In this document: positions 1 to 64,000 of the stretch, in pieces | Position numbering within the stretch: position 1 is the stretch's first letter | Layout of the letters: every line of letters begins with the position of its first letter | Assembly: GCA_040772005.1 (NCBI GenBank) | Contig: JAXGYZ010000002.1 | Span: 573,061 to 637,060 of the forward strand | DNA from: Anaerolineae bacterium | GTDB taxonomy: Bacteria; Chloroflexota; Anaerolineae; CG2-30-64-16 | Reading direction: 5' to 3' | DNA: 64,000 bases | Program-made: the position numbers and the translations under genes | Notes under the pieces: generated by a model | Told to the model about the DNA's origin: nothing | Databases searched by the model: none | The model's input: the letters and a program-made list of their open reading frames with translations, nothing else

Positions 1-1
1 C

Positions 2-1783
2 CTGCCTCCGCCGGGCGCAGCCGTCACCTATCAGTACACCTGGACCAACACCGGCGAGACCTACCTGGGCGACGTGACCATCACCGACGACAACGGTACG
101 CCGGCCGACATGACCGATGACGTTGTCGTGTGCACGGTGCCCGGCCCCCTGGCGCCGGGCGCAGCGGGCACCTGTCTGTGGCCCGCGTTCATCGGCGCAG
201 ACCGGACCAATGTTGCCATCGCTGTGAGTGCGGCGGTGGATGCCGATGGCAACCTGCTGCCGGGCGATCCCGTTTCCGATACCGACGATGCGGTGGTCGT
301 TATCGGGGATGTGCAACCGTCGCCCAGCCCGACCGCTACCGCGACGGCCACGCCGTCACCTACGGTGACTTACACGCCTACGGCGACTTACACGCCGACG
401 CCGTCGCCTACCGATGTGCCCGGCGCGACGGCCACGCCGTCACCTACGGCCACACCGTCACCCACGGTGACGCCGTCACCTACGGCCACGCCTTCACCTT
501 CGGTGACTTACACGGCAACGCCAACGCAAACCATGACGTCTACGCCGACCGCAACGGGGACATCGGTGGCTACCGCAACTTCCACGTCGTCGCCTACGGT
601 GACTTACACGCCTACGCCGTCACCTTCGGTGACTTACACGCCCTCGCCCACTGCGACTGTTGAGGAGTTGCTGTCGCCCACGCCGACGTCGTCGCCTGCG
701 GCGACTTACACGCCGGGGCCGGTCTATCTGCCCATCGTCATGCTGCCGCCACCGACGCCCACGCCGACGGCGTCGCCAACGGCAACGCCGTCGGCGGTGG
801 CGACTTACACGCCGACCCGCACGCAAACACCCGTCCCGACGGCGACGGCGACCGTGCCGATCCCGGGCTACGTGCATCCGAAGTCGATCGCCGTGGATCC
901 GCGGTCGCAGCGGGTCTACTCGACCTCGCACGACACCAATCGCCTGTATGTGTTCGATGCTGCGACTTTGGCGACGCTGGGGTATGCGGACGTGGGGCGG
1001 GAGCCGTGGGGTGTGGCCGTCAATAGCGCGACGAACAAGGTCTACGTGGCGAATTTCGCGAGCGGCGACCTCTACGTGCTGGATGCAACCACGCTCGAAC
1101 GCCGCGCGGTCATCTCGGTGGGGCCGAAGCCGACCTACGTCGAAATCAACCCTGTCACGAACCGGGTCTTCGTCGTGACCTACGGCAACAGCCGCGTGGC
1201 CATCGTCAACGGCGTGACCGATCTGCTGGAGGCGACCGTGCCTTCGGGCGGCGTGGCGGCCTGGGGCATCGCGGTGAACACCGGCGCGAACCATGTGTAT
1301 GTCAGCAACCGGGATTCGGGCGATGTCACCGTGTTGGACGGCCAGAACGGCTACCAGGTGTTGCAGGGGTGGACGGTCAAGCCGTGCGGCGGCGCGGGTG
1401 CGTCGCCCTACGAACTGGACTTCAACCCGCTCAATAGCCGGCTTTATATCGCGTGCTCGCCCTATCACAACGTCAACCGGGCCGCGATCTACCAGGCGGA
1501 TGCGTACGGGCTGACCAAGCGGGCGTTTGTGGCTATCGGGGATGGCGGTGAGGATGCGGGCGGCGGCGTGGCCGTGGACACGGCGACATCGAACGTCTTC
1601 ATCACCAACAGCCGCGCCAACACGGTCAGCGTCATCAGCGGACTGACGGATACGGTGATTGCCACCCTGCCCACCGGCCGCGACCCGTTCGGCGTGGCAG
1701 TCGATCCGCTCACGCGGCGGGTGTACATCGTCAACCGGCGGAGCAGCGACCTGACGGTGCTGCAAGACAGCTTCGCGCCCTGA
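2..1783 (+). CDS. 5'-truncated cell-surface protein: DUF11-like N-terminal piece, Thr/Pro/Ser-rich linker, C-terminal YVTN-family beta-propeller repeats
   Basis: The frame is open from position 2 (LPPPGAAVTYQYTWTNTGETYLGDVTITDDNG resembles the DUF11 'conserved repeat domain'). A long TPSPTATYTPT low-complexity linker follows, then repeated 'NKVYVANFASGDLYVLDATT'-type YVTN beta-propeller units. Stop at 1783. Confidence 0.6.
   Translation: MPPPGAAVTYQYTWTNTGETYLGDVTITDDNGTPADMTDDVVVCTVPGPLAPGAAGTCLWPAFIGADRTNVAIAVSAAVDADGNLLPGDPVSDTDDAVVVIGDVQPSPSPTATATATPSPTVTYTPTATYTPTPSPTDVPGATATPSPTATPSPTVTPSPTATPSPSVTYTATPTQTMTSTPTATGTSVATATSTSSPTVTYTPTPSPSVTYTPSPTATVEELLSPTPTSSPAATYTPGPVYLPIVMLPPPTPTPTASPTATPSAVATYTPTRTQTPVPTATATVPIPGYVHPKSIAVDPRSQRVYSTSHDTNRLYVFDAATLATLGYADVGREPWGVAVNSATNKVYVANFASGDLYVLDATTLERRAVISVGPKPTYVEINPVTNRVFVVTYGNSRVAIVNGVTDLLEATVPSGGVAAWGIAVNTGANHVYVSNRDSGDVTVLDGQNGYQVLQGWTVKPCGGAGASPYELDFNPLNSRLYIACSPYHNVNRAAIYQADAYGLTKRAFVAIGDGGEDAGGGVAVDTATSNVFITNSRANTVSVISGLTDTVIATLPTGRDPFGVAVDPLTRRVYIVNRRSSDLTVLQDSFAP
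323..884 (+). repeat. Intragenic tandem low-complexity repeats encoding the TP-rich linker (PSPTVTYTPTATYTPT...)
   Basis: Reiterated ~30-60-nt units (acgccgtcacctacggc... / gtgacttacacgcc...) visible directly in the nucleotide sequence. Confidence 0.6.
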
Positions 1784-2066
1784 GGCGGGACGCCGGTGTT
1801 CTGCATGCGGGCAGGCTCCAGCCGGCTGATGCAGGCTGACCCAATACCCCGGCAATGAACGAGAGGAGTTTGCATCCTCAGATGCAAACGGCGGCGCCCG
1901 TGATGCGGGCCGTTCCGCATCTGAGGATGCGGAACTCCTCATGCTGGTTGCCAGGATACAGAGCCAATCTTCATAAGCCTCGACTCCAGGCGGCAGTGTC
2001 CTGGCGGTCGCTGGCAATACAAAGGCCCGGAGGTGTGTCCGGGCCTCTATATTATCCAGCTTCCGG

Positions 2067-2247
2067 CGGGCGCGTTTCATACTGGGGGCGCGGCCAGCGC
2101 GAATACGCGAATGGCGCTGCGGCGCTGGGCACGGATACACGAATATCCCGCCGCGGCGCACACGATTCGCGTATTCGTGGCGCGCCAGCGCATTCGTTTA
2201 TCCGCGATGGCCGCGCCCCCAACGTGAGACGCACCCGTTTCCGGCTT
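2067..2247 (+). repeat. Family-A structured palindromic repeat, copy 1 (~181 bp), flanked by 11-bp direct repeat CCAGCTTCCGG (2056-2066 / 2248-2258)
   Basis: About 95% identical to 29624-29798 and, in reverse orientation with an internal deletion, to 38497-38625. Nested inverted repeats (gcgtttcatactgggggcgcggcca...tggccgcgcccccaacgtgagacgc; gcgaatacgcgaat...attcgcgtattcg). Confidence 0.6.
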
Positions 2248-2259
2248 CCAGCTTCCGGT

Positions 2260-3318
2260 CTACAGCTTCGCCATCACGTCTTCCAGCGCGGCGCGGCTGG
2301 GGCGGAGCTTGTCCTCCGTCAGGTGGACGAGCGGAGTTTCCGGCACGTGCAGCAGCTCGTGCAGGTCGGGCCGCTCCTGCTGGTTGATGTAGATGAGGCC
2401 GGTGATGAACTGCTGGTTCTGCCGCGCCTCTTCGAGCGTGCGGAACGCGTTCATCTTGTCGGTCGGGTCATAGTCCGGGTCCAGCTTCTTGAGCAGGATG
2501 CGCGAGCCATCGTGCATCGCGACTTCCATCTCGCCCTCGTAGTAGCCGATGCTGATTTCCTCGTAGTGCGGGATGAAGTTCAGCTCGTTGAGCGCGGTCT
2601 CCTTCTGCTTGCCCCAGGTGTAGCTCTTGCTCGAATCGTCGTGGTTGTTGAAGGTGACGCACGGGCTGATGATGTCGAGCACGGCGATGCCGCGATGGCT
2701 GAACGCGGCCTTGAGCAGCGTCTCCACCTGGCGCGGGTCGCCCGCGAAGCTGCGCGCAACGAACGTCGCGTTGGCGGCCAAGGCCTCCAGGCAGATGTCG
2801 AGCGGGGGCAGGTTGTTGACCCCCGCGTACTTGAGCCGTTGGCCCAGGTCCGCGGTCGCGCTGAACTGGCCCTTGGTCAGCCCGTAGACGCCGTTGTTCT
2901 CCACGATGTAGAGCATCGGGACGTTGCGGCGCACCGCATGCTTGAACTGGCCGGTGCCGATGGAGGCCGTGTCGCCGTCGCCGCTGACGCCGATCACGGT
3001 CAGGTTGCGGTTGGCAATGGCCGCGCCGGTTGCCACGGCAGGCATACGGCCGTGCACGCCGTTGAACGCGTGGCTCCAGCCCAGGAAGTAGGCGGGCGAC
3101 TTGCTGCTGCAGCCGATGCCGCTCATCTTGACGACCTGCGTCTGGTCCAGGCCCAGCTCCCAGGCGACGTTGATGATGCGCTGGCTGATGGTATCGTGGC
3201 CGCAGCCCTTGCACAGGGTGGACGGCGCGCCCTTATACGCGTTCCGATCCAGGCCCAGGCTATTGACTTTAATCGCCGCCGCTGCCGGGCGGGCGGGTGC
3301 TTCAGTCGTGGTTCCCAT
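2260..3318 (-). CDS. korB: 2-oxoacid:ferredoxin oxidoreductase beta subunit (TPP-binding)
   Basis: MGTTTEAP...LCKGCGHDTI...GIGCSSK...GDGD motifs. Start at 3318 has a GGAGCA/AAGGAG-type RBS. An upstream TTG extension was rejected. Confidence 0.85.
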   Translation of the reverse strand: MGTTTEAPARPAAAAIKVNSLGLDRNAYKGAPSTLCKGCGHDTISQRIINVAWELGLDQTQVVKMSGIGCSSKSPAYFLGWSHAFNGVHGRMPAVATGAAIANRNLTVIGVSGDGDTASIGTGQFKHAVRRNVPMLYIVENNGVYGLTKGQFSATADLGQRLKYAGVNNLPPLDICLEALAANATFVARSFAGDPRQVETLLKAAFSHRGIAVLDIISPCVTFNNHDDSSKSYTWGKQKETALNELNFIPHYEEISIGYYEGEMEVAMHDGSRILLKKLDPDYDPTDKMNAFRTLEEARQNQQFITGLIYINQQERPDLHELLHVPETPLVHLTEDKLRPSRAALEDVMAKL

Positions 3319-3329
3319 GATGTGCTCCT

Positions 3330-5201
3330 TTACTGCAAACCCTTCTGGACCTGTTCGGCAATCCACGCCGCAGTCAACGACAGGCCGTTGCTGCGCGCGA
3401 CCGAAACCATCTTGCCCGCGCACCCCAGCATCTCCGACCGGAGGATCTGGTGCAACTGGCCTTCGTAGTTATTCTCCACGACGAAGATGCGGCTGTACTT
3501 CTCGGTGAAGGCCCGGACCGCATCGTTGATCGGCAGCGCCCGCAGCCGCAGATAGCTCGTCTCGATGCCGGCCGCCCGCAGCAGGTCGCGCGCCTCCATG
3601 ATGGCCGGGTGGTTCGAGCCGACGCTGATGATCGCAACATCCGTGCCCGCAACCTCGTCGACGTACGGCCCGGGGACAAGATTGCGCGTCGTTTCCCACT
3701 TGCGCGCCAGCCGGTCCATGTTGGCTTCCCAGTCTTCGGGCCGCTCGCTGTAGGTGGCGTACTCGGTGTGGCCGGTGCCGCGGGTGAAGTAGGCCGCCGC
3801 GCGGTGTCGCGTGCCGGGCAGCGTGCGCCAGCCGACGCCGTCGCCATCCACGTCCTTGTAGCGGCCCCATGAGTTGCCCAGCTCGTTGAGCTGTTCCACC
3901 GTGAGCACCTTGCCGCGGTCCAGCGGGCGCTCCGGATACTTGAACTGGTCGCTGATCCAGACATTCATGCCGAGGTCCAGGTCGCTCAGCACCATGACCA
4001 GGGTTTGCAGGCGCTCCGCCAGATCCAATGCGACGTGGCCGAACTCGAACGCCTCCGCGGGGTCAGCCGGGAAGAGCAGCGGATGGCGCGTGTCGCCGTG
4101 GCTGAGATAGTAGGCTGCGGAGATGTCGCCCTGGCTGGTGCGCGTCGGCAGGCCGGTGCTGGGGCCGATGCGCTGGATGTCCCAGACGACCGCGGGCACC
4201 TCCGCGAAATAGGCCAGGCCGGCGAACTCGCCCATCAGGTCGATGCCGGGGCCGGAAGTCGCGGTCATGGCGCGCGCCCCCGCCCAGCCCGCGCCGATGA
4301 CCATGCCGAGCGCGGCCAGCTCATCCTCCGCCTGGATGATGGCGAAGTTGCCGCGGCCGGTCTCGGGATCGGTGCGCAGCTTGGGCAGGTACTTGTTGAG
4401 CGCGTCGGGCAGGCTGGACGCGGGGGTGATCGGGTACCACGAGACGACGGTCACGCCGCCGAAGATGCTGCCGAGCGCGGCCGCGGTGTTGCCATCCACG
4501 AGCATCTTGTCCTCGTTGAAGCCGGTCATGCGCTCGACGCGGTAGGGATCGGTTTTGACCAGGTTGGCCTGCGCCCACTCGTAGGCGCGGCGCACCATGT
4601 CCATGTTGAGCTCGATGGGCTTGCGCTTGCCGTCGAAGTTCCACTCGACCGCGGCCTCGATTTCGGCCATGTCCAGGTCGAGGATGTGGACGAGCACGCC
4701 GACGTAGACCATGTTGGCAATGTAGTCACGCAGCTCGAAGGGCAGGCTGGCTTCCTTGACCAGCTTGCCGACCGGCATCGGGTAGTAGGTGACGTCGGGC
4801 CGCCGCGCGGCGACCGGCAGCGAGTCGTCGTAGAGCACGATGCCGCCCTCCGCGACCTGCGCCATGTCTTCCGCGGCCGTGCGGCCGTTCATGCACACCG
4901 CAATTTCGTAGGGGTCACGGCGGCCGAGGTAGCCGTCCTTGCTGAGACGGATGATGTACCAGGTAGGCAGGCCCTGGATGTTGCTGGGGAAGAGGTTCTT
5001 GCCGGTGACGGGGATGCCCATCTTGAAGAACGCCCGCAGCAATACACCGTTGCTCGTCTGGCTGCCCGAGCCGTTGACCGTTGCGATGTTGAGCGAGAAG
5101 TTATTCACCCGCACGCCATCGCTTTGCGCCGCCGGCTGTGGCTGTGCTGCCACAGCGGACGAGACTTCGTCGGGACGGACTCTGTCCGACATGAGGCTCA
5201 T
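3330..5201 (-). CDS. korA: 2-oxoacid (2-oxoglutarate):ferredoxin oxidoreductase alpha subunit
   Basis: 623 aa, typical KorA length. AAGGAGA RBS before the ATG at 5201. Stop 11 nt before the korB start. Confidence 0.85.
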   Translation of the reverse strand: MSLMSDRVRPDEVSSAVAAQPQPAAQSDGVRVNNFSLNIATVNGSGSQTSNGVLLRAFFKMGIPVTGKNLFPSNIQGLPTWYIIRLSKDGYLGRRDPYEIAVCMNGRTAAEDMAQVAEGGIVLYDDSLPVAARRPDVTYYPMPVGKLVKEASLPFELRDYIANMVYVGVLVHILDLDMAEIEAAVEWNFDGKRKPIELNMDMVRRAYEWAQANLVKTDPYRVERMTGFNEDKMLVDGNTAAALGSIFGGVTVVSWYPITPASSLPDALNKYLPKLRTDPETGRGNFAIIQAEDELAALGMVIGAGWAGARAMTATSGPGIDLMGEFAGLAYFAEVPAVVWDIQRIGPSTGLPTRTSQGDISAAYYLSHGDTRHPLLFPADPAEAFEFGHVALDLAERLQTLVMVLSDLDLGMNVWISDQFKYPERPLDRGKVLTVEQLNELGNSWGRYKDVDGDGVGWRTLPGTRHRAAAYFTRGTGHTEYATYSERPEDWEANMDRLARKWETTRNLVPGPYVDEVAGTDVAIISVGSNHPAIMEARDLLRAAGIETSYLRLRALPINDAVRAFTEKYSRIFVVENNYEGQLHQILRSEMLGCAGKMVSVARSNGLSLTAAWIAEQVQKGLQ

Positions 5202-5911
5202 ACTGCTTCTCCTTGAAGTTCGGTGACAGAAACCGAGAGTTCATGGGCCACGCCCATTCTGTCAAGCAAGCGCATGTGCTGAATCAAAAGTTCCTTGCCG
5301 TGCGCGTATTCTCCGTTGTGGATGGCCCCGGCGATGCGCGCATGGTAGCCCCAGACTTCCTGCAAATAGCTGTAATCGGCATAGGTGTTCAGTTCGACTG
5401 CTTCGTAGGCGTCCCAATAGGCTTCCAGCAGGCCCAGGACGAAGGGGTTTGCGATGCGCCGGAAGATGCCCAGGTGAAACGCCCGGTGTTCCTCGTATGG
5501 AATCTGGATGCGCGATTCGCCCAGCTTGGCGTGCGCCCGCTCGACGAGCTGGCACAGGTCCGCCTTGTCCTCGTCGGTCAGGAGCACGACGGCCTCGTCC
5601 CAGAAGGCCGTTTCCAGGTGGATGCGCAGGGTGCTGTACGCGCGGAAGGCCTCAGGGTCCAGCCCCAGCGCGATCATCAGGCCGAGACGCACGGCAGGGC
5701 GGAAGTCGTAGGGCAGGCAGCGGATCCCGCGGCGCGGGCTCGCCTCCACCAGGCCCAGGACCCGCGCGACCTCGAACTGCTCGCGCAGCTTGCCGACGCT
5801 GATGCCCACCTCCGTGCTGATTTCGTCGAGCGACGGCAGCCGCTCGCCGGGCTGGCAGCCGTGTGCCAGCAAGTAACGGAGGAATTCTGAGTCGAGATGC
5901 GAAAGAATCAT
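5198..5911 (-). CDS. GntR-family transcriptional regulator (FadR/FCD-type C-terminal domain)
   Basis: HTH 'LPSLDEISTEVGISVGKLREQFEVARVLGLV' near the N-terminus. Stop overlaps the korA start (ATGA). Start chosen at 5911 (MILSHL); a longer alternative start at 5971 would run through the divergent promoter. Confidence 0.55.
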   Translation of the reverse strand: MILSHLDSEFLRYLLAHGCQPGERLPSLDEISTEVGISVGKLREQFEVARVLGLVEASPRRGIRCLPYDFRPAVRLGLMIALGLDPEAFRAYSTLRIHLETAFWDEAVVLLTDEDKADLCQLVERAHAKLGESRIQIPYEEHRAFHLGIFRRIANPFVLGLLEAYWDAYEAVELNTYADYSYLQEVWGYHARIAGAIHNGEYAHGKELLIQHMRLLDRMGVAHELSVSVTELQGEAV

Positions 5912-5938
5912 GTATGCTGCTCTCAATCCTCCGATTGA

Positions 5939-5968
5939 TTGGAACAATCGGATTGATTGCATTATAAT
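5939..5968 (+). promoter_or_regulatory. Putative sigma70-like promoter TTGGAA-18-TATAAT for the 6004 gene, overlapped by direct repeats GATTGATTG (5934-5942, 5952-5960)
   Basis: Hexamers read directly from the sequence. The direct repeats are a candidate GntR operator in the divergent intergenic region. Confidence 0.35.
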
Positions 5969-6003
5969 CATGCCTGAGCGGATTGCAAGTCAGGAGGAAT
6001 ACT

Positions 6004-6312
6004 ATGCTCGTCGTGCGTGATGTCTTTCAGGCGAAGTACGGCCGTGGCGATGAGCTGGTGGCCCTGTTCCAGGAACTGGACGGCTACTGGCACCAGTCCA
6101 TGCGCAGAGTGCCATTTCGCAACTTCCGGATTCTCACGGACGCCAGCGGTCCGTTTTTTACCGTCGTGACCGAGATGGAAGTGGATACTATGGCGGCCTG
6201 GGAAGAGGTTGTGGCCAAAGAGCTTGCGCTGCCGCAGTTCGGGGATTGGTTTGCGCGCATGGCGCCGCTCGTCGAGACGGGCCGCCGCGAGTTTTATCAC
6301 CTGGTTGGATAG
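6004..6312 (+). CDS. Small hypothetical protein (about 102 aa; possibly dimeric alpha/beta-barrel, ABM/Dabb-like)
   Basis: AGGAGG RBS 7 nt upstream of the ATG at 6004. Fold assignment is a weak guess from sequence character. Confidence 0.5.
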   Translation: MLVVRDVFQAKYGRGDELVALFQELDGYWHQSMRRVPFRNFRILTDASGPFFTVVTEMEVDTMAAWEEVVAKELALPQFGDWFARMAPLVETGRREFYHLVG

Positions 6313-6435
6313 ATCGCTTCACGATTGTGCGCGGGCCACATCCTTCGACTGGTGACTGTGGGCCGGCGAGGTTGAGCCGTACACCCGCTCAGGATGCTCC
6401 GCGCATCTGGATTTGCTGATAGTGCGGGGTTGAGA

Positions 6436-6464
6436 TTGGCCCCTGCATCCGGGGGGTGCTATAA
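6436..6464 (+). promoter_or_regulatory. Putative promoter TTGGCC-17-TGcTATAAT (extended -10) for gdh
   Basis: Read from the sequence. Implies a ~130-nt leader containing a 12-bp hairpin (6524-6562). Confidence 0.45.
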
Positions 6465-6596
6465 TTTGTCCTACCAGCGATGGTGCAATCAGCATAGGCT
6501 TCGCCCAAATGCTGAATATAAACGCGGAGTGCGGCCGCCTCCCCTGGCAGCCGCACTCCCGCAAATCCCTGCAATGGAGCAAGGAAGGAGTCACTC

Positions 6597-7919
6597 ATGC
6601 GCAACCCAATTCTCGAGGCACCCACACACCTCAAGCCCGAACCCTCCGCTGCCGCGCTGCACCCTGAACAGGACCTTTGGGACACCGTTTTGGCCTCCCT
6701 GGATGACGTCGCCGCGCGCCTGAACCTGGATCCCGGCCTCCACGCGATCCTGCGCGAGCCTGAACGCGAGCTGACTGTGGCCGTGCCGGTCAGCATGGAT
6801 GACGGCTCGACGAAGGTGTTCAAGGGCTACCGCGTGCAGCATTCATCGGTGCGCGGCCCCTGTAAAGGGGGGATTCGCTATCATCCGGATGTCAACCTGA
6901 ACGAAGTCAAGGGCCTGGCCGCGATGATGACGTGGAAGTGCGCGGTCGTCGATATCCCGTTCGGCGGCGCGAAGGGCGGCATCCAGGTCGATCCCACGGG
7001 CATGTCACAGGGCGAACTTGCCCGCATGACCCGGCGCTTTACCTCGATGATCCTGCCCATCCTGGGCGGCAAGCGCGACATCCCCGCGCCCGACGTGAAC
7101 ACCAACGCACAGGTCATGGCCTGGATCGTGGACACGGCGAACATGATCGAGGGCGTCCATATCCCCGAGATCGTCACCGGCAAGCCGTTGTCGTTGGGCG
7201 GCTCGCTGGGCCGCAAGGAGGCCACCGGCCGCGGGGTCGCCATCGTCACCGGCGAGCTGCTCAAGCGGGAGGGCCGGGCCCTGTCCGACACGACGGTTGC
7301 GGTGCAGGGGTTCGGCAATGTCGGCTCCTGGGCCGCGCGCATCCTGCGCGACATGGGCTGCAAGATCGTGGCCATCAGCGACGTAAGCGGCGGGCTGTAC
7401 AACGCGAACGGGCTGGACCTGGCCGCAATCGACAAGGCCGTCGCCCAGCACCCGCGACACCTGCTCGAAGGGTATGCTGCGTCGGATGTCGATCGCATCA
7501 ACAACGAGGAACTGCTCGAGACGCAGGCCGATGTGCTGATTCCTGCGGCCCTGGAGCACCAGATTCGCGAGGACAATGCCGACCACATCCACGCGCGCTA
7601 CATCGTCGAGGGCGCCAACGGCCCGACGACGCGCGAGGCCGACGAGATCCTGGAGGGCAAGGGCGTCATCGTGGTGCCCGACATCCTGGCGAATGCGGGC
7701 GGCGTCGCGACCAGCTACCTGGAATGGGTCCAGAATCTCCAGAATTTCTATTGGGAAGAAGACGAGGTCAACCAGCGGCTGACGAGCATCATGAAGCGGA
7801 GCTTCGCAGGTGTGTGGGACTTCTCGCGGGCCCAGCCTGTGCCTATGCGCCTCGGCGCGATGATGCTGGCGGTGTCGAAGGTCGCGGAGACGGCGCAGCA
7901 GCGCGGCATCTGGCCTTGA
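6597..7919 (+). CDS. gdhA: Glutamate dehydrogenase (Glu/Leu/Phe/Val dehydrogenase family)
   Basis: Hallmark motif KGGIRYHPDVNLNEVKGLAAMMTWKCAVVDIPFGGAKGG; Rossmann GFGNVG. AAGGAGG-like RBS. Confidence 0.9.
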   Translation: MRNPILEAPTHLKPEPSAAALHPEQDLWDTVLASLDDVAARLNLDPGLHAILREPERELTVAVPVSMDDGSTKVFKGYRVQHSSVRGPCKGGIRYHPDVNLNEVKGLAAMMTWKCAVVDIPFGGAKGGIQVDPTGMSQGELARMTRRFTSMILPILGGKRDIPAPDVNTNAQVMAWIVDTANMIEGVHIPEIVTGKPLSLGGSLGRKEATGRGVAIVTGELLKREGRALSDTTVAVQGFGNVGSWAARILRDMGCKIVAISDVSGGLYNANGLDLAAIDKAVAQHPRHLLEGYAASDVDRINNEELLETQADVLIPAALEHQIREDNADHIHARYIVEGANGPTTREADEILEGKGVIVVPDILANAGGVATSYLEWVQNLQNFYWEEDEVNQRLTSIMKRSFAGVWDFSRAQPVPMRLGAMMLAVSKVAETAQQRGIWP

Positions 7920-7923
7920 GGAC

Positions 7924-8013
7924 GATTGAAGATTGAAAATTGAAGATTGAAGATTACAGACGAGGCGGCCATGTTTTGGCAATCTTCAATCTGTAATCTT
8001 CAATCTTCAATCC
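7924..8013. repeat. GATTGAA heptamer-repeat element forming a long perfect hairpin (gattgaagattacaga...tctgtaatcttcaatc)
   Basis: Tandem GATTGAA units in both arms; begins immediately after the gdh stop codon. Related copies at 12033-12106, 42848-42877 and 34635-34690. Confidence 0.7.
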
Positions 8014-8031
8014 GTAATCGTGGAGGGTGTG

Positions 8032-8517
8032 ATGGCGAAGAAGGAGACACCGGAGGGCGTGCCGGCGGTCGGTGAGATGGCGCCGGACTTCGAGCTGCCG
8101 GCGGACGACGGGACGACGGTGCGGTTGAGCGACCTGCGCGGGCAGCGGGTGATCATCTATTTCTACCCCAAGGATGACACGCCCGGCTGCACGACCCAGG
8201 CCTGCGGATTCCGCGATTCCTTCGTGGAAATCACCGAGAAGAACGGGGTGGTGCTGGGCATCAGCCCGGACGGGGTCAAGAGCCACGTCAAGTTCAAGAC
8301 GAAGTTCGACCTGCCGTTCCGGCTGCTGGCGGACGAGGAGCGCAAGGTGGCGGAGCTATACGGAGTGTGGCGCGAGAAGACCAACTATGGCAAGACCTAT
8401 ATGGGGATTGTCCGCTCACACTTCGTGGTCGACGAGGAAGGCAAGCTGGCGGACGTGCAGTACGACGTCAGCCCGACCGTGAGCGTGGAGAGCGCGCTGG
8501 CAAGCCTGCGGCTGTAG
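8032..8517 (+). CDS. bcp: Peroxiredoxin Bcp (thiol peroxidase, bacterioferritin comigratory protein)
   Basis: YFYPKDDTPGCTTQACGFRD motif. GGAGGG RBS before the ATG at 8032. Confidence 0.85.
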   Translation: MAKKETPEGVPAVGEMAPDFELPADDGTTVRLSDLRGQRVIIYFYPKDDTPGCTTQACGFRDSFVEITEKNGVVLGISPDGVKSHVKFKTKFDLPFRLLADEERKVAELYGVWREKTNYGKTYMGIVRSHFVVDEEGKLADVQYDVSPTVSVESALASLRL

Positions 8518-8568
8518 TTCTGTTTTAACCGCAAAGGCGCGAAGGACGCGAAGCGACCATTTCCCCCC

Positions 8569-8612
8569 AACCCGTTTCCTGGGCCAACTCGCGGCCTGGG
8601 AAACGGGTTTTC
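8569..8612 (+). terminator. Putative rho-independent terminator after bcp
   Basis: GC-rich ~15-bp stem (aacccgtttcctgggcc / ggcctgggaaacgggtt) followed by TTTTCC. Confidence 0.5.
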
Positions 8613-8690
8613 CAAAGCAGCCCGAACGCATGACGGATCGGGCGCGCGATAGAGCCTGAATACATCTTGACTACCAGCGGAGGGCGAACC

Positions 8691-10001
8691 ATGGCATCTC
8701 GTCTCATCACATGGCTCGAACCGCTGTATCTGCTTGCGATTGCTCCGCTGCTCCTCTTTCCTACGGTACGACCGATCTGGACCGCAGCGGCGCTTGCCCT
8801 CTTAGCCCTGGTTTGGCTGTTGCGGGCGTTCCTCCGCCGGGAGGTCTGGCCCGTCACGCCGTTCAACCCGGCGCTGCTGCTGTTCTGCCTGGCGGTTCCT
8901 CCGGCCGTATGGGCGTCCGCCTTTCCCGAACTGACCCTTCCCAAGCTCACCGGCCTGATCCTGGGGCTGGCAGCCTTTCGCGCGACGGGCTTTTTGGCTG
9001 CCACGCCGCGGGGACTTACGGTTATCCTCACGGTGTTCGGTCTCCTCGGCGCGGGCATGTGGGCGGTGGGATTGCTCGGCATCCAACTGCCAATCCTCGC
9101 GCCCCTGGTCCACCGCCTGCCATCTGCGTTGGTCAGCCTGCCCGGCGCACCCGAACAGGGCATCAACCCGAACCAGTTGGCCGGCGTCCTGGCGCTGTAT
9201 CTGCCCTTCGTTCTTACATGGCTGCTCGTCTGCTTGCGGCGACGGCAGATCGTCTGGGCCGTCTTGCTTGGACTGGTCGCGCTCGCAGGCGCGGCAACCC
9301 TGCTCGTCACGCGTTCGCGCGCCGGCATAGTGGGCATTGCCGCAGCAGTCACGGCACTCGTCATCGTGTCCGTCTACCGGGAAGGCAGCTTGCGGCAGAA
9401 GCGGTGGGTCTCGGTTGCGGCCCTGGTCACCGTGACGGCAGGGGTGGTCGCGGGGGGAGTGTTCCTTCCGACATGGTTTGCCGGGACCGTTGCGAGCAGT
9501 CAGGTGGAGGCGCCGCTCGGAGATGCATTGCGGCAGCTATCGCTGGAAGGGCGGGTCGAAATCTGGTCGCGCGCACTGTACGCGCTGCAGGACTTCCCAT
9601 TCACCGGCGTCGGGCTGGGCACGTTTCGCCGGGTGGTCAACCTGCTTTACCCGCTGTTCCTCATCCCCGCCGACATCGACATCGCGCACGCGCACAACAT
9701 CTTCCTGCAGGTGGGCGTGGACCTCGGGCTCGGGGGACTGGTGGCGTACGGCGCGTTATTACTGGTTGCAGGGGCGGTGGCGTGGCAGGCCATACGGGGA
9801 GAAGACAGGATGCGGGGCCACATCGCGCTGGGGTTGCTGGCGGCGCTGATCGGGCTGCACGTCTACGGGTTGGCCGATGCGCTGGCCCTGGGTTCGAAGC
9901 CCGGGCTGGCGTTCTGGCTGGCGTTGGGGGTGCTCGGAGCCTTGGCGCAATTGCCGAGCGAGCAGCATAGGGACAAGGCGCCTAATTCGGGGGTTTTCTG
10001 A
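8691..10001 (+). CDS. O-antigen ligase family membrane protein (WaaL/Wzy_C-like)
   Basis: Polytopic membrane protein with a periplasmic loop containing RxxxxW...GVGLGTF and HAHNIFLQ motifs. GGAGGG RBS before the ATG at 8691. Confidence 0.7.
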   Translation: MASRLITWLEPLYLLAIAPLLLFPTVRPIWTAAALALLALVWLLRAFLRREVWPVTPFNPALLLFCLAVPPAVWASAFPELTLPKLTGLILGLAAFRATGFLAATPRGLTVILTVFGLLGAGMWAVGLLGIQLPILAPLVHRLPSALVSLPGAPEQGINPNQLAGVLALYLPFVLTWLLVCLRRRQIVWAVLLGLVALAGAATLLVTRSRAGIVGIAAAVTALVIVSVYREGSLRQKRWVSVAALVTVTAGVVAGGVFLPTWFAGTVASSQVEAPLGDALRQLSLEGRVEIWSRALYALQDFPFTGVGLGTFRRVVNLLYPLFLIPADIDIAHAHNIFLQVGVDLGLGGLVAYGALLLVAGAVAWQAIRGEDRMRGHIALGLLAALIGLHVYGLADALALGSKPGLAFWLALGVLGALAQLPSEQHRDKAPNSGVF

Positions 10002-10006
10002 CCGCG

Positions 10007-11167
10007 TCATATCCGGCCCCGCACGGCGGCCAGGAGGTGCGCGGCGCGGGTGCGCCAGCCGGCGCGGCCGTAGCGCGCGGCCAGCCACGCATCCTCCGGC
10101 CAGAGCGCGCGGGCGAGCAGCCGCGCAGCATCGCGGGGCCGGTCCGCGAGCAATAACTGGTAGATGAAGCGGGCCGGGCCGCCCGTGATATCCCGGCCCG
10201 CGAGCACGGAGGCGGGCGTGACGAAGCGCGCGAGCAGGCGGCGGCGTAAGCGGGAGGGCTGTAAGGCTGTCAGCGCGGCAGCGGCCCCCGGCAACCCCAG
10301 CAGCGCGTCAGCCAGGCTCAACACCTGCCAGACCGCAGTGCGCACCCGCCAGGCGCGCGCCCGCCGGCTGACCGCGGCCCAATCCAGCGGGCGGCTGCGC
10401 GCCACGAGACAGACGTCCAGCAGGCCGCGCACGCCCGGATAGGCCATCTGGTGATTCACGGCCAGGTGGACGGCCAGTTGGATGACCGCGTCCTCGGGCG
10501 CGAGGGTAGCTGCGCGGCGGCCGGCGACCGTCACGGGCTCGGCGCGGCCCGCGACGCCGGCACTGTCCACCGCGGCGGTGCGATGGAGCCATTCGCCCGC
10601 AAAGACGCCGTAGTGCAGCTCGACCAGTCCTTGGCCGGGCTGCGCGCCGGCGAGTTGAATCTCGCCCTCCCGGTCCGCCTGCAGCTCGACGGGCCGCGTA
10701 TCCTTGACGTGGCGGCGGTAGCCCGCGGCCTGGAGCGCGACGACCGCCGCGGGCATCTCCGCGGCGGCCAGCCAGAGGTCGAGGTCGCCCATCGGGCGAC
10801 AGGCCGGGTCAGGGTACACGAGATGGGCGAGGGCCGCGCCCTTGAACAGGATGGGGATGATGCCCGCGGCGACCAGCGCATTGAGCACCGCGGCCAGCTC
10901 GCGCGTGTGAAGCTCGGCATCGGCTGCCGCGCGGTAGTAGGCCGCGGCCAGCGGCTGCGCGAGGGCCGGCGGCAGGCGGTCGAACGCGCCGGCCCGGCGG
11001 AGGCGATGGCAGGCGTACGCGGCGAGGCCCTGGCCGATCAGCCAGTCCGCCCATGAGGGGGCGGGCCGGCCGGCGGCCCACTCCGCCAGCGCTTCATCGT
11101 CTGCCAGGGCGTGCAGGAACGTCGTTGCGTCGGGGGGCACGGCGGCGGACGGCTGCCAGACGGGCAT
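10007..11167 (-). CDS. Putative nucleotidyltransferase (PF14907-like 'uncharacterised nucleotidyltransferase')
   Basis: GDLDLWL motif (hG[GS]/DxD Pol-beta-like). Last gene of the minus-strand polysaccharide operon, 3 nt after the capD-like stop. Confidence 0.55.
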   Translation of the reverse strand: MPVWQPSAAVPPDATTFLHALADDEALAEWAAGRPAPSWADWLIGQGLAAYACHRLRRAGAFDRLPPALAQPLAAAYYRAAADAELHTRELAAVLNALVAAGIIPILFKGAALAHLVYPDPACRPMGDLDLWLAAAEMPAAVVALQAAGYRRHVKDTRPVELQADREGEIQLAGAQPGQGLVELHYGVFAGEWLHRTAAVDSAGVAGRAEPVTVAGRRAATLAPEDAVIQLAVHLAVNHQMAYPGVRGLLDVCLVARSRPLDWAAVSRRARAWRVRTAVWQVLSLADALLGLPGAAAALTALQPSRLRRRLLARFVTPASVLAGRDITGGPARFIYQLLLADRPRDAARLLARALWPEDAWLAARYGRAGWRTRAAHLLAAVRGRI

Positions 11168-11170
11168 CGG

Positions 11171-13135
11171 TCAGCCTGCTGCAGGGGGCGTGTGCTGGGG
11201 AGGTGCACCGTCGTGCTGATAGGCGGGCACGAGGATGCGGAAGGAGGCCTCGAGTGCGGCCGTGTCGCCGCGATAGGCGGCCTCGATCAGCCGCGCGACC
11301 TCCGGCTCCAGGAGGTCCTGCCGGCCGTTCTGCGCGACGAAAATCTTCTCGTGCCGGGTACGGCCATACTCCTCATCGGCTGCGAACAGCTCCTCGAACA
11401 GCTTCTCGCCGGGGCGCAGGCCCGTGAAGCGAATCTCGATGTCGTGCTCCGGCTCCAGGCCCGACAGCCGGATCAGGTCGCGCGCCAGGTCGACGATGCG
11501 GACGGGCTGGCCCATGTCGAGCACGAAGACCTCGCCGCCGTGGCCGAGCGCCGCGGCCTGGAGCACGAGCTGGACCGCCTCGGGGATGGTCATGAAGTAG
11601 CGGCGCACGTCGGGGTGCGTCACGGTGACGGGCCCGCCCGCGGCAATCTGGCGCTGGAAGAAGGGCACGACACTGCCGCGACTGCCGAGCACGTTGCCGA
11701 AGCGCACGGCGACGTAGCTGCAGCCGGTCTGCCGCGCGGCGGCCTCGACGAGCAGCTCCGCGATCCGCTTCGTGACGCCCATGACGTTGGTCGGGTTGAC
11801 GGCCTTATCGGTGGAGATGAGGACGAAGCGCTCGACCCCGGCAGCAATGCTGGCCTCGACCACGCGCTGCGTGCCCAAGATGTTGTTGAGCACCGCGTCG
11901 ACCGCGTTGTCTTCCATCAGCGGGACATGCTTGTGCGCGGCCGCATGGAAGACGATCTCGGGACGGTGCTCCGCAAAGACCGCGGCCAGGCGTTCGGGGA
12001 AGCGGATGTCGGCGATCACGGGTTGCAGATGCGATTGAAGATTGAAGATTGAAGATTGGAGGTCTGCGGGGTTCGTCTTCAATCTGGAATCTTCAATCTT
12101 CAATTCGTTATGGATGTCGAAGATGCTGTTTTCGCCGTGGCCGAGGAGGATGAGGCTGGCGGGGCTGCAGCGGAGAATCTGGCGGCAGAGCTCGGAGCCG
12201 ATGGAGCCGCCCGCGCCGGTGACGAGGACGCGCTTGCCGCGGAGCAGCGCGGCCACCTGGGCCGTGTCGGTCTGGATGGGGGCGCGGCGCAGGAGGTCCT
12301 CGATCTGGACATCGCGCAGTTGCTGGAGGCGGACGGCGCCGCCCAGCAGCTCGTAGATGCCCGGCACGGTGCGGGCGCGCACGCCCGCGGCCTCGCAGAT
12401 CTCCACGATATCGCGGATGGCCGCGCCGGGTGCGCTTGGCATGGCGATGATGACCTGCTCGATATGGTGTTCGCGGGCCAGGTCGGGGATGCGCTCGCGG
12501 CCGCCCAGGACGCGCACGCGCTGGAGCAGCATTCCGTGTTTGAGCGGGTCGTCGTCCACGAACCCGAGGGGCACCAGGCCGGTCTGCGGGTTCTGGCGCA
12601 GCTCCCGCAGCACCATTGCGCCCGCCTCGCCCGCACCGGCTATGAGGACATGCTGGAGCGGGCCGCCGGGAGCGCCGGCCTTGCGCGCGCGCTGTGCACC
12701 GAGCGCCCCGGCGCGCAGCGCGAAGCGTGACCCGGCAATGACCGCGAAGGTCACGAGCACGTCGATCAATGGGATGGAGCGCGGGACGCCGGGGGAGAGC
12801 AGCGCAGGGAAAATCGCCTGCGTGCCGAGGAAGAGCGCCCCCTGGGCCAGCGCACCGAGTGCCGCAGACCAGACGAGCAGCATCATCTCGTCCGGCCCCG
12901 CGTACTGCCAGTAGCGCGTGTAGAGGCCGAGCACGCTGAAGATGGGTATCTTGATGAATGGGGCCGCGATTACAAAGATCAACATCGTCCGCACGTAAGG
13001 CTGGAGCTGCGCGGTGTCCAGGCGCAGGGCGAACGCGAGCACCGCAGCCATCGGCACGAGCAGCATATCAGCTGCCAGCAGGTGCCGGTTGCGCACGCGC
13101 AGCAGGAGCTGCGTAAGGCCATATGAGTGTGTCAT
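11171..13135 (-). CDS. Membrane-anchored nucleoside-diphosphate-sugar 4,6-dehydratase/epimerase (CapD/WbpM/PglF family)
   Basis: N-terminal TM helices, then LVTGAGGSIGSEL Rossmann, then the catalytic STDKAVNPTNVMGVTKR. Start (13135) overlaps the upstream stop (ATGA). Contains an in-frame heptamer-repeat insertion. Confidence 0.8.
   Translation of the reverse strand: MTHSYGLTQLLLRVRNRHLLAADMLLVPMAAVLAFALRLDTAQLQPYVRTMLIFVIAAPFIKIPIFSVLGLYTRYWQYAGPDEMMLLVWSAALGALAQGALFLGTQAIFPALLSPGVPRSIPLIDVLVTFAVIAGSRFALRAGALGAQRARKAGAPGGPLQHVLIAGAGEAGAMVLRELRQNPQTGLVPLGFVDDDPLKHGMLLQRVRVLGGRERIPDLAREHHIEQVIIAMPSAPGAAIRDIVEICEAAGVRARTVPGIYELLGGAVRLQQLRDVQIEDLLRRAPIQTDTAQVAALLRGKRVLVTGAGGSIGSELCRQILRCSPASLILLGHGENSIFDIHNELKIEDSRLKTNPADLQSSIFNLQSHLQPVIADIRFPERLAAVFAEHRPEIVFHAAAHKHVPLMEDNAVDAVLNNILGTQRVVEASIAAGVERFVLISTDKAVNPTNVMGVTKRIAELLVEAAARQTGCSYVAVRFGNVLGSRGSVVPFFQRQIAAGGPVTVTHPDVRRYFMTIPEAVQLVLQAAALGHGGEVFVLDMGQPVRIVDLARDLIRLSGLEPEHDIEIRFTGLRPGEKLFEELFAADEEYGRTRHEKIFVAQNGRQDLLEPEVARLIEAAYRGDTAALEASFRILVPAYQHDGAPPQHTPPAAG
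12033..12106. repeat. GATTGAA heptamer-repeat hairpin element lying in-frame inside the capD-like CDS (encodes ...ELKIEDSRLKTNPADLQSSIFNLQS...)
   Basis: Same element as 7924-8013. The reading frame of the host gene is maintained across it. Confidence 0.65.
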
Positions 13136-14211
13136 GGATTGGATATGCCTTTTGTCGGGCCGCGCTGCTGCTCGTGAGAGCGAACAAAGTACCAGAGACT
13201 GAATGCCGCTACTGGGATCACGATTGCGATTGATAGAGATACTCCTGGCACAGACTGTACCCATGCAACAGCCAGCACTCCACCAAGAGCAGCAAGGGAT
13301 GCGTAGAGTATTGTGACGCTCTTGTGTGAATGGTCGAGGATTATCAGGCGCTGGTATAGATGTGATCGGTGTGCTGCAAAGACATTCTCATGGCGCACAA
13401 GTCTTCGCAGAAATGTGAAACTCGCATCGAAAACGAATGGCCATACAGCCAGTAGGCCTACTAGTGCCATTCGATGATCTTGTTGGTGTGCGGCAATTGT
13501 CAGTGTTGCGAGGACCGATCCAATGAAAGCACTGCCCACGTCGCCCATGAAAATGCGGGCTGGGGGCCAGTTGTCAGCAAGGAAAGCCGCACTTGCTCCG
13601 GCCAATACCAACCCTGTCAATCCGACACCCGTTAATCCGCTGGTGAACCCTACCACTGCCCAGGTGATTCCAGCGATAACGGCTTGGCTTCCCGCAATGC
13701 CGTCAATCCCGTCCATAAAGTTATAGGCATTGGTCAAGCCGACTAACCACATAAGTGTCAACGGCACACCCATCCATGCAAGGTGGATCTCTCCAATCAG
13801 AGGAAGCGTGATCAAATCCCAGTAGTCGACGCCGAGCATTATCGTAAGGGCGGCTAGAATGTGAGCAATCAGTCGGACTAAATTAGGTAGTGAACGAAGG
13901 TCGTCTATCAAGCTCACCAAGGCGACGAGAGTCCATGCGGCCGTGACTAGCAGTAGAGCAGTCCAGTAGGCTGAGGCGAAGGCGACGTTGGCGGATACAG
14001 TCAGAGCAATTGTAACAACTACAATGGCGAGACCTCCACCGCGCGGGATTGGTCGGCTATGGGAACTGCGTTCGTTTGGGATATCCAGGATCATATGATC
14101 CTCTGCAAATTGCCTGATCGCACGCACGCCCAGCCGCGACAGCAGGTAAGCACATGCGGCTATGATGCCGAGGGCCAGTGGGGCGATTTGAGGGGTCTCT
14201 TCACTCAGCAC
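13132..14211 (-). CDS. Undecaprenyl-phosphate sugar-1-phosphate transferase (WecA/WbpL-like; MraY/GT4 family)
   Basis: DIPNERSSHSRPIPRGGG and NAYNFMDGIDGI motifs; 10-11 TM helices. GTG start at 14211 chosen (overlaps the upstream stop by 11 nt). The TTG at 14319 would overlap 118 nt. Confidence 0.7.
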   Translation of the reverse strand: MLSEETPQIAPLALGIIAACAYLLSRLGVRAIRQFAEDHMILDIPNERSSHSRPIPRGGGLAIVVVTIALTVSANVAFASAYWTALLLVTAAWTLVALVSLIDDLRSLPNLVRLIAHILAALTIMLGVDYWDLITLPLIGEIHLAWMGVPLTLMWLVGLTNAYNFMDGIDGIAGSQAVIAGITWAVVGFTSGLTGVGLTGLVLAGASAAFLADNWPPARIFMGDVGSAFIGSVLATLTIAAHQQDHRMALVGLLAVWPFVFDASFTFLRRLVRHENVFAAHRSHLYQRLIILDHSHKSVTILYASLAALGGVLAVAWVQSVPGVSLSIAIVIPVAAFSLWYFVRSHEQQRGPTKGISNP

Positions 14212-15214
14212 TTGGGAGAACCCCGGAACGGCGCATTTCTGCGATGGTATCTTGCCAACCGAAAGATAAGTTATAGGCAGGCATGAAGTTGAGCTCCTGC
14301 ATGATCTTTGACCCGTCAACTGCTACGTTTTCAAGATACCTTTGCAGCATAGTACTGCTGACAGGCAACGGGTGTTTGATGATGCGTGAGAAGCCATCCG
14401 CAATCCGAAGCCCAAGCCGAATAGGCGCGACAGGCAACGCAATGTGCGGCGGTGGACGGCCTAGCCCATCGCAGATCGCTTCGATGATCTCGTGCAGCGA
14501 GTGGGTCTCGCCATCCGTCACATTATATATCTGCCCTGCTGCGCGAGGATGCTCGATGGCCGCCTGCACCGCGTTCGCCATGTCTTTATCGTAAATCAGC
14601 GTGCGCCGATTCCCACCGCTACCGATGGGCACAAAGCGCCTTTGCGATAGTGCGTACACGAGTCGGCTATAGTTGCCTTTGACGCGGCTGCCATACACTG
14701 ACGCAAGCCGGAGCACCACACCTAGCGGACCACCGTCCGGGCCTGCTGCAGATAACACGATGCGTTCGGCGGCGAACTTCGTTTTTGCATAGTACGTATC
14801 TGGCATGACCGATGATGACTCGTTAAGGAGGCCACCCATTCCAGCACCGTAGACGGCGATCGTGCTCAGGAAGACCAATCGCCGTACGCCAGCGCACCGG
14901 GCAGCTTCCACAACGGTGGCCGTCCCTTGCACGTTGACCCGCTCATACTCGGCATATAGATGCTGCGCTGGATTGCTGATGTGAAGAAGAGCGGCCATAT
15001 GAACAACATGAGTTACGTCTCGCATGGCCGCATCAATGAGATACTGGTCACAGATATCCCCAGTTAACCAGTCGTTGAGTTTTGCCTTAAGGGCTGCGGG
15101 TGGTTCCTGCAAGGCTAAACCACGGACGCGGTAGCCACTGGCGGCCAACTGATTGACAACCGTGGGTCCCAACGCGCCGGTGGCACCGGTAACAAGGATC
15201 AGCCGCTCATCCAT
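14201..15214 (-). CDS. NAD-dependent epimerase/dehydratase (SDR family; UDP-sugar 4-epimerase-like)
   Basis: LVTGATGALG Rossmann motif, YAKTK catalytic motif. ATG overlaps the upstream stop (ATGGATGA). Confidence 0.8.
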   Translation of the reverse strand: MDERLILVTGATGALGPTVVNQLAASGYRVRGLALQEPPAALKAKLNDWLTGDICDQYLIDAAMRDVTHVVHMAALLHISNPAQHLYAEYERVNVQGTATVVEAARCAGVRRLVFLSTIAVYGAGMGGLLNESSSVMPDTYYAKTKFAAERIVLSAAGPDGGPLGVVLRLASVYGSRVKGNYSRLVYALSQRRFVPIGSGGNRRTLIYDKDMANAVQAAIEHPRAAGQIYNVTDGETHSLHEIIEAICDGLGRPPPHIALPVAPIRLGLRIADGFSRIIKHPLPVSSTMLQRYLENVAVDGSKIMQELNFMPAYNLSFGWQDTIAEMRRSGVLPSAE

Positions 15215-16472
15215 GATTGTCCGGTGAAGCGTTCGTTACTTCTGCAATCACCCGATCATACGCCCCGATCACCGCGCTCTTGCTGTAGCGTTCTACAACC
15301 CATTTGCGCGCGTTTGCACTCATCGTCCGGGCCAAGTCCGGTGAATCATGTAAGCGTCGAATCGCTGCGATCATCTGGGGGGCAGACTCTGGCTCTACGA
15401 CGATTCCGCTATTTGAGCTAAGAAGTAGCTCCGCTGTCTCCGTTCCAGGTTCGCAAGCCGCTACAATCGGCCGTCCAGCCGCCATCGCGGTGTAAATTTT
15501 GGAGGGAACTGTGTCATACGAAAAACCCGATTGCATGGGAGAAACACAGATATCGGCTGTCGCATAGGTCTCTGGGATGCGGTTATAGGGCTGGAAGGGC
15601 AGTAATCGAATGTTGTTGAGCCCAGAAGCAGCGATCGCGTGTTCGAGCTTTGGCCTTGCTGCGCCGTCGCCAATAATCAACACGACAATATCGGTATCCA
15701 TCGCAAGTGCGTGTGCAACATCGACCAGTATCTCCAAACCTTGCGAAAGCCCGATATTGCCAGCGTAAAACACGACAAACTTGTCCTCCAGTCCGAATTC
15801 CTTAGCAAAGCTATTGTCTTTTGGCGTGGGGGATAGCCAATCGGTATCAACAAAGTTCGGTGTGAAGTGCAACTTGCTGTCCGGTACCCCGCGTGATACC
15901 AGGCTGCGGTTGAAGCTTTGAGCAATGGAGGTAATCGCAGCAGAATGATTGTACACAAACCGTTCGATAGCGTAAGCGAGCGCGATCAGAGCCTTGTTCT
16001 TTAGCAACCCCATGCGAATAGGTGCGTCTGGCCACAACTCCCGAACATCATAGATCATCTGGCCCCGCAGAAACACCTTCAATAAGAATCCATTGAGACC
16101 TAAGGTAATCGGCGGAGAAGGAACAAAAATGATATCCTGCCGCCCCAGTCTGGTCAATCCCACCACTAGAGTCAACACCTGAAACCACAGGTAGTCGAGT
16201 GCCCGACGCCAAATGCGTTGTCGCTTGAGCGGCATATACACGCGTACGACCTGCACACCTTTCTCGCTCGTTTCCGTATAGAGGGTGGGAAGTCGGCGGC
16301 GATAGATCGGGTTCTTGAGCACCTCGGGTGAGGGATTGTAGTGCGGCATCGAAGTCAGCACCGTGACCGTATGCCCGCGTTCCTGCAGACCGTGAGCCAG
16401 GTCAGTCATCAAGTTCGCAGTGGAAACCGTGTCCGGTCCGAAGACCAGGGAAAGCATCAGGACCCGGCTCAT
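15207..16472 (-). CDS. Glycosyltransferase family 4 (WbuB/WcaI-like)
   Basis: GT-B C-terminal motif SGFSYDTVPSKIYTAMAAGRPIV. Start at 16472 overlaps the upstream stop (ATGA). Confidence 0.75.
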   Translation of the reverse strand: MSRVLMLSLVFGPDTVSTANLMTDLAHGLQERGHTVTVLTSMPHYNPSPEVLKNPIYRRRLPTLYTETSEKGVQVVRVYMPLKRQRIWRRALDYLWFQVLTLVVGLTRLGRQDIIFVPSPPITLGLNGFLLKVFLRGQMIYDVRELWPDAPIRMGLLKNKALIALAYAIERFVYNHSAAITSIAQSFNRSLVSRGVPDSKLHFTPNFVDTDWLSPTPKDNSFAKEFGLEDKFVVFYAGNIGLSQGLEILVDVAHALAMDTDIVVLIIGDGAARPKLEHAIAASGLNNIRLLPFQPYNRIPETYATADICVSPMQSGFSYDTVPSKIYTAMAAGRPIVAACEPGTETAELLLSSNSGIVVEPESAPQMIAAIRRLHDSPDLARTMSANARKWVVERYSKSAVIGAYDRVIAEVTNASPDNHG

Positions 16473-17332
16473 TTGGAACCTCGCCCCTTGCGCAGCTCGA
16501 AGTAGCAGGCGTCCACATAGAATCTGAACCACAGGCCGTGCAGACCATGATAAATCAAGCCTTCGGGACCATCCAGGAAACCGCCTCGCACGATATAGCG
16601 GATGAGAAAGTAAAGCACTGCGCGCAGGAAGAGCGGACCGCGTTCATATACGGATGCCCTGAGCCAGCGGCGGCGCTGAATCGGTGAGCCCATCAGCTTG
16701 GCTTCAAGGAGTCCATTGCCTGTTTCGCCTGCCCGTTTCAGAAGATGCTGGGCTTCCATCTGCGCCCAGCGGTTGTGTCGGGCTGTCCAGGACGAGAGCG
16801 ACGTAGCCGTGACTTCGATCAGGTCGGCTTCGAGCTGTTCCACTTTGCCGTGGACGAGAAAGTGTTGGTCGTATTCCCGTTCTTCGCAGCGCCCCGCACT
16901 GCGTTGAAAGATGCGGCAATGATAAGTAGGATAAATGCCGCCATGAAGCATGTAGCGGCCGAGGAACTCGATGCGACGGCGGATGAGCAGCCCTGCAACC
17001 GACGCATATGACGGATCGCTGAAGAAATGTGTAAGCGCCGAGACCAACTCCGGAGTCGCTCGTTCATCCGCGTCAACATGAAATACCCAGTCGAAGCTTA
17101 ACGGAAGGTGTTCCTGCGCCCAGTTGCGCTGTCGCGAGTAATTCTCGAAGGGGTGAGATACGATCTTGTCGGTAAAGCTCCTAGCAATGCTGAGAGTTGC
17201 ATCGGTGCTGCCGGAATCGACGACGAACATCTCGCCGGCCCAGCCTGCCAACGATTGCAGACAGGCCTGGATGTTAGATTCCTCGTTGAGGGTCAGGACG
17301 ATGACGGAGATGGGCAGTGTATTTGCGTTCAT
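16469..17332 (-). CDS. Glycosyltransferase family 2
   Basis: ISVIVLTLNEE...VVDSGSTD...HVDADE (DXD) motifs. Confidence 0.8.
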   Translation of the reverse strand: MNANTLPISVIVLTLNEESNIQACLQSLAGWAGEMFVVDSGSTDATLSIARSFTDKIVSHPFENYSRQRNWAQEHLPLSFDWVFHVDADERATPELVSALTHFFSDPSYASVAGLLIRRRIEFLGRYMLHGGIYPTYHCRIFQRSAGRCEEREYDQHFLVHGKVEQLEADLIEVTATSLSSWTARHNRWAQMEAQHLLKRAGETGNGLLEAKLMGSPIQRRRWLRASVYERGPLFLRAVLYFLIRYIVRGGFLDGPEGLIYHGLHGLWFRFYVDACYFELRKGRGSK

Positions 17333-18460
17333 CTATGGTCTGATGATTTCTCCGTACGCTTCGATGGTCTGCATCGCGGTCTTACGCCACGAAAACCGGC
17401 CGACATGCTCTCGCCCACGCTGCCGCAACTCCATTTGGAGCGCCTCGCTATTAGCAACGGACGCGATCTTAGCGGTCATATCATCGATCGAGAAAGGATC
17501 GAAAAAGACAGCGGCATCACCGCCGACTTCAGGCAACGATGCCACGTTGGAGCAGAGCACCGGGACATCGGCCGCCATAGCTTCAAGCACCGGCAATCCA
17601 AACCCTTCGTAAGTCGACGCAACGATAAAGGCAGCTGCATGGTGCAATAACACCTGCAAAGTGCGATCCTCAAGGTAGCCAGTCAGGATCAAGCTTCCAG
17701 CTTCAAGGCCTGCCGTGTAGGCAGCAATGTCATCCGGGGTCAGGCGTCCCACGATCACCAATTGCTGCCTGACGTTGTGCTGTTCGTGCGCCTGCCGAAA
17801 GGCTTGAATCAGTGCAGGGATGTTCTTGTTGGGGCCGAGATTGCCGAACGCCATCAGATAGGGTTGTCTGATGCCGAAACGTTCAAGCTCAGCCTTCATC
17901 TCCTCGCGGGACATTTGCAGCGGCGGGCGCTTGCGGGCTGCATCCTCAATCACTACGACGCGGTCAGCCCGGATGTTTGGATAGGCATCCAGGATTTGCC
18001 TCTTTGAGAAGTGTGATGGAGTAATGATGCGGTCGGAGCGTGAAGCAGATTGATGAACAAAGAAGGCCAAGGCTGCGCGTTTCCTGGCGGGCATCTGTGC
18101 GCCGAAGGCCTGGTAGTTCAGATCGTGAATCGTGACTATAGACGGGATGGGCAAGCAAAGGGGAGCTACATAGCCGAGAGAATGCAGCAGACTTAGTCTG
18201 TACGGTCGAACAAGAAAGGGCAGATAGAGCTGTTCAAAAATGTAGCGGCGAACCCGATGCACTGCCGATATGGGGCACACAATTCGGTGGAAATTGGGTT
18301 TAGCGGGCAGAGGCCACTCTCGCGATTCGCGATTGACAAAGACAAAGAATTCACATCGCTCGCCGGTTTCAGCGAACCCATCAAGCAAGCCGGCGGCATA
18401 TGTCTCGGTTCCGCCGACAATACCTGGCAAAAGATAGGCCAGATTCAGGCCGATCCGCAT
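17333..18460 (-). CDS. Glycosyltransferase family 4
   Basis: STYEGFGLPVLEAMA motif. Start chosen at MRIGLNLAYLLPG (18460), 5 nt after the upstream stop. The upstream in-frame extension is AT-poor filler. Confidence 0.7.
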   Translation of the reverse strand: MRIGLNLAYLLPGIVGGTETYAAGLLDGFAETGERCEFFVFVNRESREWPLPAKPNFHRIVCPISAVHRVRRYIFEQLYLPFLVRPYRLSLLHSLGYVAPLCLPIPSIVTIHDLNYQAFGAQMPARKRAALAFFVHQSASRSDRIITPSHFSKRQILDAYPNIRADRVVVIEDAARKRPPLQMSREEMKAELERFGIRQPYLMAFGNLGPNKNIPALIQAFRQAHEQHNVRQQLVIVGRLTPDDIAAYTAGLEAGSLILTGYLEDRTLQVLLHHAAAFIVASTYEGFGLPVLEAMAADVPVLCSNVASLPEVGGDAAVFFDPFSIDDMTAKIASVANSEALQMELRQRGREHVGRFSWRKTAMQTIEAYGEIIRP

Positions 18461-18465
18461 ATCTG

Positions 18466-19989
18466 TCAGTTCTGCGAAAGGCTTGTCTGCACTAACTTCT
18501 TCATCCACTGTTGTTTTCTCTGTGGTAGTCGCTTGCTCAATGCCACGATTCCTGCGGCGAATAGGACAGGATACAAGAACCCTGGGCTTAGATAGCGATA
18601 GGTCACAAGGAGCCAAACGGCCAGCATCGCGCCGACCGCAAATTGGTAAGGGTCCTCGGCATAAGACACACGGGAGAGGAATCTGTCACACCTTACTGAA
18701 ATGAAGGCAAGGATAACGCCAATCATGATGGGCCCTAGCCAGCCCCAACTCATGTAATATTGACCCACAATGCCTGGGAAGGTATTACCAGATTCTGTAT
18801 AGATATCAATTCCCCAACGCATCAGGGTGTAGAACCACGCCACCTCGGTGGCGGGCTTATTTTCCCACAGGAAACGCGGGATGGGGGAGACTGCGAATTG
18901 AAGCAGGGCACTCTCCCGAAAATAGTCATGATAGCTTGGTACTATTGCTACTGCGAGGGCAGTTTCAGAGAAGTAGTCGGTTGTACCGCTGAGTGTTGCC
19001 CAGTTGTCCAAAAGCAGATCGGCCGTCTCATATCGAGTGTAGCTGTATCGGAAGAGGAGTTGAAACTGCAACGCAAAAAACAACACTATGGTAAGGATCA
19101 ATAAAACCGTAGTTGCATAAAACTTTGAGCGAGTCCAGGCTCTAGTGAATAGGAGAACAATGGCCGGGAGTAACATCATGGCTGTTAGTGAGCGTGTTCC
19201 CTGATCAAAGAAGAGAAGAACGGTAACGATCGATGCTACGAATGCACCTGCGATGCGCAGGCCGATTTTCACTCTTTTATCTTGTAGAACAACAAGAAGT
19301 AGACCTGCACCGGCTGTCATGGCACTTCTGGTCAGGTATAGGACTGCGCTGATGCGATTGCCCAGATTCTCCGTATACGTCCACGGTTTATCAACGGCTC
19401 GACTTTCCAAAATGCTACCAACAATGTCCCGAAAAGACATGCCTGATAGCAGATATGGAAGGAAGCCTATCGCACAGGCCAAAAGGGCTATCGTTACCAG
19501 CACAGCAGGGTTGCTAGATGACACTGGTTGCTGCTCGGGGCTGTTGCGGCTCTGACGCCCGAATAATCGCGATGCTAGTACCCAGACGAAGAGAAACAGG
19601 GCAAGGTAAAGTATTGTAAGAAGGAGGGTTTCTTCGTGGATGAATATCGGTAGTTCATCACTGAATCCGCTTGATGTCGTCCACAGGTTGAGTAGTCCGG
19701 GCAATGAATACCATCCCACGAAGCCAAGCATAATCATCAGTCTGCCCCATCGACGTGACTGGATACTCGGCATTGCGTGCTTTAGCAGGAGAGAAAGAGA
19801 AGCAGAAAAAAGCACAGCAGTGAGGAGACGAAGTGTAGTGTCGCCATGCGCTTGTAATACTACGGATATCAGTGCAGCAATGAGGGGCAGGGCAGCTAAC
19901 CAAAAATCGAAGAGCATCTGACGAAAACCGCTCTTCCTGTCGGCACTCAATCGGCGCTTAGATGGCACTGCACGCACCAGAGGAGTCAT
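18466..19989 (-). CDS. O-antigen/EPS polymerase-like polytopic membrane protein (Wzy-like)
   Basis: About 12 predicted TM segments with a large loop; position within the glycan operon; low GC. No diagnostic motif, so the call is by context. Confidence 0.5.
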   Translation of the reverse strand: MTPLVRAVPSKRRLSADRKSGFRQMLFDFWLAALPLIAALISVVLQAHGDTTLRLLTAVLFSASLSLLLKHAMPSIQSRRWGRLMIMLGFVGWYSLPGLLNLWTTSSGFSDELPIFIHEETLLLTILYLALFLFVWVLASRLFGRQSRNSPEQQPVSSSNPAVLVTIALLACAIGFLPYLLSGMSFRDIVGSILESRAVDKPWTYTENLGNRISAVLYLTRSAMTAGAGLLLVVLQDKRVKIGLRIAGAFVASIVTVLLFFDQGTRSLTAMMLLPAIVLLFTRAWTRSKFYATTVLLILTIVLFFALQFQLLFRYSYTRYETADLLLDNWATLSGTTDYFSETALAVAIVPSYHDYFRESALLQFAVSPIPRFLWENKPATEVAWFYTLMRWGIDIYTESGNTFPGIVGQYYMSWGWLGPIMIGVILAFISVRCDRFLSRVSYAEDPYQFAVGAMLAVWLLVTYRYLSPGFLYPVLFAAGIVALSKRLPQRKQQWMKKLVQTSLSQN

Positions 19990-19995
19990 GCTGGC

Positions 19996-21021
19996 CTACT
20001 CACAGTCAACTTCTGTGTTCTCTCGACTACTAGTAGCATCGAGCAAGGATTCTACTTCATGTATGATGGAGGGCTCCTCAGTGGTTGATATGGTTTTCAG
20101 CCTGCTATGAGCAGATCGATAACAGCCTTTCATGATCTCTAGGCGAGCCAGTTCTAGTTCAAGCGGGGCATACTTGGTTGCCAGTTGACTTCCTGCCTTA
20201 AGAATCTGCCAGGCTCGTGCTACATCTCCATTCTCTAGTAAAGCCTTAGCAGTCCAAAAGTAGGTTGCTGGCTGACTATCATCTAGCTCCAGCGCGTGAA
20301 GAAAATGTATGATAGCCTTCTCAGTTTCGCCATGAAGAAGTTCTTTCTGTCCGAGCAGTGACTCAGAGGTCACGCTATGCTCGACCGCTTCAAAACTCTC
20401 ACACGGATCTAGAATAATGCTGCTCTCACCGGTGCGAATAGCTTCCATGCACAGATACATATACATATGAGACTTGCGAGCATCCAGTGTGGGGTCGATG
20501 TCTTGTGCAATTTGAAAGTATTGTTTGGCAGCATCTTCATCATGATCGAGTTCGATCTTAAGCCTCCCTTGCCCGACGTACCAAAGAGCTGAATCAGGGG
20601 TGAACTGTCGGAGTGTCAAGGCTTCTTCTGCCTTGCCCTGAGCTTCTAGAACTTGGCTGAAGTAAATGATGTCGGCTTCGTCTGGTGTTAGTCCACGTGA
20701 AAGGGCAAAGCGAAGCCAATTTGCCAGCACTTCACTACTCTCACATGACAGGAATAGGTAGCGCGTCAGCCGATACTTGCTAGTCGGCTGTGTCTCCATT
20801 GGTGGGGTCCTCAAAGAGGCTTCGTTGGATGGACAGAGTAATCGCTTGGACTCCTGAGATAGGAGCGGCCATATCCCGGGTACATGATGGGGCAAACTGG
20901 AGCGCATTACAGACAAAGTTCGGAATGAAAGACGCAGAGTGTCCCAGGGAAAGCCAAGGACGGTAATACTGCATGCAACGAATATCGCGACGAGCGAAAT
21001 GAAGAACCGGCGATCAGTCAT
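19996..21021 (-). CDS. Hypothetical membrane-anchored protein with TPR-like repeats
   Basis: Single N-terminal TM (FFISLVAIFVACSITVLGF), then helical repeat region. Start ambiguous (21021, 21033 or 21057). Confidence 0.45.
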   Translation of the reverse strand: MTDRRFFISLVAIFVACSITVLGFPWDTLRLSFRTLSVMRSSLPHHVPGIWPLLSQESKRLLCPSNEASLRTPPMETQPTSKYRLTRYLFLSCESSEVLANWLRFALSRGLTPDEADIIYFSQVLEAQGKAEEALTLRQFTPDSALWYVGQGRLKIELDHDEDAAKQYFQIAQDIDPTLDARKSHMYMYLCMEAIRTGESSIILDPCESFEAVEHSVTSESLLGQKELLHGETEKAIIHFLHALELDDSQPATYFWTAKALLENGDVARAWQILKAGSQLATKYAPLELELARLEIMKGCYRSAHSRLKTISTTEEPSIIHEVESLLDATSSRENTEVDCE

Positions 21022-22216
21022 TGCGCAGTCCATCTTTGTTGCTGATGCTAGTTGCATCGATGATCTGCCTGACAGCTTCTCGAAAGCTTCGGCGGAAGGT
21101 TTCGGGTGAGTAGCGAGTGTCGGTTGCGTGCAGCACCTTTTCTGCGCGCCGACGGCAGTCGTCTGGGCTGGCGGTACTAGTCTCAACGATCACTGAGCGA
21201 ACAGCCGCGACTGTCAGTGATTCGATGCGGTAGCCCCAGTCTTCCAGGTCGATATTTGCTGTGACCGGCAGGATGGGTATCAGCCCATGCGCCATGCACT
21301 CGATGACAGAGCCGGGCTGTCCTTCCGCACAGGTCGGCAGAATCACCCAATTGCACATCGCGGCCAGTTTTCTGAACTCCGGCGACCGCATCTTCACGTA
21401 ACCATGGACATGAACATTTCTGTTCCCGCTGAGTTCAGCAGCAAAGGCACGAGCGAACTCGGGCTGAATGTGCTGGCAGACGTGAAGGTGGAGGTCGGTG
21501 TCGTGAAAGGCCTGGAGCAGCAGGTCAAGCCCCTTGTGAACATTCCCGAGACCACTGAAGAACAAGAAATGCTTCCGCCCTGCCTCAAAATCCTTTTCAG
21601 CCAAGTTGATGCCATCGAGGGGATAAGCTGCGTTGCATACGGATACTACATTCTTGAGATGAGCAAAAGTCTGCGCCGCAGCTTCGTTCCCCAGGCAGAT
21701 CGTGCCATCTGACAGCCGGTGTGCCTCCTCTTCTATCGGTGAGCTGACACGCTCCGGGGGCAGCAGCACGCCCTTGCTAAGCGCGATATCAAAGAGACGT
21801 TGTGCGGCGCGAGTGTTTTGTTCGCGCCAATACAAGCCGGTTGCAAAGTAGACCGTGACGGGTCGATGGCTGAGTAAGCCGACTAGACGGGTAAAATTGA
21901 AGTTCGCATGCCCGATGAAAAGGTCGTAAGCGCGCGTAGGAATCCAACTCTGGTTGGTACAATCCACGATATCGACTTCGAACCCTAGTTCGTTCAGCGC
22001 ACGAGGTATTTCCCTGGCGAGTCCCTGATTGCTGAACTGCGCGGGATCGCGAAATTTTGCTGGCAAGAGGAGAGGATGGACAAGATACGATACGAGCGCT
22101 CTGCGACTGGGAGTGCCCATACAGTATTCGCGGTAACCGCGGACTGTTCGGCGCTTAAGAAGCGCATAGAGGTATTCAAGGACTGCCGCACGCGGCTTTT
22201 GAGTACCTTCTTTCAC
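21014..22216 (-). CDS. Glycosyltransferase (GT-B fold, GT1/GT4-like)
   Basis: C-terminal EGQPGSVIECMAHGLIPI motif. GTG start overlapping the upstream stop (GTGA); an ATG at 22120 is an alternative start. Confidence 0.55.
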   Translation of the reverse strand: MKEGTQKPRAAVLEYLYALLKRRTVRGYREYCMGTPSRRALVSYLVHPLLLPAKFRDPAQFSNQGLAREIPRALNELGFEVDIVDCTNQSWIPTRAYDLFIGHANFNFTRLVGLLSHRPVTVYFATGLYWREQNTRAAQRLFDIALSKGVLLPPERVSSPIEEEAHRLSDGTICLGNEAAAQTFAHLKNVVSVCNAAYPLDGINLAEKDFEAGRKHFLFFSGLGNVHKGLDLLLQAFHDTDLHLHVCQHIQPEFARAFAAELSGNRNVHVHGYVKMRSPEFRKLAAMCNWVILPTCAEGQPGSVIECMAHGLIPILPVTANIDLEDWGYRIESLTVAAVRSVIVETSTASPDDCRRRAEKVLHATDTRYSPETFRRSFREAVRQIIDATSISNKDGLRND

Positions 22217-23580
22217 GACTTCAAGTCCAAGTCGGATAAAATCTGCGCGCGTGTTGCGGATTCACTATTATCATTGCTCGAGGCATGCCAGCGCGCTCGT
22301 GAACGTTGGAATATCCACACAGTAATCGGCAGTTCGAGGAGTACAAGCACGCCTAGATATCCAGCACCTACACCTGTGGCTCCGTATGAGGGAGCCAATA
22401 ACAAAGCGAGAGCGGCGATCACCATACTTCCTACCAGAAACACACCCATCAGTGGTTCGCGCTTGTGGGCCCTCAAGTAGGTGGATAGGCCAGAAAGCAC
22501 AGAACTCACCACCCCCGCGATGAGGAAGACGCCGGCGGGGCCGGGCGGCAATACTCTGCTCGCCAATGGATGCTGCAAGCCCTCCAGAAGCAAGATGAGT
22601 CCCCAGGCGCCCAGCGCCAGGACTAGACCTATTACAAGGGACATGAACAACGAGCGAAAAAACGAACTATCCAGCTCACGCCACTTCCGCTCGGCTACAA
22701 GAACACCATAGCGTGGCGCCTTTGTCACGACCCAGTTCGATGACATAGCCATTACGACGTTGGCGAGGGTGTTTGTCATTCCCATTTGACCAGCCACAGC
22801 CGGGCCGGCGCTCCGGAAGAGCACGGGGGTAAAGAGCTGGCTGGTAAAATATGTGCTGATCCAACTGACCGCAATACGCCATTGTATGGGCCAAACATCC
22901 TGCCGCCAAGCAATCCTGGGCCCATCGGGTGATATCAAGAAAGCCCGGCAGAATGCTGCGTAGCGATGGAGAAAGAAGACACTCCAGACCAACCCACACG
23001 CAGAAGCCAGTGGCAAAGTCCACAGCTTCGCGCCGGAGATAATCGCGGCCCACAGCGCCAGGCCGTTAACGACTTGTTGAACCAACCTATAAAACCAGAA
23101 TGGTGCGACCTCATTGCAGCCCTGCAATAGGTAAAAGAGGGGAGTCAGACATAAGTTCAGCCCTAAACCCAAACACAGGGCCAGCCACGGCAGTTGCCAT
23201 TCGATGCCAGGAGTCGGCGTGCGAGAAAAAAACGCGTAACCACCTGCACCGAGTCCCAGAACGACCAGAACCGCGGCGACACTATACCACTTCATGGATA
23301 GGCGACCCAGACTAATGAGTCGTGAACGCGCTGCTGCGTCTCCCTCAATGCGGAAGCCCGGTGCGAACTTCAGGCGTGCCCACTCATGACTTGCAAACTG
23401 AATGATAGCCTGACCAAGGCCCAGCTCGACAAGAAACTGTAACGCTGTAAGGCTGCCAAAGGTATAGTAATATCCTTGAAGTTCGGGCGTGAAACGCATT
23501 GCGATGAGCAGGGCAGTTATCGGGCCCAGAACAAGGGAAACCAGATTGCCGAGCAGCGCGAACGCCACTGCGCGATCCAT
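22213..23580 (-). CDS. Polysaccharide/O-antigen flippase (Wzx; MOP/MATE-like exporter superfamily)
   Basis: 14-TM topology typical of PF01943 family. First gene of the low-GC island. ATG at 23580 chosen over the TTG at 23607. Confidence 0.7.
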   Translation of the reverse strand: MDRAVAFALLGNLVSLVLGPITALLIAMRFTPELQGYYYTFGSLTALQFLVELGLGQAIIQFASHEWARLKFAPGFRIEGDAAARSRLISLGRLSMKWYSVAAVLVVLGLGAGGYAFFSRTPTPGIEWQLPWLALCLGLGLNLCLTPLFYLLQGCNEVAPFWFYRLVQQVVNGLALWAAIISGAKLWTLPLASACGLVWSVFFLHRYAAFCRAFLISPDGPRIAWRQDVWPIQWRIAVSWISTYFTSQLFTPVLFRSAGPAVAGQMGMTNTLANVVMAMSSNWVVTKAPRYGVLVAERKWRELDSSFFRSLFMSLVIGLVLALGAWGLILLLEGLQHPLASRVLPPGPAGVFLIAGVVSSVLSGLSTYLRAHKREPLMGVFLVGSMVIAALALLLAPSYGATGVGAGYLGVLVLLELPITVWIFQRSRARWHASSNDNSESATRAQILSDLDLKS

Positions 23581-23654
23581 GTCCGCGCGACGGAGGAGAT
23601 TCAGCAATCGGGCACACCGATCAATTCACAAGGAGTTGCTGGTTCCACGGGTTC

Positions 23655-24530
23655 TCACCCCAGCCCCGTCTCCGCCAGCCGGATCAAATACTGGCCGTAC
23701 TCGTTGCCGCGCATCAACTGCCCCTGGGCGAGCAGCGCGTCGCGCGTGATGTAGCCCATCCGGTAGGCGATTTCCTCGGGGCAGGAGATCATCATGCCCT
23801 GCCGCTCCTGGACGGCCTGGACGAAGCCGCTGGCCTGCAGGAGCGTCTCGTGCGTGCCGGCGTCCAGCCAGGCGACGCCCCGGCCCATCTGGTCGACGCG
23901 CAACTGGCCGCGCTCCAGGTAGGTGCGGTTGATGTCGGTGATCTCGATCTCGCCGCGCGCGGAGGGGCGCAGGTTGGCCGCGATGTCGCTCACCTGGTCG
24001 TCGTAGAAGTAGAGGCCGGGCACGGCATAGTGCGACTTGGGGGCCTGCGGCTTCTCCTCGATGCTGATGGCGCGGCCGGACGCGTCGAACTCGACGACGC
24101 CGTAGCGCTGCGGGTCCCTGACCGGATACGCGAAGACGAGCGCGCCCTCGGTCAGGCCGGCCGCCGCGCGCAGTTGGGCGGGCAGGCCGTGGCCGTAGAA
24201 GATGTTGTCGCCGAGGATGAGGCAGGCCGGCTGGCCGGCGACGAACTCGCGGCCGATGATGAAGGCGTCGGCCAGGCCGCGGGGGGTGGGCTGCTCGGCA
24301 TACGCGAAGTGCAGGCCCCACTGGTCGCCCCCGCGCAGGAGCGTGCGGAACGCGGGCAGGGCCTCCGGTGAGCTGATGATGAGGATGTCGCGGATGCCCG
24401 CCAGCATGAGCATGGAGAGCGGGTAGTAGATCATCGGCTTGTCGTAGACCGGCAGCATCTGCTTGCTGACGGCCATCGTCAGGGGATAGAGCCGCGTCCC
24501 CGCCCCGCCGGCCAGGATGATACCTTTCAT
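23655..24530 (-). CDS. rfbA: Glucose-1-phosphate thymidylyltransferase
   Basis: [18 protein letters not shown]...; the C-terminal region matches RmlA throughout. Confidence 0.9.
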
Positions 24531-24539
24531 GACGCCTCC

Positions 24540-25104
24540 CCGAATAGGACACTGATTGAACTGATTGGACTGATCTTCATGTTCTTTTCAGATTCGGCTT
24601 CAGGTGATTCTCGAAGATCTTGCGCACAACGCGAGGCTTGGGACCGAAGTTGACGACCAGTCCGACCTCATAGGGCGTGGCTTTCAGATAGTTCAGCAGC
24701 TGCGCCGCATGGTCCGGTGATATCTCGCTGGCAGCCTTGAGCTCCAACAACACGAGGTCGTTCACGACGAGGTCGGCAAAGTACTCACCCACGATACAAC
24801 CGTCGAAGAACACCGAGATCGGCCGCTGCTGCTGAACCTGCAGGCCATGCGCCCGGAGCCGCATGGCGAAGGCATTCTCATAGACCTTCTCCAGGAAGCC
24901 ATAGCCCAGGGCGTTGTAGACGTCGTAGAATATCTGGATTATCTGCCGGGTCAGCGCACTGTGCTTGTAAGTGGAGACCTCGTACGAACCCCGTTCCTCG
25001 TCCAGTTCGATCATGGTCACATCACTCATAAGACTGATGACGCTAACTTATCAGAATCAGATCAGGTAAATCAGCGTCATCAGTTCAATCAGCGTCCTAT
25101 TCGG
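24540..25104. mobile_element. 565-bp cassette bounded by 24-bp inverted repeats CCGAATAGGAC(A/G)CTGATTGAACTG, carrying a GxxExxY-family gene
   Basis: Left repeat at 24540-24563; right repeat at 25081-25104 is its reverse complement (23/24 identical). The interior is AT-richer than the flanking rfbA and sat. Confidence 0.5.
24577..25029 (-). CDS. GxxExxY protein (PD-(D/E)XK nuclease-like superfamily, TIGR04256-type)
   Basis: [13 protein letters not shown]... and [14 protein letters not shown] core. About 150 aa, typical of the family. Confidence 0.65.
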
Positions 25105-25114
25105 CGTTCTATTA

Positions 25115-26920
<1,806 letters not shown>

Positions 26921-27679
26921 TTACAGAGACAGGATGAGCGTGCGCACGTTCAGCACGACGATCACCAGGCCGACCAGCAGCATGAACGGCTTGTGCGGCA
27001 GCCTCTTCGCCACAATGGCGGCGAGCGGTGCAGCCAGCGCGCCGCCGATCAGCAGGCCCAGGATAATCTGGCCGTACTGCAGAAACTCGCCGGAGCCCAG
27101 CGCCAGGATGAACGTCAGGGACTGGGCCGTGGTCACGAAGAACTCGGTCATGTTGACCGAGCCGACGGTGAAGCGGGGCGAGTTTCCGCGTGCTACCAGG
27201 GTCGATGTGACGATCGGCCCCCAGCCGCCGCCGCCGATGGCATCCATGAAGCCGCCGAACAGGGCCAGCGGCGCCAGCCAGGACCGGACCGTGCGCGGGG
27301 CCAACGCGCGGAAGGCCCGATAGATGATGACCAGGCCCATGACGGCCAGATACACGGCCACATAGGGTTTGATGATAGCGCCGTCGATTTCGGTCAGCAG
27401 GTACGCGCCTATCACGCCGCCGAGCATGCCGGGCAGCATCAACTGCTTCGCCAGGTCCAGATGGACATTGCCAAGCCGCCAGTGCGAGAAGCCCGAGATG
27501 CCCGTGGTCACGACTTCCGAGGCGTGGACTGCGGCGCTGGCGAAGCGCTGCGGGACGCCCAGGCTGTTCAGGATGGTGGTCGAGCTGACGCCGTAGGCCA
27601 TGCCCAGAGCGCCGTCGATCATCTGTGCCACGAAACCGACGACGACGAAGGCCCAGATCGGGATATCCTGAATGTCCAT
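26921..27679 (-). CDS. Sulfite/anion exporter TauE/SafE family membrane protein
   Basis: DUF81-type duplicated 4-TM halves with G-rich motifs. Next to the sulfate activation gene. Confidence 0.75.
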   Translation of the reverse strand: MDIQDIPIWAFVVVGFVAQMIDGALGMAYGVSSTTILNSLGVPQRFASAAVHASEVVTTGISGFSHWRLGNVHLDLAKQLMLPGMLGGVIGAYLLTEIDGAIIKPYVAVYLAVMGLVIIYRAFRALAPRTVRSWLAPLALFGGFMDAIGGGGWGPIVTSTLVARGNSPRFTVGSVNMTEFFVTTAQSLTFILALGSGEFLQYGQIILGLLIGGALAAPLAAIVAKRLPHKPFMLLVGLVIVVLNVRTLILSL

Positions 27680-27754
27680 CGCCGTGCCTTCCTTCCCACC
27701 GTATCAAGCTGCACAGCGTAGGGCTTTCTGCCCGTCCTGACGCTCACGAGGGGG

Positions 27755-29056
27755 CTAGGCTACATTGCCCACAACGTGCCGGGTATCCACCACGAGGGCG
27801 GCACGGCGCAGGACGTCCGGCCAGTCGTAGGTCGAATGGTCCGTGACGATGACCACGCAGTCGGCTGCAGCGAGCGCCTGAAGGAGGTCGGGCTCCGCGC
27901 TCAGCCCGCGGCCGTTGTGGGTCAGCGCGTGGACGTAGGGATCGTGATAGCTGACCGCCGCGCCCTTGGCGCGCAGCAGCTCGATGATATCCAGCGCAGG
28001 CGACTCGCGCACGTCATCGATGTCCCGCTTGTAGGCGACGCCCAGCACCAGCACGCGGCTGCCCTTGAGCGCCTTGCCCGCGCTGTTGAGGGCATCCTGC
28101 ACCTTGTCCACCCAGTAGCGCGGCATGTCGGTGTTGATTTCGCCGGCCAATTGGATGAAGCGCGCGTTATAGTTCAGGGTCTTGAGCTTCCAGGAGAGAT
28201 AGTGCGGGTCGAGCGGGATGCAGTGGCCGCCGACGCCGGGGCCGGGGGTGAATTTCATGAACCCGTAGGGCTTGGTTGCGGCCGCGTCGATGACCTCCCA
28301 GACGTCGATGCCCAGCTTGTCGCACATGATGGCGACTTCGTTGACCAGGGCGATGTTGACCGCGCGGAAGGTGTTTTCCAGCAGCTTGACCATTTCCGCG
28401 GTCTGGGTGGAGGAGACGGGCACAATCTGCTCGATGGCCTCGGCATACAGCGCAACAGCCACCTCGCGGCAGGCCGGGGTCATGCCGCCCACGACCTTCG
28501 GCGTGGTCTCGACCACGAACTTCTTGTTGCCGGGGTCGATGCGCTCAGGGGAGAAGGCCAGGAAGAAGTCCTGACCGACCGTGAAGGCAGGCGTCTGCAA
28601 CCGTTCGAGCGTGGCCGGGCCGGTCAGCATCGGCAGGAGCAGCTCCTCGGTCGTGCCCGGGTAGGTGGTGGATTCGAGCACGACCAGCATGCCCGGGTGG
28701 ATGTACCGGGCGGTCGATTCGCCCGCCGCGATCAGATAGCGCACATCGGGGTCGCGGGTCTTGTTGAGGGGCGTGGGGACACAGATGATCGCGGCATCGC
28801 ACTCGGCCAGCGCGGCGTAGCTGGTCGTCGCCCGGAAGTTGGGGCGGATGGCCTGCAGCCGCGATGAGGGGATATCCTGGACGTAGGATTCGCCCCGGTT
28901 CAGCGCATCGACCTTCTGCGCATCGACGTCGATCCCAACGACAGGGAACCCATGCTCGGCAAAGGCGACGACGAGCGGCAGCCCCACGTAACCCAGCCCC
29001 ACCACGGCGACCACCGCCCGGTGATCGCGAATCTTATCAAGGAGCGCTTCTTTCAT
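27755..29056 (-). CDS. Nucleotide-sugar dehydrogenase (UDP-glucose/UDP-ManNAc/UDP-GlcNAc 6-dehydrogenase family)
   Basis: VVGLGYVGLP NAD-binding motif, catalytic Cys region GGHCIPLDP. Start at MKEAL (29056). Confidence 0.8.
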   Translation of the reverse strand: MKEALLDKIRDHRAVVAVVGLGYVGLPLVVAFAEHGFPVVGIDVDAQKVDALNRGESYVQDIPSSRLQAIRPNFRATTSYAALAECDAAIICVPTPLNKTRDPDVRYLIAAGESTARYIHPGMLVVLESTTYPGTTEELLLPMLTGPATLERLQTPAFTVGQDFFLAFSPERIDPGNKKFVVETTPKVVGGMTPACREVAVALYAEAIEQIVPVSSTQTAEMVKLLENTFRAVNIALVNEVAIMCDKLGIDVWEVIDAAATKPYGFMKFTPGPGVGGHCIPLDPHYLSWKLKTLNYNARFIQLAGEINTDMPRYWVDKVQDALNSAGKALKGSRVLVLGVAYKRDIDDVRESPALDIIELLRAKGAAVSYHDPYVHALTHNGRGLSAEPDLLQALAAADCVVIVTDHSTYDWPDVLRRAALVVDTRHVVGNVA

Positions 29057-29485
29057 ACACTGGCATCCTGTTCTACTGCACAGATTAAGCCCATGCTCCG
29101 CGGGCCCGGGCCGGTCGCGCCGGCCTGGGATGCGGTGCGTGACATACGCAGGCACGCTGGCCTGTCGCCTCGGTGCGGTCATGACAGTTACCCTGCCACA
29201 GCCACACGCGCAGACAGGCGGCAGATATGGAGCCACCCGGAGCACCCGAATCGATGCGGCACGCTCACGGCTCGGTGCGCCCTCAAGCCAGGGGGTGTCG
29301 CGGCGGGTCAGCGTATCCGAAGCTGCTACGACGGCGTGGCTCGCTATGGCTGCTTGCCTCGCTTCTCACGGCGAGGCACAGCTCCCCTTACAAAAAAAAG
29401 CGGCCCTCCGGAGCAGAACCCCAGCCAGGCCGTCTTGGTATGCGTTCGCATATGTTCCCAAAGAAAAAGAGGAGCGTTTCAGAAA

Positions 29486-29568
29486 TGCCCCCGGCCCGAC
29501 TCGAACGGGCACGCCCTTATGGGCACAGGCCCTCAACCTGCCGTGTATGCCAATTCCACCACGGGGGC
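29486..29568 (-). tRNA. tRNA-Leu (anticodon GAG), 83 nt, long variable arm, no encoded CCA
   Basis: The reverse complement folds as a cloverleaf. The acceptor stem is GCCCCCG/CGGGGGC with discriminator A. The D-arm is GUGGAAUUGGCAUACAC, as in E. coli tRNA-Leu. The anticodon stem is GCAGG/CCUGU with loop UUGAGGG. The variable arm is GCCCAUAAGGGC. The T-arm is GCCCG-UUCGAGU-CGGGC. Confidence 0.85.
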
Positions 29569-29623
29569 ATTGTGACCGTATTATACCGCTTCTCTGTTGC
29601 CTGTCAATAACAGACCCCTTGCT

Positions 29624-29798
29624 CGGCGCGTTTCATACTGGGGGCGAACGCGGCCAGCGCGAATACGCGAATGGTGCTGCGGCGCCGGGCACGGATACAC
29701 GAATATCCCGCCGCGGCGCACACGATTCGCGTATTCGTGGCGCGCCAGCGCATTCGTTTATCCGCGATGGCCGCGCCCCCAACGTGAAACGCACCCAC
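29624..29798 (+). repeat. Family-A structured palindromic repeat, copy 2
   Basis: About 95% identical to 2067-2247. Confidence 0.6.
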
Positions 29799-29895
29799 GA
29801 TTGCCATGCATTGTGCCGCACGGTGCGGGCCGCACGGTGTGGGCCGCACCGTGCGGATATATTAGCATTGCGGGCAAAGGGTGTCAAATCCTCTG

Positions 29896-30276
29896 GCCGA
29901 TTGGGGGTGGGCGAAGTCATGTTGCAATCGGGCCTTCCACCTGGCAGTTGAAACTGCGGCTACCCCTACGAAACCGGCCTACGCCGGTTAGTTCCAGTCT
30001 GCGTAGGCAGACTTCGCAAGGGTAGCCGCAACTTCAGTTGCCAGGCGGGTTCACCTGGCGCACTATGAAACCGCCCTGCCGATTGGAGGACAGGGCGAAG
30101 TCATGTTGCAATCGGGCCTTCCACCTGGCAGTTGAAACTGCGGCTACCCCTACGAAACCGGCCTACGCCGGTTAGTTCCAGTCTGCGTAGGCAGACTTCG
30201 CAAGGGTAGCCGCAACTTCAGTTGCCAGGCGGGTTCACCTGGCGCACTATGAAACCGCCCTGCCGATTGGGGGACA
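29896..30276 (+). repeat. Tandem array (about 2.1 copies, period 184 bp) of the family-D highly structured element
   Basis: Units start at 29912 and 30096, with a partial unit end at 29896-29911. Each unit has a ~26-bp outer stem (cctggcagttgaaactgcggctaccc / gggtagccgcaacttcagttgccagg) with G·U wobbles. Each also has two perfect 7-bp hairpins (aaccggc-CTAC-gccggtt; agtctgc-GTAG-gcagact). Confidence 0.7.
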
Positions 30277-30340
30277 GGGCGCTAAAGCGCCTACTACGAA
30301 CGGGAGCAAGCTATTGGTTTGTAGCAGGCGCAGGTGCGCC
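30277..30340. repeat. Family-E hairpin repeat (GGCGCTAAAGCGCC-TACTACGAAC ... GTTTGTAGCA-GGCGCAGGTGCGCC)
   Basis: Related copies at 40634-40715 and 54720-54781. Confidence 0.5.
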
Positions 30341-30365
30341 GGATGCACGCGAATCCAGGAAGGTT

Positions 30366-30394
30366 TTGTCAAGGCGGGAGAGGTAAAGTATACT
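30366..30394 (+). promoter_or_regulatory. Putative promoter TTGTCA-17-TATACT for degV-plsX
   Basis: Hexamers and spacing read from the sequence, about 75 nt upstream of the degV ATG. Confidence 0.45.
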
Positions 30395-30467
30395 GGGGTG
30401 GTCCACTGTGGGGCAGTCTGTCCTGGCATCGTTCGATGCTATGCCACCTACCGATAAAGGATCACGC

Positions 30468-31343
30468 ATGAGCCTCAAGATCGTCACCGATTCGAGCACC
30501 AGCGTTCCTCCCGAGTATCTGGCCCGGCTCGGCATCATCGAGGTGCAGGCGAGCGTCAATTTCGGGGAAGAGAGCTTCCTTCGCTCGGAGCTGTCCCTGG
30601 AGGAGTTCTACGCGCGGCTGGCGACGGCGGACCGGCTGCCGACGACATCGCAGCCCGTGCCCGGCGCCTTCCTGAGCGCGTATGCGCAGGCGGCCGAGGC
30701 AGGCGCGGATGAGGTCATCGCGGTGTGCGTGTCGGGCCGGCTCAGCGGCACGTTGAGCAGCGCAGTCATCGCGGCAGAAGAAGCGCCCGTCACCGTGCAT
30801 CCGTGGGATTCAGAGCACGTCTCCATCGCGGCGGGCTGGCAGGCGCTCGCGGCCGGCGAACTGGCCCAGGCCGGCTGGCCGGCGGATGCGGTCCTGGCGC
30901 GGCTGGCCGACATCCGCCAGCGCACGTTCCTGGCCTTCGTGCCTGCCAGCCTGAAGCACCTGGTGGCCAGCGGCCGCGTGCCCAAGCTGCGGGGCGCGGT
31001 GGGCGACCTCCTGAGCATCAAGCCCATCATCAGTGCGGGGGGCGGGCTGCTGGAGCCGACCGGCCAGGTGCGCGGGCAGCGTCGCGCACTGGAGACCCTG
31101 CTCGATCGCGCGGTCACTGCCCTGGGCGACCGGCCCGTCCGCATGGCCGTCGCGCATGCAAATGTGCCTGCGCAGGCGGGCGAACTGGCCGTCGTGGCGC
31201 GTCGCGCCCTTAACGTGGCCGAAGAGTTTACCTATGACGTGGGGCCTGTCCTGGCGGCGCTGGCCGGGCCGGGCGTCCTGGGGTTGAGTGCCTATGCCTT
31301 GCGGGAAGATGAGCCGCACGGGCTTGTGGGAGGCCGAGCATGA
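30468..31343 (+). CDS. DegV family fatty-acid-binding protein
   Basis: MSLKIVTDSS... typical DegV N-terminus. AAAGGA RBS. ATGA overlap with plsX. Confidence 0.8.
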   Translation: MSLKIVTDSSTSVPPEYLARLGIIEVQASVNFGEESFLRSELSLEEFYARLATADRLPTTSQPVPGAFLSAYAQAAEAGADEVIAVCVSGRLSGTLSSAVIAAEEAPVTVHPWDSEHVSIAAGWQALAAGELAQAGWPADAVLARLADIRQRTFLAFVPASLKHLVASGRVPKLRGAVGDLLSIKPIISAGGGLLEPTGQVRGQRRALETLLDRAVTALGDRPVRMAVAHANVPAQAGELAVVARRALNVAEEFTYDVGPVLAALAGPGVLGLSAYALREDEPHGLVGGRA

Positions 31344-32377
31344 AGATTGTCGTTGACGCCATGGGCGGTGACCACGCGCCGGGCGTCGTGGTGGCAGGCG
31401 CGGTGGCCGAAGCGCGCGAGCGCGGCACGGCCCTGATCCTGGTAGGCATCGAGGAGCAGGTGCGCGCGGAGCTGGCGAAGCACGGCGACACGAGCGGGCT
31501 GCCCATCGAGGTGGTCCACGCTTCCGAGGTGGTCGCGATGGACGAGCACACGATGGCCGTGCGCGCGAAGCGGGACTCGTCGCTCATGGTCGGGATGCGA
31601 CTCGTCAAGGAGGGCCGAGCGGATGCCTTTGCCTCCGCGGGCAACTCCGGCGCGGTCATGGCTGCGGCGCTGTTCGCCCTGGGGCGCATCGCCGGCGTCG
31701 AGCGGCCCGCGCTGGGCAGCATCTACCCTGCCTCGCCTGAGCCATGCCTGGTCATCGACATCGGGGCCAATGCAGACTGCAAGCCGGAGTATCTCGTCCA
31801 GTTTGCGCACATGGGCCACCTGTATGCCCGGAAGATGTTCGGGCTGGCGCAGCCGAAGGTCGGCATCATCTCGAACGGCGAGGAAGCCGACAAGGGCAGC
31901 ATGCTCATCCGCGAGACCTATCCCCTGCTGAAAGCCAGCGGGCTCAACTTCGTGGGCAATGTCGAGGGCAAGGATATCGGCCGCGGCGCGGCCAATGTCG
32001 TCGTCACCGACGGGCTGACGGGCAATGTCATCGTGAAGCTGAGCGAGGGGCTGTTCTCGTTCATGCTCAAGTTTCTCAAACGGCAGTTCACCGCGGGCGT
32101 GCGCAACAAGGTGGGCCTGCTGCTGCTGCTGCCCGCGCTCGTTGCGGCGCTGCCGGGCCTGGCCGTGCTGTGGCCGACCGTGAAGGGGCTGAAGCGGCGG
32201 GTGGACTGGCGGGAGATCGGCGGCGCGCCGCTGCTCGGCGTGAACGGGGTCGTGGTCATCGGCCACGGCCGGAGCGATGCCCGCGCCATCCAGACCATGA
32301 TCCAGATGGCCGAGAAGAGCGCGCAGCAGGAGCTGGTGCAGGCCATCCGCGCTGAGTTTGCGCGCACGAGACCGTAG
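31340..32377 (+). CDS. plsX: Phosphate acyltransferase PlsX
   Basis: MKIVVDAMGGDHAPGVVV...; similarity to PlsX along the full length. Confidence 0.9.
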   Translation: MKIVVDAMGGDHAPGVVVAGAVAEARERGTALILVGIEEQVRAELAKHGDTSGLPIEVVHASEVVAMDEHTMAVRAKRDSSLMVGMRLVKEGRADAFASAGNSGAVMAAALFALGRIAGVERPALGSIYPASPEPCLVIDIGANADCKPEYLVQFAHMGHLYARKMFGLAQPKVGIISNGEEADKGSMLIRETYPLLKASGLNFVGNVEGKDIGRGAANVVVTDGLTGNVIVKLSEGLFSFMLKFLKRQFTAGVRNKVGLLLLLPALVAALPGLAVLWPTVKGLKRRVDWREIGGAPLLGVNGVVVIGHGRSDARAIQTMIQMAEKSAQQELVQAIRAEFARTRP

Positions 32378-32398
32378 CTGGTTAATTCCAGCCGATCT

Positions 32399-32580
32399 GT
32401 AATAACCTGGCTCCGGCGCATCCTGAGCGGAGAGCGTCAAGGGCAGGCGTAGCCTGATCCATGGACGCTCGCAGCCGAAGGAGCGCCGCCCGGATGCCAG
32501 CCCGGCTCCTTCGACTACGCCTCGCCCTGGGGGCAAGGCTCCGCTCAGGCTGCCTGGCTGGCCGAACTATCAAAGACTCG
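32399..32580. repeat. Family-F nested-palindrome repeat, copy 1
   Basis: Shares the catcctgagcggag...gtcgaaggagcgcc...ccggctccttcgac...ctccgctcagg architecture with 36822-36992 and 51975-52155. Confidence 0.55.
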
Positions 32581-32641
32581 CAGGTGTCTCAAACCGTAGC
32601 CGCCTGAGCCGGCAGCGGAATCCAGAGAGCTGGCAGGAGTT

Positions 32642-33928
32642 ATGACGATCACTGAGGATAAGCAGGCCCGCCGCGCGAATGGCCCAGGGGCGCGGCGGGT
32701 GGTCATCACAGGGTTGGGTGCAATCACGCCGGTCGGCCATACGGCCCCGGACACCTGGGCGGCCTTCGTGGCCGGACGCTCCGGCGTCGACCGAGTCACC
32801 AGCTTCGATGTCTCCCAGTATCCCGCGCAGATCGCGGCGGAGGTCAAGGGGTTCGACCCGACCGCATATATCCCGGCCAAGGAAGCGCGGCGCATGGCGC
32901 GCTGCAGCCAGCTTGCAGTCGTGGCGGCGCGCGAGGCCGTGGCGGATGCCGGCATCGACTGGGCGCAGGAGGACCGCGAGCGTGCGGGCGTCATCCTGGG
33001 CACGGGCATGGGCGGCACGGATATCCTCATCGAGCCGATTGGCCGCTACGGCAGAGACGGCATGGTGCGCGTCACGCCGTACGTGGCGCTGGAACACCTG
33101 GCAAACATGCCGGCGTTTCACGTGGGCATCGAGCACGGCTGCCTGGGCACCCTCTCGACCATCGTGACCGCGTGCGCGGCGGGGACGCAGGCCATCGGCG
33201 AGGGGCTGGAACTCATCCGCCGCGGGAAGACGGACATCGTGCTGGCCGGCGGCACGGAGTCGCAGGTCAACATGCTCTTCTTCACCGGCTTCAGCGCCAT
33301 GCGGGTGCTCTCCACGCGCAACGGCGACCCGCAGGCCGCGAGCCGCCCCTTCGACGCACAGCGCGACGGCTTCGTCATCGGTGAGGGCGCGGGCGTGTTC
33401 GTGCTGGAGGAGCTGGAACACGCACGGCGTCGCGGCGCGCGCATCTATGCCGAACTGCTCGGCCAGGCCGCGGGCGCGGATGCCTATCACGTCGCGCAAC
33501 CGGAAGCGACCGGCGTCGGTCCCGCGCGCACGATGCGCTGGGCGCTGGAAGACGCGGGGGTCGCGCCGGAGGCGGTGGACTACATCAACGCGCACGGCAG
33601 CGCCACGGTGCAGAATGACCTGGCAGAGACCGCGGCCATCAAACGCGTGTTCGGGGAGCACGCGTACCGGCTGGCGGTCAACAGCACCAAGAGCATGATC
33701 GGCCACTGCTTCGGCGCAGCGGGCGCAGTCGAGGGGCTGGCGACGGTCATGGCAGTCTACACGGATACGATCCACCCGACCATCAACCTCCAGGAGCCGG
33801 ACCCCGGCTGTGACCTGGATTATGTACCGAACGTCGCGCGGCAGCGCCGCGTGAATGTCGCCATTTCGAATTCTTTCGGCCTGGGCGGTCAAAACGCCTG
33901 CATCGTTCTCGGGAAATGCACGGAGTAA
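32642..33928 (+). CDS. fabF: 3-oxoacyl-[ACP] synthase II
   Basis: Active-site region ...ACAAGT... with HGSAT and NSFGLGGQNA motifs; 428 aa. Confidence 0.9.
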   Translation: MTITEDKQARRANGPGARRVVITGLGAITPVGHTAPDTWAAFVAGRSGVDRVTSFDVSQYPAQIAAEVKGFDPTAYIPAKEARRMARCSQLAVVAAREAVADAGIDWAQEDRERAGVILGTGMGGTDILIEPIGRYGRDGMVRVTPYVALEHLANMPAFHVGIEHGCLGTLSTIVTACAAGTQAIGEGLELIRRGKTDIVLAGGTESQVNMLFFTGFSAMRVLSTRNGDPQAASRPFDAQRDGFVIGEGAGVFVLEELEHARRRGARIYAELLGQAAGADAYHVAQPEATGVGPARTMRWALEDAGVAPEAVDYINAHGSATVQNDLAETAAIKRVFGEHAYRLAVNSTKSMIGHCFGAAGAVEGLATVMAVYTDTIHPTINLQEPDPGCDLDYVPNVARQRRVNVAISNSFGLGGQNACIVLGKCTE

Positions 33929-33939
33929 GGAACTGATCT

Positions 33940-34632
33940 ATGCGCGTCACCTCCAACACCAAGCTCATCAAGCGCCGCAGCAAGCTGGGGCTGATCACCA
34001 GCCTGGCCGGCATCGGCGTGCTGGCCGTCGGCATGGCCGCCTCGTTCCGGCCCCAAATCGCGTGGGTCTCGCTGATCGCCCTGGTGCTCGGCTTCATGCT
34101 GGCGCAGTTCGGCAGCTACAACCTGCGCCGGTGGGGCCGGACGCCCCGGCCGGACCAGGTCATCGAAGAGTCCATGAAGGGCTTCGACGACCGGTACCAC
34201 TTCTATGCCTGGACGCTGCCTGTGCCGTATGTGCTGCTGTCGCCCCAGGGCCTGTATACCTTCGTCACGCGCGACCAGACGGGCAAGATTTCGTCCGACG
34301 GGAAGACGTGGAAGAGCAAGTTCAGCCTCAGCCGCATGTTCATGCTTTTTGCACAGGAGGGCCTGGGCAACCCGACCGAGGAGGCCCGGCTGCACGCGGC
34401 CAAGCTGACGGAGTGGATCCGCACGAAGCTGCCGGAAGTGACGGTGAACGTCCAGCCGGCCATCGTGTTCATCGACGCGCGCGCGGAGCTGGATGTGACC
34501 GATGCGCCCGTGCCCGTGCTGGAGCCGAAGAACATCAAGAAGTGGCTGCGGGGGGGCGGCAAGGGGGACACCATCCGGCCCGCGGACCTGCGGGCGCTGG
34601 AGGCGTTGTTCGACGGGGCGTCGGCGGGGTGA
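33940..34632 (+). CDS. Membrane-anchored NERD (nuclease-related) domain-like protein
   Basis: Two N-terminal TM helices, then the YHFYAWTLPVPYVLLSPQGLYTFVTRD core resembling PF08378. Tentative. Confidence 0.45.
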   Translation: MRVTSNTKLIKRRSKLGLITSLAGIGVLAVGMAASFRPQIAWVSLIALVLGFMLAQFGSYNLRRWGRTPRPDQVIEESMKGFDDRYHFYAWTLPVPYVLLSPQGLYTFVTRDQTGKISSDGKTWKSKFSLSRMFMLFAQEGLGNPTEEARLHAAKLTEWIRTKLPEVTVNVQPAIVFIDARAELDVTDAPVPVLEPKNIKKWLRGGGKGDTIRPADLRALEALFDGASAG

Positions 34633-34634
34633 CG

Positions 34635-34690
34635 GATTTCAGATTGAAGATGTGCGCAGCGAAGCTGCGCCAAGATTGAAGATTATGGGC
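34635..34690. repeat. Degenerate GATTGAA-family element (agattgaagat-hairpin-aagattgaagatt)
   Basis: Two partial heptamer-repeat arms flank a small gcgcagc/gctgcgc hairpin. Confidence 0.4.
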
Positions 34691-34722
34691 GCCTGTCTCC
34701 ACCGGAGGCAGGCGCCGTTTTT
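34689..34722 (+). terminator. Rho-independent terminator after the NERD gene
   Basis: 12-bp GC-rich stem (gcgcctgtctcc / ggaggcaggcgc), 3-nt loop, followed by GTTTTT. Confidence 0.7.
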
Positions 34723-34769
34723 CCGCTGATCCCGAAGTCACATGGCCTTATGCGGACTCCGTACAGGCG

Positions 34770-35648
34770 TCAGGCCGCGTGTTCGGGACGGCCCGCGAGC
34801 CAGTCTTCCAGCGTTGCAACCCGCTCCGGGTGTGCGCGGCTGCGGGCCAGGAAGCCCGCGCCGTGCTGGGGCATGGGGTCCTGGTCTGTGGGCTGGTAGC
34901 GCAGGTCCACGCTCCAACGGACCTGCCCCGAGTTGTTCGCGGTCGAGGAGTGAATGAGGCGGTCGTTGAAGATGATCGCGCCGCCTGCGTTGATGGGCAG
35001 CGGGACGATCTCCGCCCGCCGCGACTCGATATGCTCCTCATCCACCTCGGTGTAACCCGTGCCGGTGTATGTCTCCTTGTGGTGGCGCAGCGCACGTGAG
35101 AGATGCGTCCGCGGGAGGACGTGCAGGCAGCCGTTCTCGTGCGTGGCGTCCACCAGCGGAATCCATATCGTGAAGACCGGGCTGGCCTTGGCATCCGGCC
35201 AGTAGCTTTTGTCCTGGTGCCATGGCACGATGCCGGCGGCTACCTTTGGCACCTTGGGCCGCACGTTGTACACAGGATTGGCGAAGATCTCCGGACCGAT
35301 CAGGCTTTCGACCACATCGAGGATCTTCGGGTTGCTCATCAGGTGGAAATAGCCGGGCAGCCGGTCGCGCCAGGAGCGGCCATAGCGCAGAAACTCCCGG
35401 TCGGTCAGCTGCTCGAACAGGCGGGCCAGCCGGGTCTCAAACCCCTCGGCCTCCAGCTTATCGGTAATCAGCCCATCGGCGTACAGATCGTCCGCGATCA
35501 TGCTCACTTTTTGCATCATCGCTTCGCGCGCGGGTGCCATGTCCGCGGCATCCAGCAGGCCGGGCAGCACGAGGTAACCCTCCCGCTCGTACAAATCCAG
35601 CTGTTCCCGCGTCAGGCCCCCGTGAGGCGCCTTGGGTCCGGTTTGCAT
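34770..35648 (-). CDS. Phytanoyl-CoA dioxygenase (PhyH) family Fe(II)/2-oxoglutarate-dependent oxygenase
   Basis: HxD...H facial triad context (WHQDKSYW...HENGCLHVLPRTH). GGAGG RBS. Confidence 0.75.
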   Translation of the reverse strand: MQTGPKAPHGGLTREQLDLYEREGYLVLPGLLDAADMAPAREAMMQKVSMIADDLYADGLITDKLEAEGFETRLARLFEQLTDREFLRYGRSWRDRLPGYFHLMSNPKILDVVESLIGPEIFANPVYNVRPKVPKVAAGIVPWHQDKSYWPDAKASPVFTIWIPLVDATHENGCLHVLPRTHLSRALRHHKETYTGTGYTEVDEEHIESRRAEIVPLPINAGGAIIFNDRLIHSSTANNSGQVRWSVDLRYQPTDQDPMPQHGAGFLARSRAHPERVATLEDWLAGRPEHAA

Positions 35649-35659
35649 GATTCCTCCGT

Positions 35660-36121
35660 TTACTTGGTCTTACCCCGTTGTTGCTGTGCTGCTTCGTAGA
35701 TGCGGATGTAGGCGTCGGGGTCGGTGCTGGCAATCGTCTGACCGATGACGTCGAGCGGCAGGTCTTCCAGCTTCTTGAAGCGCAGGCAAGACTTGCCCAT
35801 ATCGAGCTTCTTGCCCGCGTCAGCGAACCCCTGCGCCAGGGATTGCTCCGCAGCCGGGTCGCCGTAGACGCACATGAGGTAGAGCGCGTAGTGGTTCTTC
35901 TGCGCGGCCAGGCCCAGGTAGGTCAGCGGCTGCTTGTTGTAGGTCCTGGGGTAGCGTTCGAGCGGGATCTCGTAGCTGATCATCCCATAGTTCATGGTCT
36001 CCCGGTAGCCGGCGGGCAGGTTGGCGAGGATGACCGCGCGTACCCGCTCGATGACCGCGCGGCGGTCCGGCGGCAGTTCGTTCAGGTAGTCCTGTACGGT
36101 TGTGGCTTTGCTCTGCACCAT
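35660..36121 (-). CDS. DUF1801 (YdhG-like) domain protein
   Basis: ATG at 36121 preceded by GGAGAAAGA. Length about 153 aa, typical of the family. Confidence 0.55.
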   Translation of the reverse strand: MVQSKATTVQDYLNELPPDRRAVIERVRAVILANLPAGYRETMNYGMISYEIPLERYPRTYNKQPLTYLGLAAQKNHYALYLMCVYGDPAAEQSLAQGFADAGKKLDMGKSCLRFKKLEDLPLDVIGQTIASTDPDAYIRIYEAAQQQRGKTK

Positions 36122-36202
36122 GTTCTTTCTCCGATACAAACGCGCACCGCGGGATACACGGATCACGCGGAAGCCGGTTTGCTGTTTTGCCGTTGGCGGT
36201 CC

Positions 36203-36235
36203 GCCCGCATTTGAGAATGCGGGCTCCTCCTTTTT
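36203..36235 (+). terminator. Orphan intrinsic-terminator-like hairpin + T5 on the plus strand (gcccgcat-ttgaga-atgcgggc tcctccTTTTT)
   Basis: No annotated plus-strand gene ends here. Possibly the 3' end of a small RNA transcribed from 36125-36235. Confidence 0.4.
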
Positions 36236-36274
36236 CGCTCGAAAGATGCGGAACGGCCCCGGACGCGTCCGCCG

Positions 36275-36754
36275 TTACGCGGGTTTGGCGAAATCGCCTA
36301 TTGCCACATCGCCCAGCGCGGCCAGCAGGTCCGCAGTGCGCAGGATGACGGCGGTGCCGCGGACGCCCGAACCCATCGAGACTTCCTCATGTTCTAACAC
36401 GCTGCGGTCCAGCAGGACGCGCATGGGTGCAGGCAGGCCAAATGGCGCAACCGCGCCGCGCTCGTAGCCCGTCACGGCCAGCAGTTCCTCCTCCGTTGCG
36501 GTCGTCAGGCGCGACTGGCCCAGGAACGCGCGCAGCGCGGGCCAGGCCACCTGGCCGCGGCCCGCGACCAGCACCATCGCGTAGCTGTCTGCGCCGAGGC
36601 GAAACACGATGCTGCGGATGACCTGCGACGGCTGCTGGCCGCGTTCGCCGGCGGCCTGCTCGATGGTGTGCACCGGCCCCGCATGGCGGAACACGCGATG
36701 GGGGATGCCCAGTTCGGTCAACGCGCGGGAGACGGGCGGGACATTCTCAGACAT
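36275..36754 (-). CDS. ybaK: YbaK/EbsC-type aminoacyl-tRNA editing (deacylase) domain protein
   Basis: About 159 aa, with a Gly-rich editing-domain core GYERGAVAPFG. Confidence 0.6.
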   Translation of the reverse strand: MSENVPPVSRALTELGIPHRVFRHAGPVHTIEQAAGERGQQPSQVIRSIVFRLGADSYAMVLVAGRGQVAWPALRAFLGQSRLTTATEEELLAVTGYERGAVAPFGLPAPMRVLLDRSVLEHEEVSMGSGVRGTAVILRTADLLAALGDVAIGDFAKPA

Positions 36755-36821
36755 CAGATTCACCCCAAGATTACGATGGGCTCACGCCAAGACGCCAAGG
36801 ACTGTAATGCCAACCCATCTT

Positions 36822-36992
36822 TGATAACCTGGTTGCGGCGCATCCTGAGCGGAGGGCGTCAGGGCCAGGCGCAGCCGGGCCCCGACGCCCGCAGTCGAAG
36901 GAGCGCCGTCAGTCCGGCTCCTTCGACTCCGCCTCACCCTGCGGGTGAGGCTCCGCTCAGGATGCCTGGCTGGCTGAATTATCAAGGATTCG
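36822..36992. repeat. Family-F nested-palindrome repeat, copy 2
   Basis: About 85% identical to 32399-32580, including the flanking ataacctggyt...gcctggctggcygaaytatcaa segments. Confidence 0.55.
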
Positions 36993-37165
36993 TTGGAATT
37001 ACAACGCAAAGAGCGCAAAGCAATTGACTTATAAACTGACGCCAGGGTGAGACCCCCAGAGCCGAGTTGGTGCTCGGCGGTCCGACGGGCTGTGGATTCC
37101 ACCCTTGAAAGAACTAAAGTGTTTCTTTGCGTCCTTGGCGTCTTTGCGCGAGACCGCTCTTTCAA

Positions 37166-38486
37166 TCACACAGCCCCGAAGCCCAGGCAGAAATACTCGT
37201 TCGGGTTGTTGTGCAGCCAGTCCGCAGCGATCCGCTCGGCCTCGCCCGTGTCGATCCAGCCGGCGTCCACCCGCTCTGCCAGCGCGGCGGCAACGACATC
37301 GCGCGCGATGCTGAGATGCGCGACCGCATGCAGGATCGAGTCGAAGTAGTCGCCGCCGAACGCGTGGAACTTGCTGTGCGGGATCGCGGTCAGCCCCTCG
37401 CTGAGCAGGTTCGTCGCGTAGACCGGGTCGATGATCGGCAGCCAGCACAGGTTCAGGTGGACGTTCGGGTAGTTCTTGCCGAGATACAGGTACTCGCCCA
37501 TGTACGGCCAGTTGCCGTGGAACAGGTCGAAGCGAACGTCGCGGTGCAGCTCCAGCAGGGGAATCAGATGGACCGCGTTCGTCTTGGCGATGTCGTTGCG
37601 GATGCCGGCCATGTGGCCCGTATGGAGCTGGACCGGCATGTCCAGCTCGCGGGCTATCTCCATGAAGCGGTGGAACAGGTAGTCCTGCAGCGGCTTCGCT
37701 TCGGGCCAGCCGAGCGCCGCGCGCGGGTCGGCGGCGATCCGGTTGAAAAGCGCCTCCGCCTCTGCGCGGGACGGGTTGCCGAAGGCCAGCGTTCGCTCGT
37801 AGGCCGACTGATCCTTCATGCCTGCGGCCCCGCGCTCCTTCATGCGGCGGAAGGTCTCGCGGCACGCAGCCACGTAGTCGTCCAGGGAGGTGACGGGCGC
37901 GGCGACGAGCTGCGCGTTCTCCCACACCTGCGCCCAGGTGCGCACGCTGTGAAAGCCGGGCAGCGGAATCATGAAGCGGTCACGCTCGTAGGTGCGGTGC
38001 GTGCCCGCGAGATAGGCCTTCAGGTCCGGCCAGGTATTGACGAGGCGGCAGCGGATGTTGGCCCGGTCGAGCACGCCCGCATAGACGGCCGGGTCGCGCA
38101 GGTTGGGCAGGCGGCTGCGGATGCGCTGGAGCGCGGGCAGCGTGAGCTGCGGCTCGTCGAACTGCTCGGCCAGGATGCGCTTGGTGACGCGGGCATAGGC
38201 CGTGTGCTCCGTCAGCCGCCAGATGCGCTCGAACAGGGGCCATTTCTGCTCGGTCGGGATCTCGTGGTTGTTGAGGTCGTCCCAGATGCCGGGTGCGTCG
38301 CCGGACCAGCCGGGCCAGACCGCGGATAAGAGATCGGATTGCATGTAGCCCTGGATGAGATAAGCGATGGGCTCGCCGCCCGCGGGCGCGGCGTCCGGGC
38401 CGAGCGTGTGTTCATGGCAGTCGATGACCGGCAGCTGCTCGATGTAGGCGCGCAGGCCGGTGTAGGTGGCGGTATGGGGGGACATA
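37166..38486 (-). CDS. Amidohydrolase-family metal-dependent hydrolase (TIM barrel, PF04909-like)
   Basis: N-terminal IDCHEHT metal-binding motif; CAGGAG RBS before the ATG at 38486. The TTG at 38491 was rejected. Confidence 0.65.
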
Positions 38487-38496
38487 GACAACTCCT

Positions 38497-38625
38497 GTGT
38501 TAGAAAAGGACGCGCTTCATGTTGGGAACGCGGCCATCTCGGATAAGCGAATGCGCTTGCGCGCCACGAATACGCGAACCGCGTGCGTCGTGGAGGGGAT
38601 ATTCGCGATGGCCGCGTTCGCCCTC
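38497..38625 (-). repeat. Family-A repeat, copy 3 (reverse orientation, internal about 35-bp deletion)
   Basis: Its reverse complement aligns with 2067-2247 and 29624-29798. Confidence 0.5.
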
Positions 38626-38653
38626 AGAATGGAACAAACCCGTCTTCTTGGTT

Positions 38654-40576
38654 CTATAGAGCGGCGGCGCGCAGCCAGACGCGCATCTCGCCGGGCGCGC
38701 GGTTGGCCCAGGCGTAATACGGGACCGCCAGCAGCTCGACCGCGCGCGTGGCGGGCGGCTCGGTGCGATAGAGGTCCCCCTCCGGCCAATCCGCTGCGTC
38801 GACCACGCGGGCCGGCCCGCGCAGCACGACCACGCCGCCCAACAGGTCGGGGTGGTCCTCGTGGACGAATTGCCCGCCGGTCACGGCCGCGGGGTCGACC
38901 GAGAGGCGGTCCAGCGCGCCATCCGCGGCGCCGTGGTCCGCGGCCTCGAGGCAGTAGACGAGCGGCCCGCGCTGGAGCGCGACGCGGCCCTGGAGCTGGC
39001 GGATGGCCGGGTGCGGGTAGACGGTGCGGATGGGCATCGCCATGTCGAACTCCACGACGTCGCCCGGCTGCCACTCGCACGTGAGCGCGAGATAGCCGTT
39101 TGCGGCGGGCGCGGCGTCGGGCAGCGGCTCGCCGTTGATGTGCACCTGCCAGTCCGTGCACCAGCCCGGCACGCGCAGGTGCAGGGTGAACCGCTGCGCG
39201 GCCGCCGGCTCGACCGTGATGCGCACCGCGCCGTCCCACGGATAGCGCGTGACCTGGCGCAGCGTCACGGGACGGCCTGCGACGTCGAGTGTCGCGGTGG
39301 AGCTGCCGTAGAGGTGGACCCACGCGGCACCCGGGCCGGTCGAGTAGAAGTAGCCGCCGAGGCCGGCAAGGACACGCGCGATGTTCGGCGGGCAGCAGGG
39401 ACAGAGGAACCACGGCTCGCGCTGGCGGTCGCCCGCGCTGGCGAGCGGGTTCTCGTAGAAGAAGGCGTCGCCGGCGAGCGAGACGCCGCTGAGGAAGCCG
39501 TTGTACAGCCCGCGCTCCAACACGTCCGTGTAGCGGCGGTCGCCCTCGAACTGGGCCAGGCGGTGCGCCCACAGCATCAGGCCGATGGTGGCGCAGGTCT
39601 CCGCGTAGGCGGTCTCGTCGGGCAGGTCGTAGTCGAGGGTGAAGCCCTCGTTGTGGCGCGACGGGCCGATGCCGCCGGTCAGGTACATGCGGCGGCCGAT
39701 CAGGTTGTCCCACAGGCGGCCGGCGGTGGCGAGCAGCGTGGCGTCGCGGTTCTCGTGCGCCAGGTCGGTCGCGGCGCTGAGCAGGTACACCGCGCGCACC
39801 GCGTGGCCCACGACCTTCTCCTGCTCGCGCAGCGGCACGTGCGCCTGGCAGTACTCGTAGGTCTTGGCCCAGAAGGCCGCGGGGTCCTCCCCGCGCGCCC
39901 GCGCCTCGATGTCGTAGTAGTGCGGCTGGGTCCCCCGCTCGTCCACGAAGTAGGTCGCCAGGCGGAGATAGCGGTCGTTGCCGGTCGCGCGGTAGAGGCG
40001 GACGAGGGCCAGCTCGATCTCGGGGTGGCCGGGATAGCCGGCCAGCTTGCCCGGCCCGCGTCCGAAGGTGGCGTCGATGTGGTCGGCATAGCGACAGAGG
40101 GCATCCAGCAGCTTGCGGTCGCCGGTGGCCTCGGCGTGTGCAACCGCGGCCTCCATCCAGTGCCCGGCGCAGTAAAGCTCGTGCCAGTCGCGCAGGTTCT
40201 TCCAGCGCATGTCGGGCTGCGTGCGGATGAAGTGGGTGTTCAGGTAGCCGTCGGGCTGCTGTGCGGCGACGACCTTATCCACCACGGCATTGACGATGCC
40301 CGCAAGCGCGGGATCGGGATGCACGGCGAGGGAATAGCTGGCGGCCTCCACCCACTTCGCAGGGTCGGAGTCACCGAAAATCAGGACGATGGGCGACGGG
40401 ACCGGGCGCTCGAACTCGAGGTCGAACGCGGCGATGCGGCCGGTCTCCTCCAGCTTGCGGTAGATGTGGGGGAGGGTGACGGTGCGGTTCGTCTCGATGC
40501 GGGGCGACCAGAAGCCATCCCCGAAGCGGACGCTCTTGTAGGACACGGGAGTGAGCTGTTGTTGCGGCGCGGACAT
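38654..40576 (-). CDS. Glycoside hydrolase family 127 (beta-L-arabinofuranosidase-like, DUF1680)
   Basis: 640 aa. Cys-rich zinc/catalytic motif [10 protein letters not shown], as in HypBA1. AAGGAGAG RBS. Confidence 0.8.
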
Positions 40577-40633
40577 GGTTCTCTCCTTGCGCGATTCCCG
40601 CCGGGCGGGACCTGTGTTGGCATTGTAACGCAG

Positions 40634-40715
40634 GGGCGCTAAAGCGCCTACTACGAACCGGGTTGAGGGCGTGGGCGAGAGTTTGTAGTGGGCGCTTCAG
40701 CGCCTGCTACGAACC
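40634..40715. repeat. Family-E hairpin repeats (two adjacent units)
   Basis: ggcgctaaagcgcctactacgaacc ... gtttgtagtgggcgcttcagcgcctgctacgaacc. Confidence 0.45.
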
Positions 40716-40722
40716 ACCAGGG

Positions 40723-40894
40723 CGAAATCATGTTGCACTCGTGCCTTCTGCCTGGCAGTTGAAACTGCGGCTACCACTGCAAAACCGACCTGCGTCGGTT
40801 AGTTTCCAGTCTGCGAAGGCAGACTTCGCAACGGTAGCCGCAACTTCAGTTGCCGGGTGGGTTCACCTGATGCACTCTGAAACCGCCCTGACGA
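40723..40894 (+). repeat. Family-D structured element, diverged single copy (about 88% to array units)
   Basis: Stems are preserved by compensatory changes (aaccgac...gtcggtt versus aaccggc...gccggtt). Confidence 0.6.
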
Positions 40895-41009
40895 ACCACC
40901 TGGAGGGCTTGAGCAACCGCCGGTTGGATGGTAAGATGCCAGGGCACGGGCCGCGCAACGGGCGCCAGGTTCGGGCGTAATAGTGAAGAGGATGTAAGCG
41001 AGCGGCCGC

Positions 41010-41489
41010 TCAGTCCGGGGGCAGTTCGATCAGCCGGGGATGCAGCACGCCCTCGATCACGTCGATGACCGCGACGGTGACGGGCAGGGTAAAGCGCCGC
41101 GGCCCGGCGCTGCCGGGGTTCAGCCAGAGGACCCCGTCGCGCAGGGCGATCGACGGGCGGTGCGTGTGGCCGCTGATGATCGCGGCGTAGCCCGGCGCAG
41201 CAGCGTTCACGCCGAAGTGGCCGAGGTAATTGGCGTCGTGCAGGACACAGAACCGGGCGGGGCCGGCCGCGACGACCTGCCATTCGGGGAGCGCGCCGGC
41301 CCACGCGCCGCGGTCGACGTTGCCGCGCACGGCCATGACCGGCGCGAGCTCATGCAGCGCGTTGAGAATCTCGGGCCGGCCCACGTCACCCGCGTGGATG
41401 ATGAGCTCCGACCCGGCCAGCGCGTCGAGCGCCTCCGGCCGCAGGAGGCCGTGCGTGTCCGAGATGACGCCGATGCGGTGGGTAGACAT
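41010..41489 (-). CDS. Metallophosphoesterase (YfcE/MJ0936-type phosphodiesterase)
   Basis: IGVISDTHG ... GDV ... GNVD ... GHTH motif series. Confidence 0.7.
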   Translation of the reverse strand: MSTHRIGVISDTHGLLRPEALDALAGSELIIHAGDVGRPEILNALHELAPVMAVRGNVDRGAWAGALPEWQVVAAGPARFCVLHDANYLGHFGVNAAAPGYAAIISGHTHRPSIALRDGVLWLNPGSAGPRRFTLPVTVAVIDVIEGVLHPRLIELPPD

Positions 41490-41538
41490 GGATTGCACTC
41501 TAAACCGATTCTGGAGTGAGTATCGCGGTCAGAACTGA

Positions 41539-41596
41539 GACAGGATTGACAGGATTGACGGGATTATTCCTGTAAATCCTGTCAATCCTGTCCAGT
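41539..41596. promoter_or_regulatory. Long imperfect palindrome of CAGGATTGA units in the divergent promoter region (operator candidate)
   Basis: gacaggattgacaggattgacgggatta / ttcctgtaaatcctgtcaatcctgtc, with 17 bp of exact complementarity. Lies between the divergently transcribed 41489 and 41686 genes. Confidence 0.4.
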
Positions 41597-41685
41597 ATCG
41601 CCTCTGGTTTTCACATGGGACTGAGTATAGCTGGCAGAAACCGCGCGTGTCAATGCCCGTATGTATCTGGTGAGGATGGAGTGGT

Positions 41686-42867
41686 ATGCCCGAACCATCG
41701 GTCCTGGGGGTCTTCGGTGCGGTGATTCTCGCGCGGCTGCTCCTGCCGCTGCTGATCCCGAAATATCCGCTGCCCGCGATCCTCCTCTGCCTCCTCGTGG
41801 ACGGGGTGGACCAGACCGTCTTCCAGACTTTCACGAACGTGCCGCTCGACGGCTATCAGAGCTTCGACAAGGCGCTCGACATCTATTACCTGGTCATCGC
41901 ATATCTCTCGACGCTGCGCAACTGGCGGAACAGCCATGCATTCGGCATCAGCCGTTTTCTGCTCTATTACCGGCTCGTCGGCGTCGTGCTGTTCGAGCTG
42001 TCGGAGTGGCGGCCTCTGCTGCTCATCTTCCCGAACACTTTCGAGTACTTTTTTATTTACTACGAGGCTGCGCGCAGCGGGTGGCACGCGTCGCGGCTCT
42101 CGCGCCGGACACTGCTCCTGGTAGCCGGGGGCATCTGGGTGTTCATCAAGCTGCCGCAGGAGTGGTGGATCCACATCGCGCAACTCGACGTGACCGACCT
42201 GGTCAAGACCAAGCTGTTCGGCGCAGCGGCCAATGCATCCTGGGGCGAGGCCGTCGCAGCCGCGCCACTCGTCCTGGCCGCGCTGCTCGCTACGGTGCTG
42301 CTGCTGGCGTTCGCCGCCTGGCGGCTGGTCATTCCCCGGCTGCCGCGGCCGGAGCACTCGTTCAGGCTGTCGGCGGGCCCGCCGCCCGCGGCCGCGGACA
42401 CCGCGGAGGAACGCCGCACCATCTTCGCCTACACGCGGCGGCCGTTGGACCGCATCGCGCTGGAGAAGGTCGTGCTCGTGACCCTGGTCACGCTGATTTT
42501 TGCGCAAATCCTGCCCGACTTGCAGTCGAGCAACCTGCGGCTGGCGCTGGGCGTGACAGTCATCGCGCTCATCAATTCGGTGGCGAGTTACGGACTGGCG
42601 CACCGCGGCTACGGCTGGCAGAACGCGCTCGTGCATTTCGCCGTACTTGGCACGGTGAACGCCGGTGTCGCGGCTGTCGCTTACCTGCTGTTCGACCTCG
42701 GCCGGCCCATCAACCTGGGGGATGCGTTGTTCCTGTTGCTGCTGCTTACATTGCTGGTCACGCTCCACGACTACTACCAGCCGATGCACGCGGTGCGGTT
42801 CGACGCAGAGGCGCGGGCGGCGAGCGCGATGGTGGGCGAGGGCGGACGATTGAAGATTGAAGATTGA
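41686..42867 (+). CDS. Hypothetical polytopic membrane protein (393 aa)
   Basis: GGAGTGG RBS. About 9 predicted TM segments. The C-terminal ...GGRLKIED* and stop codon are supplied by the GATTGAA repeat. Confidence 0.55.
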   Translation: MPEPSVLGVFGAVILARLLLPLLIPKYPLPAILLCLLVDGVDQTVFQTFTNVPLDGYQSFDKALDIYYLVIAYLSTLRNWRNSHAFGISRFLLYYRLVGVVLFELSEWRPLLLIFPNTFEYFFIYYEAARSGWHASRLSRRTLLLVAGGIWVFIKLPQEWWIHIAQLDVTDLVKTKLFGAAANASWGEAVAAAPLVLAALLATVLLLAFAAWRLVIPRLPRPEHSFRLSAGPPPAAADTAEERRTIFAYTRRPLDRIALEKVVLVTLVTLIFAQILPDLQSSNLRLALGVTVIALINSVASYGLAHRGYGWQNALVHFAVLGTVNAGVAAVAYLLFDLGRPINLGDALFLLLLLTLLVTLHDYYQPMHAVRFDAEARAASAMVGEGGRLKIED

Positions 42868-42877
42868 AGATTGGAGA
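42848..42877. repeat. GATTGAA heptamer repeat (4.3 units) spanning the stop of the upstream gene and the RBS of the next
   Basis: gattgaagattgaagattgaagattggaga. Confidence 0.6.
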
Positions 42878-43537
42878 ATGGAAACGAACATGAGCCGGTT
42901 AGATTTGTTGGCACAGATTCGGGAGCAGGTGGGGGAGCGGCTGGAGGATGGTCGGGTGCAGGGGCGCATGACTTTCTGCATCGAGGACGGCGCGCGGCTC
43001 GGCCCGGAGGCGCGGGAGCCTGCCGGTTACCGCCACGGTTCGCACTTTCACCCGCGCGCGTTCATCTTCGACCCCGTCACGCGGTTCGAGTTCCGGCCCG
43101 ACGGCGAGCTGCTACACTTTGCGGTGGGCGGGCTGCTGTGGCGGGAGGAAGGGGACGGGCCGCGCTACTGCCTGTTCCGGCGGCGGATGCACCCGACGGG
43201 CTATTACACGCTGCCGGCGGGCCACCTGGAACTCGGTGAGACGCCGGACCTGACGCTGCGCCGCGAGGTGTACGAGGAGACCGGCCTGGCAGTGCTCTCC
43301 GCGGAGCTGCTGTTCGAGGGCGAGCTGCCGGACGACTGCCGCCGCGGGGCAGATTACCACTACTGGCACGCGTACCTGTGCCGCTGCATCGGGGAGCCGG
43401 CGCTCTGCAACGAGTCGGACATCGTCGGGTGGTACACGCGTGCAGAGATCCTGCGCGACCTGCCGCTGACCTACCCGACCGGCGTGATTTGCGAGCGGCT
43501 GTTCGGTGAGTGGCCGGGCCGCGTGCGGGGGAGATAA
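42878..43537 (+). CDS. NUDIX hydrolase
   Basis: Nudix box GHLELGETPDLTLRREVYEETGL. Start at 42878 (GGAGA RBS) or 42890. Confidence 0.65.
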   Translation: METNMSRLDLLAQIREQVGERLEDGRVQGRMTFCIEDGARLGPEAREPAGYRHGSHFHPRAFIFDPVTRFEFRPDGELLHFAVGGLLWREEGDGPRYCLFRRRMHPTGYYTLPAGHLELGETPDLTLRREVYEETGLAVLSAELLFEGELPDDCRRGADYHYWHAYLCRCIGEPALCNESDIVGWYTRAEILRDLPLTYPTGVICERLFGEWPGRVRGR

Positions 43538-43626
43538 CCACGGAAGACGCGGAGCACACGGAATGACAAAATAATCTATCTGTTCCGCGTGCTCCGCGTC
43601 TTCCGCGGTTCCTATGGAGCAATCCG

Positions 43627-46600
43627 ATGGCTGATCCGCTTGACAGTTTTTCGCCGCCGGTGGCGCGGTGGTTCCGCGGGGCGTTCGGGCAGCCGACCGC
43701 GCCGCAGGCCGCGGGCTGGCCGCCCATCCAGCGCGGAGAGCACACGCTCATCCTCGCGCCGACCGGCTCAGGCAAGACGCTGGCCGCGTTCCTGTGGAGC
43801 ATCGACGAGATTTACCGGGAGCTGGCCGAAGACCGGGATCGCACCGGCGTGCGCCTGCTCTACGTCTCGCCGCTGAAGGCGCTCAACAACGACATCGAGC
43901 GCAACCTGCGCGCGCCGCTGGCGGGCATCCGCGCAACCGCAGAGGCCTTAGGTCAGCCGCTTCCGCCGCTGCACGTCTCCGTGCGCACGGGCGACACCCC
44001 GGCCGCGGCCCGCCAGGCGATGGTGCGCAAGCCGCCGCACATCCTCATCACCACGCCGGAATCGCTCTACCTGATCCTGTCCAGCCCGCGCGCCCGCGAT
44101 ATGCTCAAGACCGTGCGGACGGTCATCGTGGACGAAATCCACACCCTCGTCGGGGAGAAGCGCGGGGTCCACCTGACGCTCAGCCTCGAACGGCTCGAAC
44201 ACCTCGCCGGGCGACGCATCCAGCGCATCGGGCTGTCCGCGACCGTGCGCCCGCTGGAGGAGGCCGCGCGGTTCCTGGGGGGTCAGACGTTCGACGCGCT
44301 GCCGGACGGCGAATCGACAAACGCAGCCGGGACTCCGCGGTCCGGGGAGGCTGAGGCTGCGCCAACACCCCGGCCCGTGACCATCGTGGACACGGGTTAC
44401 CGGAAGCCGCTCGACCTGGAGGTCGTGACGCCGGTGGAGGACTTCCGCAACCTGCCCGGCACGACCATCTGGCCGACCGTCATCCCGCAGGTGCTGGGCG
44501 ACGTGATGCGCCACCGCTCCACGCTCATCTTCGCCAACAACCGCCGGCTGGCGGAGCGGACCGCGGACCGGCTCAACGCGCAGATTGCCGCGGAACGGTC
44601 GGAGGAAATTCCGCCGGGCAGCACCGAGGCGCTGGCGCCGGGCGGCATCGCGCGCGACCGCGGCATGTTCGCGATCGGCGCGGAGGGGCCTATCCGCGCG
44701 CACCACGGCAGTATGTCGCGCGAGGCGCGGCGCGATATGGAAGAAGACCTCAAGGCAGGGCGGCTTCCCGCGCTGGTCAGCACGGGCACGCTGGAACTGG
44801 GCATCGACATCGGCATGGTGGACCTGGTCATCCAGCTCCAGTCGCCCAAGAGCGTGAGCCAGGGGCTCCAGCGCGTCGGGCGGTCGGGCCACATGGTAGG
44901 GCAGACGAGCCGCGGGCGCATCTACGCGACGCACCGCGAGGACCTCGTGGAGGCGGCAGCCGTCGCGGCCGGGATGCGCGCGGGGGATGTCGAGGAGACG
45001 AGCACCCCGCGCAACGCGCTGGACGTGCTGGCCCAGCAAGTGCTCGCGGCCGTCTCGGTGGAGCCGTGGGACGCCGATGCGCTCTACCGGCTCGTCCGGC
45101 AGGCGTATCCGTACGCAGACCTGGCCCCGCGCGCATGGGAATCCGTGCTGGCGATGCTGTCGGGCCGCTTCCAGGGGGTCAGCGGCGTCGGCCACCCGTC
45201 GCTGCGCGCGCGCATCTCCTGGGATCGCATCAACAACGGGCTGGCGACGCTGCCCGGCGCGCGGCTGCTGGCACTCAATAACCCCGGCACCATCCCCGAC
45301 ACCGGCGCGTATGATGTCTACCTCGCTGACGGGAAGACGCGCGTCGGCACGCTGGATGAGGAGTTTATCTTCGAGACGCGGCCGGGCGACACCTTCCTCC
45401 TGGGGTCGAGCGTCTGGCGCGTCATGGCAATCGAGAACGACCGGGTAGTCGTCTCCGATGCCGCAGGGCATTTGCCGCGGATGCCGTTCTGGCACGGCGA
45501 TTATCCGTGGCGGCCCTACGAACTGGGCGTGCGCATCGGGCGGCTGCGCCGCGAGGTGGCGACGCAGGTCCGGCTGTACCAGAACGAACCGGAGAAGGTC
45601 ATTGCGTCGCTGCGCGAGGCTTACCTGCTGGACCGTAACTCCGCGGTCAATCTGTATGATTACGTCAACCGCCAGCTCGATGTGCTCGGCAGCATCTCGT
45701 CGGACGAGGAAATCATCATCGAGACGTTTGCGGATGCCGTGGGCGAGGCGCGCGCGGTCGTGCACTCACCGTTCGGCGGGCGCATCAACGGCGCGTGGGC
45801 GCTGGCGCTGGCGGACGCGCTGCGCGAACGGACGGGCGTGGACGTGGAGACGCAGGTCAACGACGACGGCATCCTGCTGCGCTTCCCCGGCGCCGCGCTC
45901 AGTGAGCTTAGCCTCGCGCCGGGCATTGCGACCGAGGCGGAGTCGCTCCATGCGCTGCGCGAGGCGGCGGGCGAGGGAGAGGTGACGCAGCCAGGCATCA
46001 TTTCGCCCGCGCACATCATCCGCCGGATGGGCGTGGACGAGGCGCGGCGGCGCATCCTGCGCGAGCTGCCCAACTCCGCGGTGTTCGGCGCGCGGTTCCG
46101 CATGAACGCGGCGCGAGCGCTGCTGCTGCCGCGGTCACGCGGGCACAAACGCACCCCGTTCTGGCTGCAGCGGCTCAAGGCGCGTGACCTGCTGGCCGCG
46201 GTGCGCAACCAGCCCGACTTCCCGATCATCGCGGAGACGTACCGCGACTGCCTGCGCGATGTGCTGGACCTGGAGCATCTCAACGAGGTGCTGCAGGGCA
46301 TCGAGGAGGGGCGCATCCGGGTGACCGCGGTCGAGACTGCTACACCGTCGCCGCTGGCCGCGGGCCTGCTGTATGCGTTCGCCAGCGTGTATATGTATGA
46401 GTGGGACACGCCGCAGGCTGAACGGCAGTTGCAGGAGCTGGCGCTCAGTCGCGAGCTGGTGGATGACCTGCTGGCGGGTGCGGGCTCGGGGCGGCTGCCG
46501 CTCAGGCCGGAGGCCGTGGCCGAGGTCACGGACGGGACCGCGCGGCCCGCGCGCACCGCGGATGAGCTGGCCGTGCTGCTGCTCCAGATGGGCGACCTGA

Positions 46601-48612
46601 CGGCAGCCGAGGTCGCCGCGCGGGCGGGCGAGGACGCCGTGCCGTGGCTGGCGGAACTGGCTGCGGCGGGCCGTGCGGTGGAGCTGGACCTGCGCACCGC
46701 GCACGGCAGCGAGCGGCGGTGGGTGGCCGCGGAACTGGCCGGGGAGTATGCGGGGCTGCTGGCGGACGCATCCGCCGGCGAGACCGACGCAGCCGAGGGC
46801 CTGACAGCCGTCCTGCAGCGCTACCTGCGCTCCGCCGGGCCGGTGACGCGCGAGGAGATCCTCGGCCGGTACGGGTTTGGGGAGGACTGGCTCACCGCGA
46901 CGCTGGACCGGCTCGTCGCCGCGCGCGAGCTGGTGCGCGGGCGGTTTGCATCCGAACGTTCGGCTGGGGACCAGTACTGCGACCGGCTCCTGTTCGAGCG
47001 GCTGTATCGCCGCACGCTGACGCTCCTGCGGCGGGAGGTTGCGCCCGTACCGCTGGAGGCATTTGCCGCGTTCCTCCTGCGCTGGCAGGGGACCGGGCCG
47101 GCGCGGCGCACGGAGCCTGACGCGACCGCCGCGGCGGTCGGGCAGTTGCGCGGTCTGGCGTTGCCGATGGCCGTGTGGGAGCGCGAGGTGCTGCCCGCGC
47201 GCGCGGCCCGCTACCGTGCGGCCGCGCTCGACGAGCTGCTGCGCAGCGGCGCGCGCGCATGGGTCTGCGCAGGCGGCGACGCCAAGCGCGCTGGTGGCGC
47301 CGCGCAGCGCGCCAACGTGCGCTTCGTCGGTCGCGGGGAGGGCGGGCTGTTCCTGCGCGACTTCCCCGTGGCGCTGCCCGATGCTGGGCTGGCGGACCCG
47401 GCCGACCGCGCCGCGGCCGCGATCTTCGGCTACCTCAAGGCGGAAGGCGCGTCGTTCGTGGCGGACCTCGCAGCGGGGCTGGGCCTGACGCCGGCCGCGC
47501 TGCGCGGCGGGCTCACGCGGCTGGCGCTGGCCGGGCTGGTCACCGGCGACAGCCTCGCGGCGTTGAGCGCGGTCCTGGATGAACCGGGAGCGTCGCGCGA
47601 GCGGCAGACCGGCGAGGGAATGCTCAGCGGGCTGGCCGCAGAACTGGCTGCCCGGCGACCGGGCCGCGGCAGGCGGGGGATGACGCGGCCCACACGCGAG
47701 AGCCTGTACGCGGCACAGCGCCGCGTGGAGGCGCGGCTGGCCCCGGATGAGCCGCGCGAGGGCGAAGGGTGGAGCGGGCGCTGGTCGGTCGTGAGCCGGG
47801 CCGCGGTGTTCGGGCCGCCGCGCAGCGCCGAAGACCGGGCGGCCGCGCTGGCGCCGCTGCTGCTGGCGCGCTACGGCGTGCTCACGTCCGAGCTGGTCGC
47901 ACGAAGCGAGAGCGCGTGGGCCTGGCTGGCGGGCGGGGAGGACAGCCCTGTCCTCCCGCAGCCGGCCGAGGCCGCGCTCGACTGGAATCCGCTGTACATG
48001 CAGTTGCAGCGGATGGAGCTGCGCGGGGAGGTGCGCCGGGGGTACTTCGTGCAGGGGCTGTCGGGCGTGCAGTTCGCACTGCCCGAGGCGGTGGAGGGGC
48101 TGCGCGCGAGCCGCGACACGCTGTACGGCGACGAGAGCGTGACCTGCCTGGTGAGCCTGGACCCGGCGAACCTGTATGGCGGGGAGGCGGGCGGGATAGG
48201 GCGCGGGCAGGGCGATCCTGCGACTGGAAGCTGGGGTCCTTCGACTGGAAGCTGGGGTCCTTTTGCTGCGGACGAGGCTTCAGCTTGGGCACGGTCAGAA
48301 ACTGGCCCCAGCGAGTTGTCCAATGGGCTGTATCGTTTCGCAAGGGTGCCTTCGACGCATGTGGTGTTGTGGCGGGGGAGGCCGGTGCTGCTGGCGGAGG
48401 ACAACGGCGCGCGGCTGACTGCGGCGGGGGTCGGGGAGGGCGTGCTCAGGGCTGCGCTGCGGGCGTACCTGCAGCGCCCCGGTGCGCCGAAGCGCACGAG
48501 CATTGCGATGTGGAACGGCGCGGACGTGCTCGGCAGCGCGGGCGAACCGCTGCTGCGCGGGCTGGGCGGCTCGCGCACGCCGGTGGGGATCGATGTGTGG
48601 TTGGAGGCGTGA
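43627..48612 (+). CDS. lhr: ATP-dependent helicase Lhr (large helicase-related, superfamily 2 DEAH)
   Basis: LAPTGSGKT Walker A; VIVDEIHTL DEAH box; 1661 aa with a long Lhr-type C-terminal extension. Confidence 0.85.
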   Translation: MADPLDSFSPPVARWFRGAFGQPTAPQAAGWPPIQRGEHTLILAPTGSGKTLAAFLWSIDEIYRELAEDRDRTGVRLLYVSPLKALNNDIERNLRAPLAGIRATAEALGQPLPPLHVSVRTGDTPAAARQAMVRKPPHILITTPESLYLILSSPRARDMLKTVRTVIVDEIHTLVGEKRGVHLTLSLERLEHLAGRRIQRIGLSATVRPLEEAARFLGGQTFDALPDGESTNAAGTPRSGEAEAAPTPRPVTIVDTGYRKPLDLEVVTPVEDFRNLPGTTIWPTVIPQVLGDVMRHRSTLIFANNRRLAERTADRLNAQIAAERSEEIPPGSTEALAPGGIARDRGMFAIGAEGPIRAHHGSMSREARRDMEEDLKAGRLPALVSTGTLELGIDIGMVDLVIQLQSPKSVSQGLQRVGRSGHMVGQTSRGRIYATHREDLVEAAAVAAGMRAGDVEETSTPRNALDVLAQQVLAAVSVEPWDADALYRLVRQAYPYADLAPRAWESVLAMLSGRFQGVSGVGHPSLRARISWDRINNGLATLPGARLLALNNPGTIPDTGAYDVYLADGKTRVGTLDEEFIFETRPGDTFLLGSSVWRVMAIENDRVVVSDAAGHLPRMPFWHGDYPWRPYELGVRIGRLRREVATQVRLYQNEPEKVIASLREAYLLDRNSAVNLYDYVNRQLDVLGSISSDEEIIIETFADAVGEARAVVHSPFGGRINGAWALALADALRERTGVDVETQVNDDGILLRFPGAALSELSLAPGIATEAESLHALREAAGEGEVTQPGIISPAHIIRRMGVDEARRRILRELPNSAVFGARFRMNAARALLLPRSRGHKRTPFWLQRLKARDLLAAVRNQPDFPIIAETYRDCLRDVLDLEHLNEVLQGIEEGRIRVTAVETATPSPLAAGLLYAFASVYMYEWDTPQAERQLQELALSRELVDDLLAGAGSGRLPLRPEAVAEVTDGTARPARTADELAVLLLQMGDLTAAEVAARAGEDAVPWLAELAAAGRAVELDLRTAHGSERRWVAAELAGEYAGLLADASAGETDAAEGLTAVLQRYLRSAGPVTREEILGRYGFGEDWLTATLDRLVAARELVRGRFASERSAGDQYCDRLLFERLYRRTLTLLRREVAPVPLEAFAAFLLRWQGTGPARRTEPDATAAAVGQLRGLALPMAVWEREVLPARAARYRAAALDELLRSGARAWVCAGGDAKRAGGAAQRANVRFVGRGEGGLFLRDFPVALPDAGLADPADRAAAAIFGYLKAEGASFVADLAAGLGLTPAALRGGLTRLALAGLVTGDSLAALSAVLDEPGASRERQTGEGMLSGLAAELAARRPGRGRRGMTRPTRESLYAAQRRVEARLAPDEPREGEGWSGRWSVVSRAAVFGPPRSAEDRAAALAPLLLARYGVLTSELVARSESAWAWLAGGEDSPVLPQPAEAALDWNPLYMQLQRMELRGEVRRGYFVQGLSGVQFALPEAVEGLRASRDTLYGDESVTCLVSLDPANLYGGEAGGIGRGQGDPATGSWGPSTGSWGPFAADEASAWARSETGPSELSNGLYRFARVPSTHVVLWRGRPVLLAEDNGARLTAAGVGEGVLRAALRAYLQRPGAPKRTSIAMWNGADVLGSAGEPLLRGLGGSRTPVGIDVWLEA
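48221..48262 (+). repeat. Perfect 21-bp tandem duplication inside lhr (encodes TGSWGPS-TGSWGPF)
   Basis: cgactggaagctggggtcctt occurs twice in tandem. Confidence 0.6.
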
Positions 48613-48626
48613 GAATTCCGTCTCCG

Positions 48627-49418
48627 TCAGCCGGCGGCGCGGGCGAGCCGCTGGCGCAGCACCTGGGGTGACTGTGCGCCGACAATCTGGTCCACGAGTT
48701 GTCCGTTGCGGAAGATGAGCAGGGTCGGGATGCCCTGGATGCTGAAGCGCGCGGGCGTGCGCGGGTTCTCGTCCACGTTGAGCTTGGCGACGACCGCACG
48801 GCCCGCGAATTCCGCGGCCAACTGCGACACCGCGGGGGCAATCATCTTGCACGGCCCGCACCACTCGGCCCAGAAGTCTACGAGGACCGGCAGCGACGTG
48901 CCGCGCAGCGTGGCGTCGAATGTGGCGTCAGTGAGGGTGATGGGCCGGCCTTCCCCGCGGGGCGCGCCCGCAGGCTCGCGGCGCGGCTCAGCGGGGCGCG
49001 GCGGTTCAGCGGGCCGCGCCGGTCCGCCGGATGCGCCGGCGGGCTGCAACGCAATGCTCGGCCCCGTCGGGGCAGGGGGGCGCGTGCCGCCGCGGGCCAG
49101 GTAATCCAGCCAGGCGGCCAGCTCCCGCTCGCCCGCCGTGCCCGTCCCGCGCTCGACGGTCCTGCCGTCGCGCACGAACACCAGTGCGGGCAGGTGGGTG
49201 ATGCCGTACTGCCGCGCAACCGCCGGCTCCTCATCCACGTTGACCCGCGCAATGAGCGCCTTCCCTGAATAGGTCTTCGCCAGCCGCTCCAACACCGGCG
49301 CAAGCTGGTCGCACGGCGGGCAGTCGCGGCGCCACAACACCAACAACACCGGCAGCCCGGCGTTCAGCACGCGGCCCAGGTTCGCTTCGTTCGTATGAAT
49401 CGGCGCATCAATCGCCAT
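48627..49418 (-). CDS. Thioredoxin with two tandem Trx domains (CPPC and CGPC active sites) joined by a Pro/Ala-rich linker
   Basis: WRRDCPPCDQ and WAEWCGPCKM motifs. GGAGGG RBS. Confidence 0.75.
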   Translation of the reverse strand: MAIDAPIHTNEANLGRVLNAGLPVLLVLWRRDCPPCDQLAPVLERLAKTYSGKALIARVNVDEEPAVARQYGITHLPALVFVRDGRTVERGTGTAGERELAAWLDYLARGGTRPPAPTGPSIALQPAGASGGPARPAEPPRPAEPRREPAGAPRGEGRPITLTDATFDATLRGTSLPVLVDFWAEWCGPCKMIAPAVSQLAAEFAGRAVVAKLNVDENPRTPARFSIQGIPTLLIFRNGQLVDQIVGAQSPQVLRQRLARAAG

Positions 49419-49520
49419 ACCATCCCTCCGTTCGACTTGCGGCTAGTTTGACGCAGCGGATTTCGCTGCGCTCAGATCGGATAAACGGATGGCCGTTCCT
49501 CGTCCACATCCTTCATCCGT

Positions 49521-51890
49521 TTATCCGTTGCGTCGCCGTGCCCACACCGCCAGCCCCACAATGCCCAACAGACCGATCGCTGCGGCCACCCATCCGACGC
49601 GCCACGGCGCGGGGCTGAAGGTCAATTCGACCTGGTGCTGGCCCGCGGGCACGGCCACGCCCTGAAACAGGTAGTTCGTGCGCCACGGCTCGCCCGCAGG
49701 CGCGCCGTCGATCGTCACGCGCCAGCCAGGATACCAGACCTGGCTTACGAAGATCAGTGCCGGAGCATCCGCATTGACCGAGAATGACAGGCGGTTGCGG
49801 CCTTGCCGGATGTCGCTGACCATGCCGCTGCCGCCCGCGGGGATCGCCGCGGTGGACGGCGCCTGGATGACCGCGGTCACCGTCGGGTCGAACCCGGCCG
49901 CGGTGACCGCCTGGAGCGCGGCGTCGGGCGACGGCTGGAACACGATGTCACGGACGATGAACGCGCGGGGGAGCGCCTGCCGGTTCTCGTAGACGTTCAG
50001 ATCGGGGTCGCCGTCGAAGGCCAGCGCGAACTTGCCCCAGTCCAGCTCGACATTCTTCTTCGCGATGACGTAGCGCACGTTCAGCAGATCGTAGAGCCGC
50101 GTGGAGCGCGAGCCGAGGCTGTTCCAGTAGCGCTCGAAGTCGGCCAGCACGAGCGGGTTCGCGACCCCGGCCACGTCCTCCAGCCCGTAGAGCAGCGCGG
50201 TGTCCGGCTGCCAGAGGGACTCGATCTGCGTCCGGCTGTCGATGCGGAACGGACCGGGCTGCGCCGCCAGGTAGGCCGCAATCGGCCCCTGTTCGAAGCT
50301 CTGCGAGGGGTCCTGGGTGCCGAGGTCCTGGTAAGCGGCGAGGCTGGCGACATCGAGGAAGATCAGCCCCGCAGCCAGCCAGCCGAGCGTGTTGGCGCGC
50401 GGCCAGCCGGAGCGCCACGCGGTCAGCCAAAGCCAGGACGCCGCGAGCAACCCCGCGAAGGTGATCACCGCGATGAGCGTGATGGAGATGCGGATGACGA
50501 TGGCCGGGTCGCGGTCCTGGACGAGCAGCAGCGCGAGGTAGGCCAGCGGGACTGCAACGGCCCAGGCCGCGGCGGTCGCGCGGCCCACCAGCCGCCAGGC
50601 GCGGTTGAAGACGGCTGCCGCGGGGCCGCTCAGCGGGCGGAGCAGGATGTCCAGCCCGAGCGCGGCCAGCCCGGCCAGCGCGAAGTCGGTCAGCAGGACG
50701 AACCGGGCCGGCGCGCGGAGCTGGCCGAACCCGGGCAGCAGCGTCAGCCAGCCGTGCGGGATGGCGTAGATGCCGAGCGCGAGGAGGAAGCTGCCCGCCG
50801 CAAGCGCGGCGAGCGCCCAGGTCCGCCGCTCACGGCGCAGCGCCAGCGCCAGCCCGGCCAGGATCAGCGGCAGGATGCCCAGGTAGCCGATCTCGACGCG
50901 CGGCCACGCGCCCCAGTGGAACTGCGGCCCGCGGCCGAAGAAACCGGGGATCAGCCAGCCGATCCACTGCGCGGGCGACAGGGAATAGCCCGCGGTCTCC
51001 GCATAGCTCCAATCCGCGCGGGCCGTCTCGCCCGCGAGCTGGAGCGAAGGCAGGAGGACCGGCGCGGCCAGCAGCACCGCAACGAGGAAACAGACAGCCA
51101 GCGTCAGCAGCGCGGCCGCGCCGCGCGCCTTGACGTCCGGCTCTGCGCGCGCCAGCCACACCTCGCACGCAGCATAGCAGGCCAGGGCAAGCGCGATGAA
51201 CAGCGTGGCCTGGATGTGGCCGGCGAGCGTCGCGACGGCCAGCAGCACGCCGGCGAGCGCAGCCCGGATAAGACGCCGGGTGCCCGGCAACGCTGCGCTG
51301 CCGGGCGCGAAGCCAAATGCCCAGAAGACCCAGGGCAGCCAACTGGCGACCGCGTTGAAATTGAGGTTGCCGAAGTGGGTCACGAACACATCGGAGAACA
51401 TGAAGGCCAGCGCACCCGCCAGGGCCGCAATGCGCCGCGTGCGGAGTCCGCGCGCCAGCCAGAGGTACATGCCTGCGCCCGCAAACCAGATGTGCGCGAT
51501 GCTCAACCCCTGCAGCGCGCTGTAGGGGAACGCGGGCCGGAGCAGGAAGAGCAGGAGGTTGGGCGGATAGAGGAAGCCGGCCTGGATGTCGCCCACATGG
51601 GGCGCGCCGCCGTACAGGTGCGGGTTCCACAGGGGCAGCGCGCCGTCGGCCAGCGCGGCAGCCGTGAAGCGATACGTTGGATAGAGGAAGGAGACCAGGT
51701 CACCGCCATCCGCCGGCATCCAGTTCTGACCGGCCAGGACGCGCCAGAAGAAGCCCAGCGTGGCGAGGGCCAGCACGCCCACCGCCAGCAGGTCCCGGTG
51801 CCAGGGGGTTGCCAGCCGGCCGCGGCGGTAGGCCGTCCAGACGCCTGCCAGCACCGCCAGCCAGAGCACAATCACGAAGAGCCAGCCCAT
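49521..51890 (-). CDS. YfhO-family large polytopic membrane protein (putative glycosyltransferase-like)
   Basis: 789 aa from MGWLFVIV (AAGGA RBS). Many TM helices, then a C-terminal extracytoplasmic domain. The upstream in-frame extension crosses a MITE and was rejected. Confidence 0.6.
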   Translation of the reverse strand: MGWLFVIVLWLAVLAGVWTAYRRGRLATPWHRDLLAVGVLALATLGFFWRVLAGQNWMPADGGDLVSFLYPTYRFTAAALADGALPLWNPHLYGGAPHVGDIQAGFLYPPNLLLFLLRPAFPYSALQGLSIAHIWFAGAGMYLWLARGLRTRRIAALAGALAFMFSDVFVTHFGNLNFNAVASWLPWVFWAFGFAPGSAALPGTRRLIRAALAGVLLAVATLAGHIQATLFIALALACYAACEVWLARAEPDVKARGAAALLTLAVCFLVAVLLAAPVLLPSLQLAGETARADWSYAETAGYSLSPAQWIGWLIPGFFGRGPQFHWGAWPRVEIGYLGILPLILAGLALALRRERRTWALAALAAGSFLLALGIYAIPHGWLTLLPGFGQLRAPARFVLLTDFALAGLAALGLDILLRPLSGPAAAVFNRAWRLVGRATAAAWAVAVPLAYLALLLVQDRDPAIVIRISITLIAVITFAGLLAASWLWLTAWRSGWPRANTLGWLAAGLIFLDVASLAAYQDLGTQDPSQSFEQGPIAAYLAAQPGPFRIDSRTQIESLWQPDTALLYGLEDVAGVANPLVLADFERYWNSLGSRSTRLYDLLNVRYVIAKKNVELDWGKFALAFDGDPDLNVYENRQALPRAFIVRDIVFQPSPDAALQAVTAAGFDPTVTAVIQAPSTAAIPAGGSGMVSDIRQGRNRLSFSVNADAPALIFVSQVWYPGWRVTIDGAPAGEPWRTNYLFQGVAVPAGQHQVELTFSPAPWRVGWVAAAIGLLGIVGLAVWARRRNG

Positions 51891-51974
51891 GTGCTGCTCA
51901 TCCTTTCGGGGGTCAGGGGTGCGATCTGAGCGGATGATACCACAGCCGCGGGGAAAAGCGGAATGGGTTACGGG

Positions 51975-52155
51975 CAGGAATTCCAAATGTAGGCGCACGG
52001 CGTCGGTGCAGCCGACGCACGGCATCCTGAGCGGAGGCCCGCAGGGCCGCAGTCGAAGGATCGCCACGGTGCAGGCGTGCTTCGACTACGTGCGCCGCTG
52101 CGCGGCGTCCATCCGCTCAGCATGCTTGCACCCTCGCGCACATTTGGAATTCCTG
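51975..52155. mobile_element. 181-bp MITE (family-F core) with perfect 16-bp TIRs CAGGAATTCCAAATGT and 9-bp target-site duplication GGTTACGGG (51966-51974 / 52156-52164)
   Basis: The inverted and direct repeats are exact in the sequence. No ORF inside. Sits in the yfhO promoter region. Confidence 0.65.
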
Positions 52156-52198
52156 GGTTACGGGACCGCGGTGTTTGTGAGTCCGCGGCATTTCAGGT

Positions 52199-52888
52199 AT
52201 GATGCCAGTCACTCAGATACACGAGGTTCTCCGATTGAAGCTTGATATCCGCCGCCTCTTCTGGCCGCTCATCGCACTCTGTGCAGCCCTTACGCTCATC
52301 GTGCTGGCCGTCATGCCCGCGGAAAAGACCATCGGCCAGGTCATTAAGATCGTCTATCTGCACGGCGCGCTGAGCCGCGCGGGGATGGTGGGGCTGGTGG
52401 CTGCGGGTGTGGCCGCGCTGATCTATTTCGTGGCACGGCGTCCTGCTGCAGGGGCGTGGGTGGAAGGGCTGCTCTTCAGCGGCTGGGCCTTCTGGACCGC
52501 GCATTTCATCGTCAGCATGCCGGCCACCCGGCTGACCTGGGGACCGTGGATCGCCTGGGGCGAGCCGCGCGTCACGATGACGCTGCAGGTCATCGGCGCG
52601 GGCCTGGTCATCATCGTGGTCACGCGCTTGATCGGCAGCCGGCTGTTCACGGCTGCGGCGGCGCTGCTGTTGGCCGTGGCAGTCGCCTTCATTGCCGGGC
52701 AGACGGGCGTCATCCGTCATCCGTTGGACCCCATCGGCGGCTCACCCTCGACGACGCTGCGCCTGGTGTACCTGTTATTGTTGATTCCCGTCATCGCAGC
52801 GATGTTTATGGTGGCCTGGCGACTCAGCGCGAATGTGGCCGAGCCGCTGGCGGCAGCGTCTCATAAGGAGACCGGGAGGACAGCATGA
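52199..52888 (+). CDS. Cytochrome c assembly family membrane protein (CcmC/CcsA-like, W-rich motif)
   Basis: WGPWIAWGEPRV resembles the WGxxWxWDPKE tryptophan-rich heme-handling motif. About 6 TM helices; 229 aa. Tentative. Confidence 0.45.
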   Translation: MMPVTQIHEVLRLKLDIRRLFWPLIALCAALTLIVLAVMPAEKTIGQVIKIVYLHGALSRAGMVGLVAAGVAALIYFVARRPAAGAWVEGLLFSGWAFWTAHFIVSMPATRLTWGPWIAWGEPRVTMTLQVIGAGLVIIVVTRLIGSRLFTAAAALLLAVAVAFIAGQTGVIRHPLDPIGGSPSTTLRLVYLLLLIPVIAAMFMVAWRLSANVAEPLAAASHKETGRTA

Positions 52889-54705
52889 AACTCGTCAACG
52901 TGGCGGAGATGCGCGAGCTGGAGCAGGTCACAGACGCCCGCGGCCATTCCTACAGCGCGATGATGGCGATGGCCGGGCAGTCCGTGGCCGGCCTTGCCAT
53001 TACACTGCGCTTGCTCGAACCCGACGAGCATGTGCTCGTGCTCGTCGGGCCGGGCAACAACGGCGGCGATGGTCTCGTGGCCGCGCGCGCGCTGCTCGAC
53101 GCAGGCGCGGAGGTGACGGTCTACATCTGGAAGCGCGACGTCAAGGGGGACGAGAATTTCCGCGTCCTGAAGCGCCGCCGCCGCCGGATCGCCATCCTCT
53201 GGGCCGACAATGATCCCGGCTTCGCGAAACTGCGCGAGGAACTCCGCCAGGTCGAGCTGGTGATCGATGCGCTGCTCGGCACGGGCGTCACGCGGCCCAT
53301 CGAGGCGCAACTGGCCGAGCTGCTTGCGGTGGTCAAGGAGGAGATCGCGGCACAGCGAAACATGGATGAGCTGCCTATGCCGGCGGGGCTATTTGCCGTG
53401 CCGCGCTTTCCGCTCATCGAGGCACAGACCTACGGCATGCCGCTGCCGCGGACCCGCGGGCCGTCGCTCGCAGGGCTGTCCGATGCGCTGTTCGATGAAG
53501 ACGAGCTGGGCGACGATGGTGAGTATGAGGACGAGGCCGGGTTCGACGATCCCGACTGGGACCAGCCGTGGGCGGACGACGATGAGATGCTTCCGCCGTG
53601 GCCGGAATTGCCGGTCCTGGCCGTGGACTGTCCGAGCGGGCTCAACTGCGACACCGGCGAGCTCGACCCGGCCGCGCTGGATGCAACGGTGACCGCCACC
53701 TTCGGGCTGCCGAAGTGGGGCCAGCTTGAGTATCCGGGCGCGGGGGCGTGCGGCCTCCTGTCGGTCGTAGACATCGGCATCCCGCCCGAGCCGGTCGAAG
53801 CATTGCCTGTTGAGGTGATCGAACCTGCGTATGTGCGGCAGTGGCTCCCGCAGCGGCTGGCGGATGCGCACAAGGGCACGTTCGGCAAGGCGCTCATCGT
53901 GGGCGGCTCGCTGAATTATACGGGCGCGGTCGGGCTGAGCGCGCGGGCGGCCGGTCGCGCGGGCGCGGGCCTGGTCACGCTGGCAATTCCTCTGCCGCTG
54001 CACGCGGCGCTGGCCGGCTGGCTGCCGGAGGCGACGTGGCTGCCGCTGCCGGGGCCGGAGGGCTGCCACACGGCAGAGGGTGCAGCCAGCCTGCTCGCCC
54101 AGGTCCAGGGCTACAGCGCGCTGCTGGTCGGCCCGGGGCTGACGACGAGCGACGGCGCACGCGCCTTTCTAGACAGGCTGTTCGCAGCCGACGGACTGGA
54201 TCGGGAAGCCTGGGCCGGCCGGGTGGTGGTCGACGCGGATGCGCTCAATCTGCTGGCGCAGGCGGCAGATTGGCCGGCGCGCCTGCCGCACGGCAGCATC
54301 CTGACGCCGCATCCGGGCGAGATGGGCCGGCTGACCGGACTGACGGCGAGCGAGGTGAACGCGCAACGCATCGAGCACGCCCGGCGCTATGCGGCGGAAT
54401 GGGGCCATATCGTGCTGCTCAAGGGGCCGCATACGGTGATTGCGTCACCGGACGGGCGGACGGCGGTCCTGCCGTTTGCGACGGCAGTGCTGGCAACCGC
54501 GGGCAGTGGGGATGTGCTGGCGGGGGCGATTGTGGCGATGCTGGCCCAGGGCCTGCCTGCGTTCGAAGCGGCCGTGGTGGGGGCCTATCTGCACGGTCAC
54601 GCAGGGATGATCATCGAGCGTTCGACCGGCCCCGCGGGGACAGTGGCCGGTGATCTGCCGGGGCGCTTCCCGGAGGCGCTGGGGCAGCTCCTGGGAGGAC
54701 GCTAG
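52885..54705 (+). CDS. nnr: Bifunctional NAD(P)H-hydrate epimerase / ADP-dependent (S)-NAD(P)H-hydrate dehydratase (YjeF N+C domains)
   Basis: N-terminal GPGNNGGDGL motif; C-terminal carbohydrate-kinase-like GGSLNYTGA...GSGDVLAG motif; acidic insert between the domains. ATGA overlap with the upstream gene. Confidence 0.8.
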   Translation: MKLVNVAEMRELEQVTDARGHSYSAMMAMAGQSVAGLAITLRLLEPDEHVLVLVGPGNNGGDGLVAARALLDAGAEVTVYIWKRDVKGDENFRVLKRRRRRIAILWADNDPGFAKLREELRQVELVIDALLGTGVTRPIEAQLAELLAVVKEEIAAQRNMDELPMPAGLFAVPRFPLIEAQTYGMPLPRTRGPSLAGLSDALFDEDELGDDGEYEDEAGFDDPDWDQPWADDDEMLPPWPELPVLAVDCPSGLNCDTGELDPAALDATVTATFGLPKWGQLEYPGAGACGLLSVVDIGIPPEPVEALPVEVIEPAYVRQWLPQRLADAHKGTFGKALIVGGSLNYTGAVGLSARAAGRAGAGLVTLAIPLPLHAALAGWLPEATWLPLPGPEGCHTAEGAASLLAQVQGYSALLVGPGLTTSDGARAFLDRLFAADGLDREAWAGRVVVDADALNLLAQAADWPARLPHGSILTPHPGEMGRLTGLTASEVNAQRIEHARRYAAEWGHIVLLKGPHTVIASPDGRTAVLPFATAVLATAGSGDVLAGAIVAMLAQGLPAFEAAVVGAYLHGHAGMIIERSTGPAGTVAGDLPGRFPEALGQLLGGR

Positions 54706-54719
54706 AACCGCATTGGGAA

Positions 54720-54781
54720 GGTTCGTAGTAGGCGCAGGTGCGCCAAATCAGGCACGGGCGCTAAAGCGCCTACTACAAACC
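54720..54781. repeat. Family-E hairpin element with 16-bp inverted termini GGTTCGTAGTAGGCGC / GCGCCTACTACAAACC
   Basis: Lies between convergent nnr and ytxH-like genes, so it may serve as a bidirectional terminator. Confidence 0.5.
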
Positions 54782-54797
54782 GATGGATCAGTTCTCC

Positions 54798-55172
54798 TCA
54801 GGGTAAGGGTGCGGAAGGTCCCTCGCCGGCCTGGGCGATCTTGCTCTGCACTTCCTGGACGGCCTGCTGCGCCTTCTTGACGTTATCCGCCAGTACGATC
54901 CGGCCACGCTCCTGCACATACTCCACCTGGTCGCGTGTCTGTCCCGCGAGGTGTTGCGCCTGCAGCCGCGCCTCGCGGGCTGCGTCTTCGGCCTGGCGCT
55001 TGGCATCCAGCGCAATCTGCTCGGCCTGGGACTTCAGCCCGGTGGCCTTCTCCTGCAACTGCCGCCGCGTCTCCTCGCCTGGTGTCGGGGCCAGCAACAA
55101 CGCTGCAGCCGCACCCGCCAGCGCACCCAACAGGAACCCCAGGACGAATCCACCATCCTCATTTTCGCTCAT
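54798..55172 (-). CDS. YtxH-domain protein (small stress/membrane-associated coiled-coil protein)
   Basis: GFVLGFLLGALAGAAAALLLAP N-terminal helix, then Q/A/E-rich coiled coil. GGGAGAG RBS. Confidence 0.55.
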   Translation of the reverse strand: MSENEDGGFVLGFLLGALAGAAAALLLAPTPGEETRRQLQEKATGLKSQAEQIALDAKRQAEDAAREARLQAQHLAGQTRDQVEYVQERGRIVLADNVKKAQQAVQEVQSKIAQAGEGPSAPLP

Positions 55173-55230
55173 GGTTGCTCTCCCTTCGTGAACATGCATC
55201 GATCAGGAATCAGACCGGCAGGCACGCAGC

Positions 55231-55518
55231 CTATTTGCGGTGGTTGCGTCCGCCGAACAGGGTGTTGACAGCTTGCCGCGCGCCCGCCGCATAGCTGGAT
55301 ACCTTCACGACCGGTTGAACCAGGTGGTCGCTCATAAAGGTGGCAGTCCCGCGCACCGTGCCGACGGTCTCTTGCGTTGACCGCAAGATGGGAATGACCT
55401 CCTCACGCAACAACTTGACCAGGCGAATAACCTGGATAACGAGTACGATGAGCGTTATCCCGATAATGATCGATTCAAGCGCTAACAAGATAATCGCGAT
55501 ATCACGTGCTGTAGCCAT
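55231..55518 (-). CDS. DUF948-family small membrane protein
   Basis: MATARDIAIILLALESIIIGITLIVLV TM helix, then coiled coil. GGAGG RBS. Confidence 0.55.
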   Translation of the reverse strand: MATARDIAIILLALESIIIGITLIVLVIQVIRLVKLLREEVIPILRSTQETVGTVRGTATFMSDHLVQPVVKVSSYAAGARQAVNTLFGGRNHRK

Positions 55519-55590
55519 TAATCCACCTCCCTCCCATGGCAACAAGTATAGCATAAGAGCCGCAGCGCGTAAAGGTGCTTTCTTTCCCTT

Positions 55591-55908
55591 TCAGGGCACA
55601 GGCAGGTCATCCTGGCGCGGCTGCCATAGGCGCCGGCCCAGGAACAGGGCGGCGAGCGCACCGAGCGAGCCCCAGAGCAGTTGTACATCGCCGATGCGGA
55701 GCCAGCTCAAGCCGGCGAGCAGCCCCAGCAGGTGGCCGACCCCAAACCCCACCAGCCCCACCACCAGGTCGCGAAGCCACTGGCCCCAACTGCCGCCCCG
55801 CCAGAGCGTGAACAGGATGCTGTAGATGAATGCCAGCAGCACGCTCAACCACAGCGCGGGGCTGAGGGCGAGATTCAACAGCCGGTCGAGTGTGCTGCTC
55901 GGAATCAT
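55591..55908 (-). CDS. Hypothetical small membrane protein (105 aa, 3 TM)
   Basis: ATG overlaps the mnmA stop (ATGA). Hydrophobic helices. The long upstream extension was rejected because it overlaps mnmA. Confidence 0.45.
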
Positions 55909-57008
55909 CGTTGCTCCGCCCGTTCGATGATGCCGCCGCCCAGGCAGATGGGGCCGTCGTAGATGACAGCGGCCTGGCCCGGCGTGACCCCGCGCTGAGG
56001 GTCCTCGAACACGACCTCGCACGTGCCAGCGGGCAGCGGCACGACTCGCGCGGGCGCAGGCCGGGCATGGTAGCGAATCTGCACTTCCGCATGGAACGGT
56101 GCGGGCGGCGCCTCGCCGCTGACCCAGTTCACCGGGCCTGTCCACAGCTGCTGCCGACCCAGCTCACCCGCAGGACCGACGACCAGGGCATTGCGGGCCA
56201 CGTCCAGTTCCAGGACATAGAGGGGCTGGCTGGCCGCGATGCCCAGTCCGCTGCGCTGGCCGATGGTGTAGAAGGGCAGCCCGCGGTGACGCCCCAGCTC
56301 GCGGCCGGCGCGGTCGAGAATGGGGCCGGGCTGCACGGCCTCCGCCGCATGGTCGGCCAGGAAGCGGCGGTAGTCGCCGTCCGCGATAAAGCAGAGGTCC
56401 TGGCTGTCGACGCGCGAGGCGGTGGGCAGGCCGCGCGCCGCGGCCAGCTCGCGCACCTCCGGCTTGGTGTAGCCGCCCACTGGAAAGAGTACCTGGGCGA
56501 GGTCGGCCTGGCCGAGCACGCTGAGGACATACGACTGGTCCTTGGCCCGGTCCGCGCCCCGGCGCAACTGGTAGCGGCCCTCTCTGTCCAGGCCGATTTG
56601 TGCATAGTGGCCGGTCGCCAGGTACGCCGCGCCGAGCGAGCGCGCGTAGCGCAGCAGGTGGCCGAAACGGATGTGCCGGTTGCAGGCGAGGCAGGGGTTG
56701 GGCGTCTGGCCGGCGGTGTAGCCCGCGATGAACAGGTCTACGACCTGTGTCTTGAACGTCTCCTCGACGTTGATGACGTAGAACGGGATGCCCAGCCGGT
56801 CGGCCACCCCGCGCGCATCGTGGACCGCCTCCACCGTACAGCAGCGGTTTGTGGCGGCCTCGACAGTGCCGCCCAACGTGGGCGCGACCGGCTCGGACCA
56901 GAGGCGCATCATCACCCCGATGACCTCGTAGCCCTGTTCGAGCAACAGCGCGGCCGCCACGGAGCTGTCTACCCCGCCGCTCATCGCGACAACGACGCGT
57001 TCGGTCAT
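55905..57008 (-). CDS. mnmA: tRNA-specific 2-thiouridylase (tRNA s2U34 synthase)
   Basis: [17 protein letters not shown]-loop; catalytic Cys region NPCLACN. Confidence 0.9.
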
Positions 57009-57010
57009 GC

Positions 57011-57898
57011 TTACCCCAGCTCACCCGGTGGATTGAAGCGCGCGTCATCCAACGACCGGCGGTGGAGCGCGATGACCAGCGCCCCGACCGTTGCGCAGTC
57101 AGGTTCGTCGGGCAGGGTGGTGACGGCCTCCGCTCTCATCAGGTCGGCCTGCAACCCCGCCACCAGATCCATCAACTCAGGATAGGAGTAGCGCCCGCAC
57201 AGAATCTCCTTGAGCCAGTCTGCATCCGGCCGTCGCACCTGCACGATGCCCTCGCCCAGTATCTCGATGCCCATCCGATAGAGGCGCACGAGGTGCATGG
57301 CATGCTTGGTGTCGTAGCCGTGCTGTGCCTCACGCTCGGCGCGTTCGGGGTTTCGGTTCGCGCGCCAGGCTTGATAATCCTGCCAGTGGCGTAGCGCCGC
57401 GCGGTAGCCTCGCTCCTGCCGGGTATCGGCGAAGCGGTAGCCGCCGCGCGGGTTTTCCTTGGCCCCGAATTCCGGGGGGGTGGGCTGGTGGTCCGGCGGA
57501 TTATTGAGCCACCGGTAATGCGTCTCCATCCGCTTGAGCTGGGCCGCGGCATAGCCGGCATACGTCTGGGCCACGCGGCGGGACAGGAATGCCCGCCGGA
57601 TGTCGCGCAACGCCTGCCCATACTCATCGGTGTACAGCACATCCTCATCCGCGGCCCAGAGGATATCAAGCATGTTGGGATTGTTTGCCAGGGCGAGCGA
57701 GACGAACTTGCCGAGGCTGTAGATAACGATCTCTTCGGCGCGGTTCTCATCTTGTTCGAAGCTGTCGAGGCCCAGCAGATAGCGCGCGGGCGGGATGCAC
57801 ACGCCCCGAATGTCCACATCGCTGTGCGGGCCGGCGGTGCCGAACGCCTGGCTGCCCCACACGGCCTTGAAGATGGTGTTGCGCTCAATCCAGTTCAT
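57011..57898 (-). CDS. Pol-beta-superfamily nucleotidyltransferase (predicted nucleotidyltransferase family, PF10127/DUF4037-like)
   Basis: [20 protein letters not shown] (GS-x10-DxD). Stop 3 nt before the mnmA start. Start overlaps its paralogue (ATGA). Confidence 0.6.
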
Positions 57899-58656
57899 GC
57901 TGCAAATCCCCAGCGTACCCGCACGACGAAATCGTCGAGGGCCGCGTAGTTGGTGGGCTCATCCGGCAGCGGGCTGTTGTCGTAAGCAGCCTGTAGTTTC
58001 TCCTGCAACCCGGCCAGCGCACGATCATGTTCGTCAATCGCCAACGAGATCACGGCCTTCTCGGTCGTCTTCGCGGCCACGATGTCCAGCAGATGCGGGT
58101 AACCGTACTCCGGCGCCAGCTCCACCAGGCTTGCGTTGACCTGGCCGGTCCGTAACAGGTGGATGCCCGTCAGACTGACACGATATGCGTACAACAGCGG
58201 CTTCAACCGGCCCATCCCACACAACGCTTCCTTGCGCCACTCCTGCCATTGCGTTCGGGCATAGCCGGCATAGGCCTGGTAGACATGGCGGGCAATGCCC
58301 CCCGCTTGCGTCAGGGCGCGCAGCTCTTCTGCCCAGACGGTATCTAGTACGACCAGCGGCGAAAAAAGCTGTTCCAGGTAGTTGCCGTTCTGGCGCAGCA
58401 GAAGCGTTACGAACTTAACGAGATCGTGGCTCACGAGGTCCACCTCGATGCCATCGAGCAACCACATGCGGTTGACAGTGACGATTGTTTCGCGCAATCC
58501 GATGAACTCGTTGACCGGCAGCACATGGCATGCACGCAGGTCCACATCACTATCAGGCGAAGGGAAGCCATACAGGTGCGCACCGCTGATTGTAGCAAAC
58601 AGGAATGGGTGAGGCAGCGCGCCGGTCAGTGCGCTGCGGTAATCTGTCGGATTCAT
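57895..58656 (-). CDS. Pol-beta-superfamily nucleotidyltransferase, paralogue of the downstream gene
   Basis: ISGAHLYGFPSPDSDVDLRA (SG-x10-DxD). Shares YAGYA...W and C-terminal helical regions with 57011-57898. Confidence 0.6.
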   Translation of the reverse strand: MNPTDYRSALTGALPHPFLFATISGAHLYGFPSPDSDVDLRACHVLPVNEFIGLRETIVTVNRMWLLDGIEVDLVSHDLVKFVTLLLRQNGNYLEQLFSPLVVLDTVWAEELRALTQAGGIARHVYQAYAGYARTQWQEWRKEALCGMGRLKPLLYAYRVSLTGIHLLRTGQVNASLVELAPEYGYPHLLDIVAAKTTEKAVISLAIDEHDRALAGLQEKLQAAYDNSPLPDEPTNYAALDDFVVRVRWGFAA

Positions 58657-58671
58657 GCTGCGGCCGCCTTT

Positions 58672-59814
58672 TCACCCCTCCCGGACTGCCTGGACGATGC
58701 CCGGCAGCTTCGCGAGCACAGCCTCAACATCGGACTCAGTGCTGGCACGGCCCAGGGTCAGCCGCAGCGCGCCGAGCGCGACCGTCGCATCATAGCCCAT
58801 GCCCGTCAGCACGGGGCTGGCCGTCGGTGTGCCGACCGCGCATGCGGACCCGGAGGAGGCGGCGATGCCCGCGAGGTCCAGCGCGATGAGCAGGGATTGT
58901 GCATCGGCGCCGTGGACCAGGAAACTGGCGTGGCCGGGCATGCGCCGGGTCGGATGGCCCGTCAATTCGACGTCGGGGATGGCGGCCAGGATGCCGCTGA
59001 CCAGCCGCTCGCGCAGCGCCAGCAGCCGGGCGGATTCTGCCTCCCGCTCGCCCTGGGCCAGTTCCAGCGCGGTCGCCAGCCCCACGATGTAGGGCACGTT
59101 CTCGGTGCCGGCGCGGCGTCCGCGTTCCTGGCTGCCGCCGGTCTGCGTGGGCAGCAGCCGCGTCCCCTTGCGCACGTAGAGCAGGCCGACGCCCTTCGGC
59201 CCGTAGAATTTGTGCGCGGAAAGCGCCAGCAGGTCCACGTTGAGCGCCTGCACGTCGAGCGGCAGGATGCCGCCCGCCTGCACCGCGTCCGTGTGGAACG
59301 GGACGCCGTGACGCTGCGCGATGGCCCCGAGCTCCGCGATGGGCTCCACCGTGCCCACCTCGTTGTTGGCGTACATCACGCTGATGAGCGCGGTGTCGGG
59401 CCGGATGGCCGCTTCAATCGCCGCAGGGTCCACGAGGCCGGTGTGATCCACCGGCACGACCGTCACGTCGAAATCGAAGTGCTCGGCCAGGTCGGTCAGG
59501 GTATGCAGCACGGCATGGTGCTCGATGGGCGTGGTGATGAGATGGCGGCGGCCCTTCGGGGCCGCGGCCAGCGCGACCCCGCGCAGGGCCAGGTTATCGC
59601 TCTCCGTGCCGCAACTCGTGAAGACGATTTCGGCGGGTTGGCAGCGCAGGATCGCGGCCACGCGCGCGCGCGCATCTTCCAGCGCGGCGGCCGCGCGGCG
59701 GCCCTGTCTGTAAATGCTGGATGCGTTACCGAAGACCTCGGTCCAATATGGTAACATCGCCTCAACGACGCGCGGGTCCACCGGCGTCGTGGCGGAGTGG
59801 TCAAGGTAAATCAT
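58672..59814 (-). CDS. iscS: Cysteine desulfurase (IscS/NifS family, class V aminotransferase)
   Basis: MIYLDHSATTP..., PLP-Lys region SAHKFYGPKG, active-site SSGSACAVG. AGGAG RBS. Confidence 0.85.
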   Translation of the reverse strand: MIYLDHSATTPVDPRVVEAMLPYWTEVFGNASSIYRQGRRAAAALEDARARVAAILRCQPAEIVFTSCGTESDNLALRGVALAAAPKGRRHLITTPIEHHAVLHTLTDLAEHFDFDVTVVPVDHTGLVDPAAIEAAIRPDTALISVMYANNEVGTVEPIAELGAIAQRHGVPFHTDAVQAGGILPLDVQALNVDLLALSAHKFYGPKGVGLLYVRKGTRLLPTQTGGSQERGRRAGTENVPYIVGLATALELAQGEREAESARLLALRERLVSGILAAIPDVELTGHPTRRMPGHASFLVHGADAQSLLIALDLAGIAASSGSACAVGTPTASPVLTGMGYDATVALGALRLTLGRASTESDVEAVLAKLPGIVQAVREG

Positions 59815-60055
59815 AGAGCGCTCCTGTGCTCTTATTGTACCCTGTCTCGGTGTTCCGACCAAACGGCCTGCGACATGACCTGCATCATGGACTCTGTGCC
59901 GTGGTTGCGTCATAATGAACGCGGCCTGTGCGCTGAGTGCCTGTGAGCAACAGGATGCCTCATCGCGCGCAGGCTGACGCTTGTCTTTACCCGGTCGATG
60001 GCGTGCAGTCTATATGCCTGATGCCTGACCGAACCCTCGAAAGGGAAGTCTGCCG

Positions 60056-62146
60056 ATGCTTGAAATGTTTACTGAAGCGCGTGGCGTCGCCGTCGTCGGC
60101 GCGTCCACCAGCCCGGAGAAGCTGGGCTACCAGGTTCTCCACAACATCATGCGATACGGTTATGCCGGCGGCATCTACCCCGTCAACCCGACTGCGCCGG
60201 AGATCCTGGGGCTGAAGGCCTATCCCACTGTGCTGGAATGCCCGGATCCTGTCGACCTCGCCGTCGTCCTCGTGCCTAACAAGGCAGTGCCCGGCGTCAT
60301 GGAGCAGTGCGGCCAGCGCGGGCTCAAGGGCGCAGTGGTCATCACTGCGGGGTTCCGCGAGGTGGGGCCGCAGGGCAAGGCGCTCGAACAGCAGGTGCTC
60401 GACATCTGCCACCGCTACAACATGCGGATGATCGGCCCCAACGTCCTCGGCATCATCGACACGGTGCTCAAGCTCAACGCCTCGTTTGCGGCGGGGATGC
60501 CTGACCACGGTCACATCGCCTTCATGTCGCAGTCGGGCGCGCTCTGCACGTCCATCCTCGACATGGCGCTGGGCCAGGGCATCGGCTTCTCCCGCTTCTA
60601 CAGCATCGGGAACAAGGCCGACATCAACGAGTTGGACCTCATCAAGACCTGGGCCGAAGATTCCGAAACCCGCGCTATCATGGCCTATCTGGAGGGCATC
60701 ACCAACGGGCCGGAGTTCATCCAGGTCGCCAGCGAAGTCACGCGCCACAAGCCCATCATCGCCATCAAATCGGGCACGACGAGCGCCGGCTCGCAGGCCG
60801 TGTCCTCGCACACGGGCACGCTGGCCGGCTCGGAGGCCGCCTATGACGCAGCCTTCAAGCAGGCCGGCATCATCCGCGCCGGCTCGGTGCAGGACCTGTT
60901 CGATTACGCCCGCGCCTTTGCCCGCCAGCCGCTGCTGACCGGCCCTGCGATTGCCGTCATCACCAACGCCGGCGGCCCGGGCATCATGGCCTCGGACGCC
61001 ATCGAGCACGCGGGGCTGCGTCTGGCCTCTCTCGCGCCGGAAACCAAGCAAGCCCTCCAGCCGCAACTGCCCGCCGCGGCGAGCGTGGCGAACCCGATCG
61101 ATGTCCTGGGCGATGCGCCTGCGGCGCGCTATGCCATCGCCATCGAAGCAGCGCTCAATGATCCGCATGTGAATGCCGTGCTGGTGGTGTTGACCCCGCA
61201 GACCTCGACGGAGATTCCGGAGACGGCAGAGGCGCTGGGCCGGCTGTCGAAGCAATACGGTAAGCCGTGTTTCGGCGCTTTCATGGGCGACTTCGCCATT
61301 CGCGATGGCGTGCAGGTCCTGCGCTCCTACGACGTGCCCAACTACCAGGTGCCGGAACGCGCCGTGTCTGCGATTGCCGCCATGTGGCATCAGCGCATGT
61401 GGCTGGACACCCCGCCGCTGGCGGTGGAGGACATGCCGGCCGACCGTGAGACGGTCAAGGAGCTCTTTGCCAAAGTGCGTGCCGAAGGCCGGGTCACGAT
61501 GGGTGACGCCGAAGCCCGCATGGTGCAGGAAGCCTACGGCATCCCGCTGCCCAAGTCGGTCATTGCCGCGACCGCGGATGACGCTGTCACCGCGGCCGAG
61601 GAAATCGGCTATCCGGTCGTCATGAAGATCGCGTCGCCCGACATCCTGCACAAGTCCGATATCGGCGGCATCAAGCTCAACATCACGTCCGCGAGCGAGG
61701 TCCGTGACGCTTTCGACCTGCTGGTATACCGCGGCCGGCGCTTCATGCCGGATGCCACCATCTGGGGCTGCCAGGTTCAGCAAATGGTCAAGGGCGGGCG
61801 GGAGATCATCATCGGCGTCAGTCGCGATCCGCAGTTCGGCCCGCTCATCATGTTCGGCCTGGGCGGCATCTACGTCGAGGCGCTCAAGGATGTCACGTTC
61901 CGTGTGGCCCCCATCGACCGCCGCAACGCGACCGAGATGCTGAACGAAATCCGGTCCTACAAGTTGCTGCGCGGCGTGCGCGGCGAGAAGCCGTCCGACA
62001 TGAAGGCCATCGTAGACACCCTCTTGCGCATCTCGCAACTGGTGACTGACTTCCCTGAAATCGTCGAGCTCGATATCAACCCGCTGTTGGTGTTCGAAGA
62101 AGGCCGCGGCGTAATGGGGATTGACATGCGGCTCGCTTTGAAGTAG
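60056..62146 (+). CDS. Acetate--CoA ligase (ADP-forming), fused alpha-beta (NDP-forming acyl-CoA synthetase)
   Basis: CoA-binding N-terminus VAVVGAS...; His-loop SGTTSAGSQAVSSHTGTLAG; C-terminal ATP-grasp. AAGGGAAG RBS. Confidence 0.85.
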   Translation: MLEMFTEARGVAVVGASTSPEKLGYQVLHNIMRYGYAGGIYPVNPTAPEILGLKAYPTVLECPDPVDLAVVLVPNKAVPGVMEQCGQRGLKGAVVITAGFREVGPQGKALEQQVLDICHRYNMRMIGPNVLGIIDTVLKLNASFAAGMPDHGHIAFMSQSGALCTSILDMALGQGIGFSRFYSIGNKADINELDLIKTWAEDSETRAIMAYLEGITNGPEFIQVASEVTRHKPIIAIKSGTTSAGSQAVSSHTGTLAGSEAAYDAAFKQAGIIRAGSVQDLFDYARAFARQPLLTGPAIAVITNAGGPGIMASDAIEHAGLRLASLAPETKQALQPQLPAAASVANPIDVLGDAPAARYAIAIEAALNDPHVNAVLVVLTPQTSTEIPETAEALGRLSKQYGKPCFGAFMGDFAIRDGVQVLRSYDVPNYQVPERAVSAIAAMWHQRMWLDTPPLAVEDMPADRETVKELFAKVRAEGRVTMGDAEARMVQEAYGIPLPKSVIAATADDAVTAAEEIGYPVVMKIASPDILHKSDIGGIKLNITSASEVRDAFDLLVYRGRRFMPDATIWGCQVQQMVKGGREIIIGVSRDPQFGPLIMFGLGGIYVEALKDVTFRVAPIDRRNATEMLNEIRSYKLLRGVRGEKPSDMKAIVDTLLRISQLVTDFPEIVELDINPLLVFEEGRGVMGIDMRLALK

Positions 62147-62179
62147 TCTGTGATTTGATCCCTTTAGGAGCTAAGCATT

Positions 62180-63250
62180 ATGAAGACTCTTTACATTACG
62201 TCTGCCGAGACCTTCTCCGGGAAGTCCGCCCTCTGCGTCGGGTTGGGGATGCAATTCCGCAAGGATGGGCTGAAGGTCGCGTACATGAAGCCCGTCAACG
62301 TCAACGCGCAGGTGCGGGATGGCGTGCCCTATGACGAGGATGTCTACTTCGCCAAGCAGGTCTACGGGATGACCGAGCCGGTTGACCTGATGTCGCCGGT
62401 GGCGTTGACCCCAGCCAAGCTGGAGCAGCAGTTGCGCGGGCCGGAAGTGGACTACGCGCCGAAGCTGATGGAAGCCATCAAGCGGCTGTCCGAGGGCCGC
62501 GATGTGCTGGTGATGGAGGGTGGCCGCAGTCTGCGTGAAGGTTACGTCGCAGGCCTGCCCCCCAAGCGGGTCGTCGAGCTGGCGAACGCCCAGGTAGTCG
62601 AGGTCATTCGCTACGATGACACGCTGCTGTATGACCGGGCGATGACGGGCCAGAACTACTTCGGTTCGGCCATGGTGGGGGTGGTCCTGAACGAAGTGCC
62701 GCGCACGCAGATGGAATTCGTGACGGACGTTGTGAAGCCCTTCCTGGCGCGCAAGGGCATCCACACCTTCGGCGTATTGCCGAACGAACAGATGCTGTCG
62801 GCGCCGAGCGTGCTCGAACTGGCTGAAGGACTGGGCGCGGAAATCCTGTGCGCGTCGGAATGCAGCGAAGAACTGGTGGAGCACATGCTGGTGGGCGCGA
62901 TGAGCGTCGAGAGTGCGCTGGCCTACTTCCGCCGCAAGCCGAATAAGGCCGTCATCACCGGCGGCGACCGGGCCGACATCCAACTGGCGGCGCTGGAAAC
63001 GTCGACCCGCTGCCTCATCCTGACGGGCAATCTCTATCCCAGCCCCTCCGTGCTCAACCGGGCTGAGGAACTGTGCGTGCCCGTGCTGCTGACCAAGCTG
63101 GACACCCTGACGACCATCGAAATCATCGAACGCTACTTCGGACGCAGCCGCTTCCAGCAGCCTCAGAAGATGGAACGCTTTGCCCACATTCTGCACGAGC
63201 ATTTCGACTATGCCACGCTGTACAAGTTGTTGGGCCTGACTGCCAAGTAA
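62180..63250 (+). CDS. Stand-alone phosphotransacetylase N-terminal-like protein (P-loop AAA_26 + DRTGG domains)
   Basis: ITSAETFSGKSALCVGL P-loop, DRTGG-type C-terminus (AVITGGDRADIQ). TAGGAG RBS. 33 nt after the acd stop. Confidence 0.7.
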   Translation: MKTLYITSAETFSGKSALCVGLGMQFRKDGLKVAYMKPVNVNAQVRDGVPYDEDVYFAKQVYGMTEPVDLMSPVALTPAKLEQQLRGPEVDYAPKLMEAIKRLSEGRDVLVMEGGRSLREGYVAGLPPKRVVELANAQVVEVIRYDDTLLYDRAMTGQNYFGSAMVGVVLNEVPRTQMEFVTDVVKPFLARKGIHTFGVLPNEQMLSAPSVLELAEGLGAEILCASECSEELVEHMLVGAMSVESALAYFRRKPNKAVITGGDRADIQLAALETSTRCLILTGNLYPSPSVLNRAEELCVPVLLTKLDTLTTIEIIERYFGRSRFQQPQKMERFAHILHEHFDYATLYKLLGLTAK

Positions 63251-63274
63251 CGTCTGCTGCCCGGCACACAAAGA

Positions 63275-63316
63275 ACGGGGCGGGTGCATCCTGTGATGTA
63301 CCGCCCCGTATTTTAT
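63275..63316 (+). terminator. Possible terminator hairpin (acggggcgg...ccgccccgt) + ATTTTAT between convergent genes
   Basis: 9-bp GC stem but a long (17-nt) loop and a weak U-tract. Confidence 0.35.
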
Positions 63317-63350
63317 GGGCCATGACCGCGTGACGCCTGACCTCTCGCTC

Positions 63351-64000
63351 TCAGGCCGCTTTCCGCTGCCAGGGGAGCTTGAGCCGGGCGCTGACCCCCC
63401 GGCGTGCGACGGTTTGTTTGCGCCGCTCCCCGGTTTCCTCGTCCTGGTAATAGTAGTAGTAGTAATAATATCCGTTGCGGCGCATGTCGAGCCGGTTGAG
63501 CGCGACGCCCAGGATGTTCGCGCCGGTCTTCTGCAACTCCGCGACTGCGTTGACCAGGGCCTGCTCGCGCGTCGCGCCTGCATCCGTAACCAGCAGCACA
63601 CCGTCCATCTGCCGGCCCAGCACTGCCGCGTCGGTCACCGCCAGCACGGGCGGGCTGTCGAAGATGATGACATCCGCATCTGCGGCTAACACCTCGACCA
63701 GGTGGGCCATGCGATGCGAGCCGAGCAGCTCGGAGGGGTTCGGCGGGATGGGACCGCTCGTCAACACCTGCAGACAGGACACTTCGGTCGGCTGAAGTTG
63801 TTCCTCGATCGCCATATCCTGACCGGCCAGCAGCGCAGTCGTCAAGCCGGTGTTGTTCGGTATGCCGAAGATTTTGTGCAGCATAGGCCGGCGCAGGTCG
63901 GTGTCGACCAGTATGACGCGCTGTCCCGTCTGGGCCATGACCACGGCCAGGTTGGCTGCGGTCGTGCTTTTGCCCTCGCCCGGGCTGGAGCTGGTGACAA
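63351..64000 (-). CDS. Tyrosine-protein kinase (BY-kinase / chain-length determinant) C-terminal part; gene continues beyond the window end
   Basis: The Walker A PGEGKSTTAANLAV sits at the window edge. Walker A'/B DTDLRRP...VIIFDSPP. C-terminal tyrosine cluster YYYYYYYY. Confidence 0.75.
   Translation of the reverse strand, partial: VTSSSPGEGKSTTAANLAVVMAQTGQRVILVDTDLRRPMLHKIFGIPNNTGLTTALLAGQDMAIEEQLQPTEVSCLQVLTSGPIPPNPSELLGSHRMAHLVEVLAADADVIIFDSPPVLAVTDAAVLGRQMDGVLLVTDAGATREQALVNAVAELQKTGANILGVALNRLDMRRNGYYYYYYYYQDEETGERRKQTVARRGVSARLKLPWQRKAA

Follow-up and report, generated by a model that had tools for sequence, protein, structure and literature searches.

Rickettsia palindromic elements (RPEs) were reportedly described by Ogata et al. 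in 2000 as repeats of about 150 nt that lie in frame within protein-coding genes. They are summarized in a survey that also reviews prokaryotic MITEs, among them QMITE2 of Coxiella with its direct repeats of 7–9 bp, inverted repeats of 23–29 bp and core of 113–145 bp (PMC10969869). In Acinetobacter, MITEAba12 is 113 bp long with 78% A+T and 16-bp inverted repeats, resides together with its known parent ISAba12, and shows a recognizable duplication at 40% of its copies (PMC6382973). The hairpins of Correia (NEMIS) and ERIC elements in untranslated regions may undergo RNase III cleavage or affect mRNA stability (PMC10969869), and REPs are 20–40 nt long, share a conserved tetranucleotide (GTAG/CGTC) and do not duplicate their target (PMC3733652). 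Our literature search found no MITE described for Anaerolineae (Chloroflexota).

We analyzed a repeat of about 170 nt, family A, in a 64-kb stretch of Anaerolineae DNA, the whole of which is hereafter called the window. Searching with a family profile in nhmmer detected exactly three copies in the window, bearing out the three related copies that an earlier note on this DNA had claimed. The element ends were defined by comparison with about 30 family A copies from elsewhere, those of copy 1 with about 15 other copies. Copy 1, an imperfect palindrome of 169 nt whose ends were set by this comparison, occupies positions 2068–2236 on the plus strand, copy 2 (173 nt) positions 29624–29796 on the plus strand, and copy 3 (134 nt) positions 38508–38641 on the minus strand; the earlier bounds of 2067–2247, 29624–29798 and 38497–38625 were thereby refined, with the left end of copy 2 unchanged. 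Copies 1 and 2 are separated by one 4-nt indel and four substitutions, so that their relatedness stands but their identity is about 98% instead of the earlier figure of about 95%. Copy 3 has the opposite orientation, and its length falls 35 nt short of that of copy 1.

The imperfect terminal inverted repeats of about 24 bp described earlier are present in each copy at a length of about 23 nt (GGGCGCGTTTCATACTGGGGGCG / CGCCCCCAACGTGAAACGCACCC) and recur in independent copies. In copy 1, the left repeat lies at 2068–2090 (GGGCGCGTTTCATACTGGGGGCG) and the right repeat at 2214–2236 (CGCCCCCAACGTGAGACGCACCC), both given on the plus strand. Across family A, the terminal inverted repeats are about 23–30 nt long, start with GGG...CCC and have the common termini GGGCGCGTTTCA... 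and ...GCRCCC. The inverted-repeat arms measure 47 nt with 81% complementarity, and a further stem, CGCGGCCA / TGGCCGCG, lies inside the outer arms. A 13-nt motif, CGAATAnnCGAAT, is present in the interior in four versions, two of them direct (left half) and two inverted (right half), which the alignments place in copy 1 at 2100–2112 (plus strand, CGAATACGCGAAT), 2132–2144, 2165–2177 (inverted) and 2192–2204 (inverted) and which form the best-conserved part of the family. The element is about 68% G+C and almost entirely palindromic; its reading frames gave no protein-family matches and are open only through the G+C content. Both strands are predicted to fold far better than shuffled sequences (z = −8.0 and −6.7 as RNA, −6.5 as DNA), with a predicted RNA fold of −124 kcal/mol (z = −8) for copy 1.

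Beyond the window, about 30 further copies were collected, all of them in related Anaerolineae genomes and metagenome contigs. A 20-nt core word located 15 loci in three Anaerolineae/Anaerolineales MAGs, 13 of them in R69_164, a fragmented MAG about 93% identical to the window across an orthologous 1.9 kb, along with five chance matches in other phyla; a two-arm pattern yielded ten metagenome contigs with copies. Viral contigs scanned with the terminal repeat and the inner arm gave chance matches only, and a distant-mode search of a plasmid collection returned no match to the element. Settings of the copies ranged from a 3′ UTR and a site upstream of a promoter to operon spacers and the interior of ORFs, with either orientation to the neighboring genes, and five sites were occupied in more than one species (L002/L014/L020, L005/L018, L006/L025, L015/L030 and L008/copy 3). 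Integron attC sites follow the consensus RYYYAAC/GTTRRRY; this candidate identity was rejected, as the terminal sequences of family A deviate from that consensus and the copies lie outside cassette arrays.

We then compared the sequences flanking the elements. The target-site duplication is 9 bp long and directly abuts the element ends. Among 10 independent insertions tested, five matched at 7–9 of the nine abutting positions, namely L010 and L004 (9/9), window copy 1 and L009 (8/9) and L003 (7/9), and the others were weaker: copy 2 and L029 reached 5/9, L005a 3/9 (6/8 at k = 8), and copy 3/L008 and L001 2/9 each. Five copies with at least 7/9 arose in only 2 of 100 000 permutations, mismatched pairings of left and right flanks reached a maximum of 6/9, and the five strong copies matched better at k = 9 than at any other length from k = 5 to 12. 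Two loci depart from this fixed stagger, with a 13-bp duplication and a cut-back right arm at L006/L025 and a 22-bp duplication and a cut-back left arm at L024. Retro-element-like insertion, which would combine variable duplication with truncation, was nevertheless rejected as the general mechanism because each full-length copy retaining a recognizable duplication has exactly 9 bp; the pattern of a longer duplication with a cut-back arm remains confined to a minority of loci. A duplication running on into the left arm, as observed after the 9-mer in L010, L004 and L009, was also discarded since the copies do not agree in it and an adjacent second element explains it in L009. An identical 10-mer adjoins the element in the contigs of L009 and L027, yet their further flanks differ.

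For copy 1, the duplication in the family register (k = 9) consists of the 9-mers at 2059–2067 (GCTTCCGGC) and 2237–2245 (GTTTCCGGC), which agree at eight positions. The earlier note had instead read an 11-bp direct repeat, CCAGCTTCCGG, as a possible target-site duplication, and this part of its reading has to be replaced by the abutting 9-bp repeat. It had named recurrence of the 11-mer at unrelated positions, or a lack of terminal inverted repeats in other copies, as grounds for refutation; exact occurrences of the 11-mer in the window are restricted to 2056 and 2248, and the inverted repeats are present in other copies, so that neither check speaks against a mobile element. The 11-mer overlaps the left 9-mer, but on the right it is a different and more distal sequence (2248–2258), so that the 11-mer proximal to korB stands 11 nt away from the element end. 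It falls within a remainder of a tandem array with a 14-nt period at 2246–2273 (minus strand), which also holds the korB stop codon (2260–2262) and the last korB codons. With the element taken out together with one of the 9-mers, the minus strand would read as the 14-nt tandem units GAAGCTGTAGACCG / GAAGCTGGAAGCCG / GAAGCTGGATAATA, the first of which would represent the last codons of korB, and we infer that the 11-mer repeat belongs to this array, which probably existed at the korB 3′ end before the insertion. The predicted empty allele on the plus strand is TATTATCCAGCTTCCGGCTTCCAGCTTCCGGTCTAC, with a single GCTTCCGGC. The empty site of copy 1 was not recovered among relatives with KorB identity of at least 90%, in which a different gene follows korB; in relatives with 90–92% KorB identity, korB is followed by gdh, PhoU or a T-box-like leader, or the contig ends at the stop codon.

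A filled and an empty version of one site were obtained for another family member. At L003, a 165-nt copy lies inside a gene for Iso_dh (homoisocitrate/isopropylmalate dehydrogenase) and is flanked by GCCGGCCAC and GCCGGCCGT, two 9-mers of the form GCCGGCC(AC/GT). An 88%-identical orthologue (P0126, L070) is without the element and has a single GCCGGCCGT at that point, and the insert is likewise absent from the closest Iso_dh orthologues (83–88% identity). Such a filled and empty pair is what transposition through a 9-bp staggered cut classically leaves behind. The 165-nt insert and the 9-bp duplication together add 174 nt, or 58 codons, and the ORF therefore stays open. A second in-frame copy was found in the gene of a Wzy_C/TPR membrane protein (L005/L018), where it has been kept in two species, and both in-frame copies are read in the same frame of the element (...SRIRGAPAGA..SRWPRP). 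A profile search with the peptide encoded by the element gave no significant protein match, and an exhaustive protein search for in-frame copies returned only a spurious ORF over window copy 2 and one low-complexity protein. Intragenic loci account for 2 of about 22 independent loci, most copies being intergenic.

Taken as a whole, the copies at unrelated loci, the common ends, the 9-bp duplication and the filled and empty pair support transposition as a MITE, and family A is very probably a non-autonomous DNA transposon of an uncultured Anaerolineae lineage that was moved in trans with a 9-bp duplication. The proposal in the earlier note that the inverted-repeat element is mobile and duplicates its target site is thus supported by the duplication found across the family together with the filled and empty pair. 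Like described prokaryotic MITEs, family A members are shorter than 200 nt and have no coding capacity, end in terminal inverted repeats of 23–30 nt next to a flanking duplication, form a very stable predicted hairpin, occur as many dispersed and mostly intergenic copies and are clustered or nested with other repeat families. The family accordingly shows a size below 500 bp without a transposase, inverted repeats, a constant duplication and dispersed copies, and L003 compared with L070 supplies the empty site. Its sequence is, however, unrelated to those of described MITEs, and it is G+C-rich whereas many of them are A+T-rich. We regard family A as a real and fairly ordinary element, the sequence of which is new and the class of which, the prokaryotic MITE, is already known.

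The transposition reading would imply the following steps. A transposase acting in trans would bind the terminal repeats, introduce a 9-bp staggered cut in the target and join the element there, and repair of the stagger would yield the direct 9-bp duplication. Copy 1 would have entered the korAB operon within its short 3′ untranslated part, and copy 2 would have landed just upstream of the promoter of a tRNA-Leu gene. The parent insertion sequence would be bounded by GGGCGCGTTTCA...TGAAACGCRCCC ends and a 9-bp duplication. A transposase gene bounded by the family termini was absent from the window and from about 200 kb of related contigs, and no parent element emerged from a search for the terminal repeats with mismatches in the window and all collected loci. 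A scan for inverted repeats 0.7–3.5 kb apart and Pfam searches of a low-GC island and of the genes near the repeats likewise revealed no parent transposase. The low-GC island, at 14–24 kb, contains polysaccharide genes.

Among characterized systems, MITEAba12 and ISAba12 share with family A the 9-bp duplication, which can be recognized at some copies only, 40% in the Acinetobacter case and about half in family A. The termini of both follow the pattern GGnnnnGTTnCAnA, and GGGCGCGTTTCATACT agrees with GGCTTTGTTGCACAAA at 9 of 16 positions by our own count. For the IS5 family (IS903/ISAba12-like), with termini of the type GGCTTTGTTG.A, the duplication length agrees and the termini match the ISAba12 repeat at 9/16, a comparison of insertion-sequence families that draws on one published repeat table (PMC6382973). 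The resemblance to ISAba12 and MITEAba12 is suggestive only and may serve as a lead. Family A differs from MITEAba12 in its length of 169–173 nt, its G+C content of about 68%, its almost wholly palindromic structure and the lack of a parent among the sequences searched. With RPEs, family A shares the habit of palindromes of about 150 nt sitting in frame in conserved genes with the reading frame kept, as in Iso_dh at L003 and in Wzy_C/TPR at L005/L018. The likeness concerns the insertion habit. Family A is mostly intergenic, has a clear 9-bp duplication and belongs to an unrelated phylum, and it was not filed as an RPE member because of this difference in host phylum. Family A resembles REP/BIME repeats, which are mobilized by RAYTs, in being an interspersed extragenic palindrome, a type often found at gene 3′ ends, but it differs from them in its 169-nt size, the absence of a GTAG/CGTC tag at its ends and the 9-bp duplication.

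The position of copy 1 next to korB had suggested that it could act as the terminator of this gene. The korB gene (2-oxoglutarate/2-oxoacid:ferredoxin oxidoreductase beta subunit; 2260–3318, minus strand) lies downstream of korA, and a convergent gene for a PT-rich beta-propeller surface protein lies on the other side of the element. Copy 1 starts 23 nt past the korB stop codon, and on the korB strand it would fold into a very strong hairpin, as a terminator of korAB would. The hairpin is, however, followed on that strand by GCCGGAAGCTGGATAATATAG and not by the U tract of an intrinsic terminator. Reading along the korB strand, the stop codon, a 23-nt spacer, the element and a 21-nt spacer are followed by a canonical bidirectional intrinsic terminator at 2023–2046 (AGGCCCGG..CCGGGCCT), which has a 9-bp G+C-rich stem preceded by an A-rich run and followed by a T-rich run and serves both korB (minus strand) and the convergent surface-protein gene. 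In relatives with at least 90% KorB identity, the element is absent and an ordinary hairpin-plus-T-run terminator ends korB, and the remaining family A copies are not located at gene 3′ ends. It is therefore extremely improbable that copy 1 terminates korAB, and the missing U tract together with the terminators of the relatives led us to consider copy 1 an insertion into the 3′ UTR. Because it lies between the korB stop codon and the operon terminator, it is predicted to be carried as cargo in the korAB mRNA, transcribed as a long hairpin. Correia elements of Neisseria and ERIC elements of enterobacteria, which are imperfect palindromes of 100–170 nt co-transcribed in untranslated regions, are in the situation predicted here for copy 1; Correia elements differ in duplicating TA instead of 9 bp.

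The other two copies in the window occupy different settings. Downstream of copy 2 is a perfect TTGACA-16-TATAAT promoter of tRNA-Leu(gag), with 16 nt between the element and the −35 box. Copy 3, which has no recognizable duplication, lies in a 162-nt spacer flanked by genes for GH127 and an amidohydrolase that share the same strand. The orthologous site in the sister genome R69_164 (L008) carries a 161-nt element, and by comparison with it a segment of 27 nt between two CGCGAATA direct repeats is missing from copy 3; the inverted orientation and the loss of about 35 bp noted earlier thus hold against the length of copy 1, but against its own orthologue the loss is 27 nt. Since the element is present at the orthologous site, copy 3 is an old insertion that later lost these 27 nt and is decaying inside the operon spacer. 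Copies 1 and 2 and the copies at L010, L029 and L021 are 96–99% identical to one another at five different loci, a higher identity than the 93% between the window and the genome of R69_164, which hosts L010.

The stable folding of the element raises the question of whether it is a structured RNA, either a cis-regulatory 3′-UTR element or a small RNA, whose hairpin is under selection at the RNA level. Apart from the folds predicted for both strands, this idea draws on copies 1 and 3, which are placed for co-transcription with neighboring genes, and on the substitutions between copies 1 and 2 in the outer helix, which had been described as G/A changes opposite a U and taken as a possible RNA-level constraint. 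That pattern comprises three transitions, all wobble-compatible on the plus strand, an outcome with a chance probability of about 1 in 8, and it does not extend to the family. Arm mismatches across family A consisted of 203 transversions, 56 mismatches wobble-compatible on the plus (element) strand and 90 wobble-compatible on the minus strand, so that the wobble type does not favor the element strand. In the outer helix, 83% of the cells were paired through plain conservation of both arms, covariation did not exceed that of column shuffles (45 of 500 for the percentage paired and 173 of 500 for the covariation score), and the conserved core showed almost no compensatory change. The arms are thus conserved as sequence and do not evolve by compensatory change, and with neither covariation nor a strand-specific G·U excess we found no evidence of RNA-level selection. 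At the gathering score, no Rfam family matched anywhere in the window, and a permissive search around copy 1 (E up to 10) gave only weak generic hairpins of the miRNA type. The orientation to neighboring genes is also mixed, copy 1 being antisense to korB and copy 3 sense to its neighbors, copy 2 is upstream of a promoter, and some copies are in frame within protein-coding genes. A structured RNA is therefore a very improbable account of family A.

The family is modular in its composition. L018 has a different repeat core within the same termini, GGGCGCGTTTCAC... / ...GGAGCGCGCCC, and a duplication matching at 7/9 in the 9-bp register, and this repeat-core family also occurs in the window at 32383–32580 and 36805–36992. 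Conversely, the family A core was also found with other outer arms. The shared termini of L018 would fit a shared transposase, and identical termini around different interiors would be expected of several non-autonomous derivatives of one transposon system. Across sub-families, conservation is higher in the internal core, with its four CGAATAnnCGAAT motifs, than in the terminal repeats. The search patterns used for collecting copies lay in the core and inflate its apparent conservation, for which they account only in part.

BIME and Correia elements carry sites for IHF or gyrase. By analogy with these, family A could be, or have become, a set of dispersed DNA sites to which a host protein binds, with the CGAATAnnCGAAT motifs as putative sites and mobility as a secondary property. 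In favor of such a role, conservation across sub-families with differing outer arms is highest in the columns of the 13-nt motifs and the GGCCATCGCG/CGCGATGGCC stems, and the same site is filled in two or three species at L002/L014/L020, L005/L018 and L008/copy 3. Besides the inflation of core conservation by the search patterns, however, no candidate binding protein could be connected with the element, the segment lost from copy 3 carried a motif and its loss shows no sign of counter-selection, and the in-frame intragenic copies argue for neutral hitch-hiking. We thus consider a binding platform quite improbable as the primary explanation; the idea is compatible with the MITE explanation and does not exclude it.

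Within the MITE explanation, a more far-reaching version can be formulated, in which a transposase would recognize the internal CGAATAnnCGAAT motifs, two per arm, as subterminal sites and would define an undescribed insertion-sequence group of Chloroflexota, the loci with 13- and 22-bp duplications would represent a second insertion route, and the in-frame copies would form a second RPE-like case. We regard this version as speculative and unlikely in its entirety. The 13- and 22-bp loci with a cut-back arm could in themselves reflect a second, non-canonical insertion route. If the version were true, Anaerolineae would be a second and independent case of the phenomenon known from RPEs in Rickettsia.

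As a MITE, family A leaves current concepts of mobile DNA unchanged and is of modest, specialist interest, mainly for the annotation of Chloroflexota MAGs and for RPE-like in-frame insertions. Anaerolineae, which are poorly studied and mostly uncultured, carry active-looking MITEs for which possible targets include 3′ UTRs, promoter-proximal DNA and, with the frame kept, genes of conserved enzymes, among them homoisocitrate dehydrogenase. The near-identical young copies, where polymorphic for insertion, could provide strain markers in wastewater or digester metagenomes. Hairpin repeats of this kind also break MAG assemblies, several copies being located at contig ends and two contigs ending in artificial palindromes. 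The repeats can pass for terminators or small RNAs and produce spurious ORF calls, and a public protein collection already includes one of these ORFs (P0246), which extends over copy 2 and the antisense strand of tRNA-Leu.

Copies of family A, the small palindromic repeat read as a MITE with 9-bp target duplications, were also found in frame inside genes of related Anaerolineae loci. In the locus L003, a homoisocitrate/isopropylmalate dehydrogenase gene (L003:619-1812) contains a minus-strand copy (L003:1403-1567) as an in-frame insertion of 58 codons, counting the duplication, and its orthologues are without this insert. Different repeat-like peptide inserts, such as SFAIRSFAIRSFAIRHSPIRS and RISESANQRIS, were found in other Anaerolineae dehydrogenase homologues, both in the loop that holds the L003 insert and in a second loop. 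Another copy leaves the reading frame open within the gene of a membrane protein of ~780 aa with Wzy_C (O-antigen ligase-like) and TPR domains, and this copy is conserved at the identical position in two species (L005:6161-6341 and L018:271-465).

Another repeat family, with the core CATCCTGAGCGGAG...CGAAGGAGCGCC...GCTCCGCTCAGG, was found at window positions 32383-32580 and 36805-36992 and at L018:1409-1590. The L018 core is bounded by family-A-type termini, with a flanking duplication that agrees at 7 of 9 positions in the 9-bp register, and we therefore conclude that termini and cores combine modularly. One metagenome contig has four or more related units, some in each orientation, crowded into 1 kb (L028:1149-2161). 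Gene-end hairpins in the window (7920-8020, 12029-12111 and 42830-42889) consist of GATTGAAG-type short tandem repeats opposite their inverted copies.

Two insertions, one in L006:2700-2895 and L025 and the other in L024:30-230, have one arm shortened to a GGGGG/CCCCC run and longer flanking duplications of 13 bp (L006/L025) and 22 bp (L024), which do not fit a simple 9-bp event. Contig breaks were found at or beside family-A copies in several contigs, and the L033 contig stops at the stop codon of korB. The MAG contigs of L007 and L016 both terminate in perfect palindromes running through a family-A element, which are probably assembly artefacts.

Copy 1 (2068-2236) was inserted 3' of the korB stop codon. 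Three 14-nt tandem units make up the korB 3' end (window 2246-2273, plus 2059-2067 before insertion), the first being the last korB codons with the stop codon. The 11-mer on both sides of copy 1 (2056-2066 and 2248-2258), proposed in the earlier note as a possible target-site duplication, appears from its sequence to be present because the korB 3' end carries these units. A further palindromic repeat, TTTGCATCCTCAGATGCAAAC...GCATCTGAGGATGCGGAAC, lies between a surface-protein gene and a terminator (window 1860-1940), with a partner arm at 36244-36274.

Copy 2 (29624-29796) lies 16 nt from a perfect TTGACA-16-TATAAT promoter (window 29580-29607, minus strand) that precedes tRNA-Leu(gag). A 256-aa ORF (window 29227-30025, plus strand) covering the antisense strand of this tRNA gene and copy 2 is spurious and has been deposited in a public protein collection (P0246). 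Farther upstream is a second promoter-like site (window 29859-29887, minus strand), from which predicted transcription would cross copy 2. Directly after copy 2, two tandem copies of a 184-nt unit share 99% identity (window 29909-30276), and a third copy, 87-91% identical, is 10.6 kb away (40718-40894).

A low-G+C island (window 14000-24000; 51-58% G+C versus ~66% elsewhere) carries genes for glycosyltransferases and for an epimerase, with no transposase found within it. It is likely to be a polysaccharide cluster gained by horizontal transfer. A 150-aa PD-(D/E)XK nuclease gene (window 24540-25104; Pfam PDDEXK_3, E = 3.5e-38) is flanked on both sides by 46-nt inverted repeats of CTGATTGA-type short repeats, and together they look like a separate small selfish unit. 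A similar sequence adjoins a family-A copy in the related locus L001.

Follow-up and report, generated by a model that had tools for sequence, protein, structure and literature searches.

A hairpin built of heptanucleotide repeats lies inside a gene for a PglF/WbpM/CapD-type dehydratase, and in related genomes the same protein loop is filled by other heptamer arrays. As originally predicted, the hairpin is read in frame within the CapD/WbpM-like gene, on which Tandem Repeats Finder, an inverted-repeat scan and the uninterrupted ORF agreed. The explanation that we favour, and hold to be probable, is that inverted heptanucleotide SSR arrays sit in a permissive loop of the dehydratase and are turned over by slippage. 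Below, the window is the whole stretch of DNA analysed (64,000 nt), and the features of the gene are as follows.

11171..13264, minus strand: membrane-anchored PglF/WbpM/CapD-type UDP-GlcNAc 4,6-dehydratase (PF02719, CoA_binding_3, 5BJU match)
12023..12100, minus strand: enlarged alpha2-beta3 connection, K389-Q414, 26 residues (10 in the family)
12076..12106, minus strand: 5' arm in gene sense, ATTGAAGATTGAAGATTCCAGATTGAAGA, encoding E387-LKIEDSRLK-396; imperfect GATTGAA array
12086..12088, minus strand: codon TCC (Ser393), in place of the in-frame TGA expected of a perfect GATTGAA array
12061..12075, minus strand: spacer, forming the 15-nt hairpin loop and encoding roughly T397-NPAD-401
12033..12060, minus strand: 3' arm in gene sense, (CAATCTT)n, encoding L402-QSSIFNLQS-411; perfect 3.7 units

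The host gene and its repeat-filled loop

The ORF at 11171..13264(-) encodes 697 aa and is continuous through the repeat (...NELKIEDSRLKTNPADLQSSIFNLQSHLQPVIADIR). The database proteins P0001 (the window's own) and P0002 measure 654 and 649 aa, and the length difference suggests that P0001 starts at about Met44 of the 697-aa ORF. Pfam returned PF02719 (Polysacc_synt_2, E = 4.9e-118) and CoA_binding_3, and PglF was matched in the PDB (5BJU, E = 1e-89). The catalytic TDK motif (T-D-K) corresponds to residues 485-487, within STDKAV (483-488); S484, D486 and K487 were invariant in alignment A1, while T485 was conserved in at least 90%. Having Polysacc_synt_2, an extended-SDR fold and T-D-K, the host gene belongs to the PglF/WbpM/CapD UDP-GlcNAc 4,6-dehydratases. 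Its neighbours are Glycos_transf_4, an SDR, a GT4, NTP_transf_5 and Wzy_C.

The repeat at 12033-12106 consists of GATTGAA x3.7, a 15-nt spacer and TTCAATC x4, 74 nt in total, and on the plus strand reads GATTGAAGATTGAAGATTGAAGATTGG / aggtctgcggggttcgtc / TTCAATCTGGAATCTTCAATCTTCAAT. Tandem Repeats Finder reported 3.7 copies of GATTGAA at 12033-12058 (period 7, 100% match) and 4.1 copies of the inverted array at 12076-12104 (period 7), and the inverted-repeat scan gave hairpin arms of 28 nt each, 89% complementary, with 15 nt between them. Folded as RNA, the loop segment reached -29.2 kcal/mol (z = -6.45), and 0 of 200 shuffles did equally well. Each array has at least three head-to-tail 7-nt units, as heptanucleotide SSR or STRR-like arrays do, and a unit whose length is no multiple of 3 lies inside a reading frame, as in SSR contingency loci; the 3' arm (12033..12060) is the most slippage-prone part of the element. 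Searching the whole window against Rfam at gathering thresholds gave zero matches, and the promoter/terminator scan gave no match at this hairpin or at the one at 7924-8013, so that a role as a classical intrinsic terminator is unsupported for both.

From GHGENSIF to PVIADIR the window protein has 32 residues (96 nt), compared with 16 residues (48 nt) in about 170 of the 200 homologue loci among the matches listed, most Chloroflexi included, a baseline obtained by a contig search with protein alignment in which the listed homologues were at most 55% identical and close relatives were missed. Counted after NEL, there are 10 residues in the canonical family and 26 in the window protein (net gain, 48 nt), essentially the 9 versus 26 residues that had been stated. 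Aligned with the window protein, PglF (5BJU) showed a gap of 18 residues precisely at the repeat-encoded segment, and in the comparison with homologues the enlargement of the loop coincided with the repeat. Of the proposed insertion of 50-75 nt, the enlarged loop stood, whereas the one-off discrete element did not. The native loop was partly displaced, the 74-nt array replacing about 26 nt of native sequence. A search of metagenomes with a degenerate GHGENSIF pattern, likewise of use as a baseline, returned mostly Anaerolineales with canonical loops and, among the matches listed, arrays only in L088 and L138. In an AlphaFold2 model, helix 380-397 was extended, pLDDT fell below 50 at 401-407 and strand 412-417 followed, while the remainder of the catalytic domain superposed on PglF with a TM-score of 0.91 and 43% identity (Foldseek, 5BJU and related entries). 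The insert is thus modelled as a lengthened helix followed by a disordered loop, the fold otherwise resembling PglF, in agreement with the surface loop originally proposed.

An idealized (GATTGAA)n array translates as D*RLKIED*RLKIE, whereas the actual gene reads LKIED-S-RLK. The TCC substitution responsible, at 12086..12088, also produces an internal mismatch of the hairpin. At the position of Ser393, the orthologues L082, L081 and L205 have TCC, L209 has TCA and L204 has a rewritten unit, AAT GAA; the in-frame TGA is gone from every GATTGAA/GGTTGAA copy inside the gene (six orthologues). Since all six were altered at exactly this position, chance in-frame survival of the array was rejected: the array has been kept open by selection, the in-frame TGA of the GATTGAA unit having been mutated away. 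In-frame tolerance of palindromic repeats had been called unusual, but it has a precedent in the palindromic elements of Rickettsia (PMC10969869).

Heptamer arrays in the window and across the clade

A two-unit pattern with at most 2 mismatches gave 19 matches in the 64-kb window, as compared with 0.10 expected from shuffles. Most fell into clusters at 7924-8012, 12033-12105 and 42848-42875, with isolated 2-mismatch matches at 34635 and 52233, so that the GATTGAA unit recurs beyond chance at three loci within 64 kb. Two of these loci lie outside the dehydratase gene.

7924..8013, plus strand: intergenic inverted GATTGAA/GATTACA arrays, between gdh (stop 7919) and an AhpC/Bcp-type peroxiredoxin gene
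42848..42877, plus strand: single non-inverted GATTGAA x4.3 array, shortly before a NUDIX gene (start 42890)

The arrays at 7924..8013 retain TGA in all frames and as RNA fold with -45 kcal/mol (z = -6.84); the orthologous gdh-ahpC spacers of L081, L082 and L203 hold heptamer arrays too, of other or mixed units. This post-gdh copy had been taken for the same element as the one in the dehydratase gene, but the two have the heptamer arms alone in common, their spacers being unrelated and their unit counts different. The array at 42848..42877 encodes the C-terminal RLKIED and the TGA stop codon of a membrane-protein-like ORF (41686..42867); ORF 41661..42860, a second candidate for a gene ended by this array, was rejected, its translation being Arg/Ala/Gly-rich junk. 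In 229 kb of close-clade loci we counted 15.3 period-7 arrays per 100 kb, against 3.9 of period 5 and 0 of period 8, the over-representation relative to neighbouring non-multiple-of-3 periods that is characteristic of SSRs. Most of the period-7 arrays fell in the dehydratase loop and the gdh-ahpC spacer.

Among close relatives, 104 of 119 exceeded the canonical loop length by 5 aa or more. Residue identity within the loop peptides at offset 7 was 13.9%, compared with 7.0% in shuffles (z = 15), and other offsets lacked comparable support, the next highest being offset 4 (z = 2.7) and offset 14 (z = 2.1). In ten syntenic relatives, the DNA of the loop contained the units GATTGAA, GGTTGAA, GGTTGGA, GGAAGCT and GGAGWCA+AATCGCA, in arrays that were mostly inverted and hairpin-forming; hairpins with z of -5.4 or lower (down to -7.4) were present in 8 of the 11 clade loops. 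Two loops, L206 (z = +0.18) and L207 (z = +0.74), each had two non-complementary arrays and no hairpin, the L210 loop had neither array nor hairpin, and degenerate arrays or non-repeat loops occurred in many relatives (L210; PDSPCPP type). Close relatives free of GATTGAA had loops of equal or greater length (L203, 135 nt; L208, 138 nt; L206, 129 nt), which formally contradicts the original prediction that the long loop goes with this repeat; yet the loops are filled by other heptamer arrays, and the better reading is therefore a repeat-colonized, fast-turnover loop common to the whole clade.

A contrast in rate was apparent between the window and L203, whose DNA flanks were 92-100% identical within 40 nt of the loop (protein, about 98%) despite a 74-nt GATTGAA hairpin in the former and a GGAAGCT hairpin of about 115 nt in the latter. 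In a loop-masked tree, P0005, of the CTGGAAR type, nested within the GRTTGAA-type clade. In L081 and L205 both arms were altered together, from GATTGAA/TTCAATC to GGTTGAA/TTCAACC. We also considered whether recombination at the loop had joined a variable N-terminal half to a conserved C-terminal one, and this was rejected because identities on the two sides track each other and the flanks retain their 92-100% identity up to the loop.

Slippage alleles and the explanations weighed

Slippage had been raised in the original prediction, and a sister lineage gave it direct support. Compared with its sister assembly L203, L211 has exactly one CCAGCTT unit (7 nt) deleted, in the arm equivalent to the window's 3' arm, and the resulting frameshift splits the gene into ORFs of 388 and 281 aa. 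Read by eye at the protein level, the tail of P0175 is the +1-frame reading of P0116 minus 7 nt, and P0175 would accordingly carry a one-unit (-7 nt) allele relative to the P0116 lineage. Such -7-nt alleles come from metagenome assemblies, in which an artefact of assembly or amplification is possible, albeit unlikely for a 21-nt tract. The loops of P0060 and P0156 differ by 7 residues (21 nt), and those of P0001 and P0002 are identical. Slippage happens at these arrays, and the window's own array presumably slips as well; when unit changes of that array were simulated (-1, +1, +/-3), the loss of one unit generated a TGA at CCC-GTG-ATC and the protein ended at residue 413. Further disruptions in or beside the loop were found in P0172/P0173 and P0154/P0155. 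At 90% identity, 4 of 21 clusters had loop-located breaks, the loop being only about 5% of the gene, while a further 10 clusters examined had no loop breaks. Non-loop truncations occurred in the same clusters (P0136, P0192, P0198 and P0215), indicating that some assemblies simply contain broken genes.

In the explanation that we favour, the element would be a pair of inverted, STRR-like heptanucleotide SSR arrays in an Anaerolineae-type Chloroflexi genome, occupying the surface connection from helix alpha2 to strand beta3 in the Rossmann domain of the dehydratase. Since three units of 7 nt make 21 nt, translation yields a peptide with a period of 7 residues (LKIED.R / LQSSIFN), which the loop would accommodate as a longer helix followed by a disordered stretch. 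The array would change far faster than the gene, its turnover driven by slipped-strand gain and loss of units and, alongside, by either in-place unit turnover or replacement from other arrays; such fast evolution would leave relatives with about 98% identical flanks carrying unrelated arrays. With three units gained or lost, the loop would change its length in frame; with one, the gene would be frameshifted. The generating mechanism appears to be slippage rather than transposition, and the encoded peptide is probably neutral in function. Against this explanation, arrays of merely 3-4 units slip rarely, and slippage alone accounts neither for the consistent occupation of the dehydratase loop, nor for the mostly inverted arrangement of the arrays, nor for a swap to an unrelated unit with the flanks intact. 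A bolder version, which we consider improbable, makes the alpha2-beta3 loop a clade-wide hypermutable cassette, where inverted arrays would be actively made and exchanged by an undescribed mechanism, e.g. hairpin-templated or array-to-array conversion, and kept as a reversible off/on switch of the glycan. If true, it would be a contingency locus outside the pathogen world, made of STRR-like repeats in free-living Anaerolineae.

A contingency locus may also be envisaged in the simpler form known from Neisseria pglE: arrays maintained in the first committed surface-glycan enzyme, where one-unit slips would switch glycan synthesis reversibly, with a benefit, for example, against phage or grazers. 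The unit length and the 3' arm, perfect over 3.7 units, are consistent with this, as are the gene-splitting allele of L211, exactly one unit short, its probable counterpart in P0175, the two further disruptions and the share of clusters with breaks in so small a part of the gene. In addition, a one-unit loss in the window would yield the same TGA overlapping a GTG, the gene lies within a glycan cluster together with a Glycos_transf_4 initiating transferase and Wzy, and for a pgl gene, phase variation by a heptanucleotide repeat is on record (PMC7157529). However, the tracts are short (3-4 units) and the 5' arms interrupted, non-loop truncations are about as many in the same data and ten clusters are free of loop breaks, and a selected switch should not decay into the degenerate arrays and non-repeat loops of many relatives. 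We regard such a locus as possible but rather unlikely, and adaptive phase variation of the glycan operon as a hypothesis. Still less probable, in our judgement, is a selected nucleic-acid structure, in which the hairpin would be the functional unit (mRNA stabilizer, RNase site, translational pause, or replication or recombination signal) and the peptide a by-product. Strong hairpins in 8 of 11 clade loops of differing sequence, the paired arm changes in L081 and L205 and an orthologous gdh-ahpC spacer that is always structured although variable in sequence all speak for it. It is difficult to reconcile with arrays that form no hairpin (L206, L207), with L210, which lacks both, and with the 48-nt loop, too short for such a hairpin, of about 170 of 200 homologues among the matches listed, most Chloroflexi too; the window gave no Rfam family match and its two hairpins no terminator-like site, and inverted arrays could arise as a by-product of template switching rather than by selection.

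Transposition of a discrete palindromic miniature element (MITE, REP or RPE-like) in frame into the gene was the explanation to which we gave least credence, judging it very unlikely. The repeat is palindromic, the same arms occur at three loci within 64 kb, Rickettsia has in-frame palindromic insertions (PMC10969869), and loop content is cleanly replaced between close relatives. On the other hand, the arms are tandem 7-mers and not unique terminal inverted repeats, and L206 and L207 carry non-complementary pairs of arrays. The three window copies have no internal sequence or length conserved among them, such as would mark a MITE or RPE: spacers are unrelated, unit numbers differ and one copy (42848-42877) is a single arm. 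At the junctions of 12033-12106, GCAGATGC|element|TCGTTATG, no target-site duplication was visible when read by eye. Moreover, a GATTGAA array of at least three units carries an in-frame TGA, so that the gene would be inactivated by a new insertion. REP/REPIN elements, for their part, are extragenic and accompanied by a RAYT transposase; one copy in the window is intragenic.

Comparison with known repeat systems

It is no new finding that certain bacteria have an excess of heptanucleotide arrays, but how these originate and what they do is poorly understood. One class is the STRR, of which CCCCAGT is an example of a described unit family. Cyanobacterial STRRs resemble the present arrays in being tandem 7-nt units of few copies, with several unit families per genome, and in being dispersed, mostly intergenic and sometimes located at a permissive position inside a functional gene, as in the RNase P RNA gene (Vioque 1997, as cited in PMC4748335 and PMC2858038). 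The present arrays differ in their Anaerolineae-type Chloroflexi host, in their units (GATTGAA etc.), in being usually paired as inverted repeats, in being translated inside an enzyme domain and in occupying one protein loop clade-wide. STRRs proper have a heterocystous cyanobacterial host and the described units; since the closest named relative here is Chloroflexi bacterium ADurb.Bin325 and the units differ, we call the arrays STRR-like rather than STRR.

Heptamer SSRs are over-represented in bacteria and occur as inverted pairs in Xanthomonas (PMC4692102), and for those inside Beggiatoaceae ORFs a logic of translation and stop codons has been described (PMC4679880). The arrays described here resemble the TAACTGA repeats of marine Beggiatoaceae (PMC4679880) and the GGGAATC/GGGGAYT repeats of Xanthomonas and Nostoc (PMC4692102), which are likewise over-represented, mostly intergenic, length-variable between close relatives and occasionally in inverted pairs. 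In both cases one orientation has stops in all frames and can end ORFs, as at 42848-42877, and the other is translatable as a 7-residue repeat. Those repeats enter ORFs only at protein termini or in uncharacterized ORFs, whereas the present array sits midway through a Rossmann domain and, unlike in that set, its stop-bearing orientation has been repaired by substitution; judging from the unit sequence, G-quadruplex potential is not evident here, in contrast to the comparison set. Rickettsia RPEs (Ogata et al. 2000/2002, in PMC10969869) are also palindromic repeats translated in frame in enzymes, inserted at fold-compatible positions of unrelated housekeeping-type proteins. As described there, however, they are elements of about 150 bp with conserved family sequences and a conserved peptide, while here just the 7-nt unit is shared, neither a conserved core nor a target-site duplication was apparent and the content turns over between near-identical genes.

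Like Neisseria pglE (PMC7157529) and SSR contingency loci (PMC4235727), the dehydratase has a 7-nt repeat inside a coding region of a glycosylation pathway; gain or loss of one unit shifts the frame, and natural one-unit alleles exist in a sister lineage (L203 versus L211). Unlike in pglE, each tract has just 3-4 units and forms part of a hairpin, reversible switching is only a possibility here, and the host is no known host-adapted pathogen but an uncultured bacterium known from metagenome assemblies, with relatives that include an anaerobic-digester bin. For annotation, a PglF-like gene that is split in these assemblies may be an allele produced by repeat slippage. More broadly, the locus illustrates how an enzyme can acquire new peptide segments from repeats whose unit is not a triplet, and it is a natural experiment, in which one protein loop holds arrays across more than 100 related genes, with differing units, near-identical flanks, repaired stops and at least one gene-breaking single-unit allele. 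It can be used to measure how heptamer arrays arise, turn over and slip, and to test in environmental Chloroflexi the SSR contingency switching of surface glycans that occurs in host-adapted pathogens.

Hairpin element and its host gene

The window features concerned are:

12033-12106 (+ strand): GATTGAA hairpin element, consisting of GATTGAAGATTGAAGATTGAAGATTGG, a spacer of ~15 nt and TTCAATCTGGAATCTTCAATCTTCAAT
11171-13264 (- strand): dehydratase gene containing the element
7924-8013: intergenic copy of the inverted heptamer arms
42848-42877: single, non-inverted array, GATTGAA x4.3

Tandem Repeats Finder reported a perfect GATTGAA array of 3.7 copies at 12033-12058 and an inverted array at 12076-12104, and the inverted-repeat scan (I10) gave arms of 28 nt that were 89% complementary. 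The ORF is unbroken across the element (translation ...GHGENSIFDIHNELKIEDSRLKTNPADLQSSIFNLQSHLQPVIADIR...), confirming the original prediction of a hairpin lying in frame inside the gene. The transcribed strand of the element folds with -29.2 kcal/mol (z = -6.45). When up to 2 mismatches were allowed, the two-unit pattern matched 19 times in the window as compared with 0.10 expected, forming three main clusters (7924-8012, 12033-12105 and 42848-42875) besides two lone 2-mismatch matches at 34635 and 52233.

Pfam (PF02719, E = 4.9e-118, plus CoA_binding_3), PDB (PglF 5BJU, E = 1e-89) and AlphaFold2 (mean pLDDT 82; TM 0.91 on PglF) matches identify the gene product as a membrane-anchored PglF/WbpM/CapD-type UDP-GlcNAc 4,6-dehydratase. 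Within its STDKAV motif, every aligned sequence has S484, D486 and K487, and T485 shows conservation of at least 90%. Of the named relatives, 'Chloroflexi bacterium ADurb.Bin325' is the closest (86% identity). The neighbouring genes form a polysaccharide cluster encoding a family-4 initiating glycosyltransferase, an SDR, a GT4, an NTP_transf_5 protein and a Wzy-like protein. The Wzy_C gene (O-antigen ligase/polymerase-like, 8667-10001) is on the + strand, while in five syntenic relatives (L081, L082, L203, L205 and L206) it is co-directional with the dehydratase and NTP_transf_5 genes (the - strand here), so that the window orientation looks like a single-gene inversion. Separately, tblastn with the dehydratase gave matches ~2.8-2.9 kb long instead of ~1.85 kb in seven Anaerolineales loci (L009, L011, L012, L016, L017, L018 and L020) and two Myxococcales/delta-proteobacterial MAG loci (L034 and L039); the extra ~0.9 kb, in the N-terminal half upstream of the loop, may be an inserted domain or intervening sequence.

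Loop size was taken as the DNA between the GHGENSIF and PVIADIR codons in the ~200 homologue loci listed by the genome and metagenome scans. It was 48 nt (16 aa, e.g. EIQQELKRKYPELNLV) in ~170 of these, most Chloroflexi included, as compared with 96 nt in the window, which therefore has a net gain of 48 nt (16 aa); the PglF alignment has an 18-residue gap at this position. The original count of 9 residues in homologues versus 26 here was right (10 versus 26 as measured). Since the array is 74 nt long and the net gain 48 nt, ~26 nt of the native connection were also replaced, the array reaching from directly past the Glu-Leu codons as far as the point where strand beta3 begins. The AlphaFold2 model has an extended helix at 380-397, pLDDT <50 at 401-407 and then a strand at 412-417, the insert being predicted to be an extension of the helix plus a disordered segment. 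In extended SDRs the alpha2-beta3 connection is on the edge of the Rossmann fold, and from this position and the low-confidence segment we infer that the loop would be solvent-exposed.

Heptamer arrays in relatives

Among the best 120 database homologues (55-100% identity) the loop was hypervariable, exceeding the canonical length by at least 5 residues in 104 of 119 and being canonical in only 5. Self-identity of the loop peptides at an offset of 7 residues was 13.9%, shuffles giving 7.0% (z = 15), other offsets being far weaker (next highest, offset 4, z = 2.7, and offset 14, z = 2.1); because 3 x 7 nt make 7 codons, this is the mark of translated 7-nt repeats. Loop DNA was compared in the window and ten syntenic relatives; in L088, a metagenomic relative at greater distance, the loop unit is 8 nt long.

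Repeat units of the 11 loops
GATTGAA / TTCAATC: window, L082, L204, L209
GGTTGAA / TTCAACC: L081, L205
GGTTGGA / TCCAACC: L208
GGAAGCT / AGCTTCC: L203
GGAGACA x9 then AATCGCA x6, non-complementary: L206
GGAGTCA x7 then CACGTAT x4, non-complementary: L207
No repeat: L210

Translation of an ideal (GATTGAA)n gives D*RLKIED*RLKIE, with one in-frame TGA for every three units, and no frame of the complementary (TTCAATC)n contains a stop. The six GATTGAA/GGTTGAA orthologues all share the reading LK[IV]E[DGSN]-x-[RK]; in place of the stop there is TCC in the window, L082, L081 and L205, TCA in L209 and a rewritten unit in L204. The replacing codon in the window (codon 393, 12086-12088) is also the main stem mismatch, and the intergenic copy at 7924-8013 retains its TGAs. 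The replaced stops in the in-gene arrays indicate selection on the reading frame. The array at 42848-42877 encodes the C-terminal end (…GGRLKIED) of a membrane-protein-like ORF (41686..42867) and supplies its TGA stop. A NUDIX gene begins 12-40 nt further downstream, at 42890, and each of the three forward frames entering the array stops at one of its TGAs.

The segments either side of the loop are ~98% identical in protein between the homologue P0005 (L203) and the query, and the adjoining 40-nt DNA windows are 92-100% identical, whereas the loop is a ~115-nt GGAAGCT hairpin in L203 and a 74-nt GATTGAA hairpin in the window. When the loop was masked, the neighbour-joining tree had the loop types intermixed, with P0005 nested within the GRTTGAA-type clade. 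Single substitutions join the units GATTGAA, GGTTGAA, GGTTGGA, AGTTGGA and AGCTGGA, and the L203 and L208 loop peptides are visibly homologous (LRKLETGDWKLET and LKGLEVGRWKLES), so that in-place unit evolution is a possible turnover route. Arrays could also have been replaced ectopically; L203 and L082 have both GATTGAA and CTGGAAR arrays in their orthologous gdh-ahpC spacers.

Close-clade loci carry 15.3 period-7 arrays per 100 kb, as compared with 3.9 period-5 and 0 period-8 arrays; those of period 7 are mostly in two sites, the dehydratase loop and the gdh-ahpC spacer. This spacer (window 7917-8034; orthologues L081 14982-15178, L082 6968-7127 and L203 6082-6240) is structured by heptamer arrays in four of five genomes, with nested or differing units: CTGGAAR arrays lie within a GATTGAA hairpin in L203, the two sides carry GGTTGAA and TTCGTAA respectively in L081, and L209 has a GC-rich fold without arrays. 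Adjoining GGAGTCA-type and CAGCCGT-type arrays at L208 1879-1946 are read in frame (...EIRSQESGVRDQPSAVGRQSSAV...) around residues 183-210 of an SDR-plus-cupin CapF-like protein, so that the dehydratase loop is not the only site of in-frame heptamer arrays. Other repeats in the window are:

41539-41592: inverted arrays of 9-nt units (GACAGGATT x3 / AATCCTGTC x3) between ORFs, a hairpin with 4-nt loop and 25-nt arms (92% complementary); second tandem-unit hairpin family
29909-30281: 184-nt unit duplicated in tandem (99% identity), each copy holding a palindrome with 48-nt arms (CCACCTGGCAGTTGAAACTGCGGCTACC...)
40751-40857: third, diverged copy of that palindrome, a separate palindromic repeat family
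43536-43610: strong hairpin directly past the NUDIX stop codon, 28-nt arms, 93% complementary
25033-25096: strong hairpin, 23-nt arms, overlapping 9-nt and 18-nt tandem repeats

Variation by single repeat units

Variation was compared within clusters at 90% identity. In the P0005 cluster, P0121 is a 388-aa protein ending in ...EASFQLPASRR. Its locus, L211 (GCA_048223075.1), is identical over 210 nt to L203 of a sister assembly (GCA_048222975.1) except that one CCAGCTT is deleted, leaving two units instead of three. This breaks the gene into two ORFs of 388 and 281 aa, and the stop so created is a TGA overlapping the GTG of PVIADIR. Simulated loss of one window unit gave ...SSIFNRICNP*, ending at the same TGA, and simulated gain or loss of three units kept the frame. 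As read from protein, the tail of P0175 (on 3 contigs) is the +1-frame reading of P0116 minus 7 nt in an AATCGCA-type array. The loops of P0156 and P0157 differ from that of P0060 by 7 residues (21 nt), and the genes of P0172/P0173 and P0154/P0155 are broken within or beside the loop. No loop breaks were seen in another ten clusters, and about four truncations (P0136, P0192, P0198 and P0215) lay outside the loop. Judging from L211 and the related alleles, unit slippage at the dehydratase-loop arrays is therefore real and inactivates the gene; the slippage originally suggested is seen between the sister assemblies as an exact one-unit deletion.

Interpretation and known systems

The element is probably an STRR-like heptanucleotide repeat hairpin, which a permissive surface loop of the dehydratase would bear and tolerate, with array change driven by slippage plus array turnover. 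That this slippage is adaptive and reversible, making the arrays a true contingency switch, is a less likely but serious alternative; the tracts are short. A selected function of the hairpin itself is a further serious alternative, though less likely still. Strong folding was found in eight of the 11 loops (z -5.4 to -7.4), the three without such a fold being L206 (z +0.18), L207 (+0.74) and L210 (-1.3); no terminator-like site was called at either hairpin (12033-12106 and 7924-8013), and Rfam gave no match in the window. The original prediction had also implied a discrete inserted element, which was not borne out: the three window loci have the heptamer arms alone in common, with unrelated spacers and unequal unit counts, one locus is single-armed, and no target-site duplication was seen by eye at the element junctions. 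Insertion of a mobile element is very unlikely. Overall, the original observation stands and its interpretation is partly supported.

In the literature searched, we found no description of the combination observed here, namely inverted heptamer arrays in a genome of the Anaerolineae type, their translation within a Rossmann domain, one loop occupied clade-wide with changing units, repaired stop codons, and frameshift alleles differing by a single unit. Bacterial heptamer SSRs are over-represented, differ between close relatives and now and then form inverted pairs (PMC4692102), and for the TAACTGA repeats of Beggiatoaceae the translation and stop-codon logic and the presence at ORF ends have been described (PMC4679880). 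Cyanobacterial STRR heptamers have been described even within the gene for RNase P RNA (Vioque 1997, as cited in PMC4748335), palindromic elements are translated in frame in Rickettsia (PMC10969869), and phase variation of Neisseria pglE is governed by a heptanucleotide repeat (PMC7157529).

Follow-up and report, generated by a model that had tools for sequence, protein, structure and literature searches.

A single GxxExxY gene standing between inverted arrays of short sub-repeats makes up the 565-bp unit that separates sat from rfbA in the 64-kb stretch of DNA analysed here (the window), and inverted repeats flank GxxExxY genes across the family. The explanation that we favour, tentatively and with somewhat less than even confidence, is that the unit is one copy of a widespread selfish cassette, which is bounded by arrays, has a PD-(D/E)XK nuclease as its sole gene, and is accompanied by non-autonomous, gene-less derivatives.

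The unit between sat and rfbA

The unit sits exactly in the gap between the sat stop codon and the rfbA ribosome-binding site (Table 1). Both neighbours, the sat/APS-kinase fusion (25115-26857) and rfbA (23655-24530), are those named in the first-pass annotation of this DNA and lie on the same strand as the cassette, with TauE and UDP-glucose dehydrogenase further away. That annotation was also right that the unit is more AT-rich than its neighbours, the GC content being 53.5% in the cassette, 69.2% in rfbA and 67.5% in sat. It had described the boundaries as 24-bp inverted repeats, and the edges are indeed discrete: a repeat finder pairs 24540-24563 with 25081-25104 in inverted orientation, matching at 23 of 24 positions across the 473 nt that separate the arms, and the match stretches to 46 nt at 80%. 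The 24-mer occurs at only two sites in the window, in none of 100 shuffles, and was seen elsewhere in exact form only in L002, a syntenic copy. However, each arm is really an array of about three sub-repeats of 9-10 nt, built on the motif GGAC-RC-N-GAT with its one free position. Similarly, the CTGAT/ATCAG words with which the flanks were said to be studded are enriched (eight in 25022-25121 and three in 24542-24641, against 116 across 64 kb), but they are not scattered; they are the cores of the 9-nt tandem sub-repeats.

Table 1. Features of the cassette, its junctions and related repeats in the window
Feature	Position	Strand	Basis or role
GxxExxY / PDDEXK_3 ORF, 150 aa from first ATG; stop TGA 24577-24579	24577-25029	-	
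5' (upstream) arm	25050-25104	-	Sequence read; inverted repeat I1 and direct repeat D6
5' arm terminus CCGAATAG	25104-25097	-	
5' arm sub-repeat GACGCTGAT, 9 nt	25096-25088, again 25078-25070	-	
5' arm sub-repeat TGAACTGAT, 9 nt	25087-25079	-	
5' arm sub-repeat TTACCTGAT, 9 nt	25069-25061	-	
5' arm, two partial CTGAT units after TTACCTGAT	25060-25050	-	
3' (downstream) arm ATCAGTCCA ATCAGTTCA ATCAGTGTC CTATTCGG	24540-24574	-	Sequence read and repeat finder
Internal hairpin, 5' leader	25033-25084	-	Inverted repeat I2; RNA fold -34.9 kcal/mol, z = -5.0
ATAGAACG, 8 nt, just beyond 5' arm	25105-25112	-	Junction comparison
sat/cysC stop codon, 10 nt upstream of cassette 5' end	25115-25117	-	Left boundary
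rfbA ribosome-binding site GGAGG (24535-24539) and start codon (24528-24530)	24528-24539	-	Right boundary
Gene-less repeat-family member, 28-nt arms (AACCACGGAAGACGCGGAGCACACGGAA and reverse complement, 26/28), 19-nt loop	43536-43610	+	
Solo array of three sub-repeats CACCGCGGGAT ACACGGAT CACGCGGAA, intergenic	36148-36178	+	

Read along the minus strand, the 5' arm runs CCGAATAG GACGCTGAT TGAACTGAT GACGCTGAT TTACCTGAT, and the 3' arm consists of three sub-repeats in reverse orientation followed by a terminus. In the 5' leader a partial reverse array, AGCGTCATCAG (25044-25034), pairs with the forward sub-repeats to form a hairpin that amounts to a short palindromic module, without a gene of its own, in front of the ORF, and comparable forward-plus-reverse modules stand upstream of the gene in L080, L083, L005, L006, L008 and L020. 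Neither a promoter-like nor a terminator-like site was found in the cassette, nor any terminator-like site in 24300-25300, and the Rfam covariance models returned only a chance-level match (E = 0.89), which falls outside the cassette.

The 150-residue GxxExxY ORF is, as previously noted, the only real ORF between the arms; public annotation (P0121) starts it at 25014, which gives 145 residues. The protein scores 131 bits against PF13366, PDDEXK_3 (cut-off 22), its only Pfam match, and 125.3 bits against TIGR04256, GxxExxY (cut-off 35), and carries the family motif as GFLEKVY. Among 39 homologues G39, E42, D81 and K93 never vary and conservation is at least 90% at Y45 and E91, so that the catalytic motifs are intact and present the D...ExK signature of PD-(D/E)XK enzymes. 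The modelled protein has the RecB-like nuclease fold with its QxxxY motif, which predicts a PD-(D/E)XK nuclease of the Cas4/RecB-like kind. DNA nucleases (Cas4, Dna2, lambda exonuclease and restriction enzymes) are nearest to it in fold, and splicing and cap-snatching endonucleases are also among the fold matches. Sequence and profile searches of the PDB found no solved structure of any family member, and the protein had no match in PADLOC models, PHROGs or cultured phages. The family is large, comprising 13,739 clusters at 50% identity in a full HMMER scan with PF13366/TIGR04256. Its function is nevertheless listed as 'Unknown', and the searchable literature barely mentions it and reports no biochemistry on any member. 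Several MAGs contain at least two GxxExxY copies, in differing contexts.

Turnover and recurrence of the array-bounded gene

The unit was proposed to be a discrete one, and comparison with relatives bears this out, since its history is unlike that of its flanks. Identity to L083, the nearest relative, is about 93-97% up to 25121, 40-70% over 25120-24547 and 92-100% from 24546 onwards, the drop falling exactly at the repeat ends. The sat-rfbA site has four different occupants in close relatives. The GxxExxY proteins encoded there are only 59-60% (L080/L083) or 38% (L081/L085) identical to that of the window, compared with 87-97% for sat; the L081/L085 cassette is built on a different array word, CACGAAT in place of CGCTGAT; and in L082 a gene-less module occupies the site. 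A junction that lacks any cassette, for which the first-pass annotation had suggested a search, is seen in the outgroup L086 and L087 as an empty site with a 22-nt spacer that is not alignable with the filled sites. The right junction, ...CTATTCC followed by AGGAGGCGTCATG, is common to L002, L080 and L083. The octamer just beyond the 5' arm, ATAGAACG, is identical to the left-end start (ATAGAACGCTGAT...) of the other cassette, found in L080/L083, and is therefore probably a remnant of an earlier occupant. Because replacement at this site takes the arrays along with the gene, it could also reflect lateral transfer followed by ordinary homologous recombination in the flanking genes, without any activity encoded by the element.

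The arrangement is not peculiar to this junction. Of about 80 GxxExxY loci in other genomes, at least 53 have a matched pair of inward-facing arrays, and across these loci the best inverted repeat between the flanks usually beats every shuffle and is made of GGAC-RC-N-GAT units. Typically, forward arrays precede the conserved domain by about 82 and 72 nt, and reverse arrays follow the stop codon at about 2 and 12 nt; the start of the reverse arrays is 0-40 nt past the stop in most other loci. In every case the gene occupies the space between the two arrays that the loop takes up in gene-less modules. When the search was turned around, 53 of 67 forward/reverse array pairs spaced 200-1600 nt apart were found to enclose a GxxExxY gene, and the remaining 14 held no plausible other cargo family, being explained by antisense artefacts or by ordinary genes that a chance pair happened to span. 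Of 80 loci, 78 have a gene with a GC content below that of its flanks, the mean difference being 11 points, and 39 of the 47 informative loci have both neighbours co-oriented with the gene (p = 1e-16 against 25%). Housekeeping operons are among the settings, for instance fabD|fabG in Sphingomonas and radA in Bacteroides finegoldii. The termini follow the pattern (A)AT(A/G)GGAC...GTCC(T/C)AT(T), in which a duplication of AT looks the same as a slightly longer inverted repeat.

Arrays of related design, with words specific to each clade, were found at six loci of cultured species from five further phyla (Bacteroides, Bernardetia, Sphingomonas, Treponema, Fusobacteria and Gemmatirosa), with two exceptions to the usual layout: in Fusobacteria the upstream copy is oriented like a downstream arm, and in Gemmatirosa arrays were seen downstream only. 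The association of array and gene spans at least seven phyla while the words change. Words vary even between cassettes of one genome and between close relatives at one site, tracking the type of protein, although this link could arise without recognition if whole cassettes have been inherited together. Cassettes are frequently conserved at orthologous sites, as in L004/L007/L011/L023, which argues that movement is not frequent.

Is the array a motif in DNA or one side of an RNA stem? Mismatches between the two arms comprise 130 transversions, 59 changes that are G:U-compatible in the sense strand and 55 that are so in the antisense strand, and the N position agrees between arms in 54% of cases, compared with 34% expected by composition, while most other array positions match. 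The absence of a G:U bias together with the variable N is better fitted by a conserved protein-binding motif, and a conserved RNA stem for the long-range repeat is accordingly not favoured.

Most arrays have no gene at all. In an unbiased metagenome sample of 126 arms, four adjoin a GxxExxY gene and at least 56 belong to palindromic gene-less modules; the arms that do not adjoin the gene are gene-less hairpins or solo arms, some of them in phages. The repeats are thus about 30 times commoner without the gene than with it, which makes the gene-bearing cassette a minority form of a dispersed repeat family. Gene-less modules are hairpins of 65-120 bp. The one in the window lies between the stop codon of the ORF at 42857-43537 and the start of the ORF at 43627-48612, and folds at -50.4 kcal/mol (z = -10.7). 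Nearby gene-less modules nearly match the cassette's own arms in L070 and L036, and a distal module matches the cassette of the same locus convincingly in five loci and not in three. The 21-nt core of the window repeat had no match in the metagenome scan, no near-identical second copy of the window cassette was found in another context (that of L002 is syntenic), and BLAST of the consensus array against plasmids gave chance-level matches only.

Phages carry single arrays, in fixed orientation, just upstream of structural genes, and phage fragments bear such arrays without a GxxExxY gene. The orientation of solo arms was scored only against phage genes confirmed by PHROGs; longest-ORF calls clashed with hand-checked cases in GC-rich DNA. 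A fixed orientation is not predicted by transposon ends, and we counted it against the cassette model.

How the nuclease and its arrays may be related

How could a lone nuclease gene come to be spread in this way? We infer that the protein binds the arrays, cleaves DNA there, and causes the unit to move as a result. Lying after the stop codon of one operon gene and ahead of the next gene's ribosome-binding site, and oriented as the operon is, the cassette would be expressed by read-through. The nuclease would bind the helically phased sub-repeats of both arms, probably in dimeric or higher oligomeric form, and cut at or beside them, whereupon host repair or recombination could move or copy the unit. 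The same nuclease may act in trans on gene-less array pairs and solo arms, which would then be non-autonomous derivatives that stand to it as REPINs do to RAYT. A bolder proposal, which we regard as possible but would not bet on, is that GxxExxY cassettes are autonomous mobile elements of a class not recognised before, which at about 0.5 kb may be the smallest known, with a transposition or homing chemistry unlike that of any known transposase family, in which a lone nuclease moves itself and gene-less modules across operons and phages.

An unlikely but serious rival is homing, in which the gene-less palindromic module is the target: the protein would bind its two adjacent arrays and cut between them, and a gene-bearing copy would then serve as repair template, placing the gene in the loop through array homology. 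PD-(D/E)XK homing endonucleases such as I-Ssp6803I are known. The constant position of the gene between arrays, at the place of the loop, is what such a process would leave behind, and potential targets are abundant in the same intercistronic placement, including the sat-rfbA site of L082. The inserted gene would part the half-sites by about 450 bp and thereby protect its own locus in the manner of homing endonuclease genes. At about 30 bp, however, the homology arms are short, the spread of the gene-less modules themselves is left unexplained, and gene conversion guided by arrays would not give occupants of the sat-rfbA site that differ in their array words (CGCTGAT and CACGAAT).

Somewhat less probable still is an action at the level of RNA, in which the arrays are signals for mRNA processing, stability or translation insulation and form a regulon of GxxExxY, a trans-acting RNA nuclease whose targets include its own mRNA. 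Cassettes and modules are intercistronic and co-oriented with operons, the single arrays of phages are orientation-locked just upstream of real genes, and gene-less modules fold into very stable hairpins. Compared with shuffles, forward arrays more often contain stop codons in at least two frames; reverse arrays are nearly free of stop codons. Some PD-(D/E)XK enzymes cut RNA, and the splicing and cap-snatching endonucleases among the fold matches fit with this. Nevertheless, the nearest fold relatives are DNA nucleases, neither a wobble bias nor compensatory change is seen between the arms, and a role in RNA does not by itself account for the low GC, the empty site, the replacement of cassettes or the presence of arrays in phages.

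We consider it improbable that the arrays are an independent repeat family of host or phage, such as REP-like hairpins or regulator sites served by another factor, with GxxExxY merely accumulating in safe or recombination-prone loops. The rarity of the gene, which adjoins only about 3% of sampled arms, and the phage fragments that have arrays but lack it are what such a family would be expected to show. Yet the longer forward/reverse pairs nearly all enclose GxxExxY and no other plausible cargo, the words follow protein type within one genome and at one site, and the association persists in at least seven phyla as the words change.

That GxxExxY is an anti-phage defence nuclease flanked by repeats through chance has very little to recommend it: a small nuclease with scattered distribution, low GC and many paralogues, whose arrays also occur in phage genomes, might suggest defence, but PADLOC models give no match, the gene stands alone without a partner in housekeeping operons, and a target motif of its own flanking self-DNA would harm the host. 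Nothing beyond the existence of the inverted repeat speaks for a terminator hairpin of rfbA/sat or for a local coincidence, and both can be set aside, given the 473 nt and enclosed ORF between the arms, the lack of a terminator-like site, the failure of shuffles to produce the 24-mer, and the recurrence of the architecture at dozens of unrelated loci; this was the reading that the first-pass annotation had set against its own.

Whichever activity is involved, PF13366/TIGR04256 gains a concrete context, since the gene is nearly always carried by an intercistronic cassette with repeats at its boundaries, and bacterial and phage genomes contain a far larger population of these repeats without the gene. 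Should the nuclease act on the arrays, it would be a second class of enzyme, beside the RAYT tyrosine transposases, that upholds dispersed palindromic repeats, and the erratic placement of GxxExxY in housekeeping and polysaccharide operons would be explained. Annotation pipelines could spot both cassettes and gene-less hairpins, and the putative sequence-specific mini-nuclease and its 8-nt motif are open to direct characterisation with oligonucleotides.

Resemblance to known systems

The favoured cassette model is reminiscent of REPINs and the RAYTs, or REP-associated tyrosine transposases (Bertels & Rainey 2011, PMC3116915; PMC3337134). Both systems place one small enzyme gene between inverted copies of a short repeat, and in both the repeat is dispersed mostly as gene-less hairpin doublets in intergenic, often intercistronic DNA, far outnumbering the gene. 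However, the RAYT enzyme is an HUH/Y1 transposase of the IS200/IS605 type, unlike the Cas4/RecB-like PD-(D/E)XK nuclease here, and its arm is a single REP hairpin rather than an array of three direct sub-repeats in helical phase. Vertical inheritance in a single copy is typical of RAYTs, whereas GxxExxY genes have a low GC content and appear to be multi-copy and to pass between lineages; the MAGs with two or more copies and the replacement at sat-rfbA argue against strict vertical inheritance.

Insertion sequences and MITEs share with the cassette its terminal inverted repeats, single ORF, short derivatives consisting of ends only, presence/absence polymorphism and foreign composition. They differ in that a transposase of known class (DDE, HUH, serine or tyrosine) is absent here, there being no other ORF in the unit, that no near-identical copies were found in other contexts, and that the cassette is placed in operon orientation between a stop codon and the next ribosome-binding site. 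No target duplication is recognisable at the termini, where one of AT would merge with the inverted repeat. IS200-type elements are among the smallest insertion sequences, and the unit described here, at about 500-565 bp, is smaller.

Homing endonuclease genes are likewise small nuclease genes wedged between conserved genes, patchy in close relatives and low in GC, and the PD-(D/E)XK fold is known to serve homing, as in I-Ssp6803I. The filled, gene-less and empty states of the sat-rfbA site recall their presence/absence pattern. They do not have inverted repeat arrays or repeat-only derivatives, unlike the cassettes. Compared with Cas4 and RecB, the window protein is confined to about 125 core residues, belongs to its own Pfam family, PF13366, and lacks a CRISPR-cas or helicase context; it has a single cysteine and hence no four-cysteine iron-sulfur cluster, unlike Cas4.

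Integron cassettes are also short single-ORF units with no detectable promoter and with repeated or palindromic borders, oriented with transcription and exchangeable at a fixed site, and the repeat-flanked mobile PeSL cassettes of T4-type phages can be compared on the same points. Here, by contrast, no integrase or attI/attC is nearby, inverted repeats stand at both ends, and the cargo is always one nuclease family. In 23S rRNA intervening sequences with an ORF, which encodes the four-helix-bundle 'IVS protein' (TIGR02436), a small ORF flanked by inverted repeats is again found within a transcribed unit, scattered and in multiple copies, although the protein family and the host site are other than those of the GxxExxY cassettes.

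A discrete unit between sat and rfbA

What occupies the spacer between sat and rfbA in the window? The first-pass annotation had described an AT-rich cassette with 24-bp inverted repeats around one GxxExxY ORF, and this description holds. The 24-mer, searched with up to three mismatches, has only two sites in the 64 kb, at the two cassette ends, and none in 100 shuffles, and the GC content of the cassette is 53.5%, compared with 67.5% in sat and 69.2% in rfbA. The sole credible ORF between the arms scores 131 bits against PF13366 (PDDEXK_3) and 125 bits against TIGR04256 (GxxExxY). The repeat finder extends the inverted repeat to 46 nt (80%) and places its arms 473 nt apart. A search of the cassette for promoter-like sites, terminator-like sites and Rfam families found none, and with the shuffles, the distance between arms and the lack of a terminator-like site, a terminator or coincidental repeat is excluded. 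The CTGAT/ATCAG words, whose enrichment was also reported at first pass, do gather at the two ends: the CTGAT words are the cores of array units GACGCTGAT, TGAACTGAT, GACGCTGAT, TTACCTGAT upstream of the gene, and the downstream arm consists of three units in reverse. On the coding strand, the cassette begins 10 nt past the sat stop codon and its 3' end directly abuts the rfbA ribosome-binding site GGAGG.

The same neighbourhood was recovered in relatives through sat homologues, and the spacer exists there in five states, four filled and one empty (table). All filled states have their element downstream of the sat stop codon and upstream of the rfbA ribosome-binding site, and junctions without the cassette, a comparison suggested at first pass, are found in L086 and L087. 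Sliding nucleotide identity between the window and the state-b contig L083 is 93-97% through sat to 25121, 40-70% over 25120-24547 and 92-100% from 24546 onwards, and these break points are the repeat ends. The 8 nt ATAGAACG (25105-25112), just beyond the 5' end of the window cassette, are identical to the first bases of the left end in state b. The cassette is a discrete unit with turnover at this site.

Two other parts of the region vary or stand out. The window and L081-L087 have a TauE/SafE gene that separates the UDP-glucose dehydrogenase gene from sat; the close relatives L002 and L080 lack it, so the same operon shows a second presence/absence polymorphism. The low-GC segment (47-57%, compared with 65% for the window) encodes a group-1 glycosyltransferase, a 464-aa multi-pass protein without a Pfam match and an unclassified ORF, as is typical of polysaccharide-cluster segments that are exchanged laterally.

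Positions and properties of the cassette, its relatives and array features
Feature	Position or source	Details
Window cassette	24540-25104	565 bp
Left arm	24540-24563	24-mer CCGAATAGGACACTGATTGAACTG
Right arm	25081-25104	24-mer, reverse complement of CCGAATAGGACGCTGATTGAACTG
GxxExxY ORF	24577-25029	minus strand
sat/APS-kinase fusion, upstream neighbour	25115-26857	minus strand
rfbA, downstream neighbour	23655-24530	minus strand
TauE/SafE gene	26921-27679	
Low-GC segment	19000-23600	
Gene-less module	43536-43610	28-nt arms (26/28), 19-nt loop
Solo triple array	36148-36178	CACCGCGGGAT ACACGGAT CACGCGGAA; intergenic
State a	window, L002	window cassette
State b	L080, L083/L084	sat 94-97% identical to window; GxxExxY protein 59-60% identical; right arm x2 or x3
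State c	L081, L085	sat 87-88%; GxxExxY protein 38% identical; other array word, CACGAAT / GCGAATT
State d	L082	sat 88%; gene-less array pair, ~85 nt
State e	L086, L087	sat 80%; empty 22-nt spacer
Bacteroides finegoldii	between radA and FAD-dependent protein gene	array word CACAGAGGA
Bernardetia	between ade and mannose-1-phosphate guanylyltransferase gene	array word CACAGAGA
Sphingomonas parapaucimobilis	between fabD and fabG	CGCGAAGG; right array within ORF tail
Treponema saccharophilum		one word only, ACACGGATTCG, per side
Fusobacteria bacterium		upstream copy oriented like downstream arm
Gemmatirosa		CGCGGAT words, seen downstream of gene only
Single forward phage arrays, no inverted partner	L089	2934, 8240, 9018
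Single forward phage arrays, no inverted partner	L108	119, 494
Single forward phage arrays, no inverted partner	L113	4072, 4809, 5899, 6777

Arrays as a property of the gene family

The window repeat is built as an array, and such arrays are characteristic of the GxxExxY gene family. About 80 loci were fetched from other genomes, mostly Chloroflexota and in part Bacteroidota, Acidobacteriota and others, encoding relatives 43-98% identical to the window protein, and in most of them no shuffled control equals the best inverted repeat located between the 150-nt flanks. The common design is an arm terminus, (A/T)AT(G/A)GGAC, followed by three copies of the 8-nt word AC-R-C-N-GAT whose starts are 10 nt and then 9-10 nt apart; on both flanks the words face inward, typically ~82 and ~72 nt ahead of the conserved domain and ~2 and ~12 nt past the stop codon. 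Related arrays, built from other words, were found in six loci from cultured organisms of other phyla (table). Arrays are also amplified, the right arm threefold in L080 (~6290-6490) and twofold in L083 (~6290-6430), and in L018 (1-320) the GxxExxY gene is preceded by at least six forward arrays in tandem. On four metagenome contigs (L150, L169, L185, L230), arrays of the Bacteroidota-like CACAGAG type directly adjoin ACGCAGAT-type arrays, so different array families coexist and abut in one genome.

Are the arms conserved as a motif or as a stem? Arm-against-arm comparison of 51 loci with clear arms gave 1580 matches, 130 transversions and 59 sense-RNA and 55 antisense-RNA G:U-type mismatches, with no wobble bias or compensatory change between arms. 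In 30 canonical triple-array loci, whose proteins are just 50-65% identical and whose flanks are unrelated, the N position is the same in both arms in 54% of cases (34% expected by composition) and varies also inside a single arm, and most other positions match. An RNA stem as the basis of arm conservation is disfavoured by the lack of G:U bias and the free N position, and the arms look like a protein-binding motif rather than a stem. Because conserved words with a free position repeat at about one helical turn, the arrays suggest several protein subunits on one face of duplex DNA.

The GxxExxY gene is lower in GC than its flanks in 78 of 80 loci, by a mean of 11 points, and it sits in operons. 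Both neighbours share the cassette strand in 39 of 47 informative loci (25% expected; p = 1e-16), at least one exception being an ORF-calling error, and in all five gene-annotated loci from cultured organisms. The upstream stop codon usually falls 0-10 nt before GGAC, and at or within the array in 16 of 39 loci (from among L001-L079), for example as TAG of ATAGGAC, TGA of GCTGA, or TAA; the next gene starts a median of ~20 nt past the right terminus. Forward arrays have stops in at least two frames in 28 of 43 cases, compared with 36% in shuffles; reverse arrays are nearly stop-free, and GxxExxY ORFs sometimes run through them.

Gene-less modules and the encoded protein

Palindromic gene-less modules of 65-120 nt, each made of a forward array, a loop and a reverse array, occur in the fetched loci both beside cassettes and in other intergenic spacers. 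The module in the window is flanked by the stop codon of ORF 42857-43537 and the start of ORF 43627-48612, folds very stably (-50.4 kcal/mol, z = -10.7) and has words, ACGCGGAG / CACACGGAA, unlike those of the cassette; the solo array adjoins a terminator-like hairpin at ~36200-36240. A gene-independent pattern scan for one arm type yielded 126 arms, spread over 120 metagenome contigs (689 kb). A GxxExxY ORF lies next to just 4 of them, at least 56 belong to gene-less palindromic modules, and most others are solo arms or sit in modules whose partner arm is degenerate. Of the 67 forward/reverse array pairs with a spacing of 200-1600 nt in all sequences analysed, 53 have a GxxExxY ORF inside; the other 14, antisense artefacts or pairs formed by chance, contain no plausible other cargo family. 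L070 and L036 each have a nearby module nearly identical to the arms of their own cassette, idiosyncratic features included, a likeness that is weaker or absent in other loci.

PDB sequence and profile searches returned no solved structure in the family. A confident AlphaFold model from 39 homologues (pLDDT 87.5, pTM 0.80) has two helices, three strands, a helix and two strands. None of these homologues differs at E42 of the GxxExxY helix, D81, K93, Q105 or Y109, and conservation at E91 is at least 90%; the residues expected of a RecB-family active site are conserved, and the predicted catalytic motifs are intact. Unlike Cas4, the window protein has no iron-sulfur cluster, since it contains only one cysteine. 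The family comprises 13,739 clusters at 50% identity (E <= 0.001) and includes two-domain fusions, which would fit a dimeric enzyme. P0241-P0245 and about 15 further proteins are ~260 aa with two tandem GxxExxY domains, and represent either dimers fused into one chain or neighbouring cassettes joined by the loss of a stop codon. The protein matched no PADLOC models, PHROGs models or cultured phage records. The openly searchable literature names GxxExxY in three papers and PDDEXK_3 / PF13366 / TIGR04256 in two, none of them an account of its biology, and yielded no description of the flanking arrays, which may have been mentioned elsewhere; a 2012 superfamily survey gives the function of PF13366 as 'Unknown' and notes 'multiple transfers' (PMC3424549).

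Candidate readings and phage arrays

The array anatomy is conserved across phyla and is of motif type with a free position; the boundaries are exact, a single site has an empty and four filled states, and gene-less forms are the majority. The best-supported reading, offered tentatively, is a selfish operon-embedded cassette whose sequence-specific nuclease recognises its own bounding arrays, with many non-autonomous gene-less derivatives. The GxxExxY protein would bind the arrays and would cleave DNA at them, and binding and cleavage together would cause movement. The nearest known analogue of a cassette with gene-less derivatives is RAYT/REPIN (PMC3116915, PMC3337134), which differs in enzyme class, repeat design, copy number and evidence of lateral exchange. 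A homing mechanism directed at the gene-less modules, which far outnumber gene-bearing arms in the metagenome scan, is unlikely. An RNA-level processing system, which the stable fold of the window module favours and the arm comparison speaks against, is somewhat less likely, and that some other factor keeps the arrays, the GxxExxY gene being merely lodged in them, is improbable.

The selfish-cassette reading has also to accommodate phages. The arm pattern occurs on 28 viral-contig stretches, some as palindromic modules, and no GxxExxY ORF lies on the fragments analysed. In other stretches a lone forward array precedes a gene by 10-60 nt and is oriented with it, always so in L089, L108 and L113; PHROGs identifies the genes behind phage arrays as head maturation protease, head closure protein (Hc1), tape measure, tail assembly chaperone and Neck1. 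A simple transposon-end model leaves these orientation-locked single arrays unexplained. GxxExxY genes do occur on two viral contigs, one with a clear upstream forward array, and the ORF tails of both contain apparent read-through arrays.

Follow-up and report, generated by a model that had tools for sequence, protein, structure and literature searches.

A four-way-junction palindromic repeat from a Chloroflexota genome, best read as a large, symmetric variant of the hairpin repeats that accompany Ssn-type GIY-YIG nucleases

We analysed a 64-kb stretch of DNA from an Anaerolineae bacterium (the window; G+C content 64.7%). It contains three full copies of a nested palindromic repeat, at approximately 32379-32593, 36803-37004 and 51975-52155, and a half-copy at 6342-6396. 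The three copies have a core in common, and this core is probably a DNA-level palindromic repeat, of the kind found with genes for small single-domain GIY-YIG endonucleases specific for single-stranded DNA (ssDNA), the Ssn family. Its most likely identity is a gene-less copy of an Ssn nuclease's repeat; an RNA gene and an ordinary transposon remnant are both less likely. Judged by sequence and predicted fold, it is best interpreted as a new variant of the hairpin repeats reported for Ssn nucleases in 2025, larger than these and symmetric. In this genome cores also travel as passengers in two unrelated transposon-type shells.

The core is built of two inverted copies of a unit, U, which consists of [N]CCTGAGCGGAG, a variable hairpin, and then CGNAGTCGAAGG[N']. 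It is roughly 100-135 bases long, with a median of 110 nt over the 130 elements described below. With DNA energy parameters, single-stranded core DNA of either strand is predicted to fold into a four-way junction, in which a closing stem, P1, surrounds three hairpins. In the core consensus P1 is formed by CCTGAGCGGAG paired with CTCCGCTCAGG and P2 by AGTCGAAGG paired with CCTTCGACT; the window copies have GCATCCTGAGCGGAG paired with CTCCGCTCAGGATGC as P1 and CGCAGTCGAAGGAGC...GCTCCTTCGACTCCG as P2/H2. The remaining two hairpins, H1 and H3, are of free sequence. The core of copy 2 folded with z-scores of -8.8 and -10.0 on the two strands, and none of 200 shuffled sequences folded as well. Corresponding values were -2.3 (plus strand) and -5.6 (minus strand) for copy 1, and -4.0 and -3.9 for copy 3. 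An earlier note on this DNA had described a two-level palindrome. Its outer motif and its inner motif, GTCGAAGGAGCGCC, are present in all three copies; the structure as a whole is a four-way junction, with the additional local hairpins H1 and H3. The features in the window are as follows, a strand being assigned to the half-unit only.

6342-6396, minus strand: singleton half-unit, GCATCCTGAGCGGGT, arm, AGTCGAAGGATG, found by motif and unit searches and absent from the earlier note.
32379-32593: copy 1, shell and core, an older, decayed version of the composite in copy 2 (whole element 77% identical to copy 2).
32418-32553: core of copy 1, four-way junction, P1 arms at 32418-32432 and 32539-32553 (motif matches, DNA fold).
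36803-37004: copy 2, shell and core, terminal inverted repeats TGTAATGCCAACCCATCTTTGATAA / TTATCAAGGATTCGTTGGAATTACA (arms 36803-36827 and 36979-37003).
36840-36965: core of copy 2 (P1 36840-36854/36951-36965; H1 36855-36889; P2/H2 36890-36931; H3 36932-36950).
51966-51974: left 9-bp target-site duplication of copy 3, GGTTACGGG (read from the sequence).
51975-52155: copy 3, a MITE with terminal inverted repeats CAGGAATTCCAAATGT (arms 51975-51990 and 52140-52155).
52022-52125: core of copy 3, four-way junction with short H1 and H3 arms (motif matches, DNA fold).
52156-52164: right 9-bp target-site duplication of copy 3, GGTTACGGG (read from the sequence).

The sequence CATCCTGAGCGGAG or its reverse complement matched eight times in the window at up to two mismatches, compared with 0.88 matches expected, and the paired arms of the three copies account for six of these. 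Motif matches and alignment agree on three related copies at the places first described, and all of them are intergenic, as had been reported. Public gene calls for copies 1 and 2 were taken from the near-identical contig JAXGJG010000011.1 (GCA_040770385.1). Copy 1 lies between plsX and the next gene on the same strand, and copy 2 between genes for an amidohydrolase and a ybaK-like protein, both on the minus strand. Copy 3 is located between plus-strand ORFs at 49803-51929 and 52199-52888. The copies are more divergent than the 15% or so first estimated: core identity is 80% between copies 1 and 2, and 63-66% between either of them and copy 3.

The three copies had been described as one family, which they are not, because their outer parts differ. 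Copies 1 and 2 have one outer inverted-repeat shell in common, to which the shell of copy 3 is unrelated (44-48% identity). The flanks that copies 1 and 2 were said to share are present (repeat families D12 and D13 of the window) and are themselves inverted repeats, reaching TGTAAT...ATTACA at 36803-37004. The ends of copy 2 are 25-nt inverted sequences, TGTAATGCCAACCCATCTTTGATAA and an imperfect complement. Copy 1 is flanked by direct CCGTAGC sequences at 32372-32378 and 32594-32600, the left one containing the plsX stop codon, and this pair may be a 7-bp target duplication. The possible duplication around copy 2 is imperfect (CGCCAAG / CGCAAAG, six of seven positions); a 7-bp target duplication, perfect at copy 1 and 6/7 at copy 2, is suggestive for this shell. 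The terminal inverted repeats of copy 3 are 16 nt long and perfect, and its shell was also found in three of the loci described below (L035, L065 and L101). Two further Chloroflexota genomes carry independent insertions of the shell, each with its own 9-bp duplication, AAACGCAGA in L065 and TTCACCTG(C/T) in L035. The shell of copy 3, which thus duplicates its target at three independent sites, is therefore a classical MITE, and the earlier identification of copy 3 as a MITE holds.

The core behaves differently from the shells. It was found within at least eight different inverted-repeat shells, and at most loci it has no shell at all; outward of CCTGAGC the palindrome continues for a median of only 5 nt. 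In 120-odd elements, no target duplication of 4-9 bp was detected around the core at offsets of 0-14 nt. The direct repeats seen near the core were limited to one of 4 bp at offset 15, and to others of 3 bp that were no more frequent than expected by chance. The reading of the core as a transposon-end remnant is not supported, since it has no target duplication of its own. The combination by which MITEs with terminal inverted repeats are recognised, inverted repeats together with a duplication of fixed length, was found in the shell of copy 3 and not in the core.

To find relatives of the core, we scanned 185,579 species genomes with the pattern CTGAGCGGAG-N14-44-CGAAGG-N40-70-CCGCTCAG, which has 24 specified bases. 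Matches were obtained in at least 116 genome stretches from at least 13 phylum-level groups, compared with a handful expected by chance according to our own rough estimate. By the taxon given in each sequence record, the matches listed include 66 from Chloroflexota, nine from Alphaproteobacteria, six from Actinomycetota and five from Verrucomicrobiota. Also among the matches listed are four each from Acidobacteriota, Bacteroidota, Cyanobacteriota and Myxococcota, three each from Planctomycetota, Armatimonadota and Bacillota, two each from Gemmatimonadota and Eremiobacterota, and one unclassified. Isolates among the matches listed are Granulicella rosea, two Gordonibacter, Leptolyngbya PCC 6406, Dyadobacter and Sphingomonas arenae, and many MAGs contain several core copies per genome. 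Features that the pattern does not specify (H1, H3 and the extensions of P1 and P2) were present in all matches listed. A single match was found in 2.9 million viral contigs, so phages are not obvious carriers of the core. A relaxed search of the 116 listed loci together with the window (loci are given L numbers here) yielded 130 elements. Of 272 units, 236 were in 118 inverted pairs and 37 were unpaired. Tandem arrays of units (L010, L077, L088 and L098) and recombinant elements (for example L003 and L100) were also present.

Covariation was examined in these elements. The arms of H1 and H3 are diverse, with 80 different first 5-mers among 130 elements; the first six positions of their stems are nonetheless paired in 62-89% of cases, compared with 33-54% in a partner-swapped control. 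When a plain MAFFT alignment of 31 elements was submitted to RNAalifold, the four-way junction was recovered unguided. In this structure 17 of the 33 pairs showed changes on both sides, and 92.3% of cells were paired, compared with 77.9% after shuffling and 36-40% with slid partners. Cells changed on both sides numbered 154 against 49±6 expected, and none of 500 shuffles reached the observed values. The stems are preserved, as the earlier note had stated, and compensatory change maintains them far past the window. Decay of the palindromes in copies elsewhere, which that note had named as the finding that would count against it, was not seen: copies outside the window keep their stems. The two halves of a pair almost never have the same hairpin: H1 approximates the reverse complement of H3 in three of 130 elements. 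In 95% of units, compared with 76% after shuffling, the base preceding CCTGAGC and that following CGAAGG are complementary, which suggests that a single unit may also be able to close on itself, a possible second conformation. Covariation in this within-unit pairing extends over only 1-2 bp, plus a GCAT/ATGC subfamily.

The two strands of the elements were also compared. In 102 of 130 elements, both strands carry the conserved blocks. G·U pairs within elements were split between the strands as in a binomial distribution (chi-square 122.9, 126 df, p = 0.56), and the 50 elements located between co-directional genes had 2.36 G·U-type pairs in the sense and 2.42 in the antisense direction (p = 0.74). 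No Rfam family matched the window at the gathering threshold, and matches at E <= 10 were at chance level only; in eight related loci Rfam gave no match save one unrelated tRNA. The lack of a target duplication of its own, of a strand bias in G·U pairs and of an Rfam match together indicate a DNA-level element. Most elements lie between genes. Tandem, convergent and divergent gene contexts numbered 50, 23 and 13, compared with 320, 92 and 93 in the background, a weak shift away from divergent spacers. The median distance to the 3′ end of a neighbouring gene was 33 nt. These contexts come from rough calls by a home-made gene caller, which missed or mis-stranded a few of about 20 public calls on L117, and the bias towards gene ends is weak. 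The role in RNA or at transcript 3′ ends implied by the earlier note is thus not borne out, the blocks and wobble pairs being strand-symmetric. Two other RNA-level candidates were rejected. A hammerhead-like ribozyme (CUGA...GAA...GUC) lacks the conserved G8/A9 positions and has no Rfam match, and resemblance to a CsrA site (GUCGAAGGAUGC) or Shine-Dalgarno mimicry (AAGGAG/CUCCUU) occurs in some subtypes only.

The evidence linking the core to a nuclease comes from its neighbours. The first sign was that two singletons were directly followed by ORFs starting MPYRVYILECSDG... and MRQPVVYVLAS.... GIY-YIG ORFs abut an element in five of the 116 listed loci, which had been selected by element (L026, L046, L055, L111 and L112). 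In L055 the order is exactly CGTCGTCCTGAGCGGAG...AGTCGAAGGACCTTTTTT, ATG to TAA, AAAAGGTCCTTCGACT...CTCCGCTCAGGACGACG, that is unit, gene, unit, and the gene therefore occupies the P2 loop; a gene-less copy is located 160 nt upstream of this gene-bearing one. The four intact proteins are 95-103 aa long with PF01541 as their only domain, and the ORF in L112 is truncated at its 5′ end. The proteins have no family-level match in NCBIfam (one weak match was far under the cut-off), and their similarity to solved UPF0213 structures is weak (24 bits). In a tblastn search of a 7.3-Gb database, the L055 protein matched a gonococcal chromosome, a PLSDB entry mislabelled as a plasmid, with E = 1e-15 and 45% identity. 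The ORF matched is the gonococcal SsnA orthologue, 94 aa long and situated among 16 copies of the Neisseria repeat, the NTS. The proteins are 35-45% identical to this orthologue, the Chloroflexi-type proteins of L111 and L026 only 35-39%. Pairwise E values against it were 3e-25 for L055, 1e-22 for L046, 2e-14 for L111 and 4e-9 for L026, the last falling just short of the E < 1e-10 used to define SsnA homologues (PMC11893778).

No GIY-YIG gene or remnant was found in the 64-kb window by ORF search or tblastn; one tblastn match, at 40256-40426, was rejected as spurious and antisense. The half-unit at 6342-6396 is of subtype CCTGAGCGGGTG.ACGGC.CAAC, which also occurs in a unit of L130 directly abutting the start of a GIY-YIG gene, and in units of L022, L034, L035 and L102. 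ORFs of at least 110 aa from the 116 listed loci were clustered, a cut-off that lies above the GIY-YIG genes of about 100 aa; the clusters near the elements were common paralogues such as ABC transporters, with no recurrent family among them. GC-rich palindromes as common as these are likely to give rise to spurious short ORFs, and full-text literature searches with sequence strings of the repeat and with spurious-ORF peptide strings found nothing relevant.

The association was also tested in reverse, using 80 metagenome loci picked by protein similarity only. Units occurred at a density of 1.26 per kb within 250 nt of the gene, compared with 0.028 per kb elsewhere. Both flanks of the gene were available in 71 loci. 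The motif or its compact form (CCTGAGCYTGTCGAAG, also written CCTGAGC(C/T)TGTCGAAG) was beside the gene in 54 of them, and an inverted pair surrounded the gene in 33, of the long form in eight cases and of the compact form in 25. Long units are found mainly with the proteins most similar to the Chloroflexi type, and more distant homologues have the compact form. In L119, L118 and L055, gene-less and gene-bearing copies of the same contig have loop-proximal sequence in common past the conserved blocks; in L119 the common stretches measure 13 and 10 nt on the two sides.

Ssn enzymes are 94-aa single-domain GIY-YIG proteins (CDD cd10448), which bind a hairpin repeat exclusively in ssDNA and cleave the DNA a few bases upstream of it (Chenal et al. 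2025, Nat Commun, PMC11893778). The Neisseria repeat is the NTS, CGTCATTCCCGCGMAVGCGGGAATCYRG, which contains dRS3. The ssn genes of that study are flanked by repeats on at least one side in 71% of cases and on both sides in 42%; a resemblance to insertion sequences is noted in the same paper, in which transposition was not shown (PMC11893778). Like the NTS and the related SRM repeats, the core is multi-copy, mostly intergenic and hairpin-forming. In relatives, as in the published cases, a gene for a single-domain GIY-YIG protein of about 94 aa is flanked by inverted repeats in the order repeat, gene, repeat, and the type of repeat co-varies with the protein clade. The outer end of the core, TGTCATCC, resembles the NTS head, CGTCATTCC, and the proteins encoded beside it have the identity to gonococcal SsnA given above. 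The differences are in form and setting. The core is a branched four-way junction of about 100-135 nt, whereas Ssn repeats are simple hairpins of 20-50 nt. It is symmetric on both strands, whereas Ssn repeats are directional, with cleavage of ssDNA on one strand. Its blocks CCTGAGCGGAG and AGTCGAAGG are unrelated to the NTS stem. Among the matches listed it is dominant in Chloroflexota, and in this genome it is nested in transposon-type MITE shells. The published SRM pattern, HGTCWYN(0-2)YYVSBRHN(0-5)WNVSBRGN(0-2)RNCYNB, was derived from Neisseria-like repeats (PMC11893778); it matched neither any of the 130 elements nor any sequence in the window. In a positive control, nine of the NTS copies round gonococcal ssnA were recovered with it. 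The head of the pattern, HGTCWY, matched by itself, as TGTCAT, in 56 arms.

The same arms relate the core to the superfamily of CGTC/TGTC-tagged REPs, which includes Neisseria dRS3 and has no known transposase (Di Nocera et al. 2013, PMC3733652). In both, a TGTC tag is followed by a stem starting with AT (tTGTCAT in the 56 arms here), head-to-head dimers predominate, and the repeats are spread across phyla; that no dedicated transposase was found for those REPs is a further likeness. They differ in that the tagged REPs have a stem of 8-9 bp, a loop of 4-5 nt and a CCA tail (PMC3733652), whereas the core has a stem of 13-17 bp enclosing three further helices, and in that Chloroflexi core copies occur with GCAT in place of the tag.

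Four other explanations were weighed against the preferred one. The core might be a pre-existing repeat, maintained for a host function or moved by some other enzyme, into whose loop a selfish GIY-YIG gene has inserted by homing, which would make the window copies unoccupied targets. Homing endonucleases are numerous among GIY-YIG enzymes, the gene lies precisely in the P2 loop, and the repeats greatly outnumber the genes. The type of repeat, however, changes with the protein clade, F-type units accompanying the closest homologues and the compact form more distant ones. This is consistent with repeat and protein being a cognate pair, whether they came together by homing or by derivation. Ssn enzymes, moreover, bind the repeat itself (PMC11893778), and we regard homing as unlikely. 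A structured RNA, either cis-acting or a small RNA, whose four-way junction was selected for RNA folding and serves as a 3′-end stabiliser, processing site or riboregulator, could account for the strong covariation, the intergenic position and the short median distance to gene 3′ ends obtained with our rough calls. It is very unlikely in view of the identity of the conserved blocks on both strands, the absence of a strand preference of wobble pairs either within elements or by gene direction, and the lack of an Rfam match. The window copies also have no T-run after the stem, and the associated nuclease does not bind RNA (PMC11893778).

The remaining two alternatives are known classes of mobile DNA, and we give them still lower probability. 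Movement by a RAYT, an IS200-like Y1 HUH transposase, would fit the occurrence of inverted doublets, singletons and clusters of hairpin units, as in REP, REPIN and BIME sequences, the lack of a target duplication, and the existence of one protein gene for many gene-less copies. GTAG is present inside CGTAGTCGAAGG in about a quarter of units, and GTAG-tagged REP-like hairpins (family D9) occur elsewhere in the window. Here, however, GTAG is base-paired in the P2 stem and is not an unpaired tag. The ORF clustering described above gave no recurrent ORF of at least 110 aa near elements in the 116 listed loci, and the only gene that recurs beside them encodes a nuclease of the GIY-YIG type instead of a Y1 HUH enzyme. 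The two halves of the core carry different hairpins, H1 resembling the reverse complement of H3 in so few elements, and the core blocks are the same in many phyla whereas REPINs are lineage-specific; a RAYT is accordingly a very improbable agent. Least probable of all is that the copies are ordinary MITEs with terminal inverted repeats, the palindromes being remnants of the two ends of an insertion sequence with a DDE transposase. The shells, that of copy 3 above all, are indeed like bacterial MITEs such as Correia and Nezha: copy 3 has terminal inverted repeats, a 9-bp duplication recurring at independent sites, a length of about 180 nt and an intergenic position, and copies 1 and 2 have inverted 25-nt ends and possible 7-bp duplications. 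This explanation applies to the shells only. The conserved core is not a transposase-binding end; it is common to unrelated shells and shell-less at most loci, with little outward palindrome and no target duplication, and it is conserved across phyla with covarying arms.

The preferred reading, a gene-less Ssn-type repeat, suggests the following course of events. In relatives the nuclease gene is situated either in the P2 loop, with a unit on each side (U, gene, U), or with a whole element on each side, and on these grounds the window copies would be gene-less, MITE-like derivatives. A cognate nuclease, presumably encoded elsewhere in the genome, would bind the folded unit when the DNA becomes single-stranded, for example during replication, repair or DNA uptake. 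The bound enzyme would probably nick nearby, as Ssn enzymes do at their own hairpin repeats, and such nicking presumably underlies the spread of the repeat and any effect on the host. Binding, cleavage and mobility of the core are thus proposed by analogy with the published enzymes. A further-reaching proposal, which we put forward tentatively and regard as possible rather than probable, is that the window cores belong to the gene-less majority of an unrecognised, pan-bacterial class of mobile element. The sole protein of this class would be an ssDNA nuclease of the GIY-YIG type, about 100 aa long and encoded in the loop of the junction palindrome, and its members would move without target duplication via single-stranded intermediates. 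If this were true, their transposition chemistry would be additional to those of the DDE, HUH, serine, tyrosine and Cas1 enzymes now recognised.

These results imply that a large part of the Ssn family would use a different recognition module, CCTGAGC...GTCGAAGG. Among the matches listed this module is dominant in Chloroflexota, and it is found also in Acidobacteriota, Verrucomicrobiota, Actinomycetota, Cyanobacteriota and other phyla. It exists in a compact form and in the long, branched, symmetric form of the window copies, both of which the published SRM pattern misses. Matched gene-bearing and gene-less copies on single contigs provide material for testing whether these nucleases mobilise their repeats, and each pair of nuclease and repeat is a candidate new specificity for ssDNA-cutting tools.

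Small GIY-YIG genes were flanked by an inverted pair of a compact motif, CCTGAGC(C/T)TGTCGAAGG, in 25 of the 71 metagenome loci (L131, L135, L140, L163 and 21 others). Translations of the compact motif (PELVEG, LSLSKG and FDKLRAN) are frequent in spurious short ORFs. No paper was found in a full-text literature search with the peptide strings FDKLRANG and LSLSKGE and with the DNA motifs.

The gonococcal nuclease gene ssnA is represented by L198 (NZ_CP119140.1, 1880778–1884053), from a record that PLSDB labels as a plasmid but that is actually the 2.17-Mb chromosome of Neisseria gonorrhoeae. This chromosome contains an ssnA orthologue of 94 aa that lacks annotation, and 16 NTS repeats, the hairpin repeats of the Neisseria Ssn nucleases, lie within 1.6 kb around this gene.

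The window was compared with its near-identical public contig, JAXGJG010000011.1 (L117), over window positions 32642–33928 and contig positions 11303–12489. The two sequences differ, with a length difference of 47 nt between plsX and copy 2 of the core. The ORF for ketoacyl synthase (428 aa) is unbroken in the window, but the gene calls of the public record split it into two fragments.

Several further repeats were observed in the window, as follows.

Repeats and inverted repeats in the window
29909–30276, two tandem copies of a 184-nt unit, 99% identity
40718–40894, third copy of the 184-nt unit
2089–2236 and 29649–29796, copies of a 148-nt repeat
38503–38635, inverted partial copy of the 148-nt repeat
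30273–30303, 40630–40660, 40686–40716 and 54752–54782, GTAG-GCGCTTTAGCGCC hairpin repeat, reading on the reverse strand
7920–8021, 12029–12111 and 42830–42889, GATTGAAGATTGAAGATTG inverted repeats
24540–24585 and 25059–25104, inverted arms
316–848, 18-nt periodicity

The third copy of the 184-nt unit lies 10.6 kb from the tandem pair, with 87–91% identity, and every copy has internal inverted arms of 48 nt; the unit is another composite palindromic repeat family. The two copies of the 148-nt repeat are 98% identical and 27.5 kb apart, and this repeat also has an internal inverted repeat of its own (arms 2067–2113 and 2191–2237). The short GTAG-GCGCTTTAGCGCC hairpin looks like a GTAG-tagged REP of the RAYT-type class, and is separate from the four-way-junction core studied here. 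At the three GATTGAAGATTGAAGATTG sites, blocks of this sequence paired with its complement form inverted repeats of 30–35 nt. The arms at 24540–24585 and 25059–25104, each of 46 nt, are 80% complementary and separated by 473 nt, and may belong to another small mobile element. The 18-nt periodicity falls within a long ORF, and this stretch looks like repetitive coding sequence.

At two loci of a Phycisphaerae MAG (L003 and L100), some elements are perfect long palindromes, in which hairpin H1 is the reverse complement of hairpin H3. One element joins the left arm of one type to the right arm of another, which implies that elements have swapped parts at the conserved stem in their centre.
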